From Ignavibacteria bacterium (GTDB lineage Bacteria; Elusimicrobiota; Endomicrobiia; PHAN01), in assembly GCA_041694835.1 (NCBI GenBank), contig JBGFRZ010000036.1:1-49778 (forward strand): a stretch of 49,778 nucleotides of DNA, read 5' to 3'. Position 1 is the stretch's first letter. The number at the start of each line of letters is the position of its first letter. This document shows positions 1-49,778 of this stretch, piece after piece. The notes below the pieces were generated by a model that searched no databases, was not told where the DNA came from, and was given only the letters and a program-made list of their open reading frames with translations. The translations under genes and the position numbers were made by a program.

Positions 1-181
1 TTTTTAGGACGCAGATTTTCGCAGATTTGGTAGATATTAAAAACATCTGCGCCAATTTTGTCAACATCGGCATTGAGCTGCGTTCAATTATTTTTAGGAC
101 GCAGATTTTCGCAGATGAGTTTATAGTTGCTTTAGTCTGCGTTTATCAAAGTTGTTTCTGCGTTCATCGGCGTTCAATTAT
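1..181. repeat. Tandem 90-bp REP-like units (truncated by window start)
   Basis: TTTTTAGGACGCAGATTTTCGCAGAT is identical at 1-26 and 91-116; GCGTTCAATTAT occurs at 80-91 and 170-181; internal CGCAGA...TCTGCG inverted repeats. Confidence 0.8.
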
Positions 182-201
182 AATCATAGGAGGCATTAAT
201 T

Positions 202-1086
202 ATGAATCAACTGAGATCTTTTTTGTTGTTGTTTGTGCTTACGCTTCTTTTCATATTCATAGGTCAGCAGCTTGGTGGAAATCAAGGGATGGTATTGGCG
301 CTTATTTTTGCGGGCGTCACGAATTTTTTCGCATGGTGGTTCTCGGATAAGATAGTTCTTGCCATCACCGGAGCGAAAGCGGTTCGCCCGGGAGAACTTG
401 AAAATGTAAAAAGTATACTTCAAGAACTGTCCGTCAAAAATAACATGCCTCTCCCGAAACTATATTTTATGGACACGCCCATGCCCAACGCCTTCGCCAC
501 GGGAAGGAATCCGCAAAACTCGGCCGTCGCCGTCACGCGGGGAATAGTCGAGCTTCTCTCCGACAGCGAGCTAAAAGGCGTCATAGCCCACGAACTTTCC
601 CACATAAGAAATAGGGATACGCTCATATCTACTATATCGGCGACGATAGCGGGCGCCATTTTCATGCTAGCCAGAATGGCCCAGTTTGCGGCGATGTTTG
701 GCGGTTACGGTGGAAGAGACAGAAACAGGGACTCCGGTGTCGGAATGATTATCATTGCCATAATCGCGCCTATATCCGCGATGATAATACAGATGGCCAT
801 CTCGCGCACGAGAGAGTATCAGGCGGACAAAACCGGCGCCGCTCTCTCGCAAGATCCACTGGCCCTTGCAAACGCTTTAAGGAAACTCGCAAACGGAGTA
901 AAAAGGACGCCGTCGGAGCTTAACCCTGTAACGCATCATCTTTTCATAGTAAGCCCCCTTAAAGCTTCAGACGTCTTCGCTCTTTTTTCGACGCACCCGC
1001 CAGTCAGTGAAAGGATCCGACGGCTTGAATCCATAGCAGGTGAGCTTGAACGGAACAAGTACAACATACCAAAAATCGTTTACTAA
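202..1086 (+). CDS. htpX: Zinc metalloprotease HtpX (M48)
   Basis: PNAFATGRNP, HELSH zinc motif, SRTREYQAD, FSTHPP; GGAGG SD upstream. Confidence 0.95.
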   Translation: MNQLRSFLLLFVLTLLFIFIGQQLGGNQGMVLALIFAGVTNFFAWWFSDKIVLAITGAKAVRPGELENVKSILQELSVKNNMPLPKLYFMDTPMPNAFATGRNPQNSAVAVTRGIVELLSDSELKGVIAHELSHIRNRDTLISTISATIAGAIFMLARMAQFAAMFGGYGGRDRNRDSGVGMIIIAIIAPISAMIIQMAISRTREYQADKTGAALSQDPLALANALRKLANGVKRTPSELNPVTHHLFIVSPLKASDVFALFSTHPPVSERIRRLESIAGELERNKYNIPKIVY

Positions 1087-1176
1087 GAATAAAGGACAGC
1101 GGCTCTATACTTTCTCTCCGCTACTCATAGTGCTCTGTATCTTTAATATCTGCTCTTTCAGCGATGCTTCCATAAA

Positions 1177-1257
1177 CCCCGTTAGAAATCTCCGATGGCT
1201 ACAAGTTCGTCTGAAATTTTTGGTTTCTGCTTAATAACTTGGGTATTTCTAACGGGG
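1177..1257. mobile_element. 81-bp MITE-like element, TIR CCCCGTTAGAAAT, TAAA target duplication
   Basis: Perfect 13-bp inverted ends at 1177-1189 and 1245-1257; TAAA at 1173-1176 and 1258-1261. Confidence 0.8.
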
Positions 1258-1289
1258 TAAATCCTTCTTAATCCCTCTTTAATTCCGCT

Positions 1290-1473
1290 GACACACCTCT
1301 AACTCCTCTTTCGTAGAGGGGAAAAAGGGGGGAGGGGCATCCCCTCTCTATTAAGAGGGACAGAGAGGGCATCCTCTCCCCTCTAATAAGAGGGACAGAG
1401 AGGGCATCTTTTCCCCTCTAATAAGAGGGGTCGGGGTGTGTTTAGAGGGGCAAGGGGTGTGTAGAGGGGGATT
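1290..1473. repeat. Cluster of REP-like palindromes (CCCTCTAATAAGAGGG)
   Basis: Three tandem units GGGCATC..CCCTCT(AATA/CTATTA)AGAGGG, framed by ACACACC...GGTGTGT. Confidence 0.75.
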
Positions 1474-1536
1474 TGCAAAGCGGGATTGTGCCGTCTGTAT
1501 TGACAGTTATTTGCGAGACAGAGCGCCAGTAATTTT

Positions 1537-2556
1537 ATGAAACATTTTTTGAATCTTTCCGAGAAAGACATAAATTCTTTTTTGAAATCCATAGGCGAAA
1601 AACCTTACAGGGCGAAGCAGATATCGAGATGGATATACGAAAAAAACATCCTTGATTTCAACCAGATGAGCGACTTGTCCCCGGCTCTGAGAAAAAAGCT
1701 GATAGGACATTTTTTCATAAAATCACTGACAGTAGATTCTACCGATAAATCTTTCGATGGGACAGTCAGATACAATGTCAGGACATCCGACGGCTATCTT
1801 TTCCCAGGTGTTGCGATTCCGTCGAACAAAAGAACGACGCTGTGCGTCTCTTCCCAGATAGGGTGTCCGCTTGAGTGCGAATTCTGCGCATCTGGGACCG
1901 ATTTCAAAAGGAATCTGACGGCGGGAGAAATCCTTGAGCAGGTTTTAATTGTGTCAAAGAATCGTGGTCAAAAACCGGATAGCGTTCTTTTTATGGGAAT
2001 GGGCGAGCCTCTCCTTAATTATGAAAACACTATTGCGGCCATAAAAACTATCAACTCTCCGTCGGGTCTCAACATAGGCTCCAGGCATATTACGATTTCA
2101 ACCATCGGCATTGTCGGGGGCATAAAAAAACTTTCGAGGGAAAATCTGAAAATAAGGCTCGCCTTATCGCTTCACGCTCCTTTCGACGATCTTAGAAAAA
2201 AACTAATCCCGTCGGCGAGAGACAAAGTCGAAAATATACTTTCGGTGTCTCTGGAGTATTCGGGACTTTCAAGGACACGTCTGACTATAGAATACATATT
2301 GATAAAAGGCGTAACCGACACCAAAGTTTGCATAAACAAACTTGTATCGCTGCTGAAAAAAAAGGTCAGACCCGACGATAAACTCCAGATAAACCTGATA
2401 CCGTACAACCCGGTTTCCGTCGGCGTTTACGAGACCCCGTTAAAAGAAGAACAGGAGGAAGTAAAAAATTTTCTGGTTTTAAGCGGTTTTTTTACTATAA
2501 TAAGGGCGAACCGTGGCATTGACATAAAGAGCGCCTGCGGACAGCTCAGCGTTTAG
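1537..2556 (+). CDS. rlmN: Radical SAM RNA methyltransferase RlmN
   Basis: TLCVSSQIGCPLECEFC (CxxxCxxC), FMGMGEPL, ALSLHAP, SACGQL. Confidence 0.95.
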   Translation: MKHFLNLSEKDINSFLKSIGEKPYRAKQISRWIYEKNILDFNQMSDLSPALRKKLIGHFFIKSLTVDSTDKSFDGTVRYNVRTSDGYLFPGVAIPSNKRTTLCVSSQIGCPLECEFCASGTDFKRNLTAGEILEQVLIVSKNRGQKPDSVLFMGMGEPLLNYENTIAAIKTINSPSGLNIGSRHITISTIGIVGGIKKLSRENLKIRLALSLHAPFDDLRKKLIPSARDKVENILSVSLEYSGLSRTRLTIEYILIKGVTDTKVCINKLVSLLKKKVRPDDKLQINLIPYNPVSVGVYETPLKEEQEEVKNFLVLSGFFTIIRANRGIDIKSACGQLSV

Positions 2557-2617
2557 ATGCGATGTAATAAAAAATTTGATTAGCGAATAAAATTAACATA
2601 AAAAAATTGAAGATTTT

Positions 2618-3052
2618 ATGAAGAGATTTGTTTTTTTGTTGATTTTAAATTTACTCGAGTCGCAGGTATTCGCCAAAAACACATCCGCCGTCGGACTGAT
2701 GATAGGTTCCCCCACGGGAATAAACACAAAACATTTTGTGAAGAAAAATGCCATCGCGCTGGAGGGTGATTTTTCTATCATATCCGGAAAACTTTATCTT
2801 ACGGCGAGTTATCTATGGCACGACTTTTCTGCTTTTCCCAAGATAGAGGAAGGAGACCTCCCGCTTTTTTACGGAGTATCGGCCGCTATTTTCGGGGACG
2901 CTCCAGCTTTTGGCGGAGCGCTCGGCGTCTCTTATTTGTTTAAGGAGCATCCTTTTGATGTTTTTATCAAGATTTTCCCCGTGATAGTTTTTGAGAAAAA
3001 AACGACTTTAACTTTTATAGGCGGTATCGGCGGCCGCTACTTTTTTAAATAG
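2618..3052 (+). CDS. Small secreted outer-membrane beta-barrel-like protein (DUF3996-like)
   Basis: Signal peptide, GLMIGSPTGI N-terminal motif, C-terminal GGIGGRYFF beta-signal-like end. Confidence 0.6.
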   Translation: MKRFVFLLILNLLESQVFAKNTSAVGLMIGSPTGINTKHFVKKNAIALEGDFSIISGKLYLTASYLWHDFSAFPKIEEGDLPLFYGVSAAIFGDAPAFGGALGVSYLFKEHPFDVFIKIFPVIVFEKKTTLTFIGGIGGRYFFK

Positions 3053-3061
3053 CAAACATTG

Positions 3062-3775
3062 ATGAAAAAAATTCAAATCAGAATTGTTGTATATGGTTTT
3101 ATTTTTACAGTGTTTCTGCTTCTTCTGCTTAACTGGACGCTCGAAACCATCATACATTCCAGAAAGGAAGTGGTTGTTCCAAATCTTATAGGAAAGAATC
3201 TCTACGAGTCGTTGGATTTACTTGAGCCGCTTAATCTCGGGCTCAGGAAGTCGGCGGTTGAATACGACAAAAACCTTCCCACGGGCGTTGTTATAAGGCA
3301 AAATCCCTCCGCCGGAATGATAGTTCGTGAAGGAAAGATAGTGCAAATAACGGTTTCCATTGGAGGTGAGAGCGTTTTCACACCGCTTCTTGTGGGCTTA
3401 AACCTAAGGCAGGCCGAGATAAAAATTAGGGCTTCGGCCCTCGCCCTCGGCGATATAAACAGGATATATTCCATAAAGCACCCCACGGATTACGTCATAG
3501 AGCAGACCCCGCAACAGGGTTCCAGGATACAGAAAGGTAGTGTGGTCAACATATCAATATCAGCCGGACCGCCTCCAGAAGGTGTTGTTTTGTTCCCGGA
3601 TTTTTTCGGCGCGGGCGTTGAATCGGTTATGAAGTGGTCTGAACAAAGCGGGCTCCCCGTTGAGTATTCATATGAAGACAACTTCAAGCAGGTGGGGAAG
3701 GTTTTGAGGCAGGCCCCTCCGCCCGACACCGTTTTAAGTTCCACTCATACGGTTGCTGTGGTGGTTGGAAAATAG
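3062..3775 (+). CDS. Membrane-anchored PASTA-domain protein (3 PASTA repeats)
   Basis: N-terminal TM helix; VVPNLIGK...VIRQNPSAG, VIEQTPQQG and VLRQAPPP repeats; lies upstream of rpe. Confidence 0.85.
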   Translation: MKKIQIRIVVYGFIFTVFLLLLLNWTLETIIHSRKEVVVPNLIGKNLYESLDLLEPLNLGLRKSAVEYDKNLPTGVVIRQNPSAGMIVREGKIVQITVSIGGESVFTPLLVGLNLRQAEIKIRASALALGDINRIYSIKHPTDYVIEQTPQQGSRIQKGSVVNISISAGPPPEGVVLFPDFFGAGVESVMKWSEQSGLPVEYSYEDNFKQVGKVLRQAPPPDTVLSSTHTVAVVVGK

Positions 3776-3950
3776 TATTGAGTTTCGCATAATTAGTCGA
3801 TATTTTGGAGGCATAGATTTGAGCTCATTTCAAGGAGTGAGGAGTGCGGTGTAGCCGCAGTGCTACATAAACGACGAACGACACAGAAATCAGCCAAAAA
3901 TATGCCTCCCCGAAGGGCACGGCGCTTTTGGGATGCAACTTCGTCACTCG

Positions 3951-4016
3951 CCCCGTTAGAAATTTCAGAACACTTAAGATGCGATTGAAACATTTACATC
4001 AGGATTTCTAACGGGG
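3951..4016. mobile_element. Nested 66-bp element, TIR CCCCGTTAGAAAT, CTCG target duplication
   Basis: TIRs at 3951-3963 and 4004-4016; CTCG at 3947-3950 and 4017-4020. Confidence 0.8.
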
Positions 4017-4084
4017 CTCGTCGCTCACATACCGCAGTGGGTATGCTTCGCTCCTCGCTCCTTGTTTCGCCTCAAAATCGCTCG

Positions 4085-4166
4085 CCCCTCACCTTCTGTC
4101 GACGTAATAGTGAACAAGGCGAAATCTTTCGCACAACTCTTATGCACCCTGACAGAAGGTGTGGGG
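4085..4166. mobile_element. Nested 82-bp element, TIR CCCC(T/A)CACCTTCTGTC, CTCG target duplication
   Basis: CCCCTCACCTTCTGTC 4085-4100 vs GACAGAAGGTGTGGGG 4151-4166 (15/16); CTCG at 4081-4084 and 4167-4170. Confidence 0.8.
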
Positions 4167-4206
4167 CTCGTGCAAAATGTCAAATAATTATGCGAAACTC
4201 AATAGA

Positions 4207-4866
4207 ATGAAAAAATTTATTTTGGCTCCTTCAATACTCTCTGCCGATTTTTCAAATCTCGCCGGACAGATAAAGTCCGTCGAATCAGCCGGTGTAAAAT
4301 GGCTCCACATAGATGTCATGGACGGGCATTTTGTTCCGAACATAACGCTCGGCCCCGCTATCATAAATTCGATTAGAAAAAAAACGAAATTGGTCTTTGA
4401 CACCCATCTGATGATAGAAAATCCTGAAAAATATTTAAGCGATTTTGTTAAGGCGGGCAGCGATTGTATAACGTTTCACCTCGAAAGTTCAAAAAATCTG
4501 AAAGGTTTGTTGTCCAAAGCGAAGAAATACGGAGTAAAGGCAGGTCTTTCCTTAAAGCCAAAAACACCCGTCGCAAAACTTATTTCCTATTTGAAACTTC
4601 TGGATATAGTTCTTGTTATGAGCGTTGAACCCGGTTTCGGCGGACAGGGTTTTATCCATTCGTCGCTATCCAGGATAAAGGCGATCAGGAAGTTGATAGA
4701 CAAAAAAAATCCGGGTTGTTTGATATCCGTTGACGGCGGAATAAACAAAAATAATATAAAATCGGTTTTGGCCGTCGGTGCCGATGTTGTTGTGGCGGGG
4801 AACTCGGTATTCAAAGATTCTGTCCAACCCGCTGAAGCGATCAGACGCTTGACGAGTAAAATTTGA
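4207..4866 (+). CDS. rpe: Ribulose-phosphate 3-epimerase
   Basis: APSILSADF, HIDVMDGHFVPNIT, MSVEPGFGGQ, VDGGIN; true start likely ATG 4207 because the longer ORF begins inside the MITE. Confidence 0.95.
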   Translation: MKKFILAPSILSADFSNLAGQIKSVESAGVKWLHIDVMDGHFVPNITLGPAIINSIRKKTKLVFDTHLMIENPEKYLSDFVKAGSDCITFHLESSKNLKGLLSKAKKYGVKAGLSLKPKTPVAKLISYLKLLDIVLVMSVEPGFGGQGFIHSSLSRIKAIRKLIDKKNPGCLISVDGGINKNNIKSVLAVGADVVVAGNSVFKDSVQPAEAIRRLTSKI

Positions 4867-4891
4867 CAAACTTCATTTTTTTAACTATAAT
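4863..4891 (+). promoter_or_regulatory. Consensus sigma70 promoter for rpsP
   Basis: TTGACA (4863-4868), 17-bp spacer, TATAAT (4886-4891). Confidence 0.85.
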
Positions 4892-4919
4892 AATGTGATA
4901 GAAAATTGGAGGATAGAAG

Positions 4920-5159
4920 ATGTCGCTTAAGATAAAGTTTTCGAGAACGGGAAGCAAAAACAATCCCATGTTCAGAATCGTAGTGGCCGAAGAACGTTCC
5001 AGAAGAGACGGCTCTCCCGTGGCTGTTATAGGAGAGTATAATCCGAAGTTTGAAGAAAATAAAATAAAACTCGATCAGGCTCAACTTAAACACTGGTTAT
5101 CGGTTGGGGCTAAACCGACAGATAAGGTCGCCGCGTTCATAAAAAGTTACGTTAAGTGA
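4920..5159 (+). CDS. rpsP: 30S ribosomal protein S16
   Basis: LKIKFSRTGSKNNPMFRIVVAEERSRRDG...WLSVGAKPTD. Confidence 0.95.
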   Translation: MSLKIKFSRTGSKNNPMFRIVVAEERSRRDGSPVAVIGEYNPKFEENKIKLDQAQLKHWLSVGAKPTDKVAAFIKSYVK

Positions 5160-5255
5160 ATTAGGTGCAACGAAGAAACACCTTTTAACGGGTGTTCAGC
5201 GAATCTTCCCAGATAGCGAAGCGTGACGGGGATGCGACACATTGGAGGTATTTTT

Positions 5256-5489
5256 ATGAAGGAACTCGTTCTATACATCGCAAAAGCGCTTGTCGACAAT
5301 CCTGATAAGGTTGATGTGAAAGAAGTCGCGGGGGAAAAGGGGGCGGTGATCGAGCTCAGGGTCGCCGAATCCGACAGGGGGAAGGTAATAGGCAAAGACG
5401 GTAGAATAATAAAATCCATAAGAACAATCGTAAATTCTGCATCAGCGAAACTCGGCAAACGCGCCATGGTCGAGCTGATTGAAAGCTAA
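5256..5489 (+). CDS. khpA: KH-domain RNA-binding protein KhpA
   Basis: MKELVLYIAKALVDNPD...DRGKVIGKDGR; follows rpsP; GGAGG SD before ATG 5256. Confidence 0.9.
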   Translation: MKELVLYIAKALVDNPDKVDVKEVAGEKGAVIELRVAESDRGKVIGKDGRIIKSIRTIVNSASAKLGKRAMVELIES

Positions 5490-5524
5490 ACCGCGCTCTA
5501 CTTTAATAATTAGAGTCTAAATTT

Positions 5525-5574
5525 TCCTTTGCTCCCCGATTTAATCGAGGGGCTGCTTTAAACCATAAAGGAGG
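5525..5574 (+). promoter_or_regulatory. Putative S6:S18-binding rpsF leader structure
   Basis: TCCTTTG pairs with TAAAGGA (sequestering the SD); inner hairpin GCTCCCCGAT/ATCGAGGGGC; upstream of rpsF-ssb-rpsR. Confidence 0.5.
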
Positions 5575-5754
5575 AATATACTTACCCTTGCCCGGTCACC
5601 AACATTCAATCCATCGTTTTGAAAAAAATATTGTGGATATACGTTTGATAAAATGCAGGAATGAATTTGCGAGCCCACTTTGCGGAAACAATCGGGGCGA
5701 TCGCAGCGAATAAAAATTCACACAATAATATAGTCCCCCAATTCACAGGAGAAG

Positions 5755-6096
5755 ATGATGAACACGTATGAAATGACATTTATCGTATCACCCGAAACCT
5801 CTCAGGAAAAAATCGAAAGCATAGGCGAGAAGGTCAAGAAAATAATAACTCAGAAATCTGGTCAGATATCCATTTTTGAAGTTGAGGGTCTGAAAAAACT
5901 CGCCTATCCTATAAAGAGTTGTGTCGAGGGTCAGTATGTATTTGTAGAATTTTCCGCGCCGGGGAGCTGCGTTACCGAAATGGAAGGATTTTTCAAGGTA
6001 AACGACGCGGTGCTCAGATATCTAACGATAGTAAAGCCGGTTCCGAGAAAAATAAAAGCCAAGAAAACCAAGAAGTTACAGTCAGCGAAGATGTAA
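5755..6096 (+). CDS. rpsF: 30S ribosomal protein S6
   Basis: YEMTFIVSP...GLKKLAYPIK...EGQY...VLRYL. Confidence 0.95.
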   Translation: MMNTYEMTFIVSPETSQEKIESIGEKVKKIITQKSGQISIFEVEGLKKLAYPIKSCVEGQYVFVEFSAPGSCVTEMEGFFKVNDAVLRYLTIVKPVPRKIKAKKTKKLQSAKM

Positions 6097-6099
6097 GTG

Positions 6100-6262
6100 T
6101 GAGCGGTGAATAGGGCAGAGGTCAGAGGACAGAGATGAGAGGACAGGGGACAGAGAACAGAGGTTAGAGGCGAGGGACGAGAGGTTGGGGAATGGAAATT
6201 TTTATTCAATTCCTTGCCCCCTATCCTCTATCCTCTATTCTCTCACCTCTCGCCTCTATCCG
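6100..6262. repeat. Degenerate heptamer tract, purine arm then complementary pyrimidine arm
   Basis: CAGAGGT/CAGAGGA/TAGAGGC units followed by CCTCTAT/CCTCTCG units. Confidence 0.75.
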
Positions 6263-6285
6263 CTATTTTTTATTAAGGAGGAACG

Positions 6286-6705
6286 ATGACATCGATAAAA
6301 TTGCCCGATTTAAACATTGTTGTAGTAGCGGGACGGCTGACTCACGACCCGGATGTAAGGTCCACATCCGCTGGAACGCAGGTCTGCAATCTGCAAGTAG
6401 CCATCAGTCGCAGGTATAAAAACAAGCAGGGCGAATGGGTGGACGATCCGACTTTTATAGGGGTTGTTGTTTGGGGCGATATGGCGGAGCGTTGTAAAGA
6501 CCGTCTCAAGAAGGGTAGCCCCGTTTTGATAAATGGTTCTTTGCGCTCAAGAAGTTGGGAGAAAGAAGGTCAGAAAAGAAATACGATAGAAATTTCGGTG
6601 AACAGGATTCAGTTTCTGGAGAAGCTCTCTTTAACCGAAGGAAAAGAAGTCGTCGAAGAGGTCGCTGAAGAAAAAGGCGCCGAATCCGACGAGATTCCGT
6701 TTTGA
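6286..6705 (+). CDS. ssb: Single-stranded DNA-binding protein
   Basis: NIVVVAGRLTHDPDVR OB-fold; acidic C-terminal DEIPF. Confidence 0.95.
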   Translation: MTSIKLPDLNIVVVAGRLTHDPDVRSTSAGTQVCNLQVAISRRYKNKQGEWVDDPTFIGVVVWGDMAERCKDRLKKGSPVLINGSLRSRSWEKEGQKRNTIEISVNRIQFLEKLSLTEGKEVVEEVAEEKGAESDEIPF

Positions 6706-6755
6706 ATTATTGAAATTAAATTTGCAGTCCTGCAAAGAGGGAGATAGGAGAAAAC

Positions 6756-6995
6756 ATGATAAGAAGATCGAACCCCAGATTCAGAAAACCTTTTCTTAAG
6801 AAAAAGAAATGCAGATTCTGTCAGGACAAGGCGGAGCCAAATTACAGAAAACCGCAGGTCTTGAAAATTTATACCAGCGAAAAAGGCAAAATTTTACCGT
6901 CGTTCATAACGGGGGCATGCTCAAAGCATCAAAGGATGCTGGGCAGGGAGATAAAGAGAGCCAGGATGATTGCGCTTTTGCCTTTCGTCGCTTGA
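6756..6995 (+). CDS. rpsR: 30S ribosomal protein S18 (Zn-binding type)
   Basis: KKCRFC...GKILPSFITGACSKHQR...IKRARMIALLPF. Confidence 0.95.
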   Translation: MIRRSNPRFRKPFLKKKKCRFCQDKAEPNYRKPQVLKIYTSEKGKILPSFITGACSKHQRMLGREIKRARMIALLPFVA

Positions 6996-7036
6996 CGGCT
7001 GTTAAGGAATTTCGGGTGGTGAAAGTTAAAATATAA

Positions 7037-7228
7037 GGCTCTTCTCCAAATGTTGTTGTAACATTGGGTAAGGATTTTGCAATATCGCTATGATGATGTA
7101 AAAACAAAGTATTTTCGCTCATTCTCGTCCCGATAAATCGGGACTGCGAGGTAATCAAGTGTTCACACTTGATTAAACCCGCTCAAACACTTTGTTTTTA
7201 TACGCACAACAAAAAATGGAGAAGACCC
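7037..7228 (+). mobile_element. ~190-bp MITE, copy 1
   Basis: Ends GGCTCTTCTCCAAATGTTGTTGT / ACAACAAAAAATGGAGAAGACCC; flanked by AATATAA on both sides; near-identical inverted copy at 21135-21338. Confidence 0.85.
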
Positions 7229-7246
7229 GAATATAAGGAGAAAGCC

Positions 7247-7699
7247 GTGGAAGTAATGTTTATTCATGATGTTGAAAATGTAGCAAAAAAAGGCGATATA
7301 AAAAGGGTCTCTCCGGGTTATGCGAGAAACTTTCTGTTTCCCAGAAAACTTGCTTTACCCGTCACAAAGGGAAACGAGAAGCGGATTGAAAACGAAAAGA
7401 AAATCATAGCAAAACGTTTGGCTGAGGAAAAGAAAAAATTCGAAGCTTTTGCGAAGCGGATCGAGGAGAGCTCCATTACTTTCGAAGTGAATGTCGGCGA
7501 GAGCGGAAAGATGTTCGGCTCGGTAACGGCGTCAGACATCTTAAACGCCTTGAAAAAGAATCTACCCGACATCCCTTTGGAAAAACACTCCGTTGTGCTA
7601 AAAGAGCCTATCAAAGACACGGGTGCATATACCCTGGATGTCAACCTTCCGTCCGACGTAAAAGCGGCTTTGAAAATATGGGTAATAGAAAAGAAGTAG
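7247..7699 (+). CDS. rplI: 50S ribosomal protein L9
   Basis: GDIKRVSPGYARNFLFP, GKMFGSVT, PIKDTGAY; GTG start 7247 after AAGGAG (the longer ORF starts inside the MITE). Confidence 0.95.
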   Translation: MEVMFIHDVENVAKKGDIKRVSPGYARNFLFPRKLALPVTKGNEKRIENEKKIIAKRLAEEKKKFEAFAKRIEESSITFEVNVGESGKMFGSVTASDILNALKKNLPDIPLEKHSVVLKEPIKDTGAYTLDVNLPSDVKAALKIWVIEKK

Positions 7700-9081
7700 A
7701 CACCTTCGAGACAACCCTCAGGATACAGCCTCATTCCGTAGAGGCAGAGAAAGCCGTTCTCGGGGCGATGATAATAGACAAAGATGCCCTCGACAAAGTA
7801 GTAGAGCAAAACATAGAACCTTCCGATTTTTTCGTCGATCTTCATAAGAGAATTTTTGACATTATCCGTGGGATGTACATCCAGCAGAAGCCTGTTGATA
7901 TTTTAACACTCACCGATGCCATAAAGGCAGGCAAAATAGTTTCTTCAGACGCCCAGACAGCGGCGGCTTATGTGATATCCATAGTCAACACCGTCCCAAC
8001 CTCCGCAAATGTCGATCATTATACTCACATCGTAAGAGAAAAATCGATGCTGCGTAAAATTATAAGGGTCGGCACCGGACTTATCGAAAACGCATACGGC
8101 GCCGAGAGAGATGTCGACAATATATTGGACAGCGCCGAACAGGAAGTTTTGGATATAAGGGCCAAACGGCCAACGGAGTTCGTTCATGTAAAGGAACTTG
8201 TGTCGGGGGCTCTTGATAGGTTGGAGCAGGCGGCGAAATCCCAGAAGGAAGTCACAGGGCTTGCGACCGGATTTGTCGATTTTGATATTATGACCTGCGG
8301 TCTTCAACCGGCGAATTTGATAATAGTCGCCGGCCGTCCTTCAATGGGAAAAACCGCTTTTGCAATGAACATAGCGGAGCACGTCGTCGTCGATTTAAAA
8401 AAAGCGGTCGCGGTATTTTCACTTGAAATGTCGAAAGAAGAGCTTATGCTAAGGTTTCTTTGTTCAAGGGGAAGGATAAACTCTTTAAAGGCGAAGAAAG
8501 GATTTATAGGCAAAGACGGATGGCCGCGCCTTACAACTCAGGGAGAGATATTCAGCGAATCCCCCCTTTACATAGATGACTCGGCGAGCGGAGACATGCT
8601 CGAGATGAAGTCCCGGGCGAGGAAACTTCACAAAGAGCTTCTCCGAAGCGGCTCAGGACTTTCGCTCATAATAATAGATTATATGCAGCTCATGCACTCC
8701 GTCGGCAGAGCCGAGTCGAGGCAGCAGGAGATATCACTGATATCAAGATCTCTCAAAAGGCTTTCTATGGAGCTTCACATCCCGGTTATAGCCGTCTCCC
8801 AACTCTCAAGAAAGCCCGAGGAGAAAGGCAGGAGCGGTCGTCCGCAGCTTTCGGATTTGAGGGAGTCTGGAGCGATAGAACAGGATGCTGATCTCGTGGT
8901 TTCAATTTACAGGGAATTTTATTATAAAGAAGATAAAAATAATGCGACCGAAGATGAAAAAAACAAAGCCGAGATAGAAATATTGAAACAGAGAAACGGC
9001 CCAACAGGCAGGATTGATCTGGTTTTTCTGAATGATTACACGCGTTTCGATAATCTTGACAGGGCACATGCCAAATTATAG
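7678..9081 (+). CDS. dnaB: Replicative DNA helicase DnaB
   Basis: PHSVEAEKAVLG, AGRPSMGKT Walker A, IDYMQL, SQLSR, DLRESGAIEQDAD, KQRNGPTG. Confidence 0.97.
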   Translation: MGNRKEVDTFETTLRIQPHSVEAEKAVLGAMIIDKDALDKVVEQNIEPSDFFVDLHKRIFDIIRGMYIQQKPVDILTLTDAIKAGKIVSSDAQTAAAYVISIVNTVPTSANVDHYTHIVREKSMLRKIIRVGTGLIENAYGAERDVDNILDSAEQEVLDIRAKRPTEFVHVKELVSGALDRLEQAAKSQKEVTGLATGFVDFDIMTCGLQPANLIIVAGRPSMGKTAFAMNIAEHVVVDLKKAVAVFSLEMSKEELMLRFLCSRGRINSLKAKKGFIGKDGWPRLTTQGEIFSESPLYIDDSASGDMLEMKSRARKLHKELLRSGSGLSLIIIDYMQLMHSVGRAESRQQEISLISRSLKRLSMELHIPVIAVSQLSRKPEEKGRSGRPQLSDLRESGAIEQDADLVVSIYREFYYKEDKNNATEDEKNKAEIEILKQRNGPTGRIDLVFLNDYTRFDNLDRAHAKL

Positions 9082-10180
9082 ACCCACATGGGTTGAAATC
9101 AACAGTTCTTCTCTCATAAAAAATATCAATTCGATAAAACTTGTTTTATCCCGCCGCTCAAAGATACTTGCCGTCGTAAAAGCCAACGCCTACGGGCACG
9201 ATTCGCTCTTCGTGTCAAGAACGCTCAATGACCGGGTTTATGGTTTTGGCGTGGCAACGATTGAGGAAGGCATAATTTTAAGAGAAGGCGGAGTAAAAAA
9301 ACCCATAGTTATACTCGGCACACTCTGGCCTTTCGAAAATTTCAAAGTCGCCGCCTCGTATAATCTAATTCCAACCATCTCAAGTATCTGGGGCGTTCAC
9401 TCTCTGGAAAAAACTTCGAAGAATATCGGGAAAAACATCCCATTTTATCTGGAAGTTGACACCGGTATGGGACGCATAGGAGTAAAATGGGATAACGTCA
9501 AAGAAATACTTGGCGTCATAAAAAAAGCGAAAACAATAAAATGCGAGTGCATCTATTCCCACTTCTCGTCAGCCGACTCCCATGTCTCATATTCACGTCA
9601 GCAAATGAAAAGATTTTCTTTCGTTAGAAAAACCGCCAAAGATATGGAAATGAAGCCCTCTTTTTCTATGGCGAACTCCGCCGGTTTGTTTAGATTTGGC
9701 GACAGCCATCTTGACATAGTGAGGCCGGGCATATCGATCTACGGCCTCTCGCCGTTTTCCGTCGGTGAAAAAACGATAAAACTTTTTCCGGCGCTGTCAT
9801 GGAAAACCAGGATAGTCTTTTTGAAAAAGGTTTCAGCGAACTCTCCCATAAGTTATTCAAGGAGATTCATAACGAAAACACCGTCGATGATAGCGACTTT
9901 GCCTGTCGGATACGCAGACGGCTACAGAGTTGCCCTGACCAATAACTCAAGGGTTCTGATAAGGGGAAAGTTCGCACCCGTCGTAGGAAGGGTAACCATG
10001 GATATGATAATGGTCGATGTCACAAAAGTAAAGGAGGTGAACGTCGGCGACGAGGTTGTGCTTATAGGAACTCAAGGCGCAAATAAGATAGCGGCGGAAG
10101 AACTCGCCGAGCGGCTTTCGACGATAAATTACGAGATAACTTGCGGAATTTCATACAGGGTGCCGCGTGTTTTAGTGTAG
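9068..10180 (+). CDS. alr: Alanine racemase
   Basis: RPTWVEI, AVVKANAYGH (PLP lysine), DTGMGRIG, GYADG, GRVTMD, TINYE. Confidence 0.95.
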   Translation: MPNYRPTWVEINSSSLIKNINSIKLVLSRRSKILAVVKANAYGHDSLFVSRTLNDRVYGFGVATIEEGIILREGGVKKPIVILGTLWPFENFKVAASYNLIPTISSIWGVHSLEKTSKNIGKNIPFYLEVDTGMGRIGVKWDNVKEILGVIKKAKTIKCECIYSHFSSADSHVSYSRQQMKRFSFVRKTAKDMEMKPSFSMANSAGLFRFGDSHLDIVRPGISIYGLSPFSVGEKTIKLFPALSWKTRIVFLKKVSANSPISYSRRFITKTPSMIATLPVGYADGYRVALTNNSRVLIRGKFAPVVGRVTMDMIMVDVTKVKEVNVGDEVVLIGTQGANKIAAEELAERLSTINYEITCGISYRVPRVLV

Positions 10181-10410
10181 ATAGTAGATAGTAAGTAGTA
10201 GATAGGGAACGACGAATAGCGGATAGTGAATAGAGGTCAGCGGTGAGAGATGAGGGATGAGAGGCGAGAGGTCAGAGGTGAGGGACGAGGGGTCAAGAGT
10301 TGAGAGTTTAGAGTTGAGAGTTGAGAGTGTAGAGATGTCTGGTAGTGTCTCTAAACTAAGCTCTCTAAACTTGTTCTCTGTTCTCTGACCTCTGTCCTCC
10401 GTCCTCTGAC
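10178..10410. repeat. Long degenerate heptamer tract
   Basis: TAGATAG, GAGAGGT, GAGAGTT units, then CTCTGTT/CTCTGAC/CTCTAAA complementary units. Confidence 0.8.
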
Positions 10411-10456
10411 TTGCGCTCTTGTGCACTTATGTGCAAACCAATCTTTGCAACTGCAT

Positions 10457-11236
10457 ATGTTAAATAAGATAGGAAGAAAAACTTACGAATTTGTAAGAAG
10501 CATAGGGGAGATAAGCTCTATAGTGATAAGGACATTCTCTTTCATTTTTTCCGGGTTTGTCAACAGGAAAAACGCGGTAGAGCAGATGGTCGAGGTCGGA
10601 GCGAGGTCGTTTCCAGTAATAGGGTTGACTTCGATATTTACGGGCATGGTCCTTGCGCTCCAGACCGGGGCCTCTTCAAGAAACATATTCAACGAACCTC
10701 TTTATATAGGAACGGTCGTAGGCTTTTCGATTGTAAAAGAGCTGGGTCCGGTTTTGACCGCCGTCGTAATATCGGGACGCGTCGGGGCTGCCATAGCCGC
10801 TGAGCTGGGAACGATGAAGGTTACCGAACAGCTTGATGCTCTTTACACACTCGGGACCAATCCCGTCAAATATCTCGCGGTGCCGAGGTTTATAGCGAAT
10901 CTTACGATGATACCTCTACTTACGATGCTCGCAAATGCCATAGGCATAATCGGGGGTCTTTTGGTAACCGCTTACAAATGGGGTGTTCCCTCAACGGTAT
11001 ATTGGGACGACATATTCAACTATATGAAAATAGAAGACCTTATGCATGGCCTCGTCAAGTCGGTTTTTTTTGCTCTGATAATCGTTACGATTTCCTGCTA
11101 TAAGGGTTTTACATGCGAAGGAGGTGCCGAAGGCGTCGGAAAGGCCACGACGAGCGCCGTTATGATTTCGATGGTTTTAATACTTGTTTCCGATTATTTT
11201 TTAACAGTGTTTTTGGTTGCCATAGGGATTGGATAA
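10457..11236 (+). CDS. mlaE: MlaE-family ABC permease
   Basis: ELGPVLTAVVISGRVGAAIAAELGTMKVTEQLDAL; GGAEGVGKATT. Confidence 0.92.
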   Translation: MLNKIGRKTYEFVRSIGEISSIVIRTFSFIFSGFVNRKNAVEQMVEVGARSFPVIGLTSIFTGMVLALQTGASSRNIFNEPLYIGTVVGFSIVKELGPVLTAVVISGRVGAAIAAELGTMKVTEQLDALYTLGTNPVKYLAVPRFIANLTMIPLLTMLANAIGIIGGLLVTAYKWGVPSTVYWDDIFNYMKIEDLMHGLVKSVFFALIIVTISCYKGFTCEGGAEGVGKATTSAVMISMVLILVSDYFLTVFLVAIGIG

Positions 11237-11273
11237 TAATTAAACTCTGTCGACATGCAAGGCGTTGTCGATT

Positions 11274-12023
11274 ATGATAAAACTTTCGAACGTACAGAAA
11301 TTTTTCGGGAAGAACCATGTATTGAGGGGTACGGATATTGAGATATACGACGGAGAAACGATAACGGTCATAGGTGCGTCCGGTTCCGGCAAGAGTGTAA
11401 TGCTTAAATGCATCGTGGGGCTTCTAAAGCCCGAAAGCGGAGAGATTTACATCGATGAGAGGGAAGTCACAAAACTTGAAGACGAGCAACTATGGGATAT
11501 CCAAAAGAGATTTGGATTTCTTTTCCAGGGCGCGGCACTATTCGATTCGCTGACGGTAGCCGAGAACATATCTTTCGGCATGAGAAACCTTACGAAAGTT
11601 TCGGAGGATGATATCACGGATAGGGTAAAGTGGTGCCTGAAACACGTAGGTTTGAAAGAAATCGAAAATCTTAAACCCAGCGAACTCTCTGGCGGTATGA
11701 AAAAAAGGGTGGGACTTGCAAGAGCGATAGCGACCGAGCCACGGTATATACTTTATGACGAACCTACGACCGGGCTTGATCCGATAAAAGCCGACTTGAT
11801 TACCGATTTGATATTGCATTTGCAGAAGGAACTGAAAGTTACATCAATCGTTGTTACCCACGACATGGTCGCGGCGTATAAGGTTTCAAATAGAATTGCC
11901 ATGCTTTACGACGGAAAAATAGTTGAAATAGGCTCTCCGTCAGATATTCAGAACACGAAAAACCCGATAGTCAGGCAGTTTATAGAAGGAAAAACTGAAG
12001 AAAAAATCACATACAATGATTGA
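11274..12023 (+). CDS. mlaF: MlaF-family ABC ATPase
   Basis: GASGSGKS, FQGAALFDSL, LSGGMKKRVGLARA, YDEPTTGLDP. Confidence 0.92.
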   Translation: MIKLSNVQKFFGKNHVLRGTDIEIYDGETITVIGASGSGKSVMLKCIVGLLKPESGEIYIDEREVTKLEDEQLWDIQKRFGFLFQGAALFDSLTVAENISFGMRNLTKVSEDDITDRVKWCLKHVGLKEIENLKPSELSGGMKKRVGLARAIATEPRYILYDEPTTGLDPIKADLITDLILHLQKELKVTSIVVTHDMVAAYKVSNRIAMLYDGKIVEIGSPSDIQNTKNPIVRQFIEGKTEEKITYND

Positions 12024-12042
12024 CAATTAAACAGGGGCATCT

Positions 12043-13389
12043 ATGACAAAGGAAACGAAACTCGGGCTGTTTGTTATTGTTGCCGCGGGATTTTTTGCTA
12101 TCGCGATAATGCTTCTTGGCGATATCACGATTGAGAGAGGATATCAAATATATATTCTCTTTTCTGACATCGCTGGCCTTCCTTCAAAAGCGCAGGTGAG
12201 GATAGCGGGTGTCAATATTGGCAAGGTCAGGGCGGTAACCCTTGAAGGCGACAAAGCGAAACTGAGGGTTTGGATTAAGCGGCAGGTTAAACTTCACAAA
12301 GACACTCAGGCGAAAATCATAGCGACAGGTATCATCGGCTCTAAATACCTTGAGCTCTCCCCGGGCAGTCCGGAAGAGCCACTTTTGAAAAGTGGCGATA
12401 TCATAAGAGGCGTTGACCCTATTTCGATGGACAAGATGTTAACGAGCGCTCTTGAAAGTATCCAGTCGCTTACGGATTCATTCAAGGTCGAAGACGGCAG
12501 GAATCTGGGCGAACAACTTACCTCCATCGCCGCCAACCTGAATGACATAACCTCAACTCTAAGAAAGGCCATCGCGCTTCAGGAGCAGAAAGTCATCGAC
12601 ATTGTTTCAAATGTGAACTCTTTGACGCAAAAAACAGACAGACTTGTCGGGAACCTTGATGACATAATAGCCGATGGAAAGACCGACTTAAAAAAGACTA
12701 TATCCAGCATAAAAAACATTTCGGAAAAACTCGACGATATTATATCAACCATAAACGCCGGCGAAGGTGTGGCAGGAAAACTACTCAAGGACAAGGAGAT
12801 GGGTGACGAGCTTAAACAGAGCGTAAGCGATCTACAAGAAACGACGAAAGAAGCGAGAAGGATAGTAAAAAGATTGACGGCCATAGACACCCACTGGGAC
12901 GCGACTTTGAGGTACGACATAAAGCACAATCTCTACAGACCGGATGTCGGCATAAGGGTGTCTCCGACGAAAGATAAATACTACTACTTCGGCGGAAGGA
13001 ATCTCGGGAGAAAGAGGGATGTGTATGACCCCGAAGCCAGAAACAACATAGATTTTCATGTTGCAAGGACGAAACCATATGGAAGCATCTATGCCGGCAT
13101 CATAAAAAGCGCGGGCGGAATAGGCATAACCGCCAGGCCATTCTGGAAAAGTCCTGTTTTAGGCAAATTCGAAATTAAGCTTGAGGGACACGATTTCTTC
13201 AGGAAAACACCTGTAGGCGCTCCGAAGTTTGACATCGGTGGAAAGATAAATGTTTTCAAGTTCGTAAATGTTGGTGCTAATGTGGAAGACATAGCCCATG
13301 AAAACAATTCGCACGTTTATTTCAATCTATTTATGAAAGACGAGGATATCGGATATCTTCTGGGATTGGTCGGCCTTGCGAGACCATAG
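12043..13389 (+). CDS. mlaD: MCE/MlaD-family protein with helical region and C-terminal beta-rich extension
   Basis: ETKLGLFV TM; GLPSKAQVRIAGVNIGKV; GIIGSKYLELSPG; coiled coil; follows mlaEF. Confidence 0.85.
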   Translation: MTKETKLGLFVIVAAGFFAIAIMLLGDITIERGYQIYILFSDIAGLPSKAQVRIAGVNIGKVRAVTLEGDKAKLRVWIKRQVKLHKDTQAKIIATGIIGSKYLELSPGSPEEPLLKSGDIIRGVDPISMDKMLTSALESIQSLTDSFKVEDGRNLGEQLTSIAANLNDITSTLRKAIALQEQKVIDIVSNVNSLTQKTDRLVGNLDDIIADGKTDLKKTISSIKNISEKLDDIISTINAGEGVAGKLLKDKEMGDELKQSVSDLQETTKEARRIVKRLTAIDTHWDATLRYDIKHNLYRPDVGIRVSPTKDKYYYFGGRNLGRKRDVYDPEARNNIDFHVARTKPYGSIYAGIIKSAGGIGITARPFWKSPVLGKFEIKLEGHDFFRKTPVGAPKFDIGGKINVFKFVNVGANVEDIAHENNSHVYFNLFMKDEDIGYLLGLVGLARP

Positions 13390-13393
13390 AATA

Positions 13394-13510
13394 CTAGGAC
13401 ACTAGATAGTGGATAGGGAAAAACGGGAAGCGTGAAGCGGAAAACGAGTAGTGAATGGCAAATAGCGAATAGCGAATAGCAAATAGTGGATGGCGGCTCG
13501 TGGCTGGTGA
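13394..13510. repeat. Degenerate heptamer tract
   Basis: AATAGCG AATAGCG AATAGCA AATAGTG and GAAGCGT GAAGCGG units. Confidence 0.7.
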
Positions 13511-13554
13511 TATTGTTAATTGTATGACCGTTTCAACTGGACGGTGTTCTAAAG

Positions 13555-14925
13555 ATGACGATGAAAGCAAAAACGATTTTCAGATGTCAGGAATGCGGAT
13601 TCTCCTCGGGCAAATGGCTCGGAAAATGCCCCGACTGCGGCACCTGGAACACATTTTCCGAGGAAAAACAGATAGAAAAATCTGACAAAGCCAGAAGGAC
13701 TCTTACCGATTTTACCGGTGACGCCTCGCCTTTGGACGAGATATCGTCGGAGAATTTTTCTCGCACAGCGACGGAAATAAGCGAGTTCGACAGAATTCTT
13801 GGCGGTGGCGTTGTCGCTGGAAGTTTGGTTCTGCTTGGAGGTCCGCCGGGGATAGGAAAGTCCACCATAATGCTTCAAGTCTCAAAAGCGCTTGCGTCCA
13901 ATGGAAAATCTCTTTTGTACATATCCGGCGAGGAGTCCATGGGACAGATAAAAAACCGCGCCGACCGCCTTAACATAAAGAGTAAAAATCTTTATCTCCT
14001 ATCAGAGACGAATCTCGAAAACATAATAGAGGCGATAAACAAAATAAAACCGGGATATGTCGTCCTTGACTCGATCCAGACCACCTATCGTTCCGATATC
14101 GCCGGCGCACCTGGAACGGTTTCACAGGTCAGGGAGTGCAGCGCCGAGCTTTTGAAGCTCGCAAAATCAAGAGGTGTGTCGGTTTTTATACTCGGCCATG
14201 TCACGAAAGAAGGGGATCTCGCCGGGCCGCGGGTTCTTGAGCACATAGTCGACACAGTTTTATATTTTGAGTCGGAAAAACAGCAGGTTTACAGAATCCT
14301 CAGAGTCAACAAAAACCGCTTCGGCCCGACTTCCGAGATAGGCGTATTCGAGATGAAATCTGATGGACTCAAAGAAGTGAAAAATCCGTCAAGTTTGTTT
14401 TTGAGCGAGCAGATGTCTGGCATTGCGGGCTCTGCGATTTCTCCGACGATAGAGGGAACCAGGCCGATACTCGTCGAAATTCAGTCGCTGGTCACAAAAG
14501 CGAACTTCGGAGTTCCCCGTCGACAGGCGAACGGCATAGATTACAACAGGATGGTTTTGCTGATAGCGGTACTTGAGAGACGTCTCGGGTTTCATCTGGA
14601 GTTTCAGGACGTCTATGTGAATGTTGTTGGCGGCATTAAGATAAAAGAAACCGCCGTTGATCTCGCCACCGCTGCAGCTGTTGCGGGCGCTTATTCAAAC
14701 TTTGTTATACCCGAAAAGCTCATCATAATAGGCGAGGTTGGACTTTCGGGAGAAATAAGGGCGGTGGGACAGATTGATGAACGTCTTAAGGAATCGGAAA
14801 ACCTCGGATTTAAAAAAGCGGTTATTCCGAAAAATAATACTAAGGCTCTGAATTACAAAGGAAAAATGGAGATTTTACCCGTAATTTCTCTGCAGGAAGC
14901 CGTCGGTATACTCAAAGGCAAATGA
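13555..14925 (+). CDS. radA: DNA repair protein RadA/Sms
   Basis: CQECG...CPDC zinc finger, GGPPGIGKST, KNRFG motif, Lon-like C-terminus. Confidence 0.97.
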   Translation: MTMKAKTIFRCQECGFSSGKWLGKCPDCGTWNTFSEEKQIEKSDKARRTLTDFTGDASPLDEISSENFSRTATEISEFDRILGGGVVAGSLVLLGGPPGIGKSTIMLQVSKALASNGKSLLYISGEESMGQIKNRADRLNIKSKNLYLLSETNLENIIEAINKIKPGYVVLDSIQTTYRSDIAGAPGTVSQVRECSAELLKLAKSRGVSVFILGHVTKEGDLAGPRVLEHIVDTVLYFESEKQQVYRILRVNKNRFGPTSEIGVFEMKSDGLKEVKNPSSLFLSEQMSGIAGSAISPTIEGTRPILVEIQSLVTKANFGVPRRQANGIDYNRMVLLIAVLERRLGFHLEFQDVYVNVVGGIKIKETAVDLATAAAVAGAYSNFVIPEKLIIIGEVGLSGEIRAVGQIDERLKESENLGFKKAVIPKNNTKALNYKGKMEILPVISLQEAVGILKGK

Positions 14926-15002
14926 ACTAATGCGGTGTCCCATAAATCTCCCGAGTCAGTAAAAATTGTTAAAAAGCCTTTTATCGGGGATTCAAATGTA
15001 AA

Positions 15003-15106
15003 CCCCGCACCATGCCTTTAGAGGCGTGGCTTTGGGGAATAACCCTGCGGGAAAACCGTTCCCCTTCATCCCCATCTTTACAGACGGGGCTTTCTGTGGT
15101 GCGGGG
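15003..15106. mobile_element. 104-bp element, TIR CCCCGCACCA, TAAA target duplication
   Basis: CCCCGCACCA 15003-15012 / TGGTGCGGGG 15097-15106; TAAA at 14999-15002 and 15107-15110. Confidence 0.75.
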
Positions 15107-15190
15107 TAAAGAACTGTTAGGGACACTAACAAGGCACAAGTACACAATCTATAAGAGTAGAAGTTTTGACTTATGCGCTAACATCTGGAG

Positions 15191-16357
15191 ATGACTATGA
15201 TAAGTTTTTCTACATTCGGCGAGTCTCACGGAAAAGCGGTTGGAGTTGTCATCGAGGGCATTCCCGCGGGATTGAAGGTTAAAAGTGAGGAGATAGATTT
15301 AGAGCTTTCGCGCAGGCAAAAGGGATATGGGCGCGGCGAAAGGATGGCTATAGAGTATGACCGCTCGCAGATAATCTCTGGTGTTCGATGGGGCGAAACG
15401 ATAGGCGCTCCGCTGTGTCTATTGATCAAAAACAACGACTGGAAAAACAATGTCTCAACGTTATCGTCGGAAGAAAAATATAAAGCTCAAAAACTTTTCA
15501 TCACAAGTCCAAGGCCCGGTCATGCCGACTTGTCCGGGATATTAAAATATGACAGGGATGATATAACCGACGTGCTTGAAAGGTCATCTGCCAGAGAAAC
15601 AGCCGCAAGGGTGGCCGCCGGAGCTTTGTTTAAGAATTTGCTTTATGAATTTGGAATAAAAATTTATTCGTGGGTTGATGAGATAGGGGGAATTGTCGCG
15701 CCTTTAATCGCAAAAGAACCTGTAAAAATTTTTGCGCTCGCCGAAAAATCGCCGTTGAGGGTTTTTGACAGGAAAACTGAAGAATGGATGATAAAAAAAA
15801 TAACTCATGCCAGAAAATCGGGCGACACCCTCGGAGGAGCGTTTACGGTTGTGGCCGTCGATGTCCCGGTTGGACTTGGAAGCTATTCAAACTGGGAATC
15901 GCGGCTCGGTGGAAAAATCGCGGGCGCCATGATGTCGATACAGGCGATAAAAGGCATTGAAATAGGTCTTGGTTTCAAGGCTTCGTCATTGCACGGCTCC
16001 GATGTTCATGACGAGATATTTTACAATTCAAAAAAAGGATATTATAGAAAAACGAACAACGCCGGTGGCATTGAAGGCGGAATCTCAAATGGTGAGGATA
16101 TAGTCGTAAGATGTGCTATGAAACCAATTCCCACTCTTATGAGTCCCTTGAAAACCGTTGACATAAAGACAAAAAAGCAGGTCGCAGCTGCGGCAATAAG
16201 AAGCGACGTTTGCGCCGTTCCGTCAGCGTCGGTTGTCGGCGAATCCATGTTAGCTTATGTCATCGCTGCGGCGGCAAAGGAAAAGTTCGGCGGCGATTCA
16301 ATGAACGAGATGAGAGCGAACTTCAAAAATTACAAAAAATATCTTGAGGGCAGATAA
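15191..16357 (+). CDS. aroC: Chorismate synthase
   Basis: TFGESHG, RRQKGYGRG, PRPGHAD, RSSARETAARVAAG, GGIEGGISNG, RSDVCAVP. Confidence 0.97.
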   Translation: MTMISFSTFGESHGKAVGVVIEGIPAGLKVKSEEIDLELSRRQKGYGRGERMAIEYDRSQIISGVRWGETIGAPLCLLIKNNDWKNNVSTLSSEEKYKAQKLFITSPRPGHADLSGILKYDRDDITDVLERSSARETAARVAAGALFKNLLYEFGIKIYSWVDEIGGIVAPLIAKEPVKIFALAEKSPLRVFDRKTEEWMIKKITHARKSGDTLGGAFTVVAVDVPVGLGSYSNWESRLGGKIAGAMMSIQAIKGIEIGLGFKASSLHGSDVHDEIFYNSKKGYYRKTNNAGGIEGGISNGEDIVVRCAMKPIPTLMSPLKTVDIKTKKQVAAAAIRSDVCAVPSASVVGESMLAYVIAAAAKEKFGGDSMNEMRANFKNYKKYLEGR

Positions 16358-16362
16358 TTATT

Positions 16363-16881
16363 GTGAACATAGTTTTAACCGGATTTATGGGAACAGGAAA
16401 AACTGAGGTCGGAAAAAAACTAGCCGAAAAAATTGGCTACGATTTCATTGACACCGACGAATTAATCGAAAAAAAAACGTTGATGAAAATATCGGATATT
16501 TTTGAGAACTTCGGCGAGACTTATTTCAGAAAGATAGAAAGCGCTCTGGTGGATGAAGTGTCAAGACTCGACAGAAAAGTCATCTCCACCGGCGGCGGCG
16601 TAGTGCTGAAAAAAGAAAATATGAACGTTCTTTCAAAAAACGGCGCAATAATAAATCTATCGGCTTTGGCTGAAACAATTTACTCGCGCCTCAAAGGTAA
16701 AAATGATAGGCCTCTTCTCATAAAAGCGGACGTTCCTGGAGAGATAAAGAAGCTTCTTGAAATCAGAAAAGAATACTATGATAGATGTGATTTATCGCTA
16801 GCGACCGACAATCTTTCAGTGGATGAAACGGTCCAAAAAATACTGGAATATTTGAAACAGGTGATACCGGATATCGCATGA
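16363..16881 (+). CDS. aroK: Shikimate kinase
   Basis: NIVLTGFMGTGKT, GETYFR, STGGG, RPLL. Confidence 0.95.
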   Translation: MNIVLTGFMGTGKTEVGKKLAEKIGYDFIDTDELIEKKTLMKISDIFENFGETYFRKIESALVDEVSRLDRKVISTGGGVVLKKENMNVLSKNGAIINLSALAETIYSRLKGKNDRPLLIKADVPGEIKKLLEIRKEYYDRCDLSLATDNLSVDETVQKILEYLKQVIPDIA

Positions 16882-17933
16882 AAAAAATAATCATAAACCT
16901 TAAACAAAAAAAAATCCCCGTTATTATTGGCAAGCCTTTGAGCAAGTTTGGCAAGTTTTTCGGGGAGTTCCTTCCGTCCAAGAAAGCGTTTATCTTAACA
17001 AACCCCGCCGTTAAAAAAATCTATGGAGAAAAAATCGCAAAGACACTCCGTCTCAGGAAAGTGGAGGTAATATGGCAGGCTCTCCCTGCCGGCGAAGAAG
17101 CAAAAAACTTAAAGACGGCGGAGAGGATTTACAAAAAATGCATAACATCAAATATGGACAGAACCTCGACGATAATAGCTCTTGGCGGCGGTGTAGTTGG
17201 GGATATCGCCGGCTTCGTTGCTTCAACGATATTCCGAGGCATAAGGTATGTCCAGATACCTACAACGCTTCTTAGTATGGTGGATTCATCTGTAGGTGGG
17301 AAAACGGGGGTCGATTTACCAGAAGGTAAAAACCTTGTCGGGGCGTTCTGGCAGCCGGAGTTTATATATGTTACAACCGATTTCTTGAAAACGCTTCCTC
17401 AAAGAGAGCTCTTGAGCGGTCTGGCCGAGGTTATAAAATACGGAGTTATTTCCAATAAGAATTTGTTTGCGTATCTTGAAAAAGCAAATCCGAAAAGACT
17501 CGACTGGAACTACATAATAGAAAGCTCGATAAAGACGAAGGGCGTTGTCGTTGAGAAAGATGAAAGAGAAGAAGTCGGAATAAGGGAGATACTTAACTTC
17601 GGCCACACCTTCGGCCATGCCATTGAGGCAATCACAAAATATAAAAAATACACTCACGGCGAAGCCGTCGCAATCGGAATGATTTACGAATGTGCAGTTG
17701 CCGAGAAATTTGCCGGATTCAACGAGACCTACAGGGTACGAAATCTGCTCTCGGCATACGGTTTGCCGTCGGCGGAAAGCGGTTTTTACATTAATCCCTC
17801 CGAATTTCTCAAAGCGATTTCGCTCGACAAGAAAGTCAAGGGCAAAAACATCAGGCTCGTCCTTCCTTCAAAAATCGGTAAGCCAATTTATTTGAACCTA
17901 CCTCTGGAAGTGCTCTGTGCCATAAATAGTTGA
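16878..17933 (+). CDS. aroB: 3-dehydroquinate synthase
   Basis: ALGGGVVGDIAGF, PTTLLSMVDSSVGGKTG, LNFGHTFGHAIE, HGEAVAIG. Confidence 0.97.
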   Translation: MKKIIINLKQKKIPVIIGKPLSKFGKFFGEFLPSKKAFILTNPAVKKIYGEKIAKTLRLRKVEVIWQALPAGEEAKNLKTAERIYKKCITSNMDRTSTIIALGGGVVGDIAGFVASTIFRGIRYVQIPTTLLSMVDSSVGGKTGVDLPEGKNLVGAFWQPEFIYVTTDFLKTLPQRELLSGLAEVIKYGVISNKNLFAYLEKANPKRLDWNYIIESSIKTKGVVVEKDEREEVGIREILNFGHTFGHAIEAITKYKKYTHGEAVAIGMIYECAVAEKFAGFNETYRVRNLLSAYGLPSAESGFYINPSEFLKAISLDKKVKGKNIRLVLPSKIGKPIYLNLPLEVLCAINS

Positions 17934-18020
17934 GCGTTTTGGTTAGTCAGATTTGTGGGAAAAGGGACGGTTCTATTTTTCTTTCAACGAACAATTGGTG
18001 TCTGTCCCCGAATATCATGG

Positions 18021-19250
18021 CTACCGCATCAAATTTTTCTGCGCCTTAATGCGCCTGCCTTTCGCCCTGACAGCTAAAGCCAATACTCCGCCGATTAAGC
18101 ACAAAAGTGACGAAATAATAAATGCTAAAAAATATTCTTTAGTCAAGTCGTGGACTCTGCCGAAAAAAATCGGTCCGAGAAACCCACCGAGACCGTAACT
18201 GGAGAATAAAAGTCCATAATTTCCGCCGAGATACTTCGTGCCGAACATATCTGCCGCTATCGCCGGATACAAAACCATACAAGTGCCAAAACTAACTCCG
18301 AACAGGGCGCAAAGTATATATAGAAGAGCGAGTTTGTCTGCGTAAAAGTGTAGTGAGAACGAAACTGTCGCCATTAAAAAAAGCGCTCCGGCGAGAGCGG
18401 AAGTCCGTCCTATTTTATCGGAAAGTCCGCCTATAAGAATGCGCCCGATACCGTTGAAAATCGCTATAATACTCAAACAAAAAGCCGCGGCCATCGGGTC
18501 AACCCCTTTTTCTGTTGCATAACTTACTATATGCCCCATAAGTCCGAGCCCGACGGTAAGTGCGAAAAACCATACCGCCCATGCCATCCAAAATATTGAT
18601 GTCCTTAAAGTTGCCATGCCGTCAGTCTCCATCAGCGATTCTCTTGTCGGTGTTTTTGAGATGACATCTTTCAGCCACTCTTCGGGCGGATTTTTAATAA
18701 ATTTTGAAGCGATAAATGTAACGGCTGTAAATACTGCCCCGAAAGCGATAAATGAAGTTCTCCAGCCAAAATCAGTTATGATTTTTCTTACCATAGGGGA
18801 GAGAAAGAAAGCCCCTGCCCCAAAGCCGAACACCACGAAACCGCCCATAAGACCTTTTTTGTGAGGGAACCATTTGACGACCGTCGCCATCGGCGTGACA
18901 TAAGCAAAACCCGTGCCGATTCCGCCTACTATGCCGTAGATGCAGCAGAGATAAATCAATGAATTTGCAAAGCCGCTCAATAAGTAAGAAACCCCGAATA
19001 AAACAGCACCGATTGAACAAATCATGCCGGGGCCGTATTTATCCTGCAGCCGCCCACCGAGAATCATTCCGACGGTATATGAGAGAAGAAAGACGGAAAA
19101 CGGCAGAGATGCCCGAGCTTTGCTCCAGCCGAATTCAGTCATCAATGGCTCTAAATATATTCCCCAGACATACGCCGCTCCGAGCATCAACATAATTATG
19201 ACACCCGATATTACGATTCTAAACGGTTTGTCCGATGCTGTTTTTTCCAT
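18021..19250 (-). CDS. MFS transporter, OFA (oxalate:formate antiporter)-like family
   Basis: About 12 TM helices; GRLQDKYGP, KWFPHKKGL...GFGAG, NGIGRILIGGLSDKIGR, FGTKYLGGNYG. Confidence 0.85.
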   Translation of the reverse strand: MEKTASDKPFRIVISGVIIMLMLGAAYVWGIYLEPLMTEFGWSKARASLPFSVFLLSYTVGMILGGRLQDKYGPGMICSIGAVLFGVSYLLSGFANSLIYLCCIYGIVGGIGTGFAYVTPMATVVKWFPHKKGLMGGFVVFGFGAGAFFLSPMVRKIITDFGWRTSFIAFGAVFTAVTFIASKFIKNPPEEWLKDVISKTPTRESLMETDGMATLRTSIFWMAWAVWFFALTVGLGLMGHIVSYATEKGVDPMAAAFCLSIIAIFNGIGRILIGGLSDKIGRTSALAGALFLMATVSFSLHFYADKLALLYILCALFGVSFGTCMVLYPAIAADMFGTKYLGGNYGLLFSSYGLGGFLGPIFFGRVHDLTKEYFLAFIISSLLCLIGGVLALAVRAKGRRIKAQKNLMR

Positions 19251-19440
19251 AGCCGTTTAACCTCCTTTTAAATTGCAAAAGTCTTTCTACAGAACACACA
19301 ACAAAAAGGTGAAAAAGTGAAAAAATGGAGTAGAGCAGTAGCACATTAGTGTTTTTGAAACTGATGCTCCGCTGTTCTACCACTTTGTTGGTCTGTCACT
19401 TCAATATGTGGTAAGGTTTTAGCAAAGCGTCGATAGTTTC

Positions 19441-19470
19441 ATTATAGCATAAAAATATTTTCGTTAACAA
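19441..19470 (-). promoter_or_regulatory. Extended -10 promoter for the MFS gene
   Basis: Minus strand TTGTTA-N18-TATAAT with TGn extension (TGCTATAAT). Confidence 0.55.
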
Positions 19471-19547
19471 AACGCGAATTTGTTTTCGGGTTTTATTTTT
19501 TGTATAATTAACTGCAAAGCGTAAGGATTTCCACAATGATGCGGATT

Positions 19548-19599
19548 TCCTCAATTGCCGCCGATGGTTTTTGCCGACGTTGGAATTGAGGATTTTTTT
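19548..19599 (+). terminator. Terminator-like hairpin inside the glnA leader
   Basis: TCCTCAATT (19548-19556) / AATTGAGGA (19584-19592) followed by T7; downstream of TATAAT at 19503-19508. Confidence 0.55.
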
Positions 19600-19656
19600 A
19601 TTTTGATACGACAATTGTAATTCCCCGAATAAAAAAACAAACGAGACGGAGGGTTT

Positions 19657-20979
19657 ATGTATACAGCAGAAGAAGTATTGAAGATTGTATCTGATAAGAA
19701 TATCAAATTTATAAATCTATGGTTCGTGGATGTGCTTGGAAAACTGAAGTCGTTCAACATAACGCCAAGAGAGCTTGAGGGCGCCCTAAAGGACGGCATG
19801 GGTTTCGACGGTTCTTCTATAGAGGGTTTTGCGAGGATATTCGAGTCGGATTTGATAGCGAAACCCGACCCCAAAACTTTCGTTGTCATGCCATGGAGGC
19901 CCGAGGAAGAAGGCACCGCCAGGATGATATGCGACATATTTACTCCCGAGGGGGAGCCCTACGACGGGGATCCAAGATACATTTTAAAGAGGAATCTTGA
20001 GCATCTGAAGAAACACAACCAGACGTTTTGTGTCGGGCCGGAGCTTGAGTATTTCTATTTTAAGACGGAAAAATCTCCCGAGATAATAGACGAGGGCGGA
20101 TACTTCGACACGGTTCCGCTCGACCTTGCCCGCGATCTAAGAAGAGAGAGTATACTTCTACTCGAAAAAATGGGCATAAAAGTCGAGTACTCTCATCATG
20201 AAGTTGCTCCCTCTCAACATGAGATAGATCTGAGATTTACGGATGCCCTCACTATGGCCGACATCGTAATGGCATATAAAGTCATCATAAAGCAGGTTGC
20301 CCGCTTGAAAGGATTTTATGCGTCTTTCATGCCAAAGCCAATTGCCGATATCAACGGCTCCGGCATGCACGTCCATATGTCACTTTTTTCAGGCGACAAA
20401 AATGTATTTTATGACGCTAAGGATAAGTATCATTTGTCTGAAACCGCAAAGCAGTTTACCTCCGGCGTTCTCAGACATGCTCGCGAAATCTGCATAGTGA
20501 CGAACCAGTGGGTGAATTCATACAAGCGGCTTGTGCCCGGTTTCGAAGCGCCCGTCTATATATCGTGGGCGAGAAGGAACCGCTCGGCGCTTGTGAGGAT
20601 TCCCATGTATAAGCCCGGCAAAGAGATCGCGACAAGAATCGAACTTCGCTTTCCGGATCCGGCGTGTAACCCTTATCTGGCATTCTCCGTTATGCTCGCT
20701 GCGGGTCTTGAGGGAATAAAAAACAAATACGAGTTGCCCGACCCCGTCGAGAAGGACATATTCCACATGACAGATGCTGAAAGGGAGAAGGAAGGCATCG
20801 CCGCTCTTCCCGGTTCTCTTATAGAAGCCATCGAGGAAGCGGAAAAATCAGAACTTCTGAAAAACGCTCTTGGCGGTCATGTGTATATGAAACTCATAGA
20901 GAACAAAAAAATCGAGTGGGATATGTATAGGACCCAGGTTACGGAGTATGAGATAAACAAATATCTGCCGATATTGTAA
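19657..20979 (+). CDS. glnA: Glutamine synthetase type I
   Basis: FDGSSIEGF, GPELEY, HHEVAPSQHEI, FMPKP..NGSGMHVH, NSYKRLVPGFEAP, NRSALVRIP. Confidence 0.97.
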   Translation: MYTAEEVLKIVSDKNIKFINLWFVDVLGKLKSFNITPRELEGALKDGMGFDGSSIEGFARIFESDLIAKPDPKTFVVMPWRPEEEGTARMICDIFTPEGEPYDGDPRYILKRNLEHLKKHNQTFCVGPELEYFYFKTEKSPEIIDEGGYFDTVPLDLARDLRRESILLLEKMGIKVEYSHHEVAPSQHEIDLRFTDALTMADIVMAYKVIIKQVARLKGFYASFMPKPIADINGSGMHVHMSLFSGDKNVFYDAKDKYHLSETAKQFTSGVLRHAREICIVTNQWVNSYKRLVPGFEAPVYISWARRNRSALVRIPMYKPGKEIATRIELRFPDPACNPYLAFSVMLAAGLEGIKNKYELPDPVEKDIFHMTDAEREKEGIAALPGSLIEAIEEAEKSELLKNALGGHVYMKLIENKKIEWDMYRTQVTEYEINKYLPIL

Positions 20980-20997
20980 GAATGTTGACGCTTTGAT

Positions 20998-21130
20998 GGC
21001 CCACGGTCCACAGACCATTTAAGAGTTTAAGAGGATAGAGGATAGCGTATATATCAGGAGGAATGTTCCTTCCCCTATTCTCTATCCTCTATCCACTGTG
21101 CTCTATGCGATTTCATCTAAACTCTAAACT
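20998..21130. repeat. Degenerate heptamer tract
   Basis: AGAGGAT AGAGGAT then TCTCTAT CCTCTAT; CTAAACT CTAAACT. Confidence 0.6.
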
Positions 21131-21134
21131 TTTT

Positions 21135-21338
21135 GGGTCTTCCTCATTTTTTGTTGTGCGTATAAAAACAAAGTGTTTAAGCGGGTTTAATCAAGTGTGA
21201 ACGCTTGATTACCTCGCAGTCCCGATTTATCGGGACGAGAATGAGCGAAAATACATAGTCAGACAATTAACCCCACACACATCATAGCGGTATTTCAAAA
21301 TCTTTACCCAATGTTACAACAACATTTGGAGAAGAGCC
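21135..21338 (-). mobile_element. ~200-bp MITE, copy 2, with perfect 9-bp target duplication
   Basis: Reverse complement of 7037-7228 apart from one divergent ~25-nt patch and a few substitutions; AAACTTTTT at 21126-21134 and 21339-21347. Confidence 0.88.
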
Positions 21339-21362
21339 AAACTTTTTTAACCTTTTTCAATA

Positions 21363-22562
21363 ATGAAAGACATATATTTCGACAACAACGCCACGACGAA
21401 AACGAGGCATGAAGTTGTCGCTGAAATGACGCCTTACTTTGAGGCTCTTTACGGAAATCCTTCAAGCATTCACGGCATAGGACAAAAGGCGAAAAAAGCG
21501 CTTGAGGATTCAAGAGAAAAAATAGCAAAGATATTAAATGCCGCAAGTCCCTCTGAAATAATTTTCACGGCTTCGGGTACGGAGTCGAATAACACCGCCA
21601 TAAAAGGCACGGCGTTTGCGAATAGAAAAAATGGAAATCACATAATAACGACTTCCATAGAACATCACGCCGTCCTGCACACTTGCGAGTATCTGGAAAA
21701 AGAGCACGGCTTCGAGATAACACATATTCCCGTCGATAATTATGGCGTCATTTCGATGGAGGAATTGAAAAACGCGGTCAGGGAAAGAACGATTTTAATA
21801 AGCGTCATGCACGCTAACAATGAAATCGGGACTATCCAGCCCGTTCGCGAAATAGCGGATTTCATAAGTCGGGCAAATTCCAGTCGGGCCGGCCGCGGCT
21901 TGGGAAAAATTTACTTTCATACCGACGCCGTCCAGACCGTTGGAAAAATCAAAATAGATTTAGAAGAGACAAAAGTCGACATGCTGTCTTTTTCGGCCCA
22001 CAAATTCTACGGACCGAAGGGCGTCGGCTGTCTTTACGTCAAAGAGGGGGTCGGGTTTCATCCTCTTCTTCACGGCGGCCACCACGAACTCGGCCATCGG
22101 GCTTCGACCGAAAATCTTCCCGGGATAGTTGGAATGACTAAGGCTCTTGATTTGGCTGTTGCGGAAATAGAAGAAGAAAATAAAAAACTTCGACGTCTTC
22201 GCGAAAGGATGGAAAAGGAAATAATTGAAAAAATTCCATTCAGCAGGATAAACGGACATCCCACAGAGCGACTTGCAGGAACTTCGAATATCGGTTTCGA
22301 GTTCATAGAAGGCGAGAGTCTCGTTGTTTCGCTGGATATGGCCGGCATCGCTTGCTCGACTGGCTCCGCCTGTGCAAGCGGCTCGACCGAGCCCAGTCAT
22401 GTAATCAAAGCAATCGCCTGCCCTCCAAATTTTGCCCAAGGGGCAGTGAGGTTTTCTCTTGGAAGATACAACTCCGAAAGAGAAGTCGATTATCTCCTGA
22501 AAATACTGCCCTCCATTGTTGAAAAACTTCGCTCCATCTCGCCTTTATATAAAAAACGATGA
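21363..22562 (+). CDS. iscS: Cysteine desulfurase (IscS/NifS group)
   Basis: YFDNNATT, GNPSSIH, FTASGTESNN, HTDAVQ, SAHKFYGPKG, STGSACASG. Confidence 0.92.
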   Translation: MKDIYFDNNATTKTRHEVVAEMTPYFEALYGNPSSIHGIGQKAKKALEDSREKIAKILNAASPSEIIFTASGTESNNTAIKGTAFANRKNGNHIITTSIEHHAVLHTCEYLEKEHGFEITHIPVDNYGVISMEELKNAVRERTILISVMHANNEIGTIQPVREIADFISRANSSRAGRGLGKIYFHTDAVQTVGKIKIDLEETKVDMLSFSAHKFYGPKGVGCLYVKEGVGFHPLLHGGHHELGHRASTENLPGIVGMTKALDLAVAEIEEENKKLRRLRERMEKEIIEKIPFSRINGHPTERLAGTSNIGFEFIEGESLVVSLDMAGIACSTGSACASGSTEPSHVIKAIACPPNFAQGAVRFSLGRYNSEREVDYLLKILPSIVEKLRSISPLYKKR

Positions 22563-23653
22563 AAAAAGTTCTTGTTGCGATGTCGGGAGGGGTGGATTCA
22601 TCTGTCGCTGCATACATTCTCAAAAAAGAAGGATATGATGTGGTCGGGGCGACAATGAAGCTCTGGCATTCAGACTCAATGAAGCAAAAAAATGGCAGAT
22701 GCTGTTCTATTGAAGATATCGCCGATGCCCGGCGCGTATGCCATCATTTGGGAATAAAACATTATGTTTTTAATTTCGAACATTTGTTCGAATCTACCGT
22801 CGTAAAAAATTTCATAGACGAATATTTGGCGGGACGGACACCCAATCCCTGCATAGTATGCAACGATTCTGTAAAATTCGACGCTCTTCTACCTAAAGCG
22901 ACGACCATGGGATTTGATTATCTTGCCACCGGCCATTATGCTATAATAGAAAAACATACGAAGAAACATACACGGCCGACTTATTTATTGAAAAAAGGGA
23001 TTGATGTTAAAAAAGACCAGTCGTATTTTCTCTACAGAATGAATCAAAAGCGTCTGTCGAAAACGTTGTTTCCGGTCGGGGAAATGACTAAGAAAGAAGT
23101 CCGCGCGCTTGCTCTTGCTCAAAAGTTGCCCGTGGCGCGAAAAAGCGAGAGTTATGATGTGTGTTTTGTCGGCGACGGAGGTTATGGAAAGTTTTTAGAA
23201 GAGCGAAATGTCATGGAAAGAAAATATCTGTCCGGGAATATAGTTGACGTTGAAGGAAAAATTCGTGGACAGCATTGCGGTCTTCCTTTTTACACGATAG
23301 GTCAGAGAAACGGCCTCGGAATTTCATCCAAAGAAAGGCTTTATGTTTTGTCGCTTGACAAAAACAGAAACGAAGTCATCGTTGGCAACAAAGAAGATGC
23401 TTTTTCAAAAAAGTTTTATGTAAGCGATGTTGTATGGTGTTCAGACGCCTCCCGATTTTCCGGCGCTCTTTCTGTGAAGATAAGGTATCTGTCGGAAGAT
23501 GTTCCAGCTTTGATTTCATACCGGGGGAGGAGAGCGAAAGTGGAGCTTGACACTCCACAGTTTGCCGTAACGACGGGGCAGTCGGCGGTTTTTTACTGCG
23601 GAGACACAGTTATCGGCGGAGGGCTTATAAGCGCTGTTGAGCGGAATCGATGA
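22559..23653 (+). CDS. mnmA: tRNA 2-thiouridylase MnmA
   Basis: AMSGGVDSSV, GRCC, TPNPCIVCN, ATGHYA, KDQSYFL, TIGQR, GQSAVFY. Confidence 0.97.
   Translation: MKKVLVAMSGGVDSSVAAYILKKEGYDVVGATMKLWHSDSMKQKNGRCCSIEDIADARRVCHHLGIKHYVFNFEHLFESTVVKNFIDEYLAGRTPNPCIVCNDSVKFDALLPKATTMGFDYLATGHYAIIEKHTKKHTRPTYLLKKGIDVKKDQSYFLYRMNQKRLSKTLFPVGEMTKKEVRALALAQKLPVARKSESYDVCFVGDGGYGKFLEERNVMERKYLSGNIVDVEGKIRGQHCGLPFYTIGQRNGLGISSKERLYVLSLDKNRNEVIVGNKEDAFSKKFYVSDVVWCSDASRFSGALSVKIRYLSEDVPALISYRGRRAKVELDTPQFAVTTGQSAVFYCGDTVIGGGLISAVERNR
22773..22800 (+). promoter_or_regulatory. SOS-box-like palindrome embedded in the mnmA coding sequence
   Basis: TTCGAACATTTGTTCGAAT (22775-22793) is the exact reverse complement of the core at 36713-36731. 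Confidence 0.5.
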
Positions 23654-25625
23654 GCCTTCGTATATCCTGATTTTCCGGCTCATGTAGTAGCGCCTCTTTG
23701 AAATACTTAACGGCGTTTTTCCAGTCGGACTTTTTCCAATAGATTACGCCGAGATTGTAGTAGGCTTTAGAATTTTTTCCGTCTATTTCGATTGCTTTTC
23801 TATACAGACTCTCAGATTTTGCAAAATTTCCTTCCTTTTCGTGAATAACTCCCAGATTTACATAAACATCGGACGACTCCGGATAAAAATCCATAATTTT
23901 TTCATACAGGAATTTAGCTTTTCCGCGCTCACCTTTTACGTAGTAATAATGTCCGAGCTTGTAATAAGAAAAAGGGGTTTTGGCTCCGTAAAAAACCGTG
24001 TCGAACATTTTTTTAGCCTTTTCGGCATCTCCACTCGACAGATAATAATCTCCAAGGAGCTGAAAATGGCTCCAGTAAAGGCTTTTGCTCCGAATTTCAT
24101 TCTGAGGCTTTCTTAATGCAAAAATCTCGTCGGAGAATTCCGCTTTTGGGTCGAATTTTGCCGCATAAAGCAGGCCGTAAGGTTTTTTGGGTATAGATGT
24201 CTGTGTGGGAAGAAACGTGGCATATAAAACCGGCCTTTCCGAGCGGTTCACTATCTCCGATTCAACGCTGTTTCTTAAAGCAAGCCGCGGCGCACCCCAT
24301 ATCAGATAGTAGTCATCCCCATATATGCTTTTTGAAACTCCAGCGTTGCAGTCGATGAATTTCAAATCGCCTCTCATTTTTTCAACCCTTAACAGATAGC
24401 TTACGCAAAACTCCATCTCGTCTGCCCTGTCGAAAAAGACCAGAGAGTTGGGGGGCGCATTTTTCAGAAGATTTTTCGCATAATCGTAAAACGTGAAGTG
24501 GCGTCTGTTCGAAAAACTTATATTTTTCATCATGACCGCCAATAAAATTATAGCGGCAATCAAAACGCCGGTTTTTTTGAATCTCGAGAGCGCCAATGCA
24601 ATGTATGTTGACCAGATTATCGCTATAAGGTAAAAAAACCTCAGCAGCAAAGCTTCGGAAGCTTCGTCGATTTTTACATTGGCCAGAATAAGGAAGAAAG
24701 GCCCCGAACCGAAAAACAGCAAAGCTAAAAAGGGGACTGTTATATTATCCCTTGTCTTCCCATTTTTTGAAAAAAACGAAATGATTATTCCGCAAAATCC
24801 GGCAAGAAATCCGGGCCATGAAAATCCATTTCTTATGGATTTGAAAAAAAACCCCACTTTGTCGGCCCAAAGCGAGAAGTCTAAAAAATTCATCTCACCT
24901 TGGGTCAGATTTATGGCGCCATATCTGGTCCTTGCCACAACCTGTAAAAATCGCTTTATTGTGCTTGGGTCCTCCCAGTTGTAGAGTGGGTCCATGTTCG
25001 CTCTGACAAAAAGATAGAAGAAAATGCTCAATCCCCCCGCTCCGCAAAGAGCGAGGTAAAATAGTTTTCGCGCGGAAAAGCGATTCTCTCTTAAGTAAAT
25101 GTAAACTAATGCGGGCAGCCACATTCCGATTATGTAATGCGATGCAAGTCCGAGTCCGGCAAGAAAAGAAATTAGATAGAATTTTTTGGTTGATTCAAGA
25201 TTCATATAACATACATACAGAATTGTTGTCGATATCAGTATGGTTATGCCGTAAACCTCTGTGACGGTGGACATCTCGTAAATGAAAAAAGAAAAACCGC
25301 ATACCAGTGAAATTAAAAAAGATAAAAGCGGCTTTGAAGTTAATACAAGAATGAAAAGATAAAATATGGCTATTCCCGATGCCGCCGAAAGAGCCGAGAG
25401 AAGATTGGCCCTGTAGGCATGATTTGAAAAAGGGAGCAATGTATTTATGATTTTGCCGAAAAGCGAGTATAAGGGATAACCAGGGGAATGAGCTGTTCCG
25501 AGCGTTGACGCCACGCCGGCAAGCTCCCCGGAGTCATCCGATGTTATCGTCGGGGAGAGATTTATAAGATAAGCGGAGAAGCAGAAAATAAAAACGATTA
25601 GCGCCGGGTATTTCATAGCATTCAA
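23625..25625 (-). CDS. DUF2723 (TMEM260-like) GT-C membrane protein with C-terminal TPRs
   Basis: DDSGEL...LGTAHSPGYPLY motif, many TM helices, YVNLGVI and AYYNLGVIY TPR repeats. Confidence 0.8.
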   Translation of the reverse strand: MNAMKYPALIVFIFCFSAYLINLSPTITSDDSGELAGVASTLGTAHSPGYPLYSLFGKIINTLLPFSNHAYRANLLSALSAASGIAIFYLFILVLTSKPLLSFLISLVCGFSFFIYEMSTVTEVYGITILISTTILYVCYMNLESTKKFYLISFLAGLGLASHYIIGMWLPALVYIYLRENRFSARKLFYLALCGAGGLSIFFYLFVRANMDPLYNWEDPSTIKRFLQVVARTRYGAINLTQGEMNFLDFSLWADKVGFFFKSIRNGFSWPGFLAGFCGIIISFFSKNGKTRDNITVPFLALLFFGSGPFFLILANVKIDEASEALLLRFFYLIAIIWSTYIALALSRFKKTGVLIAAIILLAVMMKNISFSNRRHFTFYDYAKNLLKNAPPNSLVFFDRADEMEFCVSYLLRVEKMRGDLKFIDCNAGVSKSIYGDDYYLIWGAPRLALRNSVESEIVNRSERPVLYATFLPTQTSIPKKPYGLLYAAKFDPKAEFSDEIFALRKPQNEIRSKSLYWSHFQLLGDYYLSSGDAEKAKKMFDTVFYGAKTPFSYYKLGHYYYVKGERGKAKFLYEKIMDFYPESSDVYVNLGVIHEKEGNFAKSESLYRKAIEIDGKNSKAYYNLGVIYWKKSDWKNAVKYFKEALLHEPENQDIRRLIDSAQQRL

Positions 25626-25683
25626 TTTATTTTATGCGGAGCATTGTGTCTCGATTTATCTTTTTGCGTCGCATGTTCATTAT

Positions 25684-25859
25684 GAGATTATTGAAAAACC
25701 CATCTTTTTCACTTAAAGAGCAGTTTCTTAACGGTTAAAAGTTTCAATCAGACCGCAAAACTCCTCGCTTTGCTCGTCGGACATTGCGGTCTAAACGATT
25801 TCAACTTTTAACCTAAAACTGCCAAATCGTTCAAAAGATTAAGGTTTTTCAACGAGCTC
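25684..25859. mobile_element. 176-bp fold-back MITE (GAG...CTC), ATTAT target duplication
   Basis: GAGATTATTGAAAAACC / GGTTTTTCAACGAGCTC; nested inverted arms GGTTAAAAGTT/AACTTTTAACC and AGACCGCAA/TTGCGGTCT; ATTAT at 25679-25683 and 25860-25864. Confidence 0.8.
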
Positions 25860-25887
25860 ATTATACCAAAAGGTCGTTTTTTTGCAA
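25860..25887 (-). promoter_or_regulatory. Promoter for the DUF2723 gene
   Basis: Minus strand TTGCAA-N16-TATAAT with TGG extension. Confidence 0.6.
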
Positions 25888-25922
25888 ACCCTCGCAAGGT
25901 TTAGATTTTACATTTTTTCCAC

Positions 25923-25951
25923 TTGACAAGGCTATTAAAAAATTGTATAAT
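25923..25951 (+). promoter_or_regulatory. Consensus sigma70 promoter for the amidase gene
   Basis: TTGACA (25923-25928)-N17-TATAAT (25946-25951). Confidence 0.85.
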
Positions 25952-25983
25952 TACACCGAAGAAGTTTCGAAATGGAGGGGTAT

Positions 25984-27192
25984 ATGAAAAAACTTTTTGT
26001 TCTTGCCGTCGGTTTTGTTTTAACATCGACATTTCTTTATGCCGGCGGTCTGACCGGAAAAAAAATCGCTATTGATGCCGGACACGGAGGAAGCGACCCC
26101 GGAGCTGTCGGCCCGACAGGTCTTCAAGAGAAGGCCATCACCCTTCGGGTTGCAAAAAAGGTTGATTCTTATCTTAAATCTCAGGGGGCGACCACGATGT
26201 TGACAAGAGATTCCGATGTCTATATTTCGCCGAGCGGCCGTGGAACCCTTGCAAATAACTGGGGAGCGCATACTTTTGTTTCTGTCCATTTCAACGCCGT
26301 CACAGACAGGAGCGTCAACGGAACCGAGGTGCTGTATCATCCGACTAGAAATGCTTCAAACAAAACACTCGCCGGCAAGTTGCAAAACAGATTAATAAAA
26401 TCGCTGGGTCTAAGGAACAGAGGCATTAAAGAAAGAACTAACTTGGGACTACTTAACATAGCAACGATGCCGACCGCGCTGACAGAGCCGTCATTCATAT
26501 CTAATACCTATGAGGAAGCGCGCCTTAAAGATGCCGGTTATATAGACAAAATAGGCCGTGCACATTATCTTGGTATACTTGACTACTATGGCGTCGCCGA
26601 AAATACTCCACCGCCACCTCCTTCCCCAACAAAACCTCTTTCAGGTAAAAAGATAGCAGTTGATCCGCAGGGAGGAGGCAGCACATCGGCAGGCATCGGC
26701 CCGACAGGTCTTAAAGGGAAGGAAGTGAACTTAAAAGTCGCTACGGTCGTGAGAAATTGTCTTGTTGTATACGGCGGAGCGAATGTTGTTATGACCCGCG
26801 ATGCCGATGTTTCAATGACGACCGCAAATCGCGTAACTTTTATTAACAACTCGGGCGCTGATAAGATGATTTCAATTGCATTCGCCAGATCTTCGAACCC
26901 GAGTCGAAATTTTACGAGAACATTCTACTATAAAAGCGGTGCTAATGCTGCCGGAAGTTTAAAACTTGCAAACGGAATTCAGAAGCGTCTTGTAGAAGCG
27001 CTAAAACTCACCGACAAAGGCGTTGGTAGCTCGTCAGCCGCTATATTGAAAGGTACAGCAAATACTATCGGAGTCCTGACAAGACCATCTCATCTGTCAA
27101 ATCCTTACGAAGAGGCCAGGCTCAAGGATATTGGATATACCTGGAAGATTGGAAAGGCCATCTACGAAGGCATCGTAGATTCTTATAGATAA
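25984..27192 (+). CDS. Secreted N-acetylmuramoyl-L-alanine amidase with two Amidase_3 domains (second degenerate)
   Basis: Signal peptide; IAIDAGHGG, EK, SVHFNA, LTEP in domain 1; poly-Pro linker; homologous domain 2. Confidence 0.9.
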   Translation: MKKLFVLAVGFVLTSTFLYAGGLTGKKIAIDAGHGGSDPGAVGPTGLQEKAITLRVAKKVDSYLKSQGATTMLTRDSDVYISPSGRGTLANNWGAHTFVSVHFNAVTDRSVNGTEVLYHPTRNASNKTLAGKLQNRLIKSLGLRNRGIKERTNLGLLNIATMPTALTEPSFISNTYEEARLKDAGYIDKIGRAHYLGILDYYGVAENTPPPPPSPTKPLSGKKIAVDPQGGGSTSAGIGPTGLKGKEVNLKVATVVRNCLVVYGGANVVMTRDADVSMTTANRVTFINNSGADKMISIAFARSSNPSRNFTRTFYYKSGANAAGSLKLANGIQKRLVEALKLTDKGVGSSSAAILKGTANTIGVLTRPSHLSNPYEEARLKDIGYTWKIGKAIYEGIVDSYR

Positions 27193-27270
27193 ATTTAATC
27201 ATAAACCCTCTGGCGACAATTAGTTCTTTCTTCTGAAGGAACGAAAAATGAGCTGAGGGTTTTTTATTTT

Positions 27271-28692
27271 ATGATTAAAAAAAGATGTTGTAGCTTTTTT
27301 ATCGCCGTTTTTTTTGTCCTGATTTCATTTGGACAAACGAAACTTTTTCCAGACATAGAGTTAAGAACAAATAAAGCGACCATTTCGGCTCGCTTTTTCG
27401 AAAGCGAAAACCTTCTTTCGCCGATTGAAAGCTTCTCCTCTCGCCTTGAATTTGCCACCGAGTTTTCCGCTGTTTTGAATGATTTTTTAGAACACAGAGT
27501 TCATTTAAGTGCGGAAACGTATTCTCATGCAGAGGTGCTAATAGAGGAATTCAGAGATGAGTTGAAACTTTTAAAGTTGAAAAACGATATAAATGAGCTC
27601 TCTTTCAATCGAAAGAGGATGAGCGACAATATAAGTGGAAGATTGGCCTTAATCTCAAGGGGAACTTTATCTCATCCTTCAGATTTAGATTCCATTACAG
27701 CCCTGCCGTACGTTTATCTGAACTACACTCCGCGCGATTCAAACATCGCTTTAAGGTTGGGGATTAGGTCAACCTCCTCCCGACCCGGTTTCATGAAGAT
27801 AGATGAAGCGAGTTGTTCGTGGGTATTCGGCAAAAGGGGAAGGATAAGGTTCGGCAGGATATACTTTATATTAGGACATCTTGGCCTCATAGGTGACAAC
27901 AACTTCGACGCTTTCGAGGGCGCCGTTTTAGAAATGTTTCCCTTTGGCACTCTTGGATTGAACCTTATATATGCAAGATTATCGTCGACAAACTATCCAT
28001 ATACCGGGATTTTCCAGGATTATGATGACTATTTGGCCACAAGGATATCAAAAGAGCTTTTCAAAAAGAATCTTGAAATCGGTTTAAACACCCTGTTTTC
28101 CGGAATAGCGTCTGAGGACGCATTAAGTCTTGATTTATACTGGCGATATAGCAAAAACAGGGATTTTATAGCTGAATTGGCTTTTTACAGGCCCTCAAAA
28201 ACTACAATAGTGGAAGGTGTGGATCCTTACGAGGCGAAGTATGCGTTTGTGGCAGGGGCTGATGTCATAAACACCAAAAGGGCGAATATATTTCTTCAAA
28301 TAGGTGATGTGCAAAGAGGATTCGCTCCCATGGCAACGAGCCTTGCATACTCCGCCCAGAATCATCTCTACTTCGATCAGGATACTCGCGGTTTTGACAT
28401 CACCTTCAGTTACTATCCCGCTAAAAAAATAGACACAGAGATGTGGCAGACCCGACCAGAAAGGACAGGGCTTGTTCCTCAAGAAACTATTTACGAGATC
28501 AACATCGTCGGTCTTTGGGATGGAGAATGGCGTAAATCCGCCAACAGATATGTTTTTCGCCACATAAGGTCTCTCGGACGGGATATCAGGCTTTATATCG
28601 AAAACAATTTATGGGACAGGGAGCCATCGATTTCGTGGCAGTATCGGGGAGTTTACAACGAAACAAGGTTGAGTGTTTCATACGAATTATGA
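27271..28692 (+). CDS. Putative outer-membrane protein with SLH-like N-terminus
   Basis: Signal peptide; SRLEFA...LIEEFRDEL segment; beta-rich remainder ending RLSVSYEL. Confidence 0.5.
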   Translation: MIKKRCCSFFIAVFFVLISFGQTKLFPDIELRTNKATISARFFESENLLSPIESFSSRLEFATEFSAVLNDFLEHRVHLSAETYSHAEVLIEEFRDELKLLKLKNDINELSFNRKRMSDNISGRLALISRGTLSHPSDLDSITALPYVYLNYTPRDSNIALRLGIRSTSSRPGFMKIDEASCSWVFGKRGRIRFGRIYFILGHLGLIGDNNFDAFEGAVLEMFPFGTLGLNLIYARLSSTNYPYTGIFQDYDDYLATRISKELFKKNLEIGLNTLFSGIASEDALSLDLYWRYSKNRDFIAELAFYRPSKTTIVEGVDPYEAKYAFVAGADVINTKRANIFLQIGDVQRGFAPMATSLAYSAQNHLYFDQDTRGFDITFSYYPAKKIDTEMWQTRPERTGLVPQETIYEINIVGLWDGEWRKSANRYVFRHIRSLGRDIRLYIENNLWDREPSISWQYRGVYNETRLSVSYEL

Positions 28693-28766
28693 AAATTTAG
28701 GGTAATTAAGTGATGAGGCGATTTTTGAAAATTTCCATTTTCACTTCCATTTAACGGGGTTTTATT

Positions 28767-30158
28767 ATGAGAAAGAAGATTTTATTTTTAGTTTTGATTC
28801 TGGCTTTATGTTTCGTAACGAATAAGGTTTGCGCGGATTATATCGATTTACCAACTCTGGATGTTCTGTCATATTTTGCGCAAAAATCCGGCCATACAAA
28901 GAAGTTCAATAAACTCGTAGACGCTGCGCCATCGCGGCTTGAGTGGGCCGGTTTTTTGAACGAGGTCGTCTGGATTATCGAGGAAAAAAACATGCTTCTT
29001 AATGAGACGGAAGATGAAAAACTTCGCACTCTTGTTAAGTACTTCGATAGAGAGCTTTTGCTTATGAATCTTTCCGACAAGCTTGAAGAAAAGCCAGTTT
29101 TTAATATGGAAGCGGAGTATTCGCTCAATTCCGACTATCTCTGGGGAGAGGGCGTAAGGACATCGGTTTTGTCTTTATACAACGAACTTCGCCTGATTTT
29201 TAGCGCGAGAAAAAAAAGTACAGCGGGTTATCTTTCATTGAGAAATTTCGGATATTGGGGCGTAAACGAATACTCGTCGGGTTCGCTTGGCATAAACTTT
29301 AAAACATCCGACCCACCTTTTATCGAACAACTTTTCTTTGAAACGGGCGAAGTCTACAAGTTGATACTTGGCAGAAGGTACATGAAAATGGGAACATGGG
29401 GTCTTGCCGTGAACTGGCTTTACGAACCCATTGACATCGCGGAGTTTGCGGTGACTTCGAATAATTTTACCGGAAGGGTCGCTGCAGCATCAAGATATGA
29501 AAACATAGATTATTATCTGGCATCTTTTGGATTCGGGACAGAAATTTTGCAAACCGAGATAAATGGTTTTTATTCAGCGATAAGTTCTCGTATCCTTGAG
29601 AGGCTTGTTGGGGCAAACAACGATATCGGCGGTTCGCTTTCTTTCGCGTTCTCCCCGATTAAATATGTTTCATTTAGAAGCGAAGCCGGCGTTTACAAAA
29701 AAACCCCCTCCTCCTTGGAGGTATATCCCTATGTCTATGCCGTCGATTCCGATTTCAGGGATTTCGGATTTTCATTTCTCTACGGATATATTCCGGATAT
29801 TAGATTTCCGACTTATCCTTCTGTCCCTTACTCCGCGACTGTGAACCGCCCCCCGCTCGATTTTATAGACAAAAATTTCATCGGAACGAGATTTTATCCT
29901 AAAACGCGGGGCTATGATGCGATATTTAGAATAAAATATGCTGCACCTGTCTTTTTTGAGATAGAGCACTCCGACATCAATGGCCTTGCAGTCGATATCC
30001 GTTTCAAGAGAAATACGGCGAGGGGTATTTACAAGAGTCCCGGAAAATCGTCTCCCGTTGATAGGATAATAATTGACATCACGGTGGTTGATTATGAGAG
30101 CGATGACATTCAGCAGCAGGAATGGCAATTGAGGAGTCAGGCGGCTTTCAGGTTTTAA
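28767..30158 (+). CDS. Putative outer-membrane protein with SLH-like N-terminus
   Basis: Signal peptide; SRLEWA...LVKYFDREL; beta-rich remainder ending in Phe (QAAFRF). Confidence 0.5.
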   Translation: MRKKILFLVLILALCFVTNKVCADYIDLPTLDVLSYFAQKSGHTKKFNKLVDAAPSRLEWAGFLNEVVWIIEEKNMLLNETEDEKLRTLVKYFDRELLLMNLSDKLEEKPVFNMEAEYSLNSDYLWGEGVRTSVLSLYNELRLIFSARKKSTAGYLSLRNFGYWGVNEYSSGSLGINFKTSDPPFIEQLFFETGEVYKLILGRRYMKMGTWGLAVNWLYEPIDIAEFAVTSNNFTGRVAAASRYENIDYYLASFGFGTEILQTEINGFYSAISSRILERLVGANNDIGGSLSFAFSPIKYVSFRSEAGVYKKTPSSLEVYPYVYAVDSDFRDFGFSFLYGYIPDIRFPTYPSVPYSATVNRPPLDFIDKNFIGTRFYPKTRGYDAIFRIKYAAPVFFEIEHSDINGLAVDIRFKRNTARGIYKSPGKSSPVDRIIIDITVVDYESDDIQQQEWQLRSQAAFRF

Positions 30159-30296
30159 CACTCTTAAAGTTATAGCGAATTTTTGATTTTTTGATAAAAT
30201 TTTGTAAAATTACTCCGATAATTGCAGCGCGTTCGTCCCCGCCTGTCGGTAGACAGGTAGACCGGTTTAGAACGTCGCCTTCCACCGCACTAATTC

Positions 30297-30334
30297 GGCG
30301 CTATCGTCTAGTCCGGCTTATGACGCCGCCCTCT
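30297..30334 (+). pseudogene. tRNA-Glu-like 5' half
   Basis: GGCGCTA-TC-GTCTAGTCCGGCTTATGAC-G-CCGCC-CTCT parallels the 5' half of the intact tRNA. Confidence 0.6.
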
Positions 30335-30358
30335 TTTAGGGGTTGCCAAAGAAAGAGA

Positions 30359-30431
30359 GGCCCCATTGTCTAGTGGACCAGGACGTAGCCCTCTCAAGGC
30401 TAAAACACGGGTTCGAATCCCGTTGGGGCCA
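30359..30431 (+). tRNA. tRNA-Glu (anticodon CTC), CCA not encoded
   Basis: Acceptor GGCCCCA/TGGGGCC, anticodon arm TAGCC-CTCTCAA-GGCTA, T arm ACGGG-TTCGAAT-CCCGT. Confidence 0.95.
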
Positions 30432-30446
30432 TTTTTTATTGGTGTG

Positions 30447-30469
30447 GGGTTCAAATCCCGTTGGCGCTA
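30447..30469 (+). pseudogene. tRNA 3' fragment (T arm plus acceptor strand)
   Basis: GGGTTCAAATCCCGTTGGCGCTA matches the tRNA-Glu 3' end at 20/23. Confidence 0.65.
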
Positions 30470-30512
30470 TATTTTCCGCGGAACTCTGTAGACGGATAAA
30501 GCATTGTCGATT

Positions 30513-30710
30513 ATGATAAAACTTCATCGACTCAACGGTCACGAAGTAATAATAAACGCCGAACTTATCGAATCGATAGAAGCAATGCCTGATACAAAAA
30601 TAACACTGATTTCAAACAATCAGTATATCGTAAAAGAAACATCCGACGAAGTTGTTGAAAAAGTCATAGAATATAAAAGAAAAATTTCACACATAGAGCA
30701 CAAGAGGTAA
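30513..30710 (+). CDS. flbD: FlbD/SwrD family flagellar protein
   Basis: MIKLHRLNG..INAELIESIEAMPDTKITL...VKET.DEVVEKVIEY; directly upstream of motA. Confidence 0.9.
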   Translation: MIKLHRLNGHEVIINAELIESIEAMPDTKITLISNNQYIVKETSDEVVEKVIEYKRKISHIEHKR

Positions 30711-30714
30711 AACA

Positions 30715-31521
30715 ATGGACATAACTACGCTTATAGGTGCGGTAGCAGGACTTATAATTATCGCTCTCGGCATAATGATAAGGGGGGGCGGAATCGATAT
30801 TAGAATGTTTCTTTCTTTCTTGCATCTTCCTTCGGTGATGATAACATTTGGCGGAGCTGTCTGTGCGACCCTTGTGAATTATCCTCTGAAACAAGTTATC
30901 GGCGTCTGGAATATAGCCAGAAAAGTGATGATGGAGCCGGCCGAAAATACATCGGGAATAATTTCGCAGTTTGTCTCGCTTGCCCAAAAAGCAAAAAGAG
31001 AGGGTTTTCTGTCGCTTGAGCAGGATATTAAGAAAATAGACAACGATTTTATGAAGCGCGGCGTCCAGCTCGTTGTGGACGGTCAGGACGCCGAATTTAT
31101 CAGAAATTTACTTGAGACCGAAGTTCATTTTATTCAAGTCCGTCATAATGTGGGACAGGAAATTTTTTTGATGATGGGCACTTACGCACCCGCGTTCGGT
31201 CTTATAGGAACGGTTATCGGTCTTATTTTGATGTTGGCAAACTTACAAGACCAGTCGCAGATTGCTTCGGGTATGGCGGTGGCTCTCCTGACGACATTTT
31301 ACGGCGCCATGGCAGCGTATCTGATTTTTAACCCGATTGCAGGAAAATTAAAACGTCGAAGCGAGGAAGAAATTCTGGTTAAAGAAGTTATAATCAGAGG
31401 CGTCCTATTGTTGCAATCCGGCACGACACCTTCTATTATCGAAGGCAATCTACAGGCATATCTTGAGCCGAAACTCAGAAAACTGGCATTTGCCAGAGAA
31501 CGCACATCCGCAGGAGCGTAA
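30715..31521 (+). CDS. motA: Stator protein MotA/PomA/MotP family
   Basis: MDITTLIG, KREGFLSLE, GVQLVVDG, APAFGLIGTVIGL, ALLTTFYG, PIAGKL. Confidence 0.92.
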   Translation: MDITTLIGAVAGLIIIALGIMIRGGGIDIRMFLSFLHLPSVMITFGGAVCATLVNYPLKQVIGVWNIARKVMMEPAENTSGIISQFVSLAQKAKREGFLSLEQDIKKIDNDFMKRGVQLVVDGQDAEFIRNLLETEVHFIQVRHNVGQEIFLMMGTYAPAFGLIGTVIGLILMLANLQDQSQIASGMAVALLTTFYGAMAAYLIFNPIAGKLKRRSEEEILVKEVIIRGVLLLQSGTTPSIIEGNLQAYLEPKLRKLAFARERTSAGA

Positions 31522-31523
31522 AA

Positions 31524-32207
31524 TTGGCACTGAAAAAAGTTAAGTCGGCAGCGGCGCTGACCACCCCGCCGTGGATGCTCTCCTATGGTGACTTAGTAAC
31601 CCAAGTTCTCGTTTTTTTCGTTATGCTTTTTGCTCTCTCGGCCGCTGCAACCGAGGACCAACTTAAAAAAATAAAGGAAAGAATTGACAATCACGTTATT
31701 CAAAACACATTGCAGAGTTTTGTCTCGACGGAAATAACTCAAAAAGAGGGTCTCATTATCACATTTTCTGAAAAACATATGTTCGATCCCGGAATGGCAG
31801 ACATCTATCCCGAAGCAAAGAATATGATTCGCGACATTATGAAGTTGTTGACCGACGACCCGAACAGGATTTCGATTGAAGGCCATACCGACAACACGCC
31901 GATTTCAACGGTTCAGTTTCCTTCAAACTGGGAACTCTCAACGACACGCTCCACAAATCTTTTGAGATTTTTTATAGAAGACATTAAGTTTGAACCAGGT
32001 CGTCTGGCGGCTTCAGGTTATGGGGAATTTCATCCTGTCGCGCCCAACGATACTGTCGAAAACAAAGCGAAAAATAGAAGGGTGAATGTGGTCGTCAGGC
32101 GACTTGACATTACAGAGATGAGAGCATGGAATGAAAAACTTTCGGCAGCGGCAAAACAAACTGTAACCCGCGGCATAGTTGATGTAAAACCTCAGACGAT
32201 ACAATAA
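31524..32207 (+). CDS. motB: Stator protein MotB/PomB/MotS family
   Basis: WMLSYGDLVT (conserved Asp) TM; OmpA-like IEGHTD, SNWELS, KNRRV. Confidence 0.92.
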   Translation: MALKKVKSAAALTTPPWMLSYGDLVTQVLVFFVMLFALSAAATEDQLKKIKERIDNHVIQNTLQSFVSTEITQKEGLIITFSEKHMFDPGMADIYPEAKNMIRDIMKLLTDDPNRISIEGHTDNTPISTVQFPSNWELSTTRSTNLLRFFIEDIKFEPGRLAASGYGEFHPVAPNDTVENKAKNRRVNVVVRRLDITEMRAWNEKLSAAAKQTVTRGIVDVKPQTIQ

Positions 32208-32227
32208 TATATTTAGGGAGAAAATGT

Positions 32228-34975
32228 ATGGCTAAAGCGAAGAAAAATGTTTATTTTTTTGGCGCAGGGATTGCCGACGGAAACGAGAGCATGAAAAACC
32301 TGCTTGGCGGAAAAGGAGCGAACCTTGCCGAGATGGCGGGGCACAAAGACTTAAAACTTCCCGTCCCGCCGGGATTCACCATAACTACGGATGTATGCAC
32401 ATACTACTATCAACACGGAAGAAAATATCCGCAGGGTATCGAGGATGAGGTCAAAAAAGCTCTCGGCAAAGTTGAAATTCTCATGGAAAAGAAATTCGGA
32501 GATACGAAGAATCCTCTCCTTGTTTCCGTCAGATCGGGTGCAAGAAGGTCGATGCCGGGAATGATGGAGACGGTTTTGAATGTAGGTCTTACCGAAAAAA
32601 CCATCCCCGGCCTGATTGAGCAAACGGAAGGCAACGAGCGATTTGTCTATGATGCATATCGTCGTTTGATTATGATGTACTCAGATGTCGTGATGGAAAA
32701 AGCCGCTGGTATCGAACTGGAGCATGAAGAGGCCGGCATCAGAAAACAGCTCGAAAAAATAATGTCGGAGACTAAAAAACAAAAGGGCATAACTCTAGAC
32801 ACCGATCTCAATGGGTCCGACCTAAAAAAACTCTGCGGACTTTTCAAAGAGAAAGTGAAGGAGGTGCTGAAAAAAGAATTTCCAGACGATCCGTACGAGC
32901 AACTTTGGGGCGGAATCGGTGCGGTCTTCGCCTCATGGAAGGGAAAGAGAGCGATTTCATATAGAAAGATAGAAGGGATACCAGAGGAGTGGGGAACTGC
33001 GGTCAATGTCCAAACGATGGTCTTTGGAAACATGGGGAACCACTCCGCCACGGGTGTCGCTTTTACGAGGAACCCCGGAAATGGCGAAGCCATGTTTTAC
33101 GGCGAGTATCTCGTCAACGCGCAGGGGGAGGACGTCGTAGCAGGGATAAGAACCCCCGCTCCTATCAACGAATACTCAAAGAGCGACTACAACAAGGATA
33201 TGGTCAGTCTTGAAAAATTCATGCCAAAGGTTTATAAAGAGATTTTCGATATACAAAAACGTCTTGAAAGACACTATCGTGACATGCAGGACATAGAGTT
33301 TACCATAGAGAAGGGTCGCCTTTTCATGCTACAGTGCCGCATAGGAAAGAGAAACGGCCCTGCCGCGGTCAAAATGGCTGTGGATATGGTGAAAGAAAAA
33401 CTCATAACCAAAGACGAAGCGGTGAGGAGAGTTTCTTCATCTCAACTCGACGAACTTTTACATCCTATAATAGACCCCAGTGCCGAGATTGCGCACAAAG
33501 CTCTTGCGAAAGGTCTCCCCGCAGGACCCGGCGGAGCATCCGGCCAGATAGTATTTTCCGCCGCGGACGCCGTCAGGTGGGCGAAAGATGGCAAAAAAGT
33601 AATATTGGTGCGCGAAGAGACGAATCCGGAGGATGTTGAGGGGATGAGGGCGGCTCAGGCGATACTGACCGCTCGCGGGGGAATGACGAGCCATGCGGCG
33701 CTTGTGGCTCGCGGATGGGGAAAGTGCTGCGTAGTCGGATGCAGCGCCCTTCACATAGATTACTTCGCAAAAAAAATGGTCGTCGGAAACATTAACATTA
33801 AGGAGGGTGACTGGATAACCCTCAACGGAACAAACGGGAATATTTACGAAGGGAAACTCCCAATGATGGACGCCTCTGAAGAAAACAAAATTCTCAATGA
33901 GTTCCTGAAGATTTGTGATGGTTTTAGAAAACTTAAAATCAGAACCAACGCAGACACGCCCGAGGACTCTCGTCGCGCTCGCTCTTTCGGAGCGGAGGGC
34001 ATAGGGTTGTTTAGGACGGAACACATGTTTTACGGCGCGAACTCTGAGAAGCCGTTGTTTTTGCTCAGGAAAATGATTATCTCAAAAACCGAGAGCGAAA
34101 GGATATCCGCGCTCGACGAGCTCTTTCCTTATGTCAAGGCCGATGTCAAGGGAACGCTTGATGCGATGGAAGGCCTTCCCGTCACATTCAGGCTTTTGGA
34201 TCCGCCCCTGCACGAGTTTGTCCCCAGAGACGAATCGCAGAGGGAGGAACTTTCAAAGAGCCTTGGAATAAACAAAGATGAGTTTGAAAAAAGAGCGAGT
34301 GCTCTCCACGAAACAAACCCCATGATGGGTCATCGCGGAGTTCGTCTGGGGGTCACATATCCGGAAGTAAGCGAGATGCAGATAAGGGCGATACTTGAAG
34401 CCGCCGCCGAGCTTACGAAGGATGGAAAAAAAACGTTTCCCGAAATAATGATTCCGGTTGTGTGTAGCGAAAATGAACTCGTCAATCAGAAATCACTTGT
34501 AGAGAAGGTCTATCGGGAAGTCCTGAAAAAATATGGGCTCAAAAAAATACCGTATATGTTCGGAACAATGATAGAGATACCGCGAGCGGCACTCGTCGCC
34601 GATAAAATAGCCGAGGTGGCAGACTTCTTCTCGTACGGAACCAACGACCTCACCCAAATGTCTTTCGGATTTTCTCGCGACGACATCGGCGGATTTTTGA
34701 TGGATTACATACAGAAGGGAATCCTTCCTGAAGACCCATTCCAGTCGATAGATGTATCAGGCGTTGGTTATCTGATACACTACGGGGTCAAACACGGAAG
34801 AAAAACAAAACCCGGATTAAAAGTAGGAATATGCGGAGAGCACGGCGGCGATCCTAAATCTATAGAGTTCTGCCACAAAGTCGGCATGGACTATGTCTCA
34901 TGCTCGCCGTTCAGGGTGCCTATAGCGAGACACGCTGCGGCAAAAGTCGTCGTCGACAGTATGAAGAAGAAATAA
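32228..34975 (+). CDS. ppdK: Pyruvate, phosphate dikinase
   Basis: LLGGKGANLAEM, VSVRSGA, GGMTSHAA phospho-His motif, GTNDLTQ, GICGEHGGDP. Confidence 0.97.
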   Translation: MAKAKKNVYFFGAGIADGNESMKNLLGGKGANLAEMAGHKDLKLPVPPGFTITTDVCTYYYQHGRKYPQGIEDEVKKALGKVEILMEKKFGDTKNPLLVSVRSGARRSMPGMMETVLNVGLTEKTIPGLIEQTEGNERFVYDAYRRLIMMYSDVVMEKAAGIELEHEEAGIRKQLEKIMSETKKQKGITLDTDLNGSDLKKLCGLFKEKVKEVLKKEFPDDPYEQLWGGIGAVFASWKGKRAISYRKIEGIPEEWGTAVNVQTMVFGNMGNHSATGVAFTRNPGNGEAMFYGEYLVNAQGEDVVAGIRTPAPINEYSKSDYNKDMVSLEKFMPKVYKEIFDIQKRLERHYRDMQDIEFTIEKGRLFMLQCRIGKRNGPAAVKMAVDMVKEKLITKDEAVRRVSSSQLDELLHPIIDPSAEIAHKALAKGLPAGPGGASGQIVFSAADAVRWAKDGKKVILVREETNPEDVEGMRAAQAILTARGGMTSHAALVARGWGKCCVVGCSALHIDYFAKKMVVGNINIKEGDWITLNGTNGNIYEGKLPMMDASEENKILNEFLKICDGFRKLKIRTNADTPEDSRRARSFGAEGIGLFRTEHMFYGANSEKPLFLLRKMIISKTESERISALDELFPYVKADVKGTLDAMEGLPVTFRLLDPPLHEFVPRDESQREELSKSLGINKDEFEKRASALHETNPMMGHRGVRLGVTYPEVSEMQIRAILEAAAELTKDGKKTFPEIMIPVVCSENELVNQKSLVEKVYREVLKKYGLKKIPYMFGTMIEIPRAALVADKIAEVADFFSYGTNDLTQMSFGFSRDDIGGFLMDYIQKGILPEDPFQSIDVSGVGYLIHYGVKHGRKTKPGLKVGICGEHGGDPKSIEFCHKVGMDYVSCSPFRVPIARHAAAKVVVDSMKKK

Positions 34976-35023
34976 AAAACGAAAGTTTTTTTCAGGTTTC
35001 ATAGGCATTTGGGAGTTCGCTTT

Positions 35024-35542
35024 ATGAAAAAAAACATAGAGCAGGTGTTGGTTTTGATAAAGCCCGATGGGCTGAAAAAATCGCTTACGGGTAACGTCCT
35101 CACGAAGTTTTCCGAGGCAAAACTCATAATAGTCGCTGCAAAGATGGTAAAAGTTTCACGGGAACTTGCAGAAAAACATTACGCTGAACACAAAGGCAAG
35201 GCATTCTATGACGGATTGATAGATTACATACAGGGGAAACTTTTTGGAGAGCCGTTTGACAGAGTGATGGCACTCGTTTACAGCGGCGATAATGCCATAA
35301 AAAAATTGAGGGACATTTGCGGCGCGACGAATCCCGAAGAAGCCGAGTCGACATCTATAAGAGGCGCTTACGGAAGGATAACGACGAAAGGTGTATTTGA
35401 GAATGTTGTCCATTGCTCTGCGAATGTTGCAGATGCCGAGAAAGAAATCAAACTCTGGTTTGAGCCCGACGAATTAACAGAAAAGATATATCCCACCAAA
35501 GAAACACTCCTTGAAAAACAAACAAAAAAAATTTGGTCTTAA
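35024..35542 (+). CDS. ndk: Nucleoside-diphosphate kinase
   Basis: LIKPDG, HYAEHKGKAF, GATNP, SIRG, NVVHCS, EIKLWF. Confidence 0.92.
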   Translation: MKKNIEQVLVLIKPDGLKKSLTGNVLTKFSEAKLIIVAAKMVKVSRELAEKHYAEHKGKAFYDGLIDYIQGKLFGEPFDRVMALVYSGDNAIKKLRDICGATNPEEAESTSIRGAYGRITTKGVFENVVHCSANVADAEKEIKLWFEPDELTEKIYPTKETLLEKQTKKIWS

Positions 35543-35565
35543 AGCAACGGTTAACTTAAAACATT

Positions 35566-36396
35566 TCAATGCGACACAAGGACATTCTCTTTGAATCGCT
35601 GTTCGTTTTTTGCGCCGGATTGAATTGCCCCTTTTGTATCAAGCGTTTTTATTCTCTCTGTTGGATGTGGATGTGTTTTAAATAATACCAGAAACTTCGG
35701 CTCATCCAATTTTTGCGATGATAAAGTTTCGATGAAGCTTTTTAACCCCGATGTATCGTAGCCGGTTCTTTTCAAATATTTTGCAGCAAGAATATCAGCC
35801 TCTTCCTCGTCTTTCCGTGAATAACCCTTAAACAGAATATCCGTGGAAAATTCGGTAAGCTTTCTGGTTATCTCTTTATCTTGCGCTATCTCGGTTATTA
35901 TGTCCGTTCCCGCGCCTATAAAATTTGCTTTCTGAATTTCCCTGGCTATGTGTCTTTGTGATATGTGGGCTATCTCGTGTGCAAGGACGCCGGCTAACTC
36001 CGACTCATCTCTCATTATTTTGAGCGCCCCTTTTGTGACAAAAATATAACCCCCGGGGGCTGCAAACGCGTTTACTGTCTCAGAGTTTAAGACGGCGAAA
36101 TGATATTTTATATTTTTTCTGCCACTGTTTCTTACGACAGTTTGTCCCACAAGGTTTAAGTACTTTGTAAGTTTTTCATCATCATAAACGCCATAGCGGG
36201 CGCATAAGTTGCTTGCGACCTCTCTTCCCATCGCTATCTCTTCTTCATCTGAAACCCCTTTCGAGGCTTTTACGATTTTTTCTCCGACCCTAATCGCCTT
36301 TTCCGGATCCACGGGTATTTGCAGCGGCTCGAAGTTAAACGCAAAAACTTTCACAGCTAAAAATAATGTCGCCACCGCAATCGGTTTTAATTTCAT
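35566..36396 (-). CDS. Secreted M48-family metallopeptidase
   Basis: VNAFAAPGGYIFVTKG, ELAGVLAHEIAH, YSRKDEEEAD, THP. Confidence 0.9.
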   Translation of the reverse strand: MKLKPIAVATLFLAVKVFAFNFEPLQIPVDPEKAIRVGEKIVKASKGVSDEEEIAMGREVASNLCARYGVYDDEKLTKYLNLVGQTVVRNSGRKNIKYHFAVLNSETVNAFAAPGGYIFVTKGALKIMRDESELAGVLAHEIAHISQRHIAREIQKANFIGAGTDIITEIAQDKEITRKLTEFSTDILFKGYSRKDEEEADILAAKYLKRTGYDTSGLKSFIETLSSQKLDEPKFLVLFKTHPHPTERIKTLDTKGAIQSGAKNEQRFKENVLVSH

Positions 36397-36683
36397 TTTA
36401 GCCTCCCTTCGGAGACGAAACGTTCGATTTCTTCTTGTTGGAGCGTGAATTTTTCTATTTTCTCCACCGCCGCCCAGTCGCGACCAGAGGAATCACCGAT
36501 GCCTTCCGGCTCGTCAACCCCCCTCACCCCGGCTATCGCGGTTGGCTGTTTTTTCTTTTCCGACTGAACAGAGAGTTTGTCCCAGAAAGTCTTTGCTTTC
36601 TTTCGCGGTTTTACCTGCGAATAAACATTCGAGAAAGCCAGAAGGATTATCGCCGATATTAAGAATAATTTTTTTTTAGTCAT
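36393..36683 (-). CDS. Small secreted hypothetical protein, coupled to the M48 gene
   Basis: GGAGG SD, signal peptide, TAIAGVRG motif, ATGA overlap with the peptidase start. Confidence 0.7.
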   Translation of the reverse strand: MTKKKLFLISAIILLAFSNVYSQVKPRKKAKTFWDKLSVQSEKKKQPTAIAGVRGVDEPEGIGDSSGRDWAAVEKIEKFTLQQEEIERFVSEGRLK

Positions 36684-36700
36684 ATTTCCTCCGTTCAATT

Positions 36701-36752
36701 TTCAGACGGAAAATTCGAACAAATGTTCGAATGTTCCGACGGGAAAATTATT
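36701..36752. repeat. 52-bp palindromic element with SOS-box-like core, copy A
   Basis: Identical to 38706-38757; core CGAACAAATGTTCG at 36716-36729. Confidence 0.9.
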
Positions 36753-37779
36753 CCCCCCTTTTTTTCTTTTTCAGATGTTCTTTTTTGATTGGTTCTTCGC
36801 TTCTTGCAATCGCCATCTCTATCGCCCTTGAATGTCCCGTATTTTCCCACACATCATTGGCCGCAACCCTTACAAGAATTTTTCCATCGGGAGATTTTTC
36901 GGGGTTGAAATCAAAAAAATAAGGCGGGTCATATAGCGTCTTTGAAATTTTTTTCCAATTCTTGCCGTCGGTTGAAATTTCAAGATGCGCCCTTTCAATC
37001 TGATTCCCACTAATTGTTGTTTGTATATTTTTAAATCCCGGTTTTTCCGCTATATCATTTATGGCTGTAATTTCAATCAGTATTTCATTTTTTATATTTT
37101 TTGGAATAAGTTTCAACGCTATAGCCGGCTCGAATATCGTTATTGGAGTTTTCAGCGAGTCATTCTTTAGATTTTTCGGGTTTCCGTCTATTTCCGTATT
37201 TATCCACGAATCGACGCTTTTGTCCCCCCATGCCGCGGCGAGTATGGGAGAAGAGGATGCAGATGTCAAAAATCCGTCGGGCGACCAAAGGATTGCATAG
37301 TTGTCTCCGACGAAGTTCAACGAATCAAGCGGTATTTCCGTCCAGAACCATCTTGCCTCCCCCGTGTCCTCTATGGCGTTTTCGTAGTCGTACTCAAGCG
37401 GTATGTCATCGGTTTTTGTAAGGAACATGTATGAGTTCGCACTCCATTTTGGTTCTTCAGAAACCGCTATAAATATCTCGCTTTTTATGGCTTCTCTTTT
37501 CCAACTTGGTCTGTCAGGTTTTGGTAGCGATTTCATTCTTCCCAATTTTGCTCCCACAAAAGCCCTCGAAAAATCTTTTTTCCTATGATTGAGAGTCAGT
37601 TTTTCTATCCAACCTTGGTTGTAGCCGACGTACCAATTTCCGTCCCATCCTGCGTTCGCAAACAGGGTATAGTGAGGTAAAGGCATTTTGGATATGTAGG
37701 CAGGGTTTGCGTTTTGGGCGTTAATTTCGGAAAAGAGTAAATTAATAGTGATTATCGTCAGAAAATATCCGCGTTTCAT
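36748..37779 (-). CDS. Secreted hypothetical protein (Trp-rich, C-terminal Ig-like segment)
   Basis: 343-aa ORF, signal peptide, starts 2 nt after the parB stop. Confidence 0.75.
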   Translation of the reverse strand: MKRGYFLTIITINLLFSEINAQNANPAYISKMPLPHYTLFANAGWDGNWYVGYNQGWIEKLTLNHRKKDFSRAFVGAKLGRMKSLPKPDRPSWKREAIKSEIFIAVSEEPKWSANSYMFLTKTDDIPLEYDYENAIEDTGEARWFWTEIPLDSLNFVGDNYAILWSPDGFLTSASSSPILAAAWGDKSVDSWINTEIDGNPKNLKNDSLKTPITIFEPAIALKLIPKNIKNEILIEITAINDIAEKPGFKNIQTTISGNQIERAHLEISTDGKNWKKISKTLYDPPYFFDFNPEKSPDGKILVRVAANDVWENTGHSRAIEMAIARSEEPIKKEHLKKKKRGE

Positions 37780-37780
37780 C

Positions 37781-38626
37781 TTACTTTCTCCTTAACAACC
37801 TCGAAAGTCTTTCAAGTTCGTCCAGAGTGTGATAGTAAATCGAAATACTTCCTTTTTTTGAATTACCTTTTATAATTACTTTCGCTCCGATGCTCCGTTG
37901 CAACGTGTTTTCAAGCTGTGTCAACTCGTAACTTTTCTTACGTTTTTTTAAAGGATGCCCCCCTCTTTTTTTTAGTTCGCCGACTATTTTTTCAACATCC
38001 CTGACAGTGAGCCCTTCGTCTATGATTTTTTTGAGAATATCCTTTTGCTTCTGCTTGTCAGAAATAGCCGCAATCGACCTGCCGTGGCCAGCCGATATGA
38101 CGCCATTTTCTATGTGGTATATCAGCTCTTCGGGAAGAGTAAGAAGCCTTATTGTGTTTGCCAGCACCGAGCGGTCCTTCCCTATTATTTTGGATAGCTC
38201 TTCCTGAGTCAGGTTGAATTCGGATATGAGATGCTTGTAGGCATTCGCTTCTTCAATTGGGTTTAGGTCCTCCCTCTGTATGTTTTCTATCAACGAGATA
38301 AGGAATTTTTCTTTTTCATTTACGGTTTTAACTACGACGGGAACTTCTCTTACGCCCGCCATCCTTGCCGCCCTCAGACGCCTTTCGCCCGCTATCAGTT
38401 CGTACTCACCAGGGATGGCCGATTGGGCAACAACAAGTGGCTGGGCGAGGTTGTGGTGTTTTATGGACTCAGCGAGTTCTTTAAGTTTCGCCTCGTCGAA
38501 TTTTTTTCTTGACTGCTGTGGGTTGGGCTTTATGCTTTCGATAGAGATTGAGAGTATAGTATCCGCCCTCTTTTCGGTGTATTTTGGAAGAATCGCCTCC
38601 AGCCCCTTGCCCAGCCCTCTTTTCAT
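37781..38626 (-). CDS. parB: Chromosome partitioning protein ParB/Spo0J
   Basis: MKRGLGKGLEAIL, PNPQQSR, YELIAGERRLRAA, IENIQREDLNPIEEA, HTH; GGAGGA SD before ATG 38626. Confidence 0.97.
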   Translation of the reverse strand: MKRGLGKGLEAILPKYTEKRADTILSISIESIKPNPQQSRKKFDEAKLKELAESIKHHNLAQPLVVAQSAIPGEYELIAGERRLRAARMAGVREVPVVVKTVNEKEKFLISLIENIQREDLNPIEEANAYKHLISEFNLTQEELSKIIGKDRSVLANTIRLLTLPEELIYHIENGVISAGHGRSIAAISDKQKQKDILKKIIDEGLTVRDVEKIVGELKKRGGHPLKKRKKSYELTQLENTLQRSIGAKVIIKGNSKKGSISIYYHTLDELERLSRLLRRK

Positions 38627-38705
38627 AAAATTCCTCCGAATGTTGCCGCTCCCAGTTTTGGTCGAGGCGAATAATCTATCCACAACAGGTTGGTAGGACA
38701 AAATC

Positions 38706-38757
38706 TTCAGACGGAAAATTCGAACAAATGTTCGAATGTTCCGACGGGAAAATTATT
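38706..38757. repeat. 52-bp palindromic element with SOS-box-like core, copy B
   Basis: Identical to 36701-36752; core at 38721-38734. Confidence 0.9.
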
Positions 38758-39001
38758 TGTTCTTAAGCCTGGCCGTTGTTTTGAGCTTCAATCCGCGTGA
38801 GAGTCGCCGGGTGTTACCATATCTAAACTGAAGATGGCCACGCCTCCCGAGATTTTTTATATGATAGTGAACGGTCGACGGGGAGACGTCGAACCGCTTA
38901 GCTATCTCTCTTATTGTCGGAGGTGATCCTCGCCGCTTCAGCGAACTACGGACGAATTTCAAAATCCTTTTTTTGATGCCGCCAAGACCTTCTCTGTTCA
39001 C
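38753..39001 (-). CDS. LexA-type winged-helix DNA-binding domain only (no S24 peptidase domain)
   Basis: RILKFV...GSPPTIREIAKRFDVSPSTVHYHIKNLGRRGHL...SRGL matches the LexA N-domain pattern; ~82 aa; probable GTG start at 39001. Confidence 0.8.
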   Translation of the reverse strand: MNREGLGGIKKRILKFVRSSLKRRGSPPTIREIAKRFDVSPSTVHYHIKNLGRRGHLQFRYGNTRRLSRGLKLKTTARLKNK

Positions 39002-39081
39002 ACCGTTAGAAATCTCCAATAACTTCAGTATTTATTGAAACTTTCAACATTCTCATAAAGAACCCGTAATTTCTAACGGGG
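39001..39081. mobile_element. 81-bp element, TIR C(A/C)CCGTTAGAAAT, TTCA target duplication
   Basis: CACCGTTAGAAAT 39001-39013 / ATTTCTAACGGGG 39069-39081; TTCA at 38997-39000 and 39082-39085. Confidence 0.8.
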
Positions 39082-39082
39082 T

Positions 39083-39844
39083 TCATATCTGTTTTTTCAA
39101 AAATTCATTCGCAAGCTCAATATACACTTCCGAGCCCCTGGAACTTTTATCGTATGTAATGATGGGTTTTCCGTAGCTCGGTGCCTCCGCCAATCTTACC
39201 GTCCGCGGAATTATCGTATCATATACCTTTTCCTTGAAGTACTTCCTGACCTCGTCAATCACCAGATTCGCAAGGTTCAGTCGCGAGTCATACATCGTTA
39301 TCAGAACGCCTTCTATCGCAAGTTTCGGATTCAGCCCTCCTTTTATCAGCTCTATAGTTTTAAGGAGCTGTCCTAATCCTTCAAGGGCGTAGTATTCGCA
39401 TTGGATAGGTATGATGACGGATTTACTTGCGACGAGCGAGTTTATCGTAAGAAATCCGAGCGTCGGCGGGCAGTCTATGACTATATACTTATATATGTTT
39501 TTCAACTTTGTGAGACAGTTTGTCAGGAGATTTTCCCTCCCGGGTTTGTCGGCAAACTCAACTTCCGCCGCTATAAGGTCTATGTTCGACGGTATAGCGT
39601 CAAGCCAGTCGATACTGGTCTTTTTTATCGTGTCTTCCACTTGAGTTTCGCCTATAAGCATTCTATAAATATTTTCGGACGAGTTTTTGTCGAGACCCAG
39701 ACCGCTTGTTGTGTTCGACTGAGGGTCCATGTCTACGATGAGGGTTTCGTGCCCGAGAAAAGCAAGAGATGCAACGAAGTTTATCGCCGTTGTCGTCTTC
39801 CCAACCCCACCTTTCTGGTTCGCTATTGAAATGATTTTACTCAT
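39083..39844 (-). CDS. parA: Chromosome partitioning ATPase ParA/Soj
   Basis: ANQKGGVGKTTT, DMDPQSNTTSGLG, IDCPPTLG, QCEYYALEGL, RLAEAPSYG. Confidence 0.97.
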   Translation of the reverse strand: MSKIISIANQKGGVGKTTTAINFVASLAFLGHETLIVDMDPQSNTTSGLGLDKNSSENIYRMLIGETQVEDTIKKTSIDWLDAIPSNIDLIAAEVEFADKPGRENLLTNCLTKLKNIYKYIVIDCPPTLGFLTINSLVASKSVIIPIQCEYYALEGLGQLLKTIELIKGGLNPKLAIEGVLITMYDSRLNLANLVIDEVRKYFKEKVYDTIIPRTVRLAEAPSYGKPIITYDKSSRGSEVYIELANEFLKKQI

Positions 39845-39847
39845 ATT

Positions 39848-39863
39848 TGTTTCACATGAAACA
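39848..39863. promoter_or_regulatory. parS site
   Basis: TGTTTCACATGAAACA, 15/16 to TGTTTCACGTGAAACA, 3 nt before the parA start codon. Confidence 0.85.
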
Positions 39864-39885
39864 TTTCCTTAGGCAGCGTTATTAT

Positions 39886-40035
39886 GAGATTATTGAAAAA
39901 GTTTTTTACCACGGAATACACGGAAAGAACTACCGAAGACATGGAAAAAATCCGTCGATAATAAAATCTCCGTGTTTCTCTCGTTTTTATTCCGCTCTCC
40001 CTGTGTCAAGGTTTTAGCGAAGCGTCAATGCTCTC
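39886..40035. mobile_element. 150-bp GAG...CTC element, ATTAT target duplication
   Basis: Left end GAGATTATTGAAAAA identical to that at 25684; right end TCAATGCTCTC; ATTAT at 39881-39885 and 40036-40040. Confidence 0.65.
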
Positions 40036-40113
40036 ATTATACCAAAAAATCAAAGGTGAAGTAAAATAAAATTAAAAACGCTCGTTTGGTTATTTAACAT
40101 CATATAGTCTGTT

Positions 40114-40129
40114 TGTTTCACGTGGAACA
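40114..40129. promoter_or_regulatory. parS site
   Basis: TGTTTCACGTGGAACA fits the TGTTNCACGTGAAACA consensus on the reverse strand. Confidence 0.9.
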
Positions 40130-40311
40130 TCGGTTAGAAGTCTCTATATGTCGGTTAGTCTTTTCTGAATTGACGGTTTTTGAAAATCGCGTTTGTCCTG
40201 TCTTGGTGATATTAATCTTGCTAAAAAGTATAAAACAGCGGAGCAAGGCGAATTGCTTTACCGCTTGATTACATCGAAAGACTTCTCTGACGATACGCAA
40301 TCGGGGAGTAG

Positions 40312-42435
40312 TTACCATAGGTCGTATTTGAGCCATCTAATGGCGAGTTCGAAAATAAAAATTACTGTTATTAAAAGGAAAGCATAGATTGTGGTATTCG
40401 CCATCGTTTCGGTTTTTATCTCCGACGCTTTTTTCGGAATTTTCTCATCTATTTTTCTGAGGTCAAATCCCGCCGTATCTATGTAAGTGCCCCCGGTTTT
40501 TTCGGATATATCCTTGAGAAAAGTCGGGTTTATGTCGAGATTTTTCAACTCTTCATAGACGCTTCTTGAAACCTCGACAGAATGGGTTTCCTTCGATATA
40601 AGTCGCCCACCTTTTGAGTAATAGATGTTTATTTTGTAACTCCCTTCCAGAGTCGGTGTGAATGAAAATCTCCACAATGCTCCGCTCTTTGCTTTTTCTG
40701 GTGTGATTTTCGAGCCGTCGGGTGCGGTTATATCGGTCTTGACTTCGATTCCGCCGGTTTGTGGTTTCACCAAAAACTCGCATTCGGTGTCTATGGCGAC
40801 ATTTTTTCTTAAGCCCAATACGTTTGCTTTGCTTTCGTCGAGCGAGCCGGTGAGGTATCCAACCATATTCTTCCAGAAGATATGATATATCTCGGGATAC
40901 TTTGAGTGCATCTTCCATCGCCATGTGGAGTTTGAGCCGAGCGCGGCGGTTCTTCCTTTCCCGTAGTCCCTTGTTGCAAGCACTACGGTGTTTCCGATGT
41001 CAGTTTTCGACCAAGGGTGTCTAATTAGTATTTTGCCCTCGGGGCGAATTTTTAGTTTTTGGGCTCCGTCGAGCTCGGGCAGTTCTTTCCATAAATCGGA
41101 CGGAGTTTCAGTTTCGATGGCAAATAGAGGGGAAGTATGGTCCGTTATCTGCGGTCTGAATATGCCTTCTTCTATGGCATCGGAAGGGTCTTCCATAAAG
41201 ACGGGAAGTATGTCTCTTATGGCGGTGTTTTGATAGCCACCCCTTGCGAATGAGTTATCGCCTCCCATCATGATAAATCCGCCGCCCTCCAGCACCCATT
41301 TTTTAAGTGCTTCAAAGTGCGGAGCGTAGATTCCGAACCTCTGGTAAGTGAAGTTTTCGAAGATTACGAGGTCAAAGTCGGCGATGTCTTTGATAAGCAT
41401 ATTCGCCCCCGGAAAAGGTATCAATGAAAGCTCTTCGTCGGGCACGAGCGCTATGTCTTCAGGGTTTCTCAGTATCACGAAGCTGACGAGCTCTATGTTT
41501 GCGTCGTTTTTAAGATGCTCCCTGAGGAAAGAGTATTCGTAAGACGGCTGGCCGCAGAGATAGAGAACCCTGATTTTTTCCTTTATCGCCTCGACGGTAA
41601 CTTTTGAAGAATTGTTCAGATGTGTAATTTCGCCCGGGTGGGTTGAGACGTCGATTTTGTAGTTGTTTGCGCCCCTTTTTTTAGGTCTGACCACAAATAC
41701 AACCTCCGCTTCGTCTTCATCTCCCGCCTCTATTCTCCGAGTCACCACGACGCCATCTTCATCTGTGAGATTTACCACGATGGGGCTTCCGCGTTTTATG
41801 CCTGCATGGACGAGTTTTGCTTTTACTGTAAAATCCTTTCCCTTAAATGCGAAAGGAGGTGCCTTTATGTCGAATAAAGAAATATCCAAAAATTTTTTCT
41901 TTTCAAATATATCGAAAGAGAAAATCGGGATTTTAGCTTCGCGAACGACTTCTACGCGGGTTGCCTCCTCCGATGTCTGACGCCCGTCTGAGAATAAAAA
42001 TATACCATCAAGATTTGGATATGCGTGGAAGAGGTTTTCAAGAGAGTTTATTATGTCAGTTCTTCCTGAGGATTTGAGTTTAGTTTTTTTATAATCAATA
42101 TGTCTGAAGTTTTCGGAGAAATCGAAAAAACCGATATTGTAGTTCTGCTCAAGATAATTGTGATTGATTTTTAAGTAATTTTTTACATATTCCACTCTCT
42201 TTGTGGCGAACATGCTGTCGGATGTGTCTATCATTACAGCTATCTCGTTTTTTTGCTTTTTGGCGTAGGTGGTTATTTTTGGAGAAAGAACGAGGGCGGT
42301 TAGAATTAATATAGTAAGTGTCCTTAATATCTTCAGCGTCAGCGGAGCCTTGCTTTTTATTGTAAGCCAGATTAAGCTTGAAGTCGCCAAAAATAGTGGT
42401 AGCAAGATGGATAAATTCTGGAAGTCGATTTTCAT
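40312..42435 (-). CDS. Membrane protein with vWA-like, Ig-like and GATase1-like domains (MoxR cluster)
   Basis: IDTSDSM, LFSDG, EGGGFIMMGGDNSF, YGKGR...TWRW, TM helices at both termini. Confidence 0.75.
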   Translation of the reverse strand: MKIDFQNLSILLPLFLATSSLIWLTIKSKAPLTLKILRTLTILILTALVLSPKITTYAKKQKNEIAVMIDTSDSMFATKRVEYVKNYLKINHNYLEQNYNIGFFDFSENFRHIDYKKTKLKSSGRTDIINSLENLFHAYPNLDGIFLFSDGRQTSEEATRVEVVREAKIPIFSFDIFEKKKFLDISLFDIKAPPFAFKGKDFTVKAKLVHAGIKRGSPIVVNLTDEDGVVVTRRIEAGDEDEAEVVFVVRPKKRGANNYKIDVSTHPGEITHLNNSSKVTVEAIKEKIRVLYLCGQPSYEYSFLREHLKNDANIELVSFVILRNPEDIALVPDEELSLIPFPGANMLIKDIADFDLVIFENFTYQRFGIYAPHFEALKKWVLEGGGFIMMGGDNSFARGGYQNTAIRDILPVFMEDPSDAIEEGIFRPQITDHTSPLFAIETETPSDLWKELPELDGAQKLKIRPEGKILIRHPWSKTDIGNTVVLATRDYGKGRTAALGSNSTWRWKMHSKYPEIYHIFWKNMVGYLTGSLDESKANVLGLRKNVAIDTECEFLVKPQTGGIEVKTDITAPDGSKITPEKAKSGALWRFSFTPTLEGSYKINIYYSKGGRLISKETHSVEVSRSVYEELKNLDINPTFLKDISEKTGGTYIDTAGFDLRKIDEKIPKKASEIKTETMANTTIYAFLLITVIFIFELAIRWLKYDLW

Positions 42436-42472
42436 AAGTGAAACATCTTGTCGATAAATTCACACACAAAAT

Positions 42473-42523
42473 TTCAGTCGGTAAATTCGAACAAATGTTC
42501 GAATGTTCCGACTGAGAAAATCA
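42473..42523. repeat. Palindromic element with SOS-box-like core, copy C
   Basis: TCAGTCGG..ATTCGAACAAATGTTCGAAT..CCGACTGA; core at 42488-42501. Confidence 0.88.
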
Positions 42524-43261
42524 CTGTCTGAGCTTCCTTTCTATAAAAGGCTGATGGACGGTATCGCTTTTGTAAGTGCCGGTAAGCGAATACATAATCA
42601 AGTTTATGGTCAACTTATGAGATTCCCATCGCTGCCTGTCCTTGCCGGGGTAGCATTCGTGGAGGTAGTTTCCGAAGTTGTCTTTCTGCCATGTGCCGGA
42701 AACATCATTCCACGAGAGGATTACGGCGAACCTTTCACCTACCGCAATCCCTTCAAGATACTCCCTCCAAATTTTTCTGCCCCCAACCCCTCTCAAGAGA
42801 TAAAAACTCCTGAAGAGCGCGTGTGAAAGAGGAATCTTCTGCCATGCTTTGTCGGGAAAAATTTTCGAGAGTTCGGACTTTATATTTTTTCTGAAATCAG
42901 AATCCACAGTGTCCGAGGCGTCGTCTATAAATATCATTCCCCCCAGATCTATGAAGCGCCTAATGATTTTTGCTTCCGACGGTGAAAACCCCGGAAAATC
43001 GCTTTTTCCTATGAGCCATAGAAAAGGAGAATTGAATATTTTCTCATCTATCTGAACGACCCTCCTTTCGGGGTACGCCTTGACGCTTGTGGTAGTTTCA
43101 AGAAAGTTCATTATCTCGCGCCATATGTTTGGATATGGATCCCAATCTCCCGCGTATTTTATTTGCGCAAAAACGAAAGAATCCCTCTGCGAGTGGTTTT
43201 TGGTCGTCGCACAGAGAGTGGACGCAATCATTAAAAAAACCGCAAAGAATGTTTTTTTCAT
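42521..43261 (-). CDS. DUF4159-domain secreted protein
   Basis: Signal peptide, IKYAGDW, PFLWLIG, GGMIFIDD, HALFRSFY, INLIMYSLTGTYKSD; ATGA overlap with the upstream gene. Confidence 0.8.
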   Translation of the reverse strand: MKKTFFAVFLMIASTLCATTKNHSQRDSFVFAQIKYAGDWDPYPNIWREIMNFLETTTSVKAYPERRVVQIDEKIFNSPFLWLIGKSDFPGFSPSEAKIIRRFIDLGGMIFIDDASDTVDSDFRKNIKSELSKIFPDKAWQKIPLSHALFRSFYLLRGVGGRKIWREYLEGIAVGERFAVILSWNDVSGTWQKDNFGNYLHECYPGKDRQRWESHKLTINLIMYSLTGTYKSDTVHQPFIERKLRQ

Positions 43262-45162
43262 CGGCCTCCCCTGTTTAGGAAATACACAAATATATTTTCG
43301 GCAGCAAGGAGAAAAAGAACTATAATCCACGCCGCCAACGATGAGTCCCTGCCCAAAACGATCGATATCGTTTTTCTCCAGTTTTTTCTATCGACAATGA
43401 ACACGCTTGCGTTTTTTATTTTAAGATCGGAGGTCTGCGTCAGATCGCTTTCGGATGGATTTGTGTTGACTACGAGAAAAATCGATTTTTTTAATTCTTT
43501 ATGCAAAAAGGTTATCTCGTAAAATCCAGGTTTTTCTGGAGTCGGTATGGTGTCGTAAATCCCGGCGATCCTGTCGTTTAACTTAATCGTCGCGCCGCTC
43601 GTCTCGGCGTATTTCCATTTGACAGGCTCGCCCGCAAAGGCGTATATGTCTTTAAACTCTTTTTTAGGCGATAGAATCTTTTCAAGCAGTGGCGCAAAAA
43701 AAGCCTTCGAAATCATGTTCGACCAGGATTTGTTGGCCGATGTGTTGAATATAAATGCGTCGCCTTTAGAGATGAGCAGGGGGTTGGCTTCAGTATCGAA
43801 AAAAAATGGCTCCCACGGTCTTTCATATGAAATTTTAAAAAACTTTTGAGCCGAGACTCTCCAATCGAATTTTTGGTCTTCGCCGAAAATTTCCTTTATC
43901 TTTTCGCCCGGCACGAAAGTCGTTCTTTTCTCAATTTTTCTTGAGAGGGAAACGTCCAGTATTGTTTTTCCATCCTCGACATTATCACCCGGAAAAAAAA
44001 TTATTTTTTTGTCGCCTCCCGTGAGTTTTTTTAGGATGTTTTCGTCGGGGAGGTAGTTTGAAATAATGATTGCATCAATTCTCTTTAAGTCGTAAGAGGC
44101 GAACTGATGAAAGCCTATCGTTTCAAATCTGAAGTTCATTGCGTTGAGGGCTGCTGTAATGTAATACAGCTCCGATCTGTATCCCGGCAGAGGATTTCCG
44201 TCTACAAGCAGGACATTTGGTTGTTCGGTTTTTTCGGGAATAAATCGATAAATATTGTCCTCGGTGAGATTGTCGCTTTTAATTTCAAGGGAGTATTTTT
44301 TATTCGCAGAAGGTTTTAGAAATATCTCGGCTTTATTGTTTCCGTGTTTCAGGTTTACGGCGGTACGGGCCATTTCAGAGCCGTCCTCGTACAAAATTAG
44401 CGATACGTTGCCGTCAAAGCCAAAGCTTCTGATTTCGGCGGTTATAGTATTGTTTATATTTTGAACAATATTCGCTATCGTCAAGTTTCTCTTTGCGGTT
44501 TTTTCGGTTATCAGCGTCACATTTGTGGTTTTTGAAAGGGCGGTATCCTTTTCGAAGTCGCTGATGGCTGAGTCCGAAAACCATATGATGTTTTTTGAAC
44601 CCGCGACTGATTCTGTCATAAAAGTTTCGGCCGCGGTGAGCCCCAAACGATGGTCGGTTTTTTTAACAGTTGGTTTTAATCCCAGAATTTCGTTTTTTAT
44701 TTTTTCGTGATTTACTGCCAGCCCTGTAGATTTATGTTCAATTTTGTCGGAGTATGAAATCACTCCGATTTTTGTAGTTCTTGGCAATTGCTCTAAAAGA
44801 TTCAACGCAACTTTTTTATTTTTTTCAAACTCGGTCTCGCCCAGAAGATTATAATTTAAAGAACACGATGAATCGAAAAGAAAAACTACAGAGGTGTCTT
44901 TCGACGGCTTCGCCTCCTTGCTGTAATAAAGCCATGGCCGCGTGAAGGCAAGAATCAAGAAGAGCAGGAACAGGATTCTTATTGCGAGAAGCGTCTGCTT
45001 TTGCCATTTTTTGAATATTTTTTTCTGACTTAAAATATCCTGAATGAGAGATATGTTGCTGTAATAGATTCTTTTTTTCTTTCTGAACAAAAGATGTATC
45101 AAAAGCGGAATAATGACAGCGGGCAGAAAATACAGAAAAAGTTTATTGAGGAGAAAAAACAT
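43258..45162 (-). CDS. BatA/vWA-domain membrane protein
   Basis: IPLLIHLL N-terminal double-TM motif, AFTRP, LFDSSCS MIDAS-like, FSD, VNTNPSESDL, C-terminal TM. Confidence 0.8.
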   Translation of the reverse strand: MFFLLNKLFLYFLPAVIIPLLIHLLFRKKKRIYYSNISLIQDILSQKKIFKKWQKQTLLAIRILFLLFLILAFTRPWLYYSKEAKPSKDTSVVFLFDSSCSLNYNLLGETEFEKNKKVALNLLEQLPRTTKIGVISYSDKIEHKSTGLAVNHEKIKNEILGLKPTVKKTDHRLGLTAAETFMTESVAGSKNIIWFSDSAISDFEKDTALSKTTNVTLITEKTAKRNLTIANIVQNINNTITAEIRSFGFDGNVSLILYEDGSEMARTAVNLKHGNNKAEIFLKPSANKKYSLEIKSDNLTEDNIYRFIPEKTEQPNVLLVDGNPLPGYRSELYYITAALNAMNFRFETIGFHQFASYDLKRIDAIIISNYLPDENILKKLTGGDKKIIFFPGDNVEDGKTILDVSLSRKIEKRTTFVPGEKIKEIFGEDQKFDWRVSAQKFFKISYERPWEPFFFDTEANPLLISKGDAFIFNTSANKSWSNMISKAFFAPLLEKILSPKKEFKDIYAFAGEPVKWKYAETSGATIKLNDRIAGIYDTIPTPEKPGFYEITFLHKELKKSIFLVVNTNPSESDLTQTSDLKIKNASVFIVDRKNWRKTISIVLGRDSSLAAWIIVLFLLAAENIFVYFLNRGGR

Positions 45163-45166
45163 GGAA

Positions 45167-46027
45167 TTATCCTATTATAAGTGATATCAAATTTTCTGGA
45201 GGGGTTTCGGTTGTCGCAAGATGATATTCAATGCCGCTCTTTCTAAAAGATATCTTATATTTCGAGAGAAATTCGTCGATTCTCTTTTTATATTCTTTGC
45301 GTATATTCCAGAATCCGCCGGTGGAGTCGTTTGTTTCGAGGTCAATAAATTCGAAGTTTTCTCCATAAGGGAAGGTTATCTCGTCGTTGTCCAACAAGTG
45401 AATAACTGTGCAGTCGTGGTGTTGCGAGTTGAGGTATTTCAGAGACGCTATGACTTCACTCTGATTTTCGAAGAGATCCGAGAGCAATATCACAAGAGAG
45501 CGTCTCTTGAGTCTTTTGGCCAGTTCTTCTATCCCTATCGATATACGGCAGAGGCCGTAAGTTTGGGTATTTTCGAGGATTTCAAGTATAGTGTGAAGCC
45601 TCTCCCATCCGCTTTTTGGCGGAAGAAATTCACGAAGTCCGTTTTTAATGACAGCGAATCCAACAGCGTCGCTTTGTTTGATAAATATATAAGATATAGC
45701 GGCGGTGATTCTCTTGGCATATTCGAACTTAGAGATGTTTTTGCCAAAGCCCATCGAATTAGAAGCATCAATGATTATATATGCCCTAAGGTTGGTTTCT
45801 GCCTGGAATTGCTTTACGAAAAATTTTTCGTTTCTTCCGAAGAGTTTCCAGTCGATATGTTTTATCTCGTCACCCGGAACGTACTGCCTGTGTTGGGCGA
45901 AGTCAAGCGAGTAACCTTGGCTTGGACTCGTGTGCCTGCCGCTGACAGTTCCTTCGACGCGTTTTTTCGCCCTCCAGAATTTTCCGGATAGTTTTGAGAC
46001 AAGGTCCACAGGGAGTAGCTTATTCAT
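45167..46027 (-). CDS. DUF58-domain protein
   Basis: GRHTSP..G.S.DFAQHRQYVPGDEIKHIDWK, ETNL, IDASNSM. Confidence 0.9.
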   Translation of the reverse strand: MNKLLPVDLVSKLSGKFWRAKKRVEGTVSGRHTSPSQGYSLDFAQHRQYVPGDEIKHIDWKLFGRNEKFFVKQFQAETNLRAYIIIDASNSMGFGKNISKFEYAKRITAAISYIFIKQSDAVGFAVIKNGLREFLPPKSGWERLHTILEILENTQTYGLCRISIGIEELAKRLKRRSLVILLSDLFENQSEVIASLKYLNSQHHDCTVIHLLDNDEITFPYGENFEFIDLETNDSTGGFWNIRKEYKKRIDEFLSKYKISFRKSGIEYHLATTETPPENLISLIIG

Positions 46028-47018
46028 TCGAAAACTTCGACCAGAGATCGTTTATGAGTTTGTCGCATGTCATACCCTCAGCTTCAGCGGCGTAGTTGAG
46101 GATGATTCTGTGTCTCAATGCGGGATGTATCACTTTCGCCACGTCCTCTTTGGAAACCGTGAACCTTCCGTTCAATATGGCGTTTGCCTTGGCAGCGAGA
46201 ACTATGCTCTGTGAACCCCGCGGCCCCGCCCCCCATTGTATGTATTTTTTTGTCGTTTCGCCTGTGGTATCTAAATCGGGTCTCGTAGAGCTTACGAAGT
46301 TTACGACGAGCTCGAGTATGTTGTCCGAAACGGGGAGTTCGCGAACGATGTTCTGAATCGAGAGTATCTCCCCAGCATCGAGTTTTTTCTCGACGAAAAA
46401 ATCAGAAAGAGAAGTTGTTCTTTCCACTATCAATTTTTCCTCGTCTTTTTTCGGGTAGGAAATATTTATCTGGAAGAAAAACCTGTCGAGCTGGGCTTCG
46501 GGTAGAGGGTATGTTCCCTCCTGTTCTATCGGATTTTGGGTTGCGAGGACGAAAAACGGCGGCTCAAGAGGATATGTCTTTCCGGCGGAAGTTATGTGAA
46601 GCTCCTGCATTGCTTCAAGAAGGGCGCTCTGCGTTTTCGGCGGAGTCCTGTTTATTTCGTCTGCAAGGAGTATCTGTGTAAATATCGGACCTTTCATGAA
46701 TTTGAAAATCTTCTGCGACGTTTCCGGGTCTTCTTGTATTATCTCGGTGCCTATTATGTCAGATGGCATTAAATCCGGGGTGAATTGTATCCTTGAGAAC
46801 TTGAGTCCGAGTATCTTTGAGAGCGTCGAAACGAGAAGTGTCTTTGCCAGACCCGGAACCCCCACTATGAGGCAATGTCCTTTGCTGAAAAAGGCCAGGA
46901 GCATCTGGTCCATGACTTCGTTCTGTCCTATTATTATTTTTGAGAGTTGTTCTTTTATGGATTTGTGAGCGGAAACGAGTTTTTCGACGAGGGCTGTGCT
47001 TTTGTTTTCTTTCGCCAT
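46020..47018 (-). CDS. moxR: MoxR-family AAA+ ATPase
   Basis: GVPGLAKT, RIQFTPDLMPSDIIG, LADEINRTPPKTQSALLEAMQE, ATQNPIEQEGTYPLPEAQLDRF. Confidence 0.95.
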   Translation of the reverse strand: MAKENKSTALVEKLVSAHKSIKEQLSKIIIGQNEVMDQMLLAFFSKGHCLIVGVPGLAKTLLVSTLSKILGLKFSRIQFTPDLMPSDIIGTEIIQEDPETSQKIFKFMKGPIFTQILLADEINRTPPKTQSALLEAMQELHITSAGKTYPLEPPFFVLATQNPIEQEGTYPLPEAQLDRFFFQINISYPKKDEEKLIVERTTSLSDFFVEKKLDAGEILSIQNIVRELPVSDNILELVVNFVSSTRPDLDTTGETTKKYIQWGAGPRGSQSIVLAAKANAILNGRFTVSKEDVAKVIHPALRHRIILNYAAEAEGMTCDKLINDLWSKFSNE

Positions 47019-47084
47019 AGTTTTCTCCAAATATCCGTCCTATTGGTTATCGGAACAAATTAAATTTTCCATACATTTTTCTTT

Positions 47085-47963
47085 CTAACTTCTCGGATGG
47101 AATCTCTTGTGCATTTCTTTCAACCGGCTTTTTTCGACATGAGTGTAAATCTGGGTTGTGGATATAGATGAATGTCCGAGCATCTCCTGGATGCTTCTCA
47201 AATCCGCCCCCCCCTGAAGAAGATGCGATGCGAAGGAGTGACGTATTGTGTGTGGTGTTATGTTCTTTGAGATTTTAGCCGATTTAGCAATTTTTTTCAA
47301 CCTTTTCCAGATGGCGACCCTGCTCAAAGGCTTTCCGGAGTTGTTCGGGAAAACGTAGTCAGAAAACTCTATTTTTTTCGAAAAGACATTGAGATATTTT
47401 TTCAGAAATAGAATAGACGTCTCGTCCATCGGAACAATCCTTTCTTTACCGCCTTTTCCCTTAACTTTTACGAAACCAAGGTTTAAATCAAGATTTTTCT
47501 TCCTAAGATTCAACGTCTCCGAAATCCTCAACCCCGAGGCGTACATCAGCTCGACCATCGCCCTGAAGCGGAGTGCATTTGGTTTTTTGAACGGAATCGC
47601 GCAAAGTAGCCGCGACATCTCGTCTTTCGTAAGGAAATCCGGCAAATAAAGATGAGATTTCGGCAGCTGCATAAATGCCGTCGGGTCGACAGCGAAGTCG
47701 TTTTCCAATATCAGAAACCTGAAAAACTGTCTTATCGATTCAAGGTTTCTGTAAATACTTTTCGAAGAAAGTCCGTTTTTTTTTCTTTGCCAAAGATATT
47801 CGGTCACAGTGTCATGGTCCACTTTTTCTGTGGGGATTCCGTTTTTTTTCAGGTACTCGAAAAAGAACCTGATGTCCGTTTTATATGAGACCACCGTATT
47901 TAGAGAAAGCCCTTTTGCCGCCGACATATAGCTTTCGAATTCGGGTATTAATTTTTTATTCAT
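47085..47963 (-). CDS. xerD: Site-specific tyrosine recombinase XerD
   Basis: ELMYASGLRISE, GKGGKERIVP, TPHTIRHSFASHLLQGGADLRSIQEMLGHSSISTTQIYTHV, FHPR. Confidence 0.9.
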   Translation of the reverse strand: MNKKLIPEFESYMSAAKGLSLNTVVSYKTDIRFFFEYLKKNGIPTEKVDHDTVTEYLWQRKKNGLSSKSIYRNLESIRQFFRFLILENDFAVDPTAFMQLPKSHLYLPDFLTKDEMSRLLCAIPFKKPNALRFRAMVELMYASGLRISETLNLRKKNLDLNLGFVKVKGKGGKERIVPMDETSILFLKKYLNVFSKKIEFSDYVFPNNSGKPLSRVAIWKRLKKIAKSAKISKNITPHTIRHSFASHLLQGGADLRSIQEMLGHSSISTTQIYTHVEKSRLKEMHKRFHPRS

Positions 47964-47967
47964 TTTT

Positions 47968-48015
47968 ATCGTCGAAAGTCTCGAACAAATGTTCGAATTC
48001 TCCGTCTGAGAAATA
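47968..48015. repeat. Palindromic element with SOS-box-like core, copy D (diverged flanks)
   Basis: TCGAACAAATGTTCGAAT..TCCGTCTGAGAAA; core at 47982-47995, 18 nt upstream of the xerD ATG. Confidence 0.8.
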
Positions 48016-48044
48016 TTTACACGGCGTCCCGGGCAGGTGTGGGG

Positions 48045-48659
48045 TTAGAGCCTAAAAAATGGATTAAGTTTTTTTTCCTCGAAAAGCGTGGTCGAAGGGC
48101 CGTGTCCGGGATACAGCAGAAAATTCTTTTGAAGCTTAAGAAATCTCAAGAGCGTTTTGTCCATGGCGGCATCGTCACCCCCTGGCAGGTCGCATCTTCC
48201 CACGGAGTTTTTAAATATGGTGTCTCCCGTAAAAATGAAGTCGTCTCCGAAAAGACATATCCCCCCCGCTGTGTGCCCCGGCGTGTGCCATACGCCAAGA
48301 GAAAAACTTTCCTCTTCTATTTTTTGGCCTTCCGTCAGAGCTATGTCGCCGGGCGGCGAGATGATAATGCGTTCATGGAAATATGAAAGATTTTTTTCAG
48401 GATTTACCAGCGACGGAAACTCGAGCGAATGAGCGTATATCGGAATCGAGTATTTTTTTTTGATCTGTGCGTTCGCTCCTATATGATCGGCGTGAGAGTG
48501 GGTGTTGATTATGCCGAGCGGTTTGATTTTTTTCGATTCAATGAAATCAATGATTTTATCAGGTTCAGCACCAGGATCTATTATAAGAGCGTTATTGTCG
48601 GCGTCCGTGTATATATAGCAATTTGTAGACATCTCGCCAACTACCAGAGTATTTATCAT
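48045..48659 (-). CDS. MBL-fold metallo-hydrolase (glyoxalase II/YcbL-like)
   Basis: TNCY, IDPG, THSHADHIG, HTPGHT.G, FTGDT, PGHG. Confidence 0.92.
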   Translation of the reverse strand: MINTLVVGEMSTNCYIYTDADNNALIIDPGAEPDKIIDFIESKKIKPLGIINTHSHADHIGANAQIKKKYSIPIYAHSLEFPSLVNPEKNLSYFHERIIISPPGDIALTEGQKIEEESFSLGVWHTPGHTAGGICLFGDDFIFTGDTIFKNSVGRCDLPGGDDAAMDKTLLRFLKLQKNFLLYPGHGPSTTLFEEKKLNPFFRL

Positions 48660-48772
48660 TTAATCGCTCCCGTTATTGTTCGCAAAAGCGTCTCTATATG
48701 TGTAAGACGCTTGTCTTCAAGTTTTTGAAGCTTTGCCGCCAAGGTGGCCGTCAAAAGATAAATGCATTTCAT
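48656..48772 (-). CDS. 38-aa small ORF or gene remnant
   Basis: MKCIYLLTATLAAKLQKLEDKRLTHIETLLRTITGAIK; ATGA overlaps with both neighbours. Confidence 0.4.
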   Translation of the reverse strand: MKCIYLLTATLAAKLQKLEDKRLTHIETLLRTITGAIK

Positions 48773-49212
48773 AACGTTCTCCAAAAAAAAGATGCCAAAT
48801 TTATAGTCGCTATGGTGTAGAAAGCGGCCAGCATATCATCGAATACAACGCCCCACGCATCGGGGAAGGATTGTATTTCCTTAATTCCCCATGGCTTGAG
48901 TACATCGAAAAATCTGAAAACGGCAAAAGCCGATACCCTGAAAAATATTTCATTTGGTACAAAGCACAAAGCGGCCCACATCCCCAGCATCTCGTCTATA
49001 ACTATCCTTGGATCGTCCTTGCTGTCGACATATTTTTGAGTTTTTGATATGATGATGAGCGAGAAGAAAAAAAGGATTCCTGTAAGCGTGAACGAAAATT
49101 TTTGAGGAATAAACCAAAATGTAGCCAGGCCAAAAAGCGAGCCCATCGTTCCGGGCGCCACCGGTATGAATCCTACGCCAAAAAGGGATGAAAATAGAAA
49201 GGAAACATTCAT
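48769..49212 (-). CDS. pgpA: Phosphatidylglycerophosphatase A
   Basis: GFIPVAPGTMGS, DDPRIVIDEMLG, FRFFDVLKPW, GVVFDD; ATG 49212 overlaps the pgsA stop. Confidence 0.93.
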   Translation of the reverse strand: MNVSFLFSSLFGVGFIPVAPGTMGSLFGLATFWFIPQKFSFTLTGILFFFSLIIISKTQKYVDSKDDPRIVIDEMLGMWAALCFVPNEIFFRVSAFAVFRFFDVLKPWGIKEIQSFPDAWGVVFDDMLAAFYTIATINLASFFWRTL

Positions 49213-49778
49213 TTTAAGAGGTGCTTGTATTTTGAAATATATCTTGCTCCAGAGTAGAGCGTCAGTATGGTTATTAGAAACATCAGTAAGAATGGTATAG
49301 GTGTGATGGGATGAAGCCATGTCACGGGCTCTTTTGCATACTCCATCACGTAAGACCTTGTAACGAGGACAAGAAGAATGGATATAACGGCGGCGCTCTG
49401 GGAGGTGGTTTTAAATTTTCCGTATCTGTCGGCGGAGATTATTACGTTTTTTGTCGCGGCCACAGCGCGCAGTCCGGTTATTACGAATTCCCTTGAAATT
49501 ATCACAATGACGGTCCACGCCGGTATGTTAAGTTCTTCCAAACCCACGAAAGAAATAAGCGCCGAGGATATCAGAAGTTTGTCGGCAAGAGGGTCGAGAA
49601 AAGCGCCGAGGGTTGTGGTTTCGTTTCTTTTTCTGGCGAAATATCCGTCATAGGCGTCGGATAGCATTCCGAGAACAAATAAAATGAGGGCGGAAATCTT
49701 TGCTATAAAATTATCGTAATACAAAAGAATGATGAAGAACGGGATTACCGATATCCTGAATACTGTGAGCTTTAGCGC
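49209..49778 (-). CDS. pgsA: CDP-diacylglycerol--glycerol-3-phosphate 3-phosphatidyltransferase (5' end outside window)
   Basis: DAYDGYFAR, GAFLDPLADK, SREFVITGLR, GKFKT; frame open to the window end (LTVFRI). Confidence 0.93.
   Translation of the reverse strand, partial: ALKLTVFRISVIPFFIILLYYDNFIAKISALILFVLGMLSDAYDGYFARKRNETTTLGAFLDPLADKLLISSALISFVGLEELNIPAWTVIVIISREFVITGLRAVAATKNVIISADRYGKFKTTSQSAAVISILLVLVTRSYVMEYAKEPVTWLHPITPIPFLLMFLITILTLYSGARYISKYKHLLK

Follow-up and report, generated by a model that had tools for sequence, protein, structure and literature searches.

The gene between parA and parB encodes a protease-less LexA-type protein of a winged-helix family linked by genome comparison to dispersed palindromes in Elusimicrobiota

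The window, a 49,778-nt stretch from an Elusimicrobiota genome (G000; 1.9 Mb, 97% complete, 89 contigs), contains a parAB locus on its minus strand. The parA gene (39083–39844) encodes a 253-aa Soj-type ATPase (Pfam AAA_31, E 1.1e-63, and CbiA) with 71% identity to ParA of G001, a syntenic relative from the same family, and 60–62% identity to ParA of f19, a distant family within Elusimicrobiota from which 11 genomes were sampled. The parB product (37781–38701) matches ParB_N, HTH_ParB and ParB_C; its sequence and the N termini of homologues indicate that the true start is likely ATG 38626, which has GGAGG ahead of it. A parS-like site, TGTTTCACATGAAACA (39848–39863), lies directly upstream of parA with one mismatch to the parS consensus, and the same genome scan gave a second, TGTTTCACGTGGAACA (40114–40129). 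These are the only two sites in G000 with one mismatch or fewer, and both lie within 1.1 kb of a small gene, here termed mini-LexA, that separates parA from parB. A terminator-like hairpin (39063–39080, minus strand), identified by consensus scan only, is located directly 3′ of the parA stop codon, ahead of mini-LexA.

The first-pass annotation had described mini-LexA as an ORF of about 82 aa comprising nothing beyond a LexA-like winged helix, and the protein analyses agree. The gene (38753–39019, minus strand) may start at TTG 39019 (88 aa) or at GTG 39001 (82 aa; 38753–39001), of which the latter, preceded by GGAG, appears more likely. Residues 15–71 align to positions 7–64 of the 65-position Pfam LexA_DNA_bind profile (E 1.4e-12, 47.7 bits), the sequence matches LexA N-terminal domains in the PDB (E 4e-11), and the SPSTVHYH motif noted earlier is present. 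The AlphaFold model (mean pLDDT 80.4) consists of three helices and a two-strand wing; in a fold search the best nine PDB matches were all LexA N-terminal domains, and the model superimposes on E. coli LexA with an rmsd of 1.5–1.6 Å over 71–74 columns. The protein ends directly after the wing, its stop codon 19 nt from a palindrome, which leaves no room for an S24 domain. LexA N-terminal domains dimerise via the C-terminal domain, the part that mini-LexA is without, and neither the Pfam search nor the model revealed a membrane-targeting or bridging domain.

A library of 1.84 billion proteins contains short homologues of mini-LexA, including P0002 (81 aa, 57% identity), P0006 and P0010, and f19 genomes encode 22 paralogues. 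These proteins share the length and end point of mini-LexA, and the suggestion that the ORF might be a decaying lexA fragment is therefore rejected. Mini-LexA, itself intact, represents an undescribed family whose members, 63–100 aa long, consist of the LexA-type winged helix only, and the comparison supports its being a real, conserved, protease-less LexA-type protein. Proteins with 2 to 11 tandem winged helices also occur among family members in the library.

The palindrome beside mini-LexA carries the core CGAACAAATGTTCG, which occurs five times in the window (0.00 expected; none of 100 shuffles reached five). Four copies on the plus strand, at 36716, 38721, 42488 and 47982, were found as first reported; the fifth, on the minus strand at 22777, had been missed. 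All four reported copies occupy short gaps between co-directional minus-strand genes and, as the gene map confirms, precede the genes originally assigned to them. The first (36699–36746; core 36716–36729; hairpin −22.0 kcal/mol, z −5.4) lies ahead of a pair encoding a 101-aa secreted protein and an M48 protein, while the par copy (38704–38751; core 38721–38734; −20.8 kcal/mol, z −4.7) falls after the mini-LexA stop codon and ahead of the parB ribosome-binding site, where we propose it as the candidate cognate operator of mini-LexA. The third (42471–42518; core 42488–42501), recognised by core match and hairpin, separates a DUF4159 gene from a 707-aa GATase1-like gene, the last of a MoxR/Bat cluster, and the fourth (47965–48012; core 47982–47995), with a degenerate left arm, separates a metallo-beta-lactamase-fold gene from xerD. 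The earlier description of these elements as palindromic hairpins thus stands for three of the four (−20.8 to −22.9 kcal/mol, z −4.7 to −5.4) but not for the xerD copy (−11.1 kcal/mol, z −0.4). The fifth copy (22775–22810; core 22777–22790) has one arm and lies within the coding sequence of mnmA, in which it is read as FEHLFE.

The elements are not, as had been supposed, a site set specific to this locus. G000 contains 56 CGAAC-N4-GTTCG sites, which include 29 of class A, the ~48-bp hairpin repeat found in the window, with the par-linked palindrome T-CGAAC-AAAT-GTTCG-A at its centre, and 23 of class B, which are single boxes or 17-bp tandem arrays, some in frame within genes. Of the 29 class A copies, 5 fall within the window (0.76 expected; Poisson 0.0011), and the clustering of four within 11.3 kb was matched by 45 of 5,000 random placements. 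The box is nearly invariant, with 49 exact, 8 one-mismatch and 15 two-mismatch occurrences, compared with 0, 2 and 12 for a reversed-pattern control. By a crude ORF call, 29 of the 56 sites fall in the non-coding 11.5% of the genome; among those inside genes is a triple 17-bp array that gives an amidohydrolase an extra 9 aa, in frame, compared with three orthologues. Near-invariant sites, some of them in frame within genes, have the look of dispersed repeats rather than of a selected regulon. Rickettsia palindromic elements are likewise tolerated in frame within protein-coding genes; the 17-bp unit here is far shorter and has a candidate cognate binding protein. In a further genome (G002, 89% complete), the radical-SAM gene that a box precedes in G000 likewise has a 29-bp stretch with the exact box upstream of it, and no LexA-type domain was found in that genome.

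Comparison of 401 Elusimicrobiota genomes shows that the protein family and the palindrome occur together. Family profile matches (E ≤ 1e-20) are present in nine genomes: G000, seven of f19 (G044, G048, G059, G061, G063, G067 and G069) and G018. The stand-alone short form is confined to G000 and f19, and the same winged helix is fused to TyrA in G000, G048 and G067 and to a LacI-like protein in G018. The exact 14-mer occurs in eight of the nine, with 49 copies in G000, 2, 43, 10, 21, 5, 5 and 1 in the f19 genomes in the order given, and 0 in G018. It is present at 1–2 copies in 12 of the other 392 genomes and absent from 381 of the 401, among them the 4 of 11 sampled f19 genomes that are without the mini form; its amplification is limited to family-bearing genomes. 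Similarly, CGAAC-N4-GTTCG occurs 56 times in G000 versus 0–4 times in each of 40 class relatives. The copies are scattered, as the first-pass annotation had allowed for a plain repeat, but in comparisons between genomes they remain tied to the protein family.

The order parA–mini-LexA–parB recurs in three f19 genomes (at L108, L110 and L111). In each of the four genomes with this order, a palindrome stands ahead of the parB ribosome-binding site; its place and arms are the same and its core differs, being CGAAC in G000, GGAAC in G044 and ACTAC in G059 and G063. Each amplified core corresponds to the par-locus core of that genome: G044 has 14 GGAAC boxes versus 2–3 in four others, G059 has 5 palindromic ACTAC sites and G044 has 0, and class A CGAAC repeats are amplified in G000. 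G001 keeps the whole gene order with neither mini-LexA nor the elements, indicating that they are not essential to the par operon.

The pairing extends to members of the family elsewhere. Perfect or one-mismatch palindromes of 14 bp, with the form N5-A(A/T)(A/T)T-N5, are found at the gene ends (no more than ~50 bp from the start, or across or immediately past the stop) of 18 of the 22 f19 paralogues. Each of the four half-site types counted is amplified in genomes with a matching paralogue, at about 5–50 dispersed copies per genome. In G048, G061, G059, G063 and G069, respectively, AGAGC boxes number 19, 8, 2, 1 and 0, and WGGAC boxes 23, 9, 7, 6 and 9, with 0 in controls. One paralogue has an AGTAC palindrome at its stop codon, and this palindrome recurs in two metagenome contigs. 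The pairing has exceptions: no paralogue was found to match the WGGAC boxes of G059 and G063, and none was seen adjoining a CGAAC box in G059 or G061, which hold 22 and 42 CGAAC boxes, and TyrA of G059 is without the winged helix.

A recognition-helix residue also covaries with a half-site base. Position 6 is His, Gln or Thr in 14 of the 18 paralogues with an assigned half-site; the base at half-site position 3 is a purine where the residue is His (9 of 9) and T where it is Gln or Thr (5 of 5). The switch is seen between close relatives too (G044 versus G059 and G063; P0033 versus two L160 paralogues). However, a Mantel test against half-site distance gave a weak correlation, in which the helix (r 0.17, p 0.04) did no better than the remainder of the protein (r 0.18, p 0.03), and common descent explains part of the covariation. 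Collectively, the comparisons strongly indicate a link between the mini-LexA family and the palindromes.

The explanation that we favour, and hold to be somewhat probable, is that members of the mini-LexA family each have their own amplified palindrome and that the par-linked member binds the class A boxes independently of RecA and sets parB expression locally. We infer the DNA binding, oligomeric state and regulatory effect of mini-LexA. Binding would proceed through the LexA recognition helix and, because the protein has no S24 domain, would be independent of RecA and of DNA damage. At the par locus, where the box follows the mini-LexA stop codon and precedes the parB ribosome-binding site, the bound protein may serve as a roadblock or repressor and so fix the level of parB output against that of parA, with a possible further contribution from the RNA hairpin. 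The copies ahead of xerD, the last Bat gene and the secreted protein/M48 pair would have been sown by repeat dispersal; at xerD and the last Bat gene they occupy junctions that are tight in the relative G001 (81 nt here versus an overlap there, and 85 versus 28 nt, respectively). Such copies might either subject the adjoining genes to control by mini-LexA or be nothing more than REP-like hairpins.

A rather unlikely alternative gives the palindromes no part in host regulation: they would be mobile repeats, selfish or semi-domesticated, and each mini-LexA the heritable, dedicated partner of one repeat family, which it either helps to spread by recruiting a host enzyme or tames, with any effect on parB or xerD incidental. 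Hallmarks described for RAYT/REPIN systems (PMC3116915, PMC3337134) are a partner gene bracketed by its own repeats and several such pairs per genome; these systems also have short, dispersed, mostly intergenic palindromes, doublets and arrays, and one repeat family per paralogue. All of these have parallels here, and near-invariant sites with arms conserved beyond the core, the filling of junctions tight in G001, the amidohydrolase insertion and the non-coding preference fit the same reading. In contrast to those systems, however, the partner is a winged helix of ~80 aa without catalytic residues for transposition, not an HUH/Y1 transposase; one member is built into a parAB operon; and the only Y1 transposase of G000 (Y1_Tnp) is flanked by a different REP. 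Moreover, the position of the element ahead of the parB ribosome-binding site is kept in two distant lineages while its core has changed, which argues for a selected local function.

Also conceivable, though improbable, is that the par-encoded protein marks a chromosomal domain through its dispersed 14-bp palindromes, with a role in segregation or division control and not in transcription. Noc/NBS and MatP/matS each combine a DNA-binding protein with tens of dispersed palindromic sites of 13–14 bp. Mini-LexA resembles them, as far as genes and site sequences tell, in being encoded at the par locus and in its 29 dispersed palindromes. Also in favour of this reading are the place of the gene inside parAB in four genomes of two lineages, the closeness of both parS-like sites of the genome, the local enrichment of the palindromes around the par locus, and the tandem winged helices of some family members alongside tandem box arrays. 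Its fold, however, is unrelated and its sites are parts of larger repeats; the 89 contigs of the assembly leave the distribution along the chromosome unreadable, most paralogues have no par linkage, G001 segregates its chromosome without the protein, and the bridging or membrane-targeting domain is missing.

The TyrA-fused winged helix of G000 could bind some or all of the boxes, since the 356-aa TyrA-wHTH gene (contig C70, 25640–26710) contains one CGAAC box and a double box precedes aroA. The same layout occurs in G067 and G048, and both class B boxes and the fusion are common to G000 and f19. That TyrA is the reader, with par-linked mini-LexA having another target or none, is nonetheless quite improbable: class A, with its T...A flanks and arms, is nearly private to G000 (one class-A-like site among 40 f19 loci inspected), as is the CGAAC-adjacent par-linked mini-LexA, and the box amplified in G044, like that in G059, matches the local core of the par-linked paralogue. 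Plain REP or MITE repeats with a chance likeness to the LexA box, beside an unrelated small regulator, are suggested by the REP-like hairpins and by the other repeat families of G000 (CCCGATAAATCGGG, 45 copies; CCTCT-N4-AGAGG, 38; AAGTG-N4-CACTT, 23), but this highly improbable reading is already disfavoured by the joint occurrence of family and 14-mer in the 401-genome comparison, the 18-of-22 pairing and the genome-specific amplification that matches the local core.

The proposal that a full-length LexA encoded elsewhere places segregation genes under DNA-damage control, which drew on the fit of the core to the Gram-positive-type LexA consensus, is rejected as barely credible: no protein with LexA_DNA_bind and S24 was found in the 97%-complete genome, where PF01726 matches only the mini form and the TyrA fusion and PF00717 only a 114-aa protein adjoining a radical-SAM gene, no box with up to two mismatches lies near recA and no exact box on the uvrA contig, and class relatives with canonical LexA hold 0–4 such boxes. 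The first-pass interpretation as a whole is partly supported.

CGAAC-N4-GTTCG is the Gram-positive-type SOS box (Cheo box), and mini-LexA shares with LexA its winged-helix DNA-binding domain, by sequence and fold, and the 5-4-5 palindromic operator grammar; indeed, a canonical 192-aa LexA with a similar helix (L230) has AGAACATTTGTTCT between the −35 and −10 hexamers of its own promoter. Unlike LexA, mini-LexA has no linker, no cleavage site and no S24 domain for dimerisation and autocleavage, a single genome can hold several paralogues whose half-sites differ, and in G000 the 56 near-identical sites are embedded in repeats while recA and uvrA are boxless. These SOS-box look-alikes are not an SOS regulon, because each family member sits beside its own 14-base palindrome, of which many copies are dispersed over the same genome. 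The pattern resembles REPIN–RAYT, with a non-catalytic winged helix apparently in the transposase's place.

The short ORF between parA and parB (38753–39019, minus strand) encodes a LexA-type winged helix, mini-LexA, that matches the Pfam model LexA_DNA_bind (PF01726) at E 1.4e-12, above the curated cut-off; the only other Pfam models matching this ORF are generic helix-turn-helix models. PDB LexA chains are matched in a sequence profile search with E values of 4e-11 to 2e-9. The predicted structure (mean pLDDT 80.4) comprises three helices and a two-strand wing, its nine best PDB fold matches are all LexA N-terminal domains, and its rmsd to E. coli LexA is 1.5–1.6 Å. The LexA-like winged-helix ORF and the shared-core palindromes reported in the first-pass annotation are borne out by this Pfam match, by the fold and by the core scan. 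Residue 88, just past the wing, is the last of the ORF, whose end lies 19 nt before the palindrome. An S24 domain with its cleavage site and Ser-Lys dyad was not found, nor does the ORF match PF00717, and RecA-stimulated self-cleavage is structurally impossible for a protein lacking this domain. Prediction of a homodimer from two mini-LexA copies, with a 28-row alignment, gave no verdict (score 0.00) and carries no weight here. A decaying lexA fragment is ruled out, as 22 paralogues and the library homologues share the same length and end point and the sequence beyond the ORF contains no S24 remnant.

When 1.84 billion representative proteins were searched in full with HMMER, 615 matched at E ≤ 1e-3. 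These include stand-alone homologues of 63–115 aa, such as P0002 (81 aa, 57% identity, E 7.5e-20), and the library also contains proteins in which the LexA-type winged helix is repeated 2 to 11 times in tandem, an architecture that could match tandem box arrays. P0001, P0003, P0004 and P0009 are of this tandem kind; one example has 818 aa and 11 matched stretches. A word-index search among proteins of 48–154 aa yielded five candidates, none of which scored, and the exact 88-aa sequence is absent from the protein collection searched. In a genome-contig search with the family alignment, the best 80 of 561 relatives were only 32–48% matched and gave no close mini form, their titles being mainly from other phyla with one Elusimicrobiota record. 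A metagenome-contig search with the single protein found 31 relatives, the best 58% identical, and no closer relative of the window's copy.

Comparison across 401 Elusimicrobiota genomes reveals that the family and its box occur together. A profile of the short forms matched 128 of the 401 at E ≤ 1e-8, mostly canonical LexAs with frames of ~200 aa, and nine at E ≤ 1e-20: G000 (the genome of the window), seven members of the distant family f19, which is placed outside the class of G000 (G044, G048, G059, G061, G063, G067 and G069, with 1–7 copies each), and G018. Further short frames in G243 (97 aa) and G318 (123 aa) have scores typical of canonical LexAs, and the same-family genomes G001 and G002 contain no LexA-type domain. 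The exact 14-mer CGAACAAATGTTCG, counted in the same 401 genomes, occurs 49 times in G000, 43 in G048, 21 in G061, 10 in G059, 5 each in G063 and G067, twice in G044 and once in G069; elsewhere it occurs as one or two copies in each of twelve genomes and is absent from 381. The box is thus present in 8 of 9 genomes with a strong family match versus 12 of 392 others, the exception being G018, and within f19 it is absent from all four sampled genomes lacking a mini form. Because relatives are not independent, this co-occurrence amounts to two lineages plus one within-family contrast and not to 401 independent trials. The G018 match is the C terminus of a 441-aa LacI-like protein (L114, 421–1746; E 2e-23 to the mini-family profile), and this genome has no CGAACAAATGTTCG boxes.

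In f19, most paralogues carry a palindrome of their own. Of 22 f19 paralogues retrieved with their flanks, 18 have a perfect or one-mismatch N5-AWWT-N5 palindrome at their gene ends, either no more than about 50 bp ahead of the start codon or at the stop codon (overlapping it or directly following), and often at both. The half-sites are AGAGC, AGGAC/TGGAC, TAAGC, AGTAC, AGTCC, ACTAC, ATGAC, ATACC, TTAAC/TAAAC, GGAAC and CGAAC. AGAGC boxes number 19 in G048, 8 in G061, 2 in G059, 1 in G063 and 0 in G069, and WGGAC boxes 23, 9, 7, 6 and 9 in the same genomes, with controls of 0 in both cases; G069, which has WGGAC boxes and no AGAGC boxes, contains only WGGAC-type paralogues. The setting of one paralogue, with glycosyltransferase, mini-LexA and membrane-protein genes and an AGTAC palindrome at the mini-LexA stop codon, recurs on two metagenome contigs. 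Among the 18 paralogues with an assigned half-site, 14 have His, Gln or Thr at recognition-helix position 6; His accompanies a purine at half-site position 3 in 9 of 9 and Gln or Thr accompanies T in 5 of 5, a switch also seen between close relatives, while the four with Met or Gly follow no single rule. A Mantel test of helix against half-site gave a weak correlation, and the remainder of the protein did as well as the helix; the covariation is suggestive. On a metagenome contig (L230), AGAACATTTGTTCT lies at 2927–2940 between the TTGACT (−35) and TATAAT (−10) hexamers of a canonical 192-aa LexA with a similar helix; an 83-aa ORF follows and, further downstream, a 259-aa ORF resembling a DinB-type polymerase by eye. 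The locus resembles a classic SOS cassette whose operator follows the same grammar; a 5-4-5 layout around an A/T spacer is therefore normal for operators of this LexA type.

At the window's par locus, Pfam identifies a ParA ATPase and a CTPase-fold ParB, so that ParABS components are present, and mini-LexA is an addition to this system and not among its known components. Just upstream of parA lie two parS-like sites, each with one mismatch to the parS consensus (39848–39863 and 40114–40129); no other site in the G000 assembly comes within one mismatch of it. The same sites appear in ORF lists as spurious ORFs starting MFHMKHF and MFHVEHR. The order parA, mini-LexA, parB recurs in f19 genus g42 (L108, L110 and L111), where mini-LexA has 82–83 aa and overlaps the end of parA, so the synteny holds there; the same-family G001 has an unrelated 78-aa hydrophobic ORF at this position. 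Since the G000 ParA is closer to that of G001 (71%) than to those of f19 (60–62%), the backbone of the par operon has been vertically inherited, and the mini-LexA insert is either an old one that G001 has lost or the product of two separate gains at one position.

Each of the four genomes compared has, between mini-LexA and the ribosome-binding site of parB, a palindrome whose arms are similar from genome to genome; in f19 its arm (...TTTTCAGACGG) extends into the AGG of that site. The core is CGAAC-ATTT-GTTCG with a recognition helix STVHYH in G000, GGAAC-AAAT-GTTCC with GTAHRH in G044, and ACTAC-AAAT-GTAT in both G059 and G063, with QTVQKH and RTVTSH, respectively. The amplified core in each genome is its par-locus core: GGAAC boxes number 14 in G044 versus 2–3 in four other f19 genomes, ACTAC palindromic sites number five in G059 and none in G044, and class A CGAAC sites (a ~48-bp hairpin repeat) number 29 in G000 versus one class-A-like site among 40 f19 box loci inspected. 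Because its position is kept in two lineages while the core changes, the box between the mini-LexA stop codon and the parB ribosome-binding site would be a selected control point. We propose that mini-LexA may bind its boxes as a RecA-independent LexA head and that, at the par-locus box, it would set parB output relative to parA. A terminator-like hairpin (39063–39080, minus strand) lies directly 3′ of the parA stop codon and 5′ of mini-LexA, which, given this hairpin, may have its own promoter.

The G000 assembly (1.9 Mb, 89 contigs, 97% complete, with the window one whole contig) contains 56 CGAAC-N4-GTTCG sites. Its phylum is Elusimicrobiota, the name given by the source of a protein identical to an ORF of one of the relatives. 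The box family is unusually sharp, as 49 boxes are exact, 8 have a single mismatch and 15 have two, against 0, 2 and 12 for a reversed-pattern control. The 29 class A sites read T-CGAACAAATGTTCG-A, flanked by a conserved arm (consensus tTtcaGaCG..AAATT) and often by the inverted arm on the opposite side; they correspond to the ~48-bp palindrome found in the window. Class B (23 sites) consists of boxes with C or G flanks, single or in 17-bp tandem arrays (box-CCC-box) and often enclosed by AATAACC and GGTTATT; the remaining four are mixed. A crude ORF call leaves 11.5% of the genome non-coding, and 29 of the 56 sites lie in that fraction. The others overlap called ORFs, part of this overlap reflecting over-long start calls, and at least some boxes are truly coding. 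An array in an amidohydrolase contributes 17 residues in place of 8, a net gain of 9 aa relative to the orthologues in G001, G002 and G048. It consists of three 17-bp box units (51 bp) in frame (contig C65, 4424–4471; L137), and ORFs on contigs C28, C30, C64 and C70 contain similar in-frame arrays.

Within the window the core CGAACAAATGTTCG occurs five times, at 22777 on the minus strand and at 36716, 38721, 42488 and 47982 on the plus strand, where shuffled sequences give an expectation of 0.00. The four copies reported in the first-pass annotation are real and occupy short gaps between co-directional minus-strand genes, although the elements, presented there as a set punctuating this gene run, are scattered genome-wide. 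The window has 5 of the 29 class A copies versus 0.76 expected; four copies within 11.3 kb are reached by 45 of 5,000 random placements on the 89-contig assembly. This clustering fits either local spread from a source copy or a domain-marking role. Read along the minus strand, the order is a metallo-beta-lactamase-fold gene, an element, xerD, MoxR, DUF58, BatA/VWA and DUF4159 genes, an element, a 707-aa GATase1-like gene, the two parS-like sites, parA, mini-LexA, an element, parB, a 343-aa unknown gene, an element, a 101-aa secreted protein and an M48 peptidase. G001 keeps this gene order in full, beta-lactamase-fold gene through M48. In that genome xerD overlaps its beta-lactamase-fold neighbour and DUF4159 is separated from the GATase gene by 28 nt; in G000 the corresponding gaps measure 81 and 85 nt, and an element fills each. 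Because the G001 junctions are tight, the elements at xerD and at the GATase junction were added to a gene string older than they are. As RNA, three of the four elements form strong hairpins (z about −5), the xerD copy being the exception. A promoter consensus scan of 36300–48300 gave 21 sites versus 16.8 expected; in one match, on the non-coding strand, the −10 hexamer lies directly beside the 42488 core, and no other match was informative for the elements. The fifth copy (22777–22790), the core with one arm, lies within the mnmA coding sequence, where it encodes FEHLFE, and no length change is evident from the protein sequence. Under the proposed control of parB, the other window copies would be dispersed copies of the par-locus operator, co-opted or not.

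Several points weigh against this reading of mini-LexA and its boxes: the dimerisation domain is missing, the sites are repeat-like in their sharpness, a box is conserved in G002, which lacks the family, and G001 manages with neither the protein nor the elements. The box in G002 belongs to a 29-bp stretch (GGTTGACATT-box-ATATT) that is identical at position 32912 of contig C64 in G000 and at position 3091 of L017 in G002, upstream of orthologous radical-SAM genes in two genera, with the box between TTGACA and TATTCT/TATTTA hexamers on the opposite strand.

A second candidate reader of the boxes is encoded in G000 on contig C70 (25640–26710; L002, 634–1704), a 356-aa TyrA with a C-terminal LexA-type winged helix. 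One box, translated as NRTNVR, lies within its coding sequence and a double box precedes aroA; this layout is the same in G067 (L115) and G048 (L163). The f19 boxes are almost all class B. A pairing of class B with the TyrA-type helix and of class A with the par-linked helix would fit the distribution. Against such a split, the internal tyrA box is kept in G059, whose TyrA has no fused helix, and in G063, in which none was detected; moreover, G059 and G061 have 22 and 42 CGAAC boxes, respectively, and no paralogue was seen next to such a box. The TyrA–winged-helix fusion could be a metabolite-sensing regulator.

Mobilization of the boxes by a RAYT transposase is rejected, as the single Y1 transposase gene is flanked by its own, different repeats. 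That gene (PF01797, RAYT-like; contig C41, 8757–9467) has GGGGACGGTCCTC-type repeats and inverted AATTGGGGACGGTCCTCAATT-type repeats, not the boxes, at its flanks and looks like a classical REP–RAYT pair alongside the LexA-type system. Other abundant G000 repeats, found for example at C6 10903 and C41 7079, are CCCGATAAATCGGG (45 copies), which shares one ~120-bp element beginning TAAAAACAAAG with AAGTG-N4-CACTT (23 copies), CCTCT-N4-AGAGG (38 copies) and GCAGACCAAGGTCTGC (16 copies). An SOS regulon, in which a full LexA elsewhere would control the boxes as the first-pass annotation had suggested as an alternative, is likewise rejected: no protein combining LexA_DNA_bind and S24 was found in this 97% complete genome, no box with up to two mismatches lies near recA, and no exact box is present on the uvrA contig, C45. 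LexA_DNA_bind matches only mini-LexA and the C terminus of the 356-aa TyrA (prephenate dehydrogenase), and the only S24 (PF00717) match is a 114-aa protein beside a radical-SAM gene on a contig other than the window. Canonical ~200-aa LexAs are present in about half of 40 class relatives, in which CGAAC-N4-GTTCG sites number 0–4 each, equal to the control level.

In the accessible part of the published descriptions, REPIN–RAYT systems resemble the arrangement described here: a small gene is flanked by copies of its palindrome, each paralogue has a palindrome family to itself, a genome can contain several such pairs, and the copies are near-invariant and mostly intergenic. In contrast, the partner here is an 80-aa winged helix lacking a catalytic domain and not an HUH/Y1 tyrosine transposase. 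Mini-LexA shares with LexA the N-terminal winged-helix domain and differs in having neither S24 nor operators at recA and uvrA. A broader proposal, which we regard as rather unlikely, is that noncatalytic, protease-less LexA winged helices are heritable partners of private 14-bp palindrome families with co-evolving specificity, and that the parA–parB member organises or times segregation through the dispersed sites as an analogue of Noc or MatP; we know of no Noc/MatP-type factor in this phylum. The literature searched gave nothing on stand-alone LexA N-terminal-domain proteins, on SOS-box-bearing repeats or on LexA in Elusimicrobia; in the portion of PMC7739468 covered, Elusimicrobia appear only in the reference list, and PMC8565304, as far as its available text goes, concerns another kind of non-canonical LexA that retains S24. 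The LexA head and REP-like repeats are known parts; within the reach of these searches, no description was found of their partnership, of palindromes specific to single paralogues or of a parA-X-parB module.

Matches to CGAAC-N4-GTTCG in these genomes should not be annotated as an SOS regulon. The LexA DNA-binding domain is thought to work only within a cleavable dimer; stand-alone LexA heads with their own palindromes, if true, would mean that this domain has found a second use, either in RecA-blind regulation or as a repeat-binding module. About 12 natural helix/half-site pairs would be ready material for working out the recognition code of the LexA-type winged helix. After REPIN–RAYT, this would be a second case of short palindromic repeats persisting with a dedicated single-copy partner gene and, as the partner cannot be a transposase, it raises the question of how such repeats spread. 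Finally, the conserved parA-X-parB arrangement with its predicted operator before parB would constitute an undescribed control point of ParABS.
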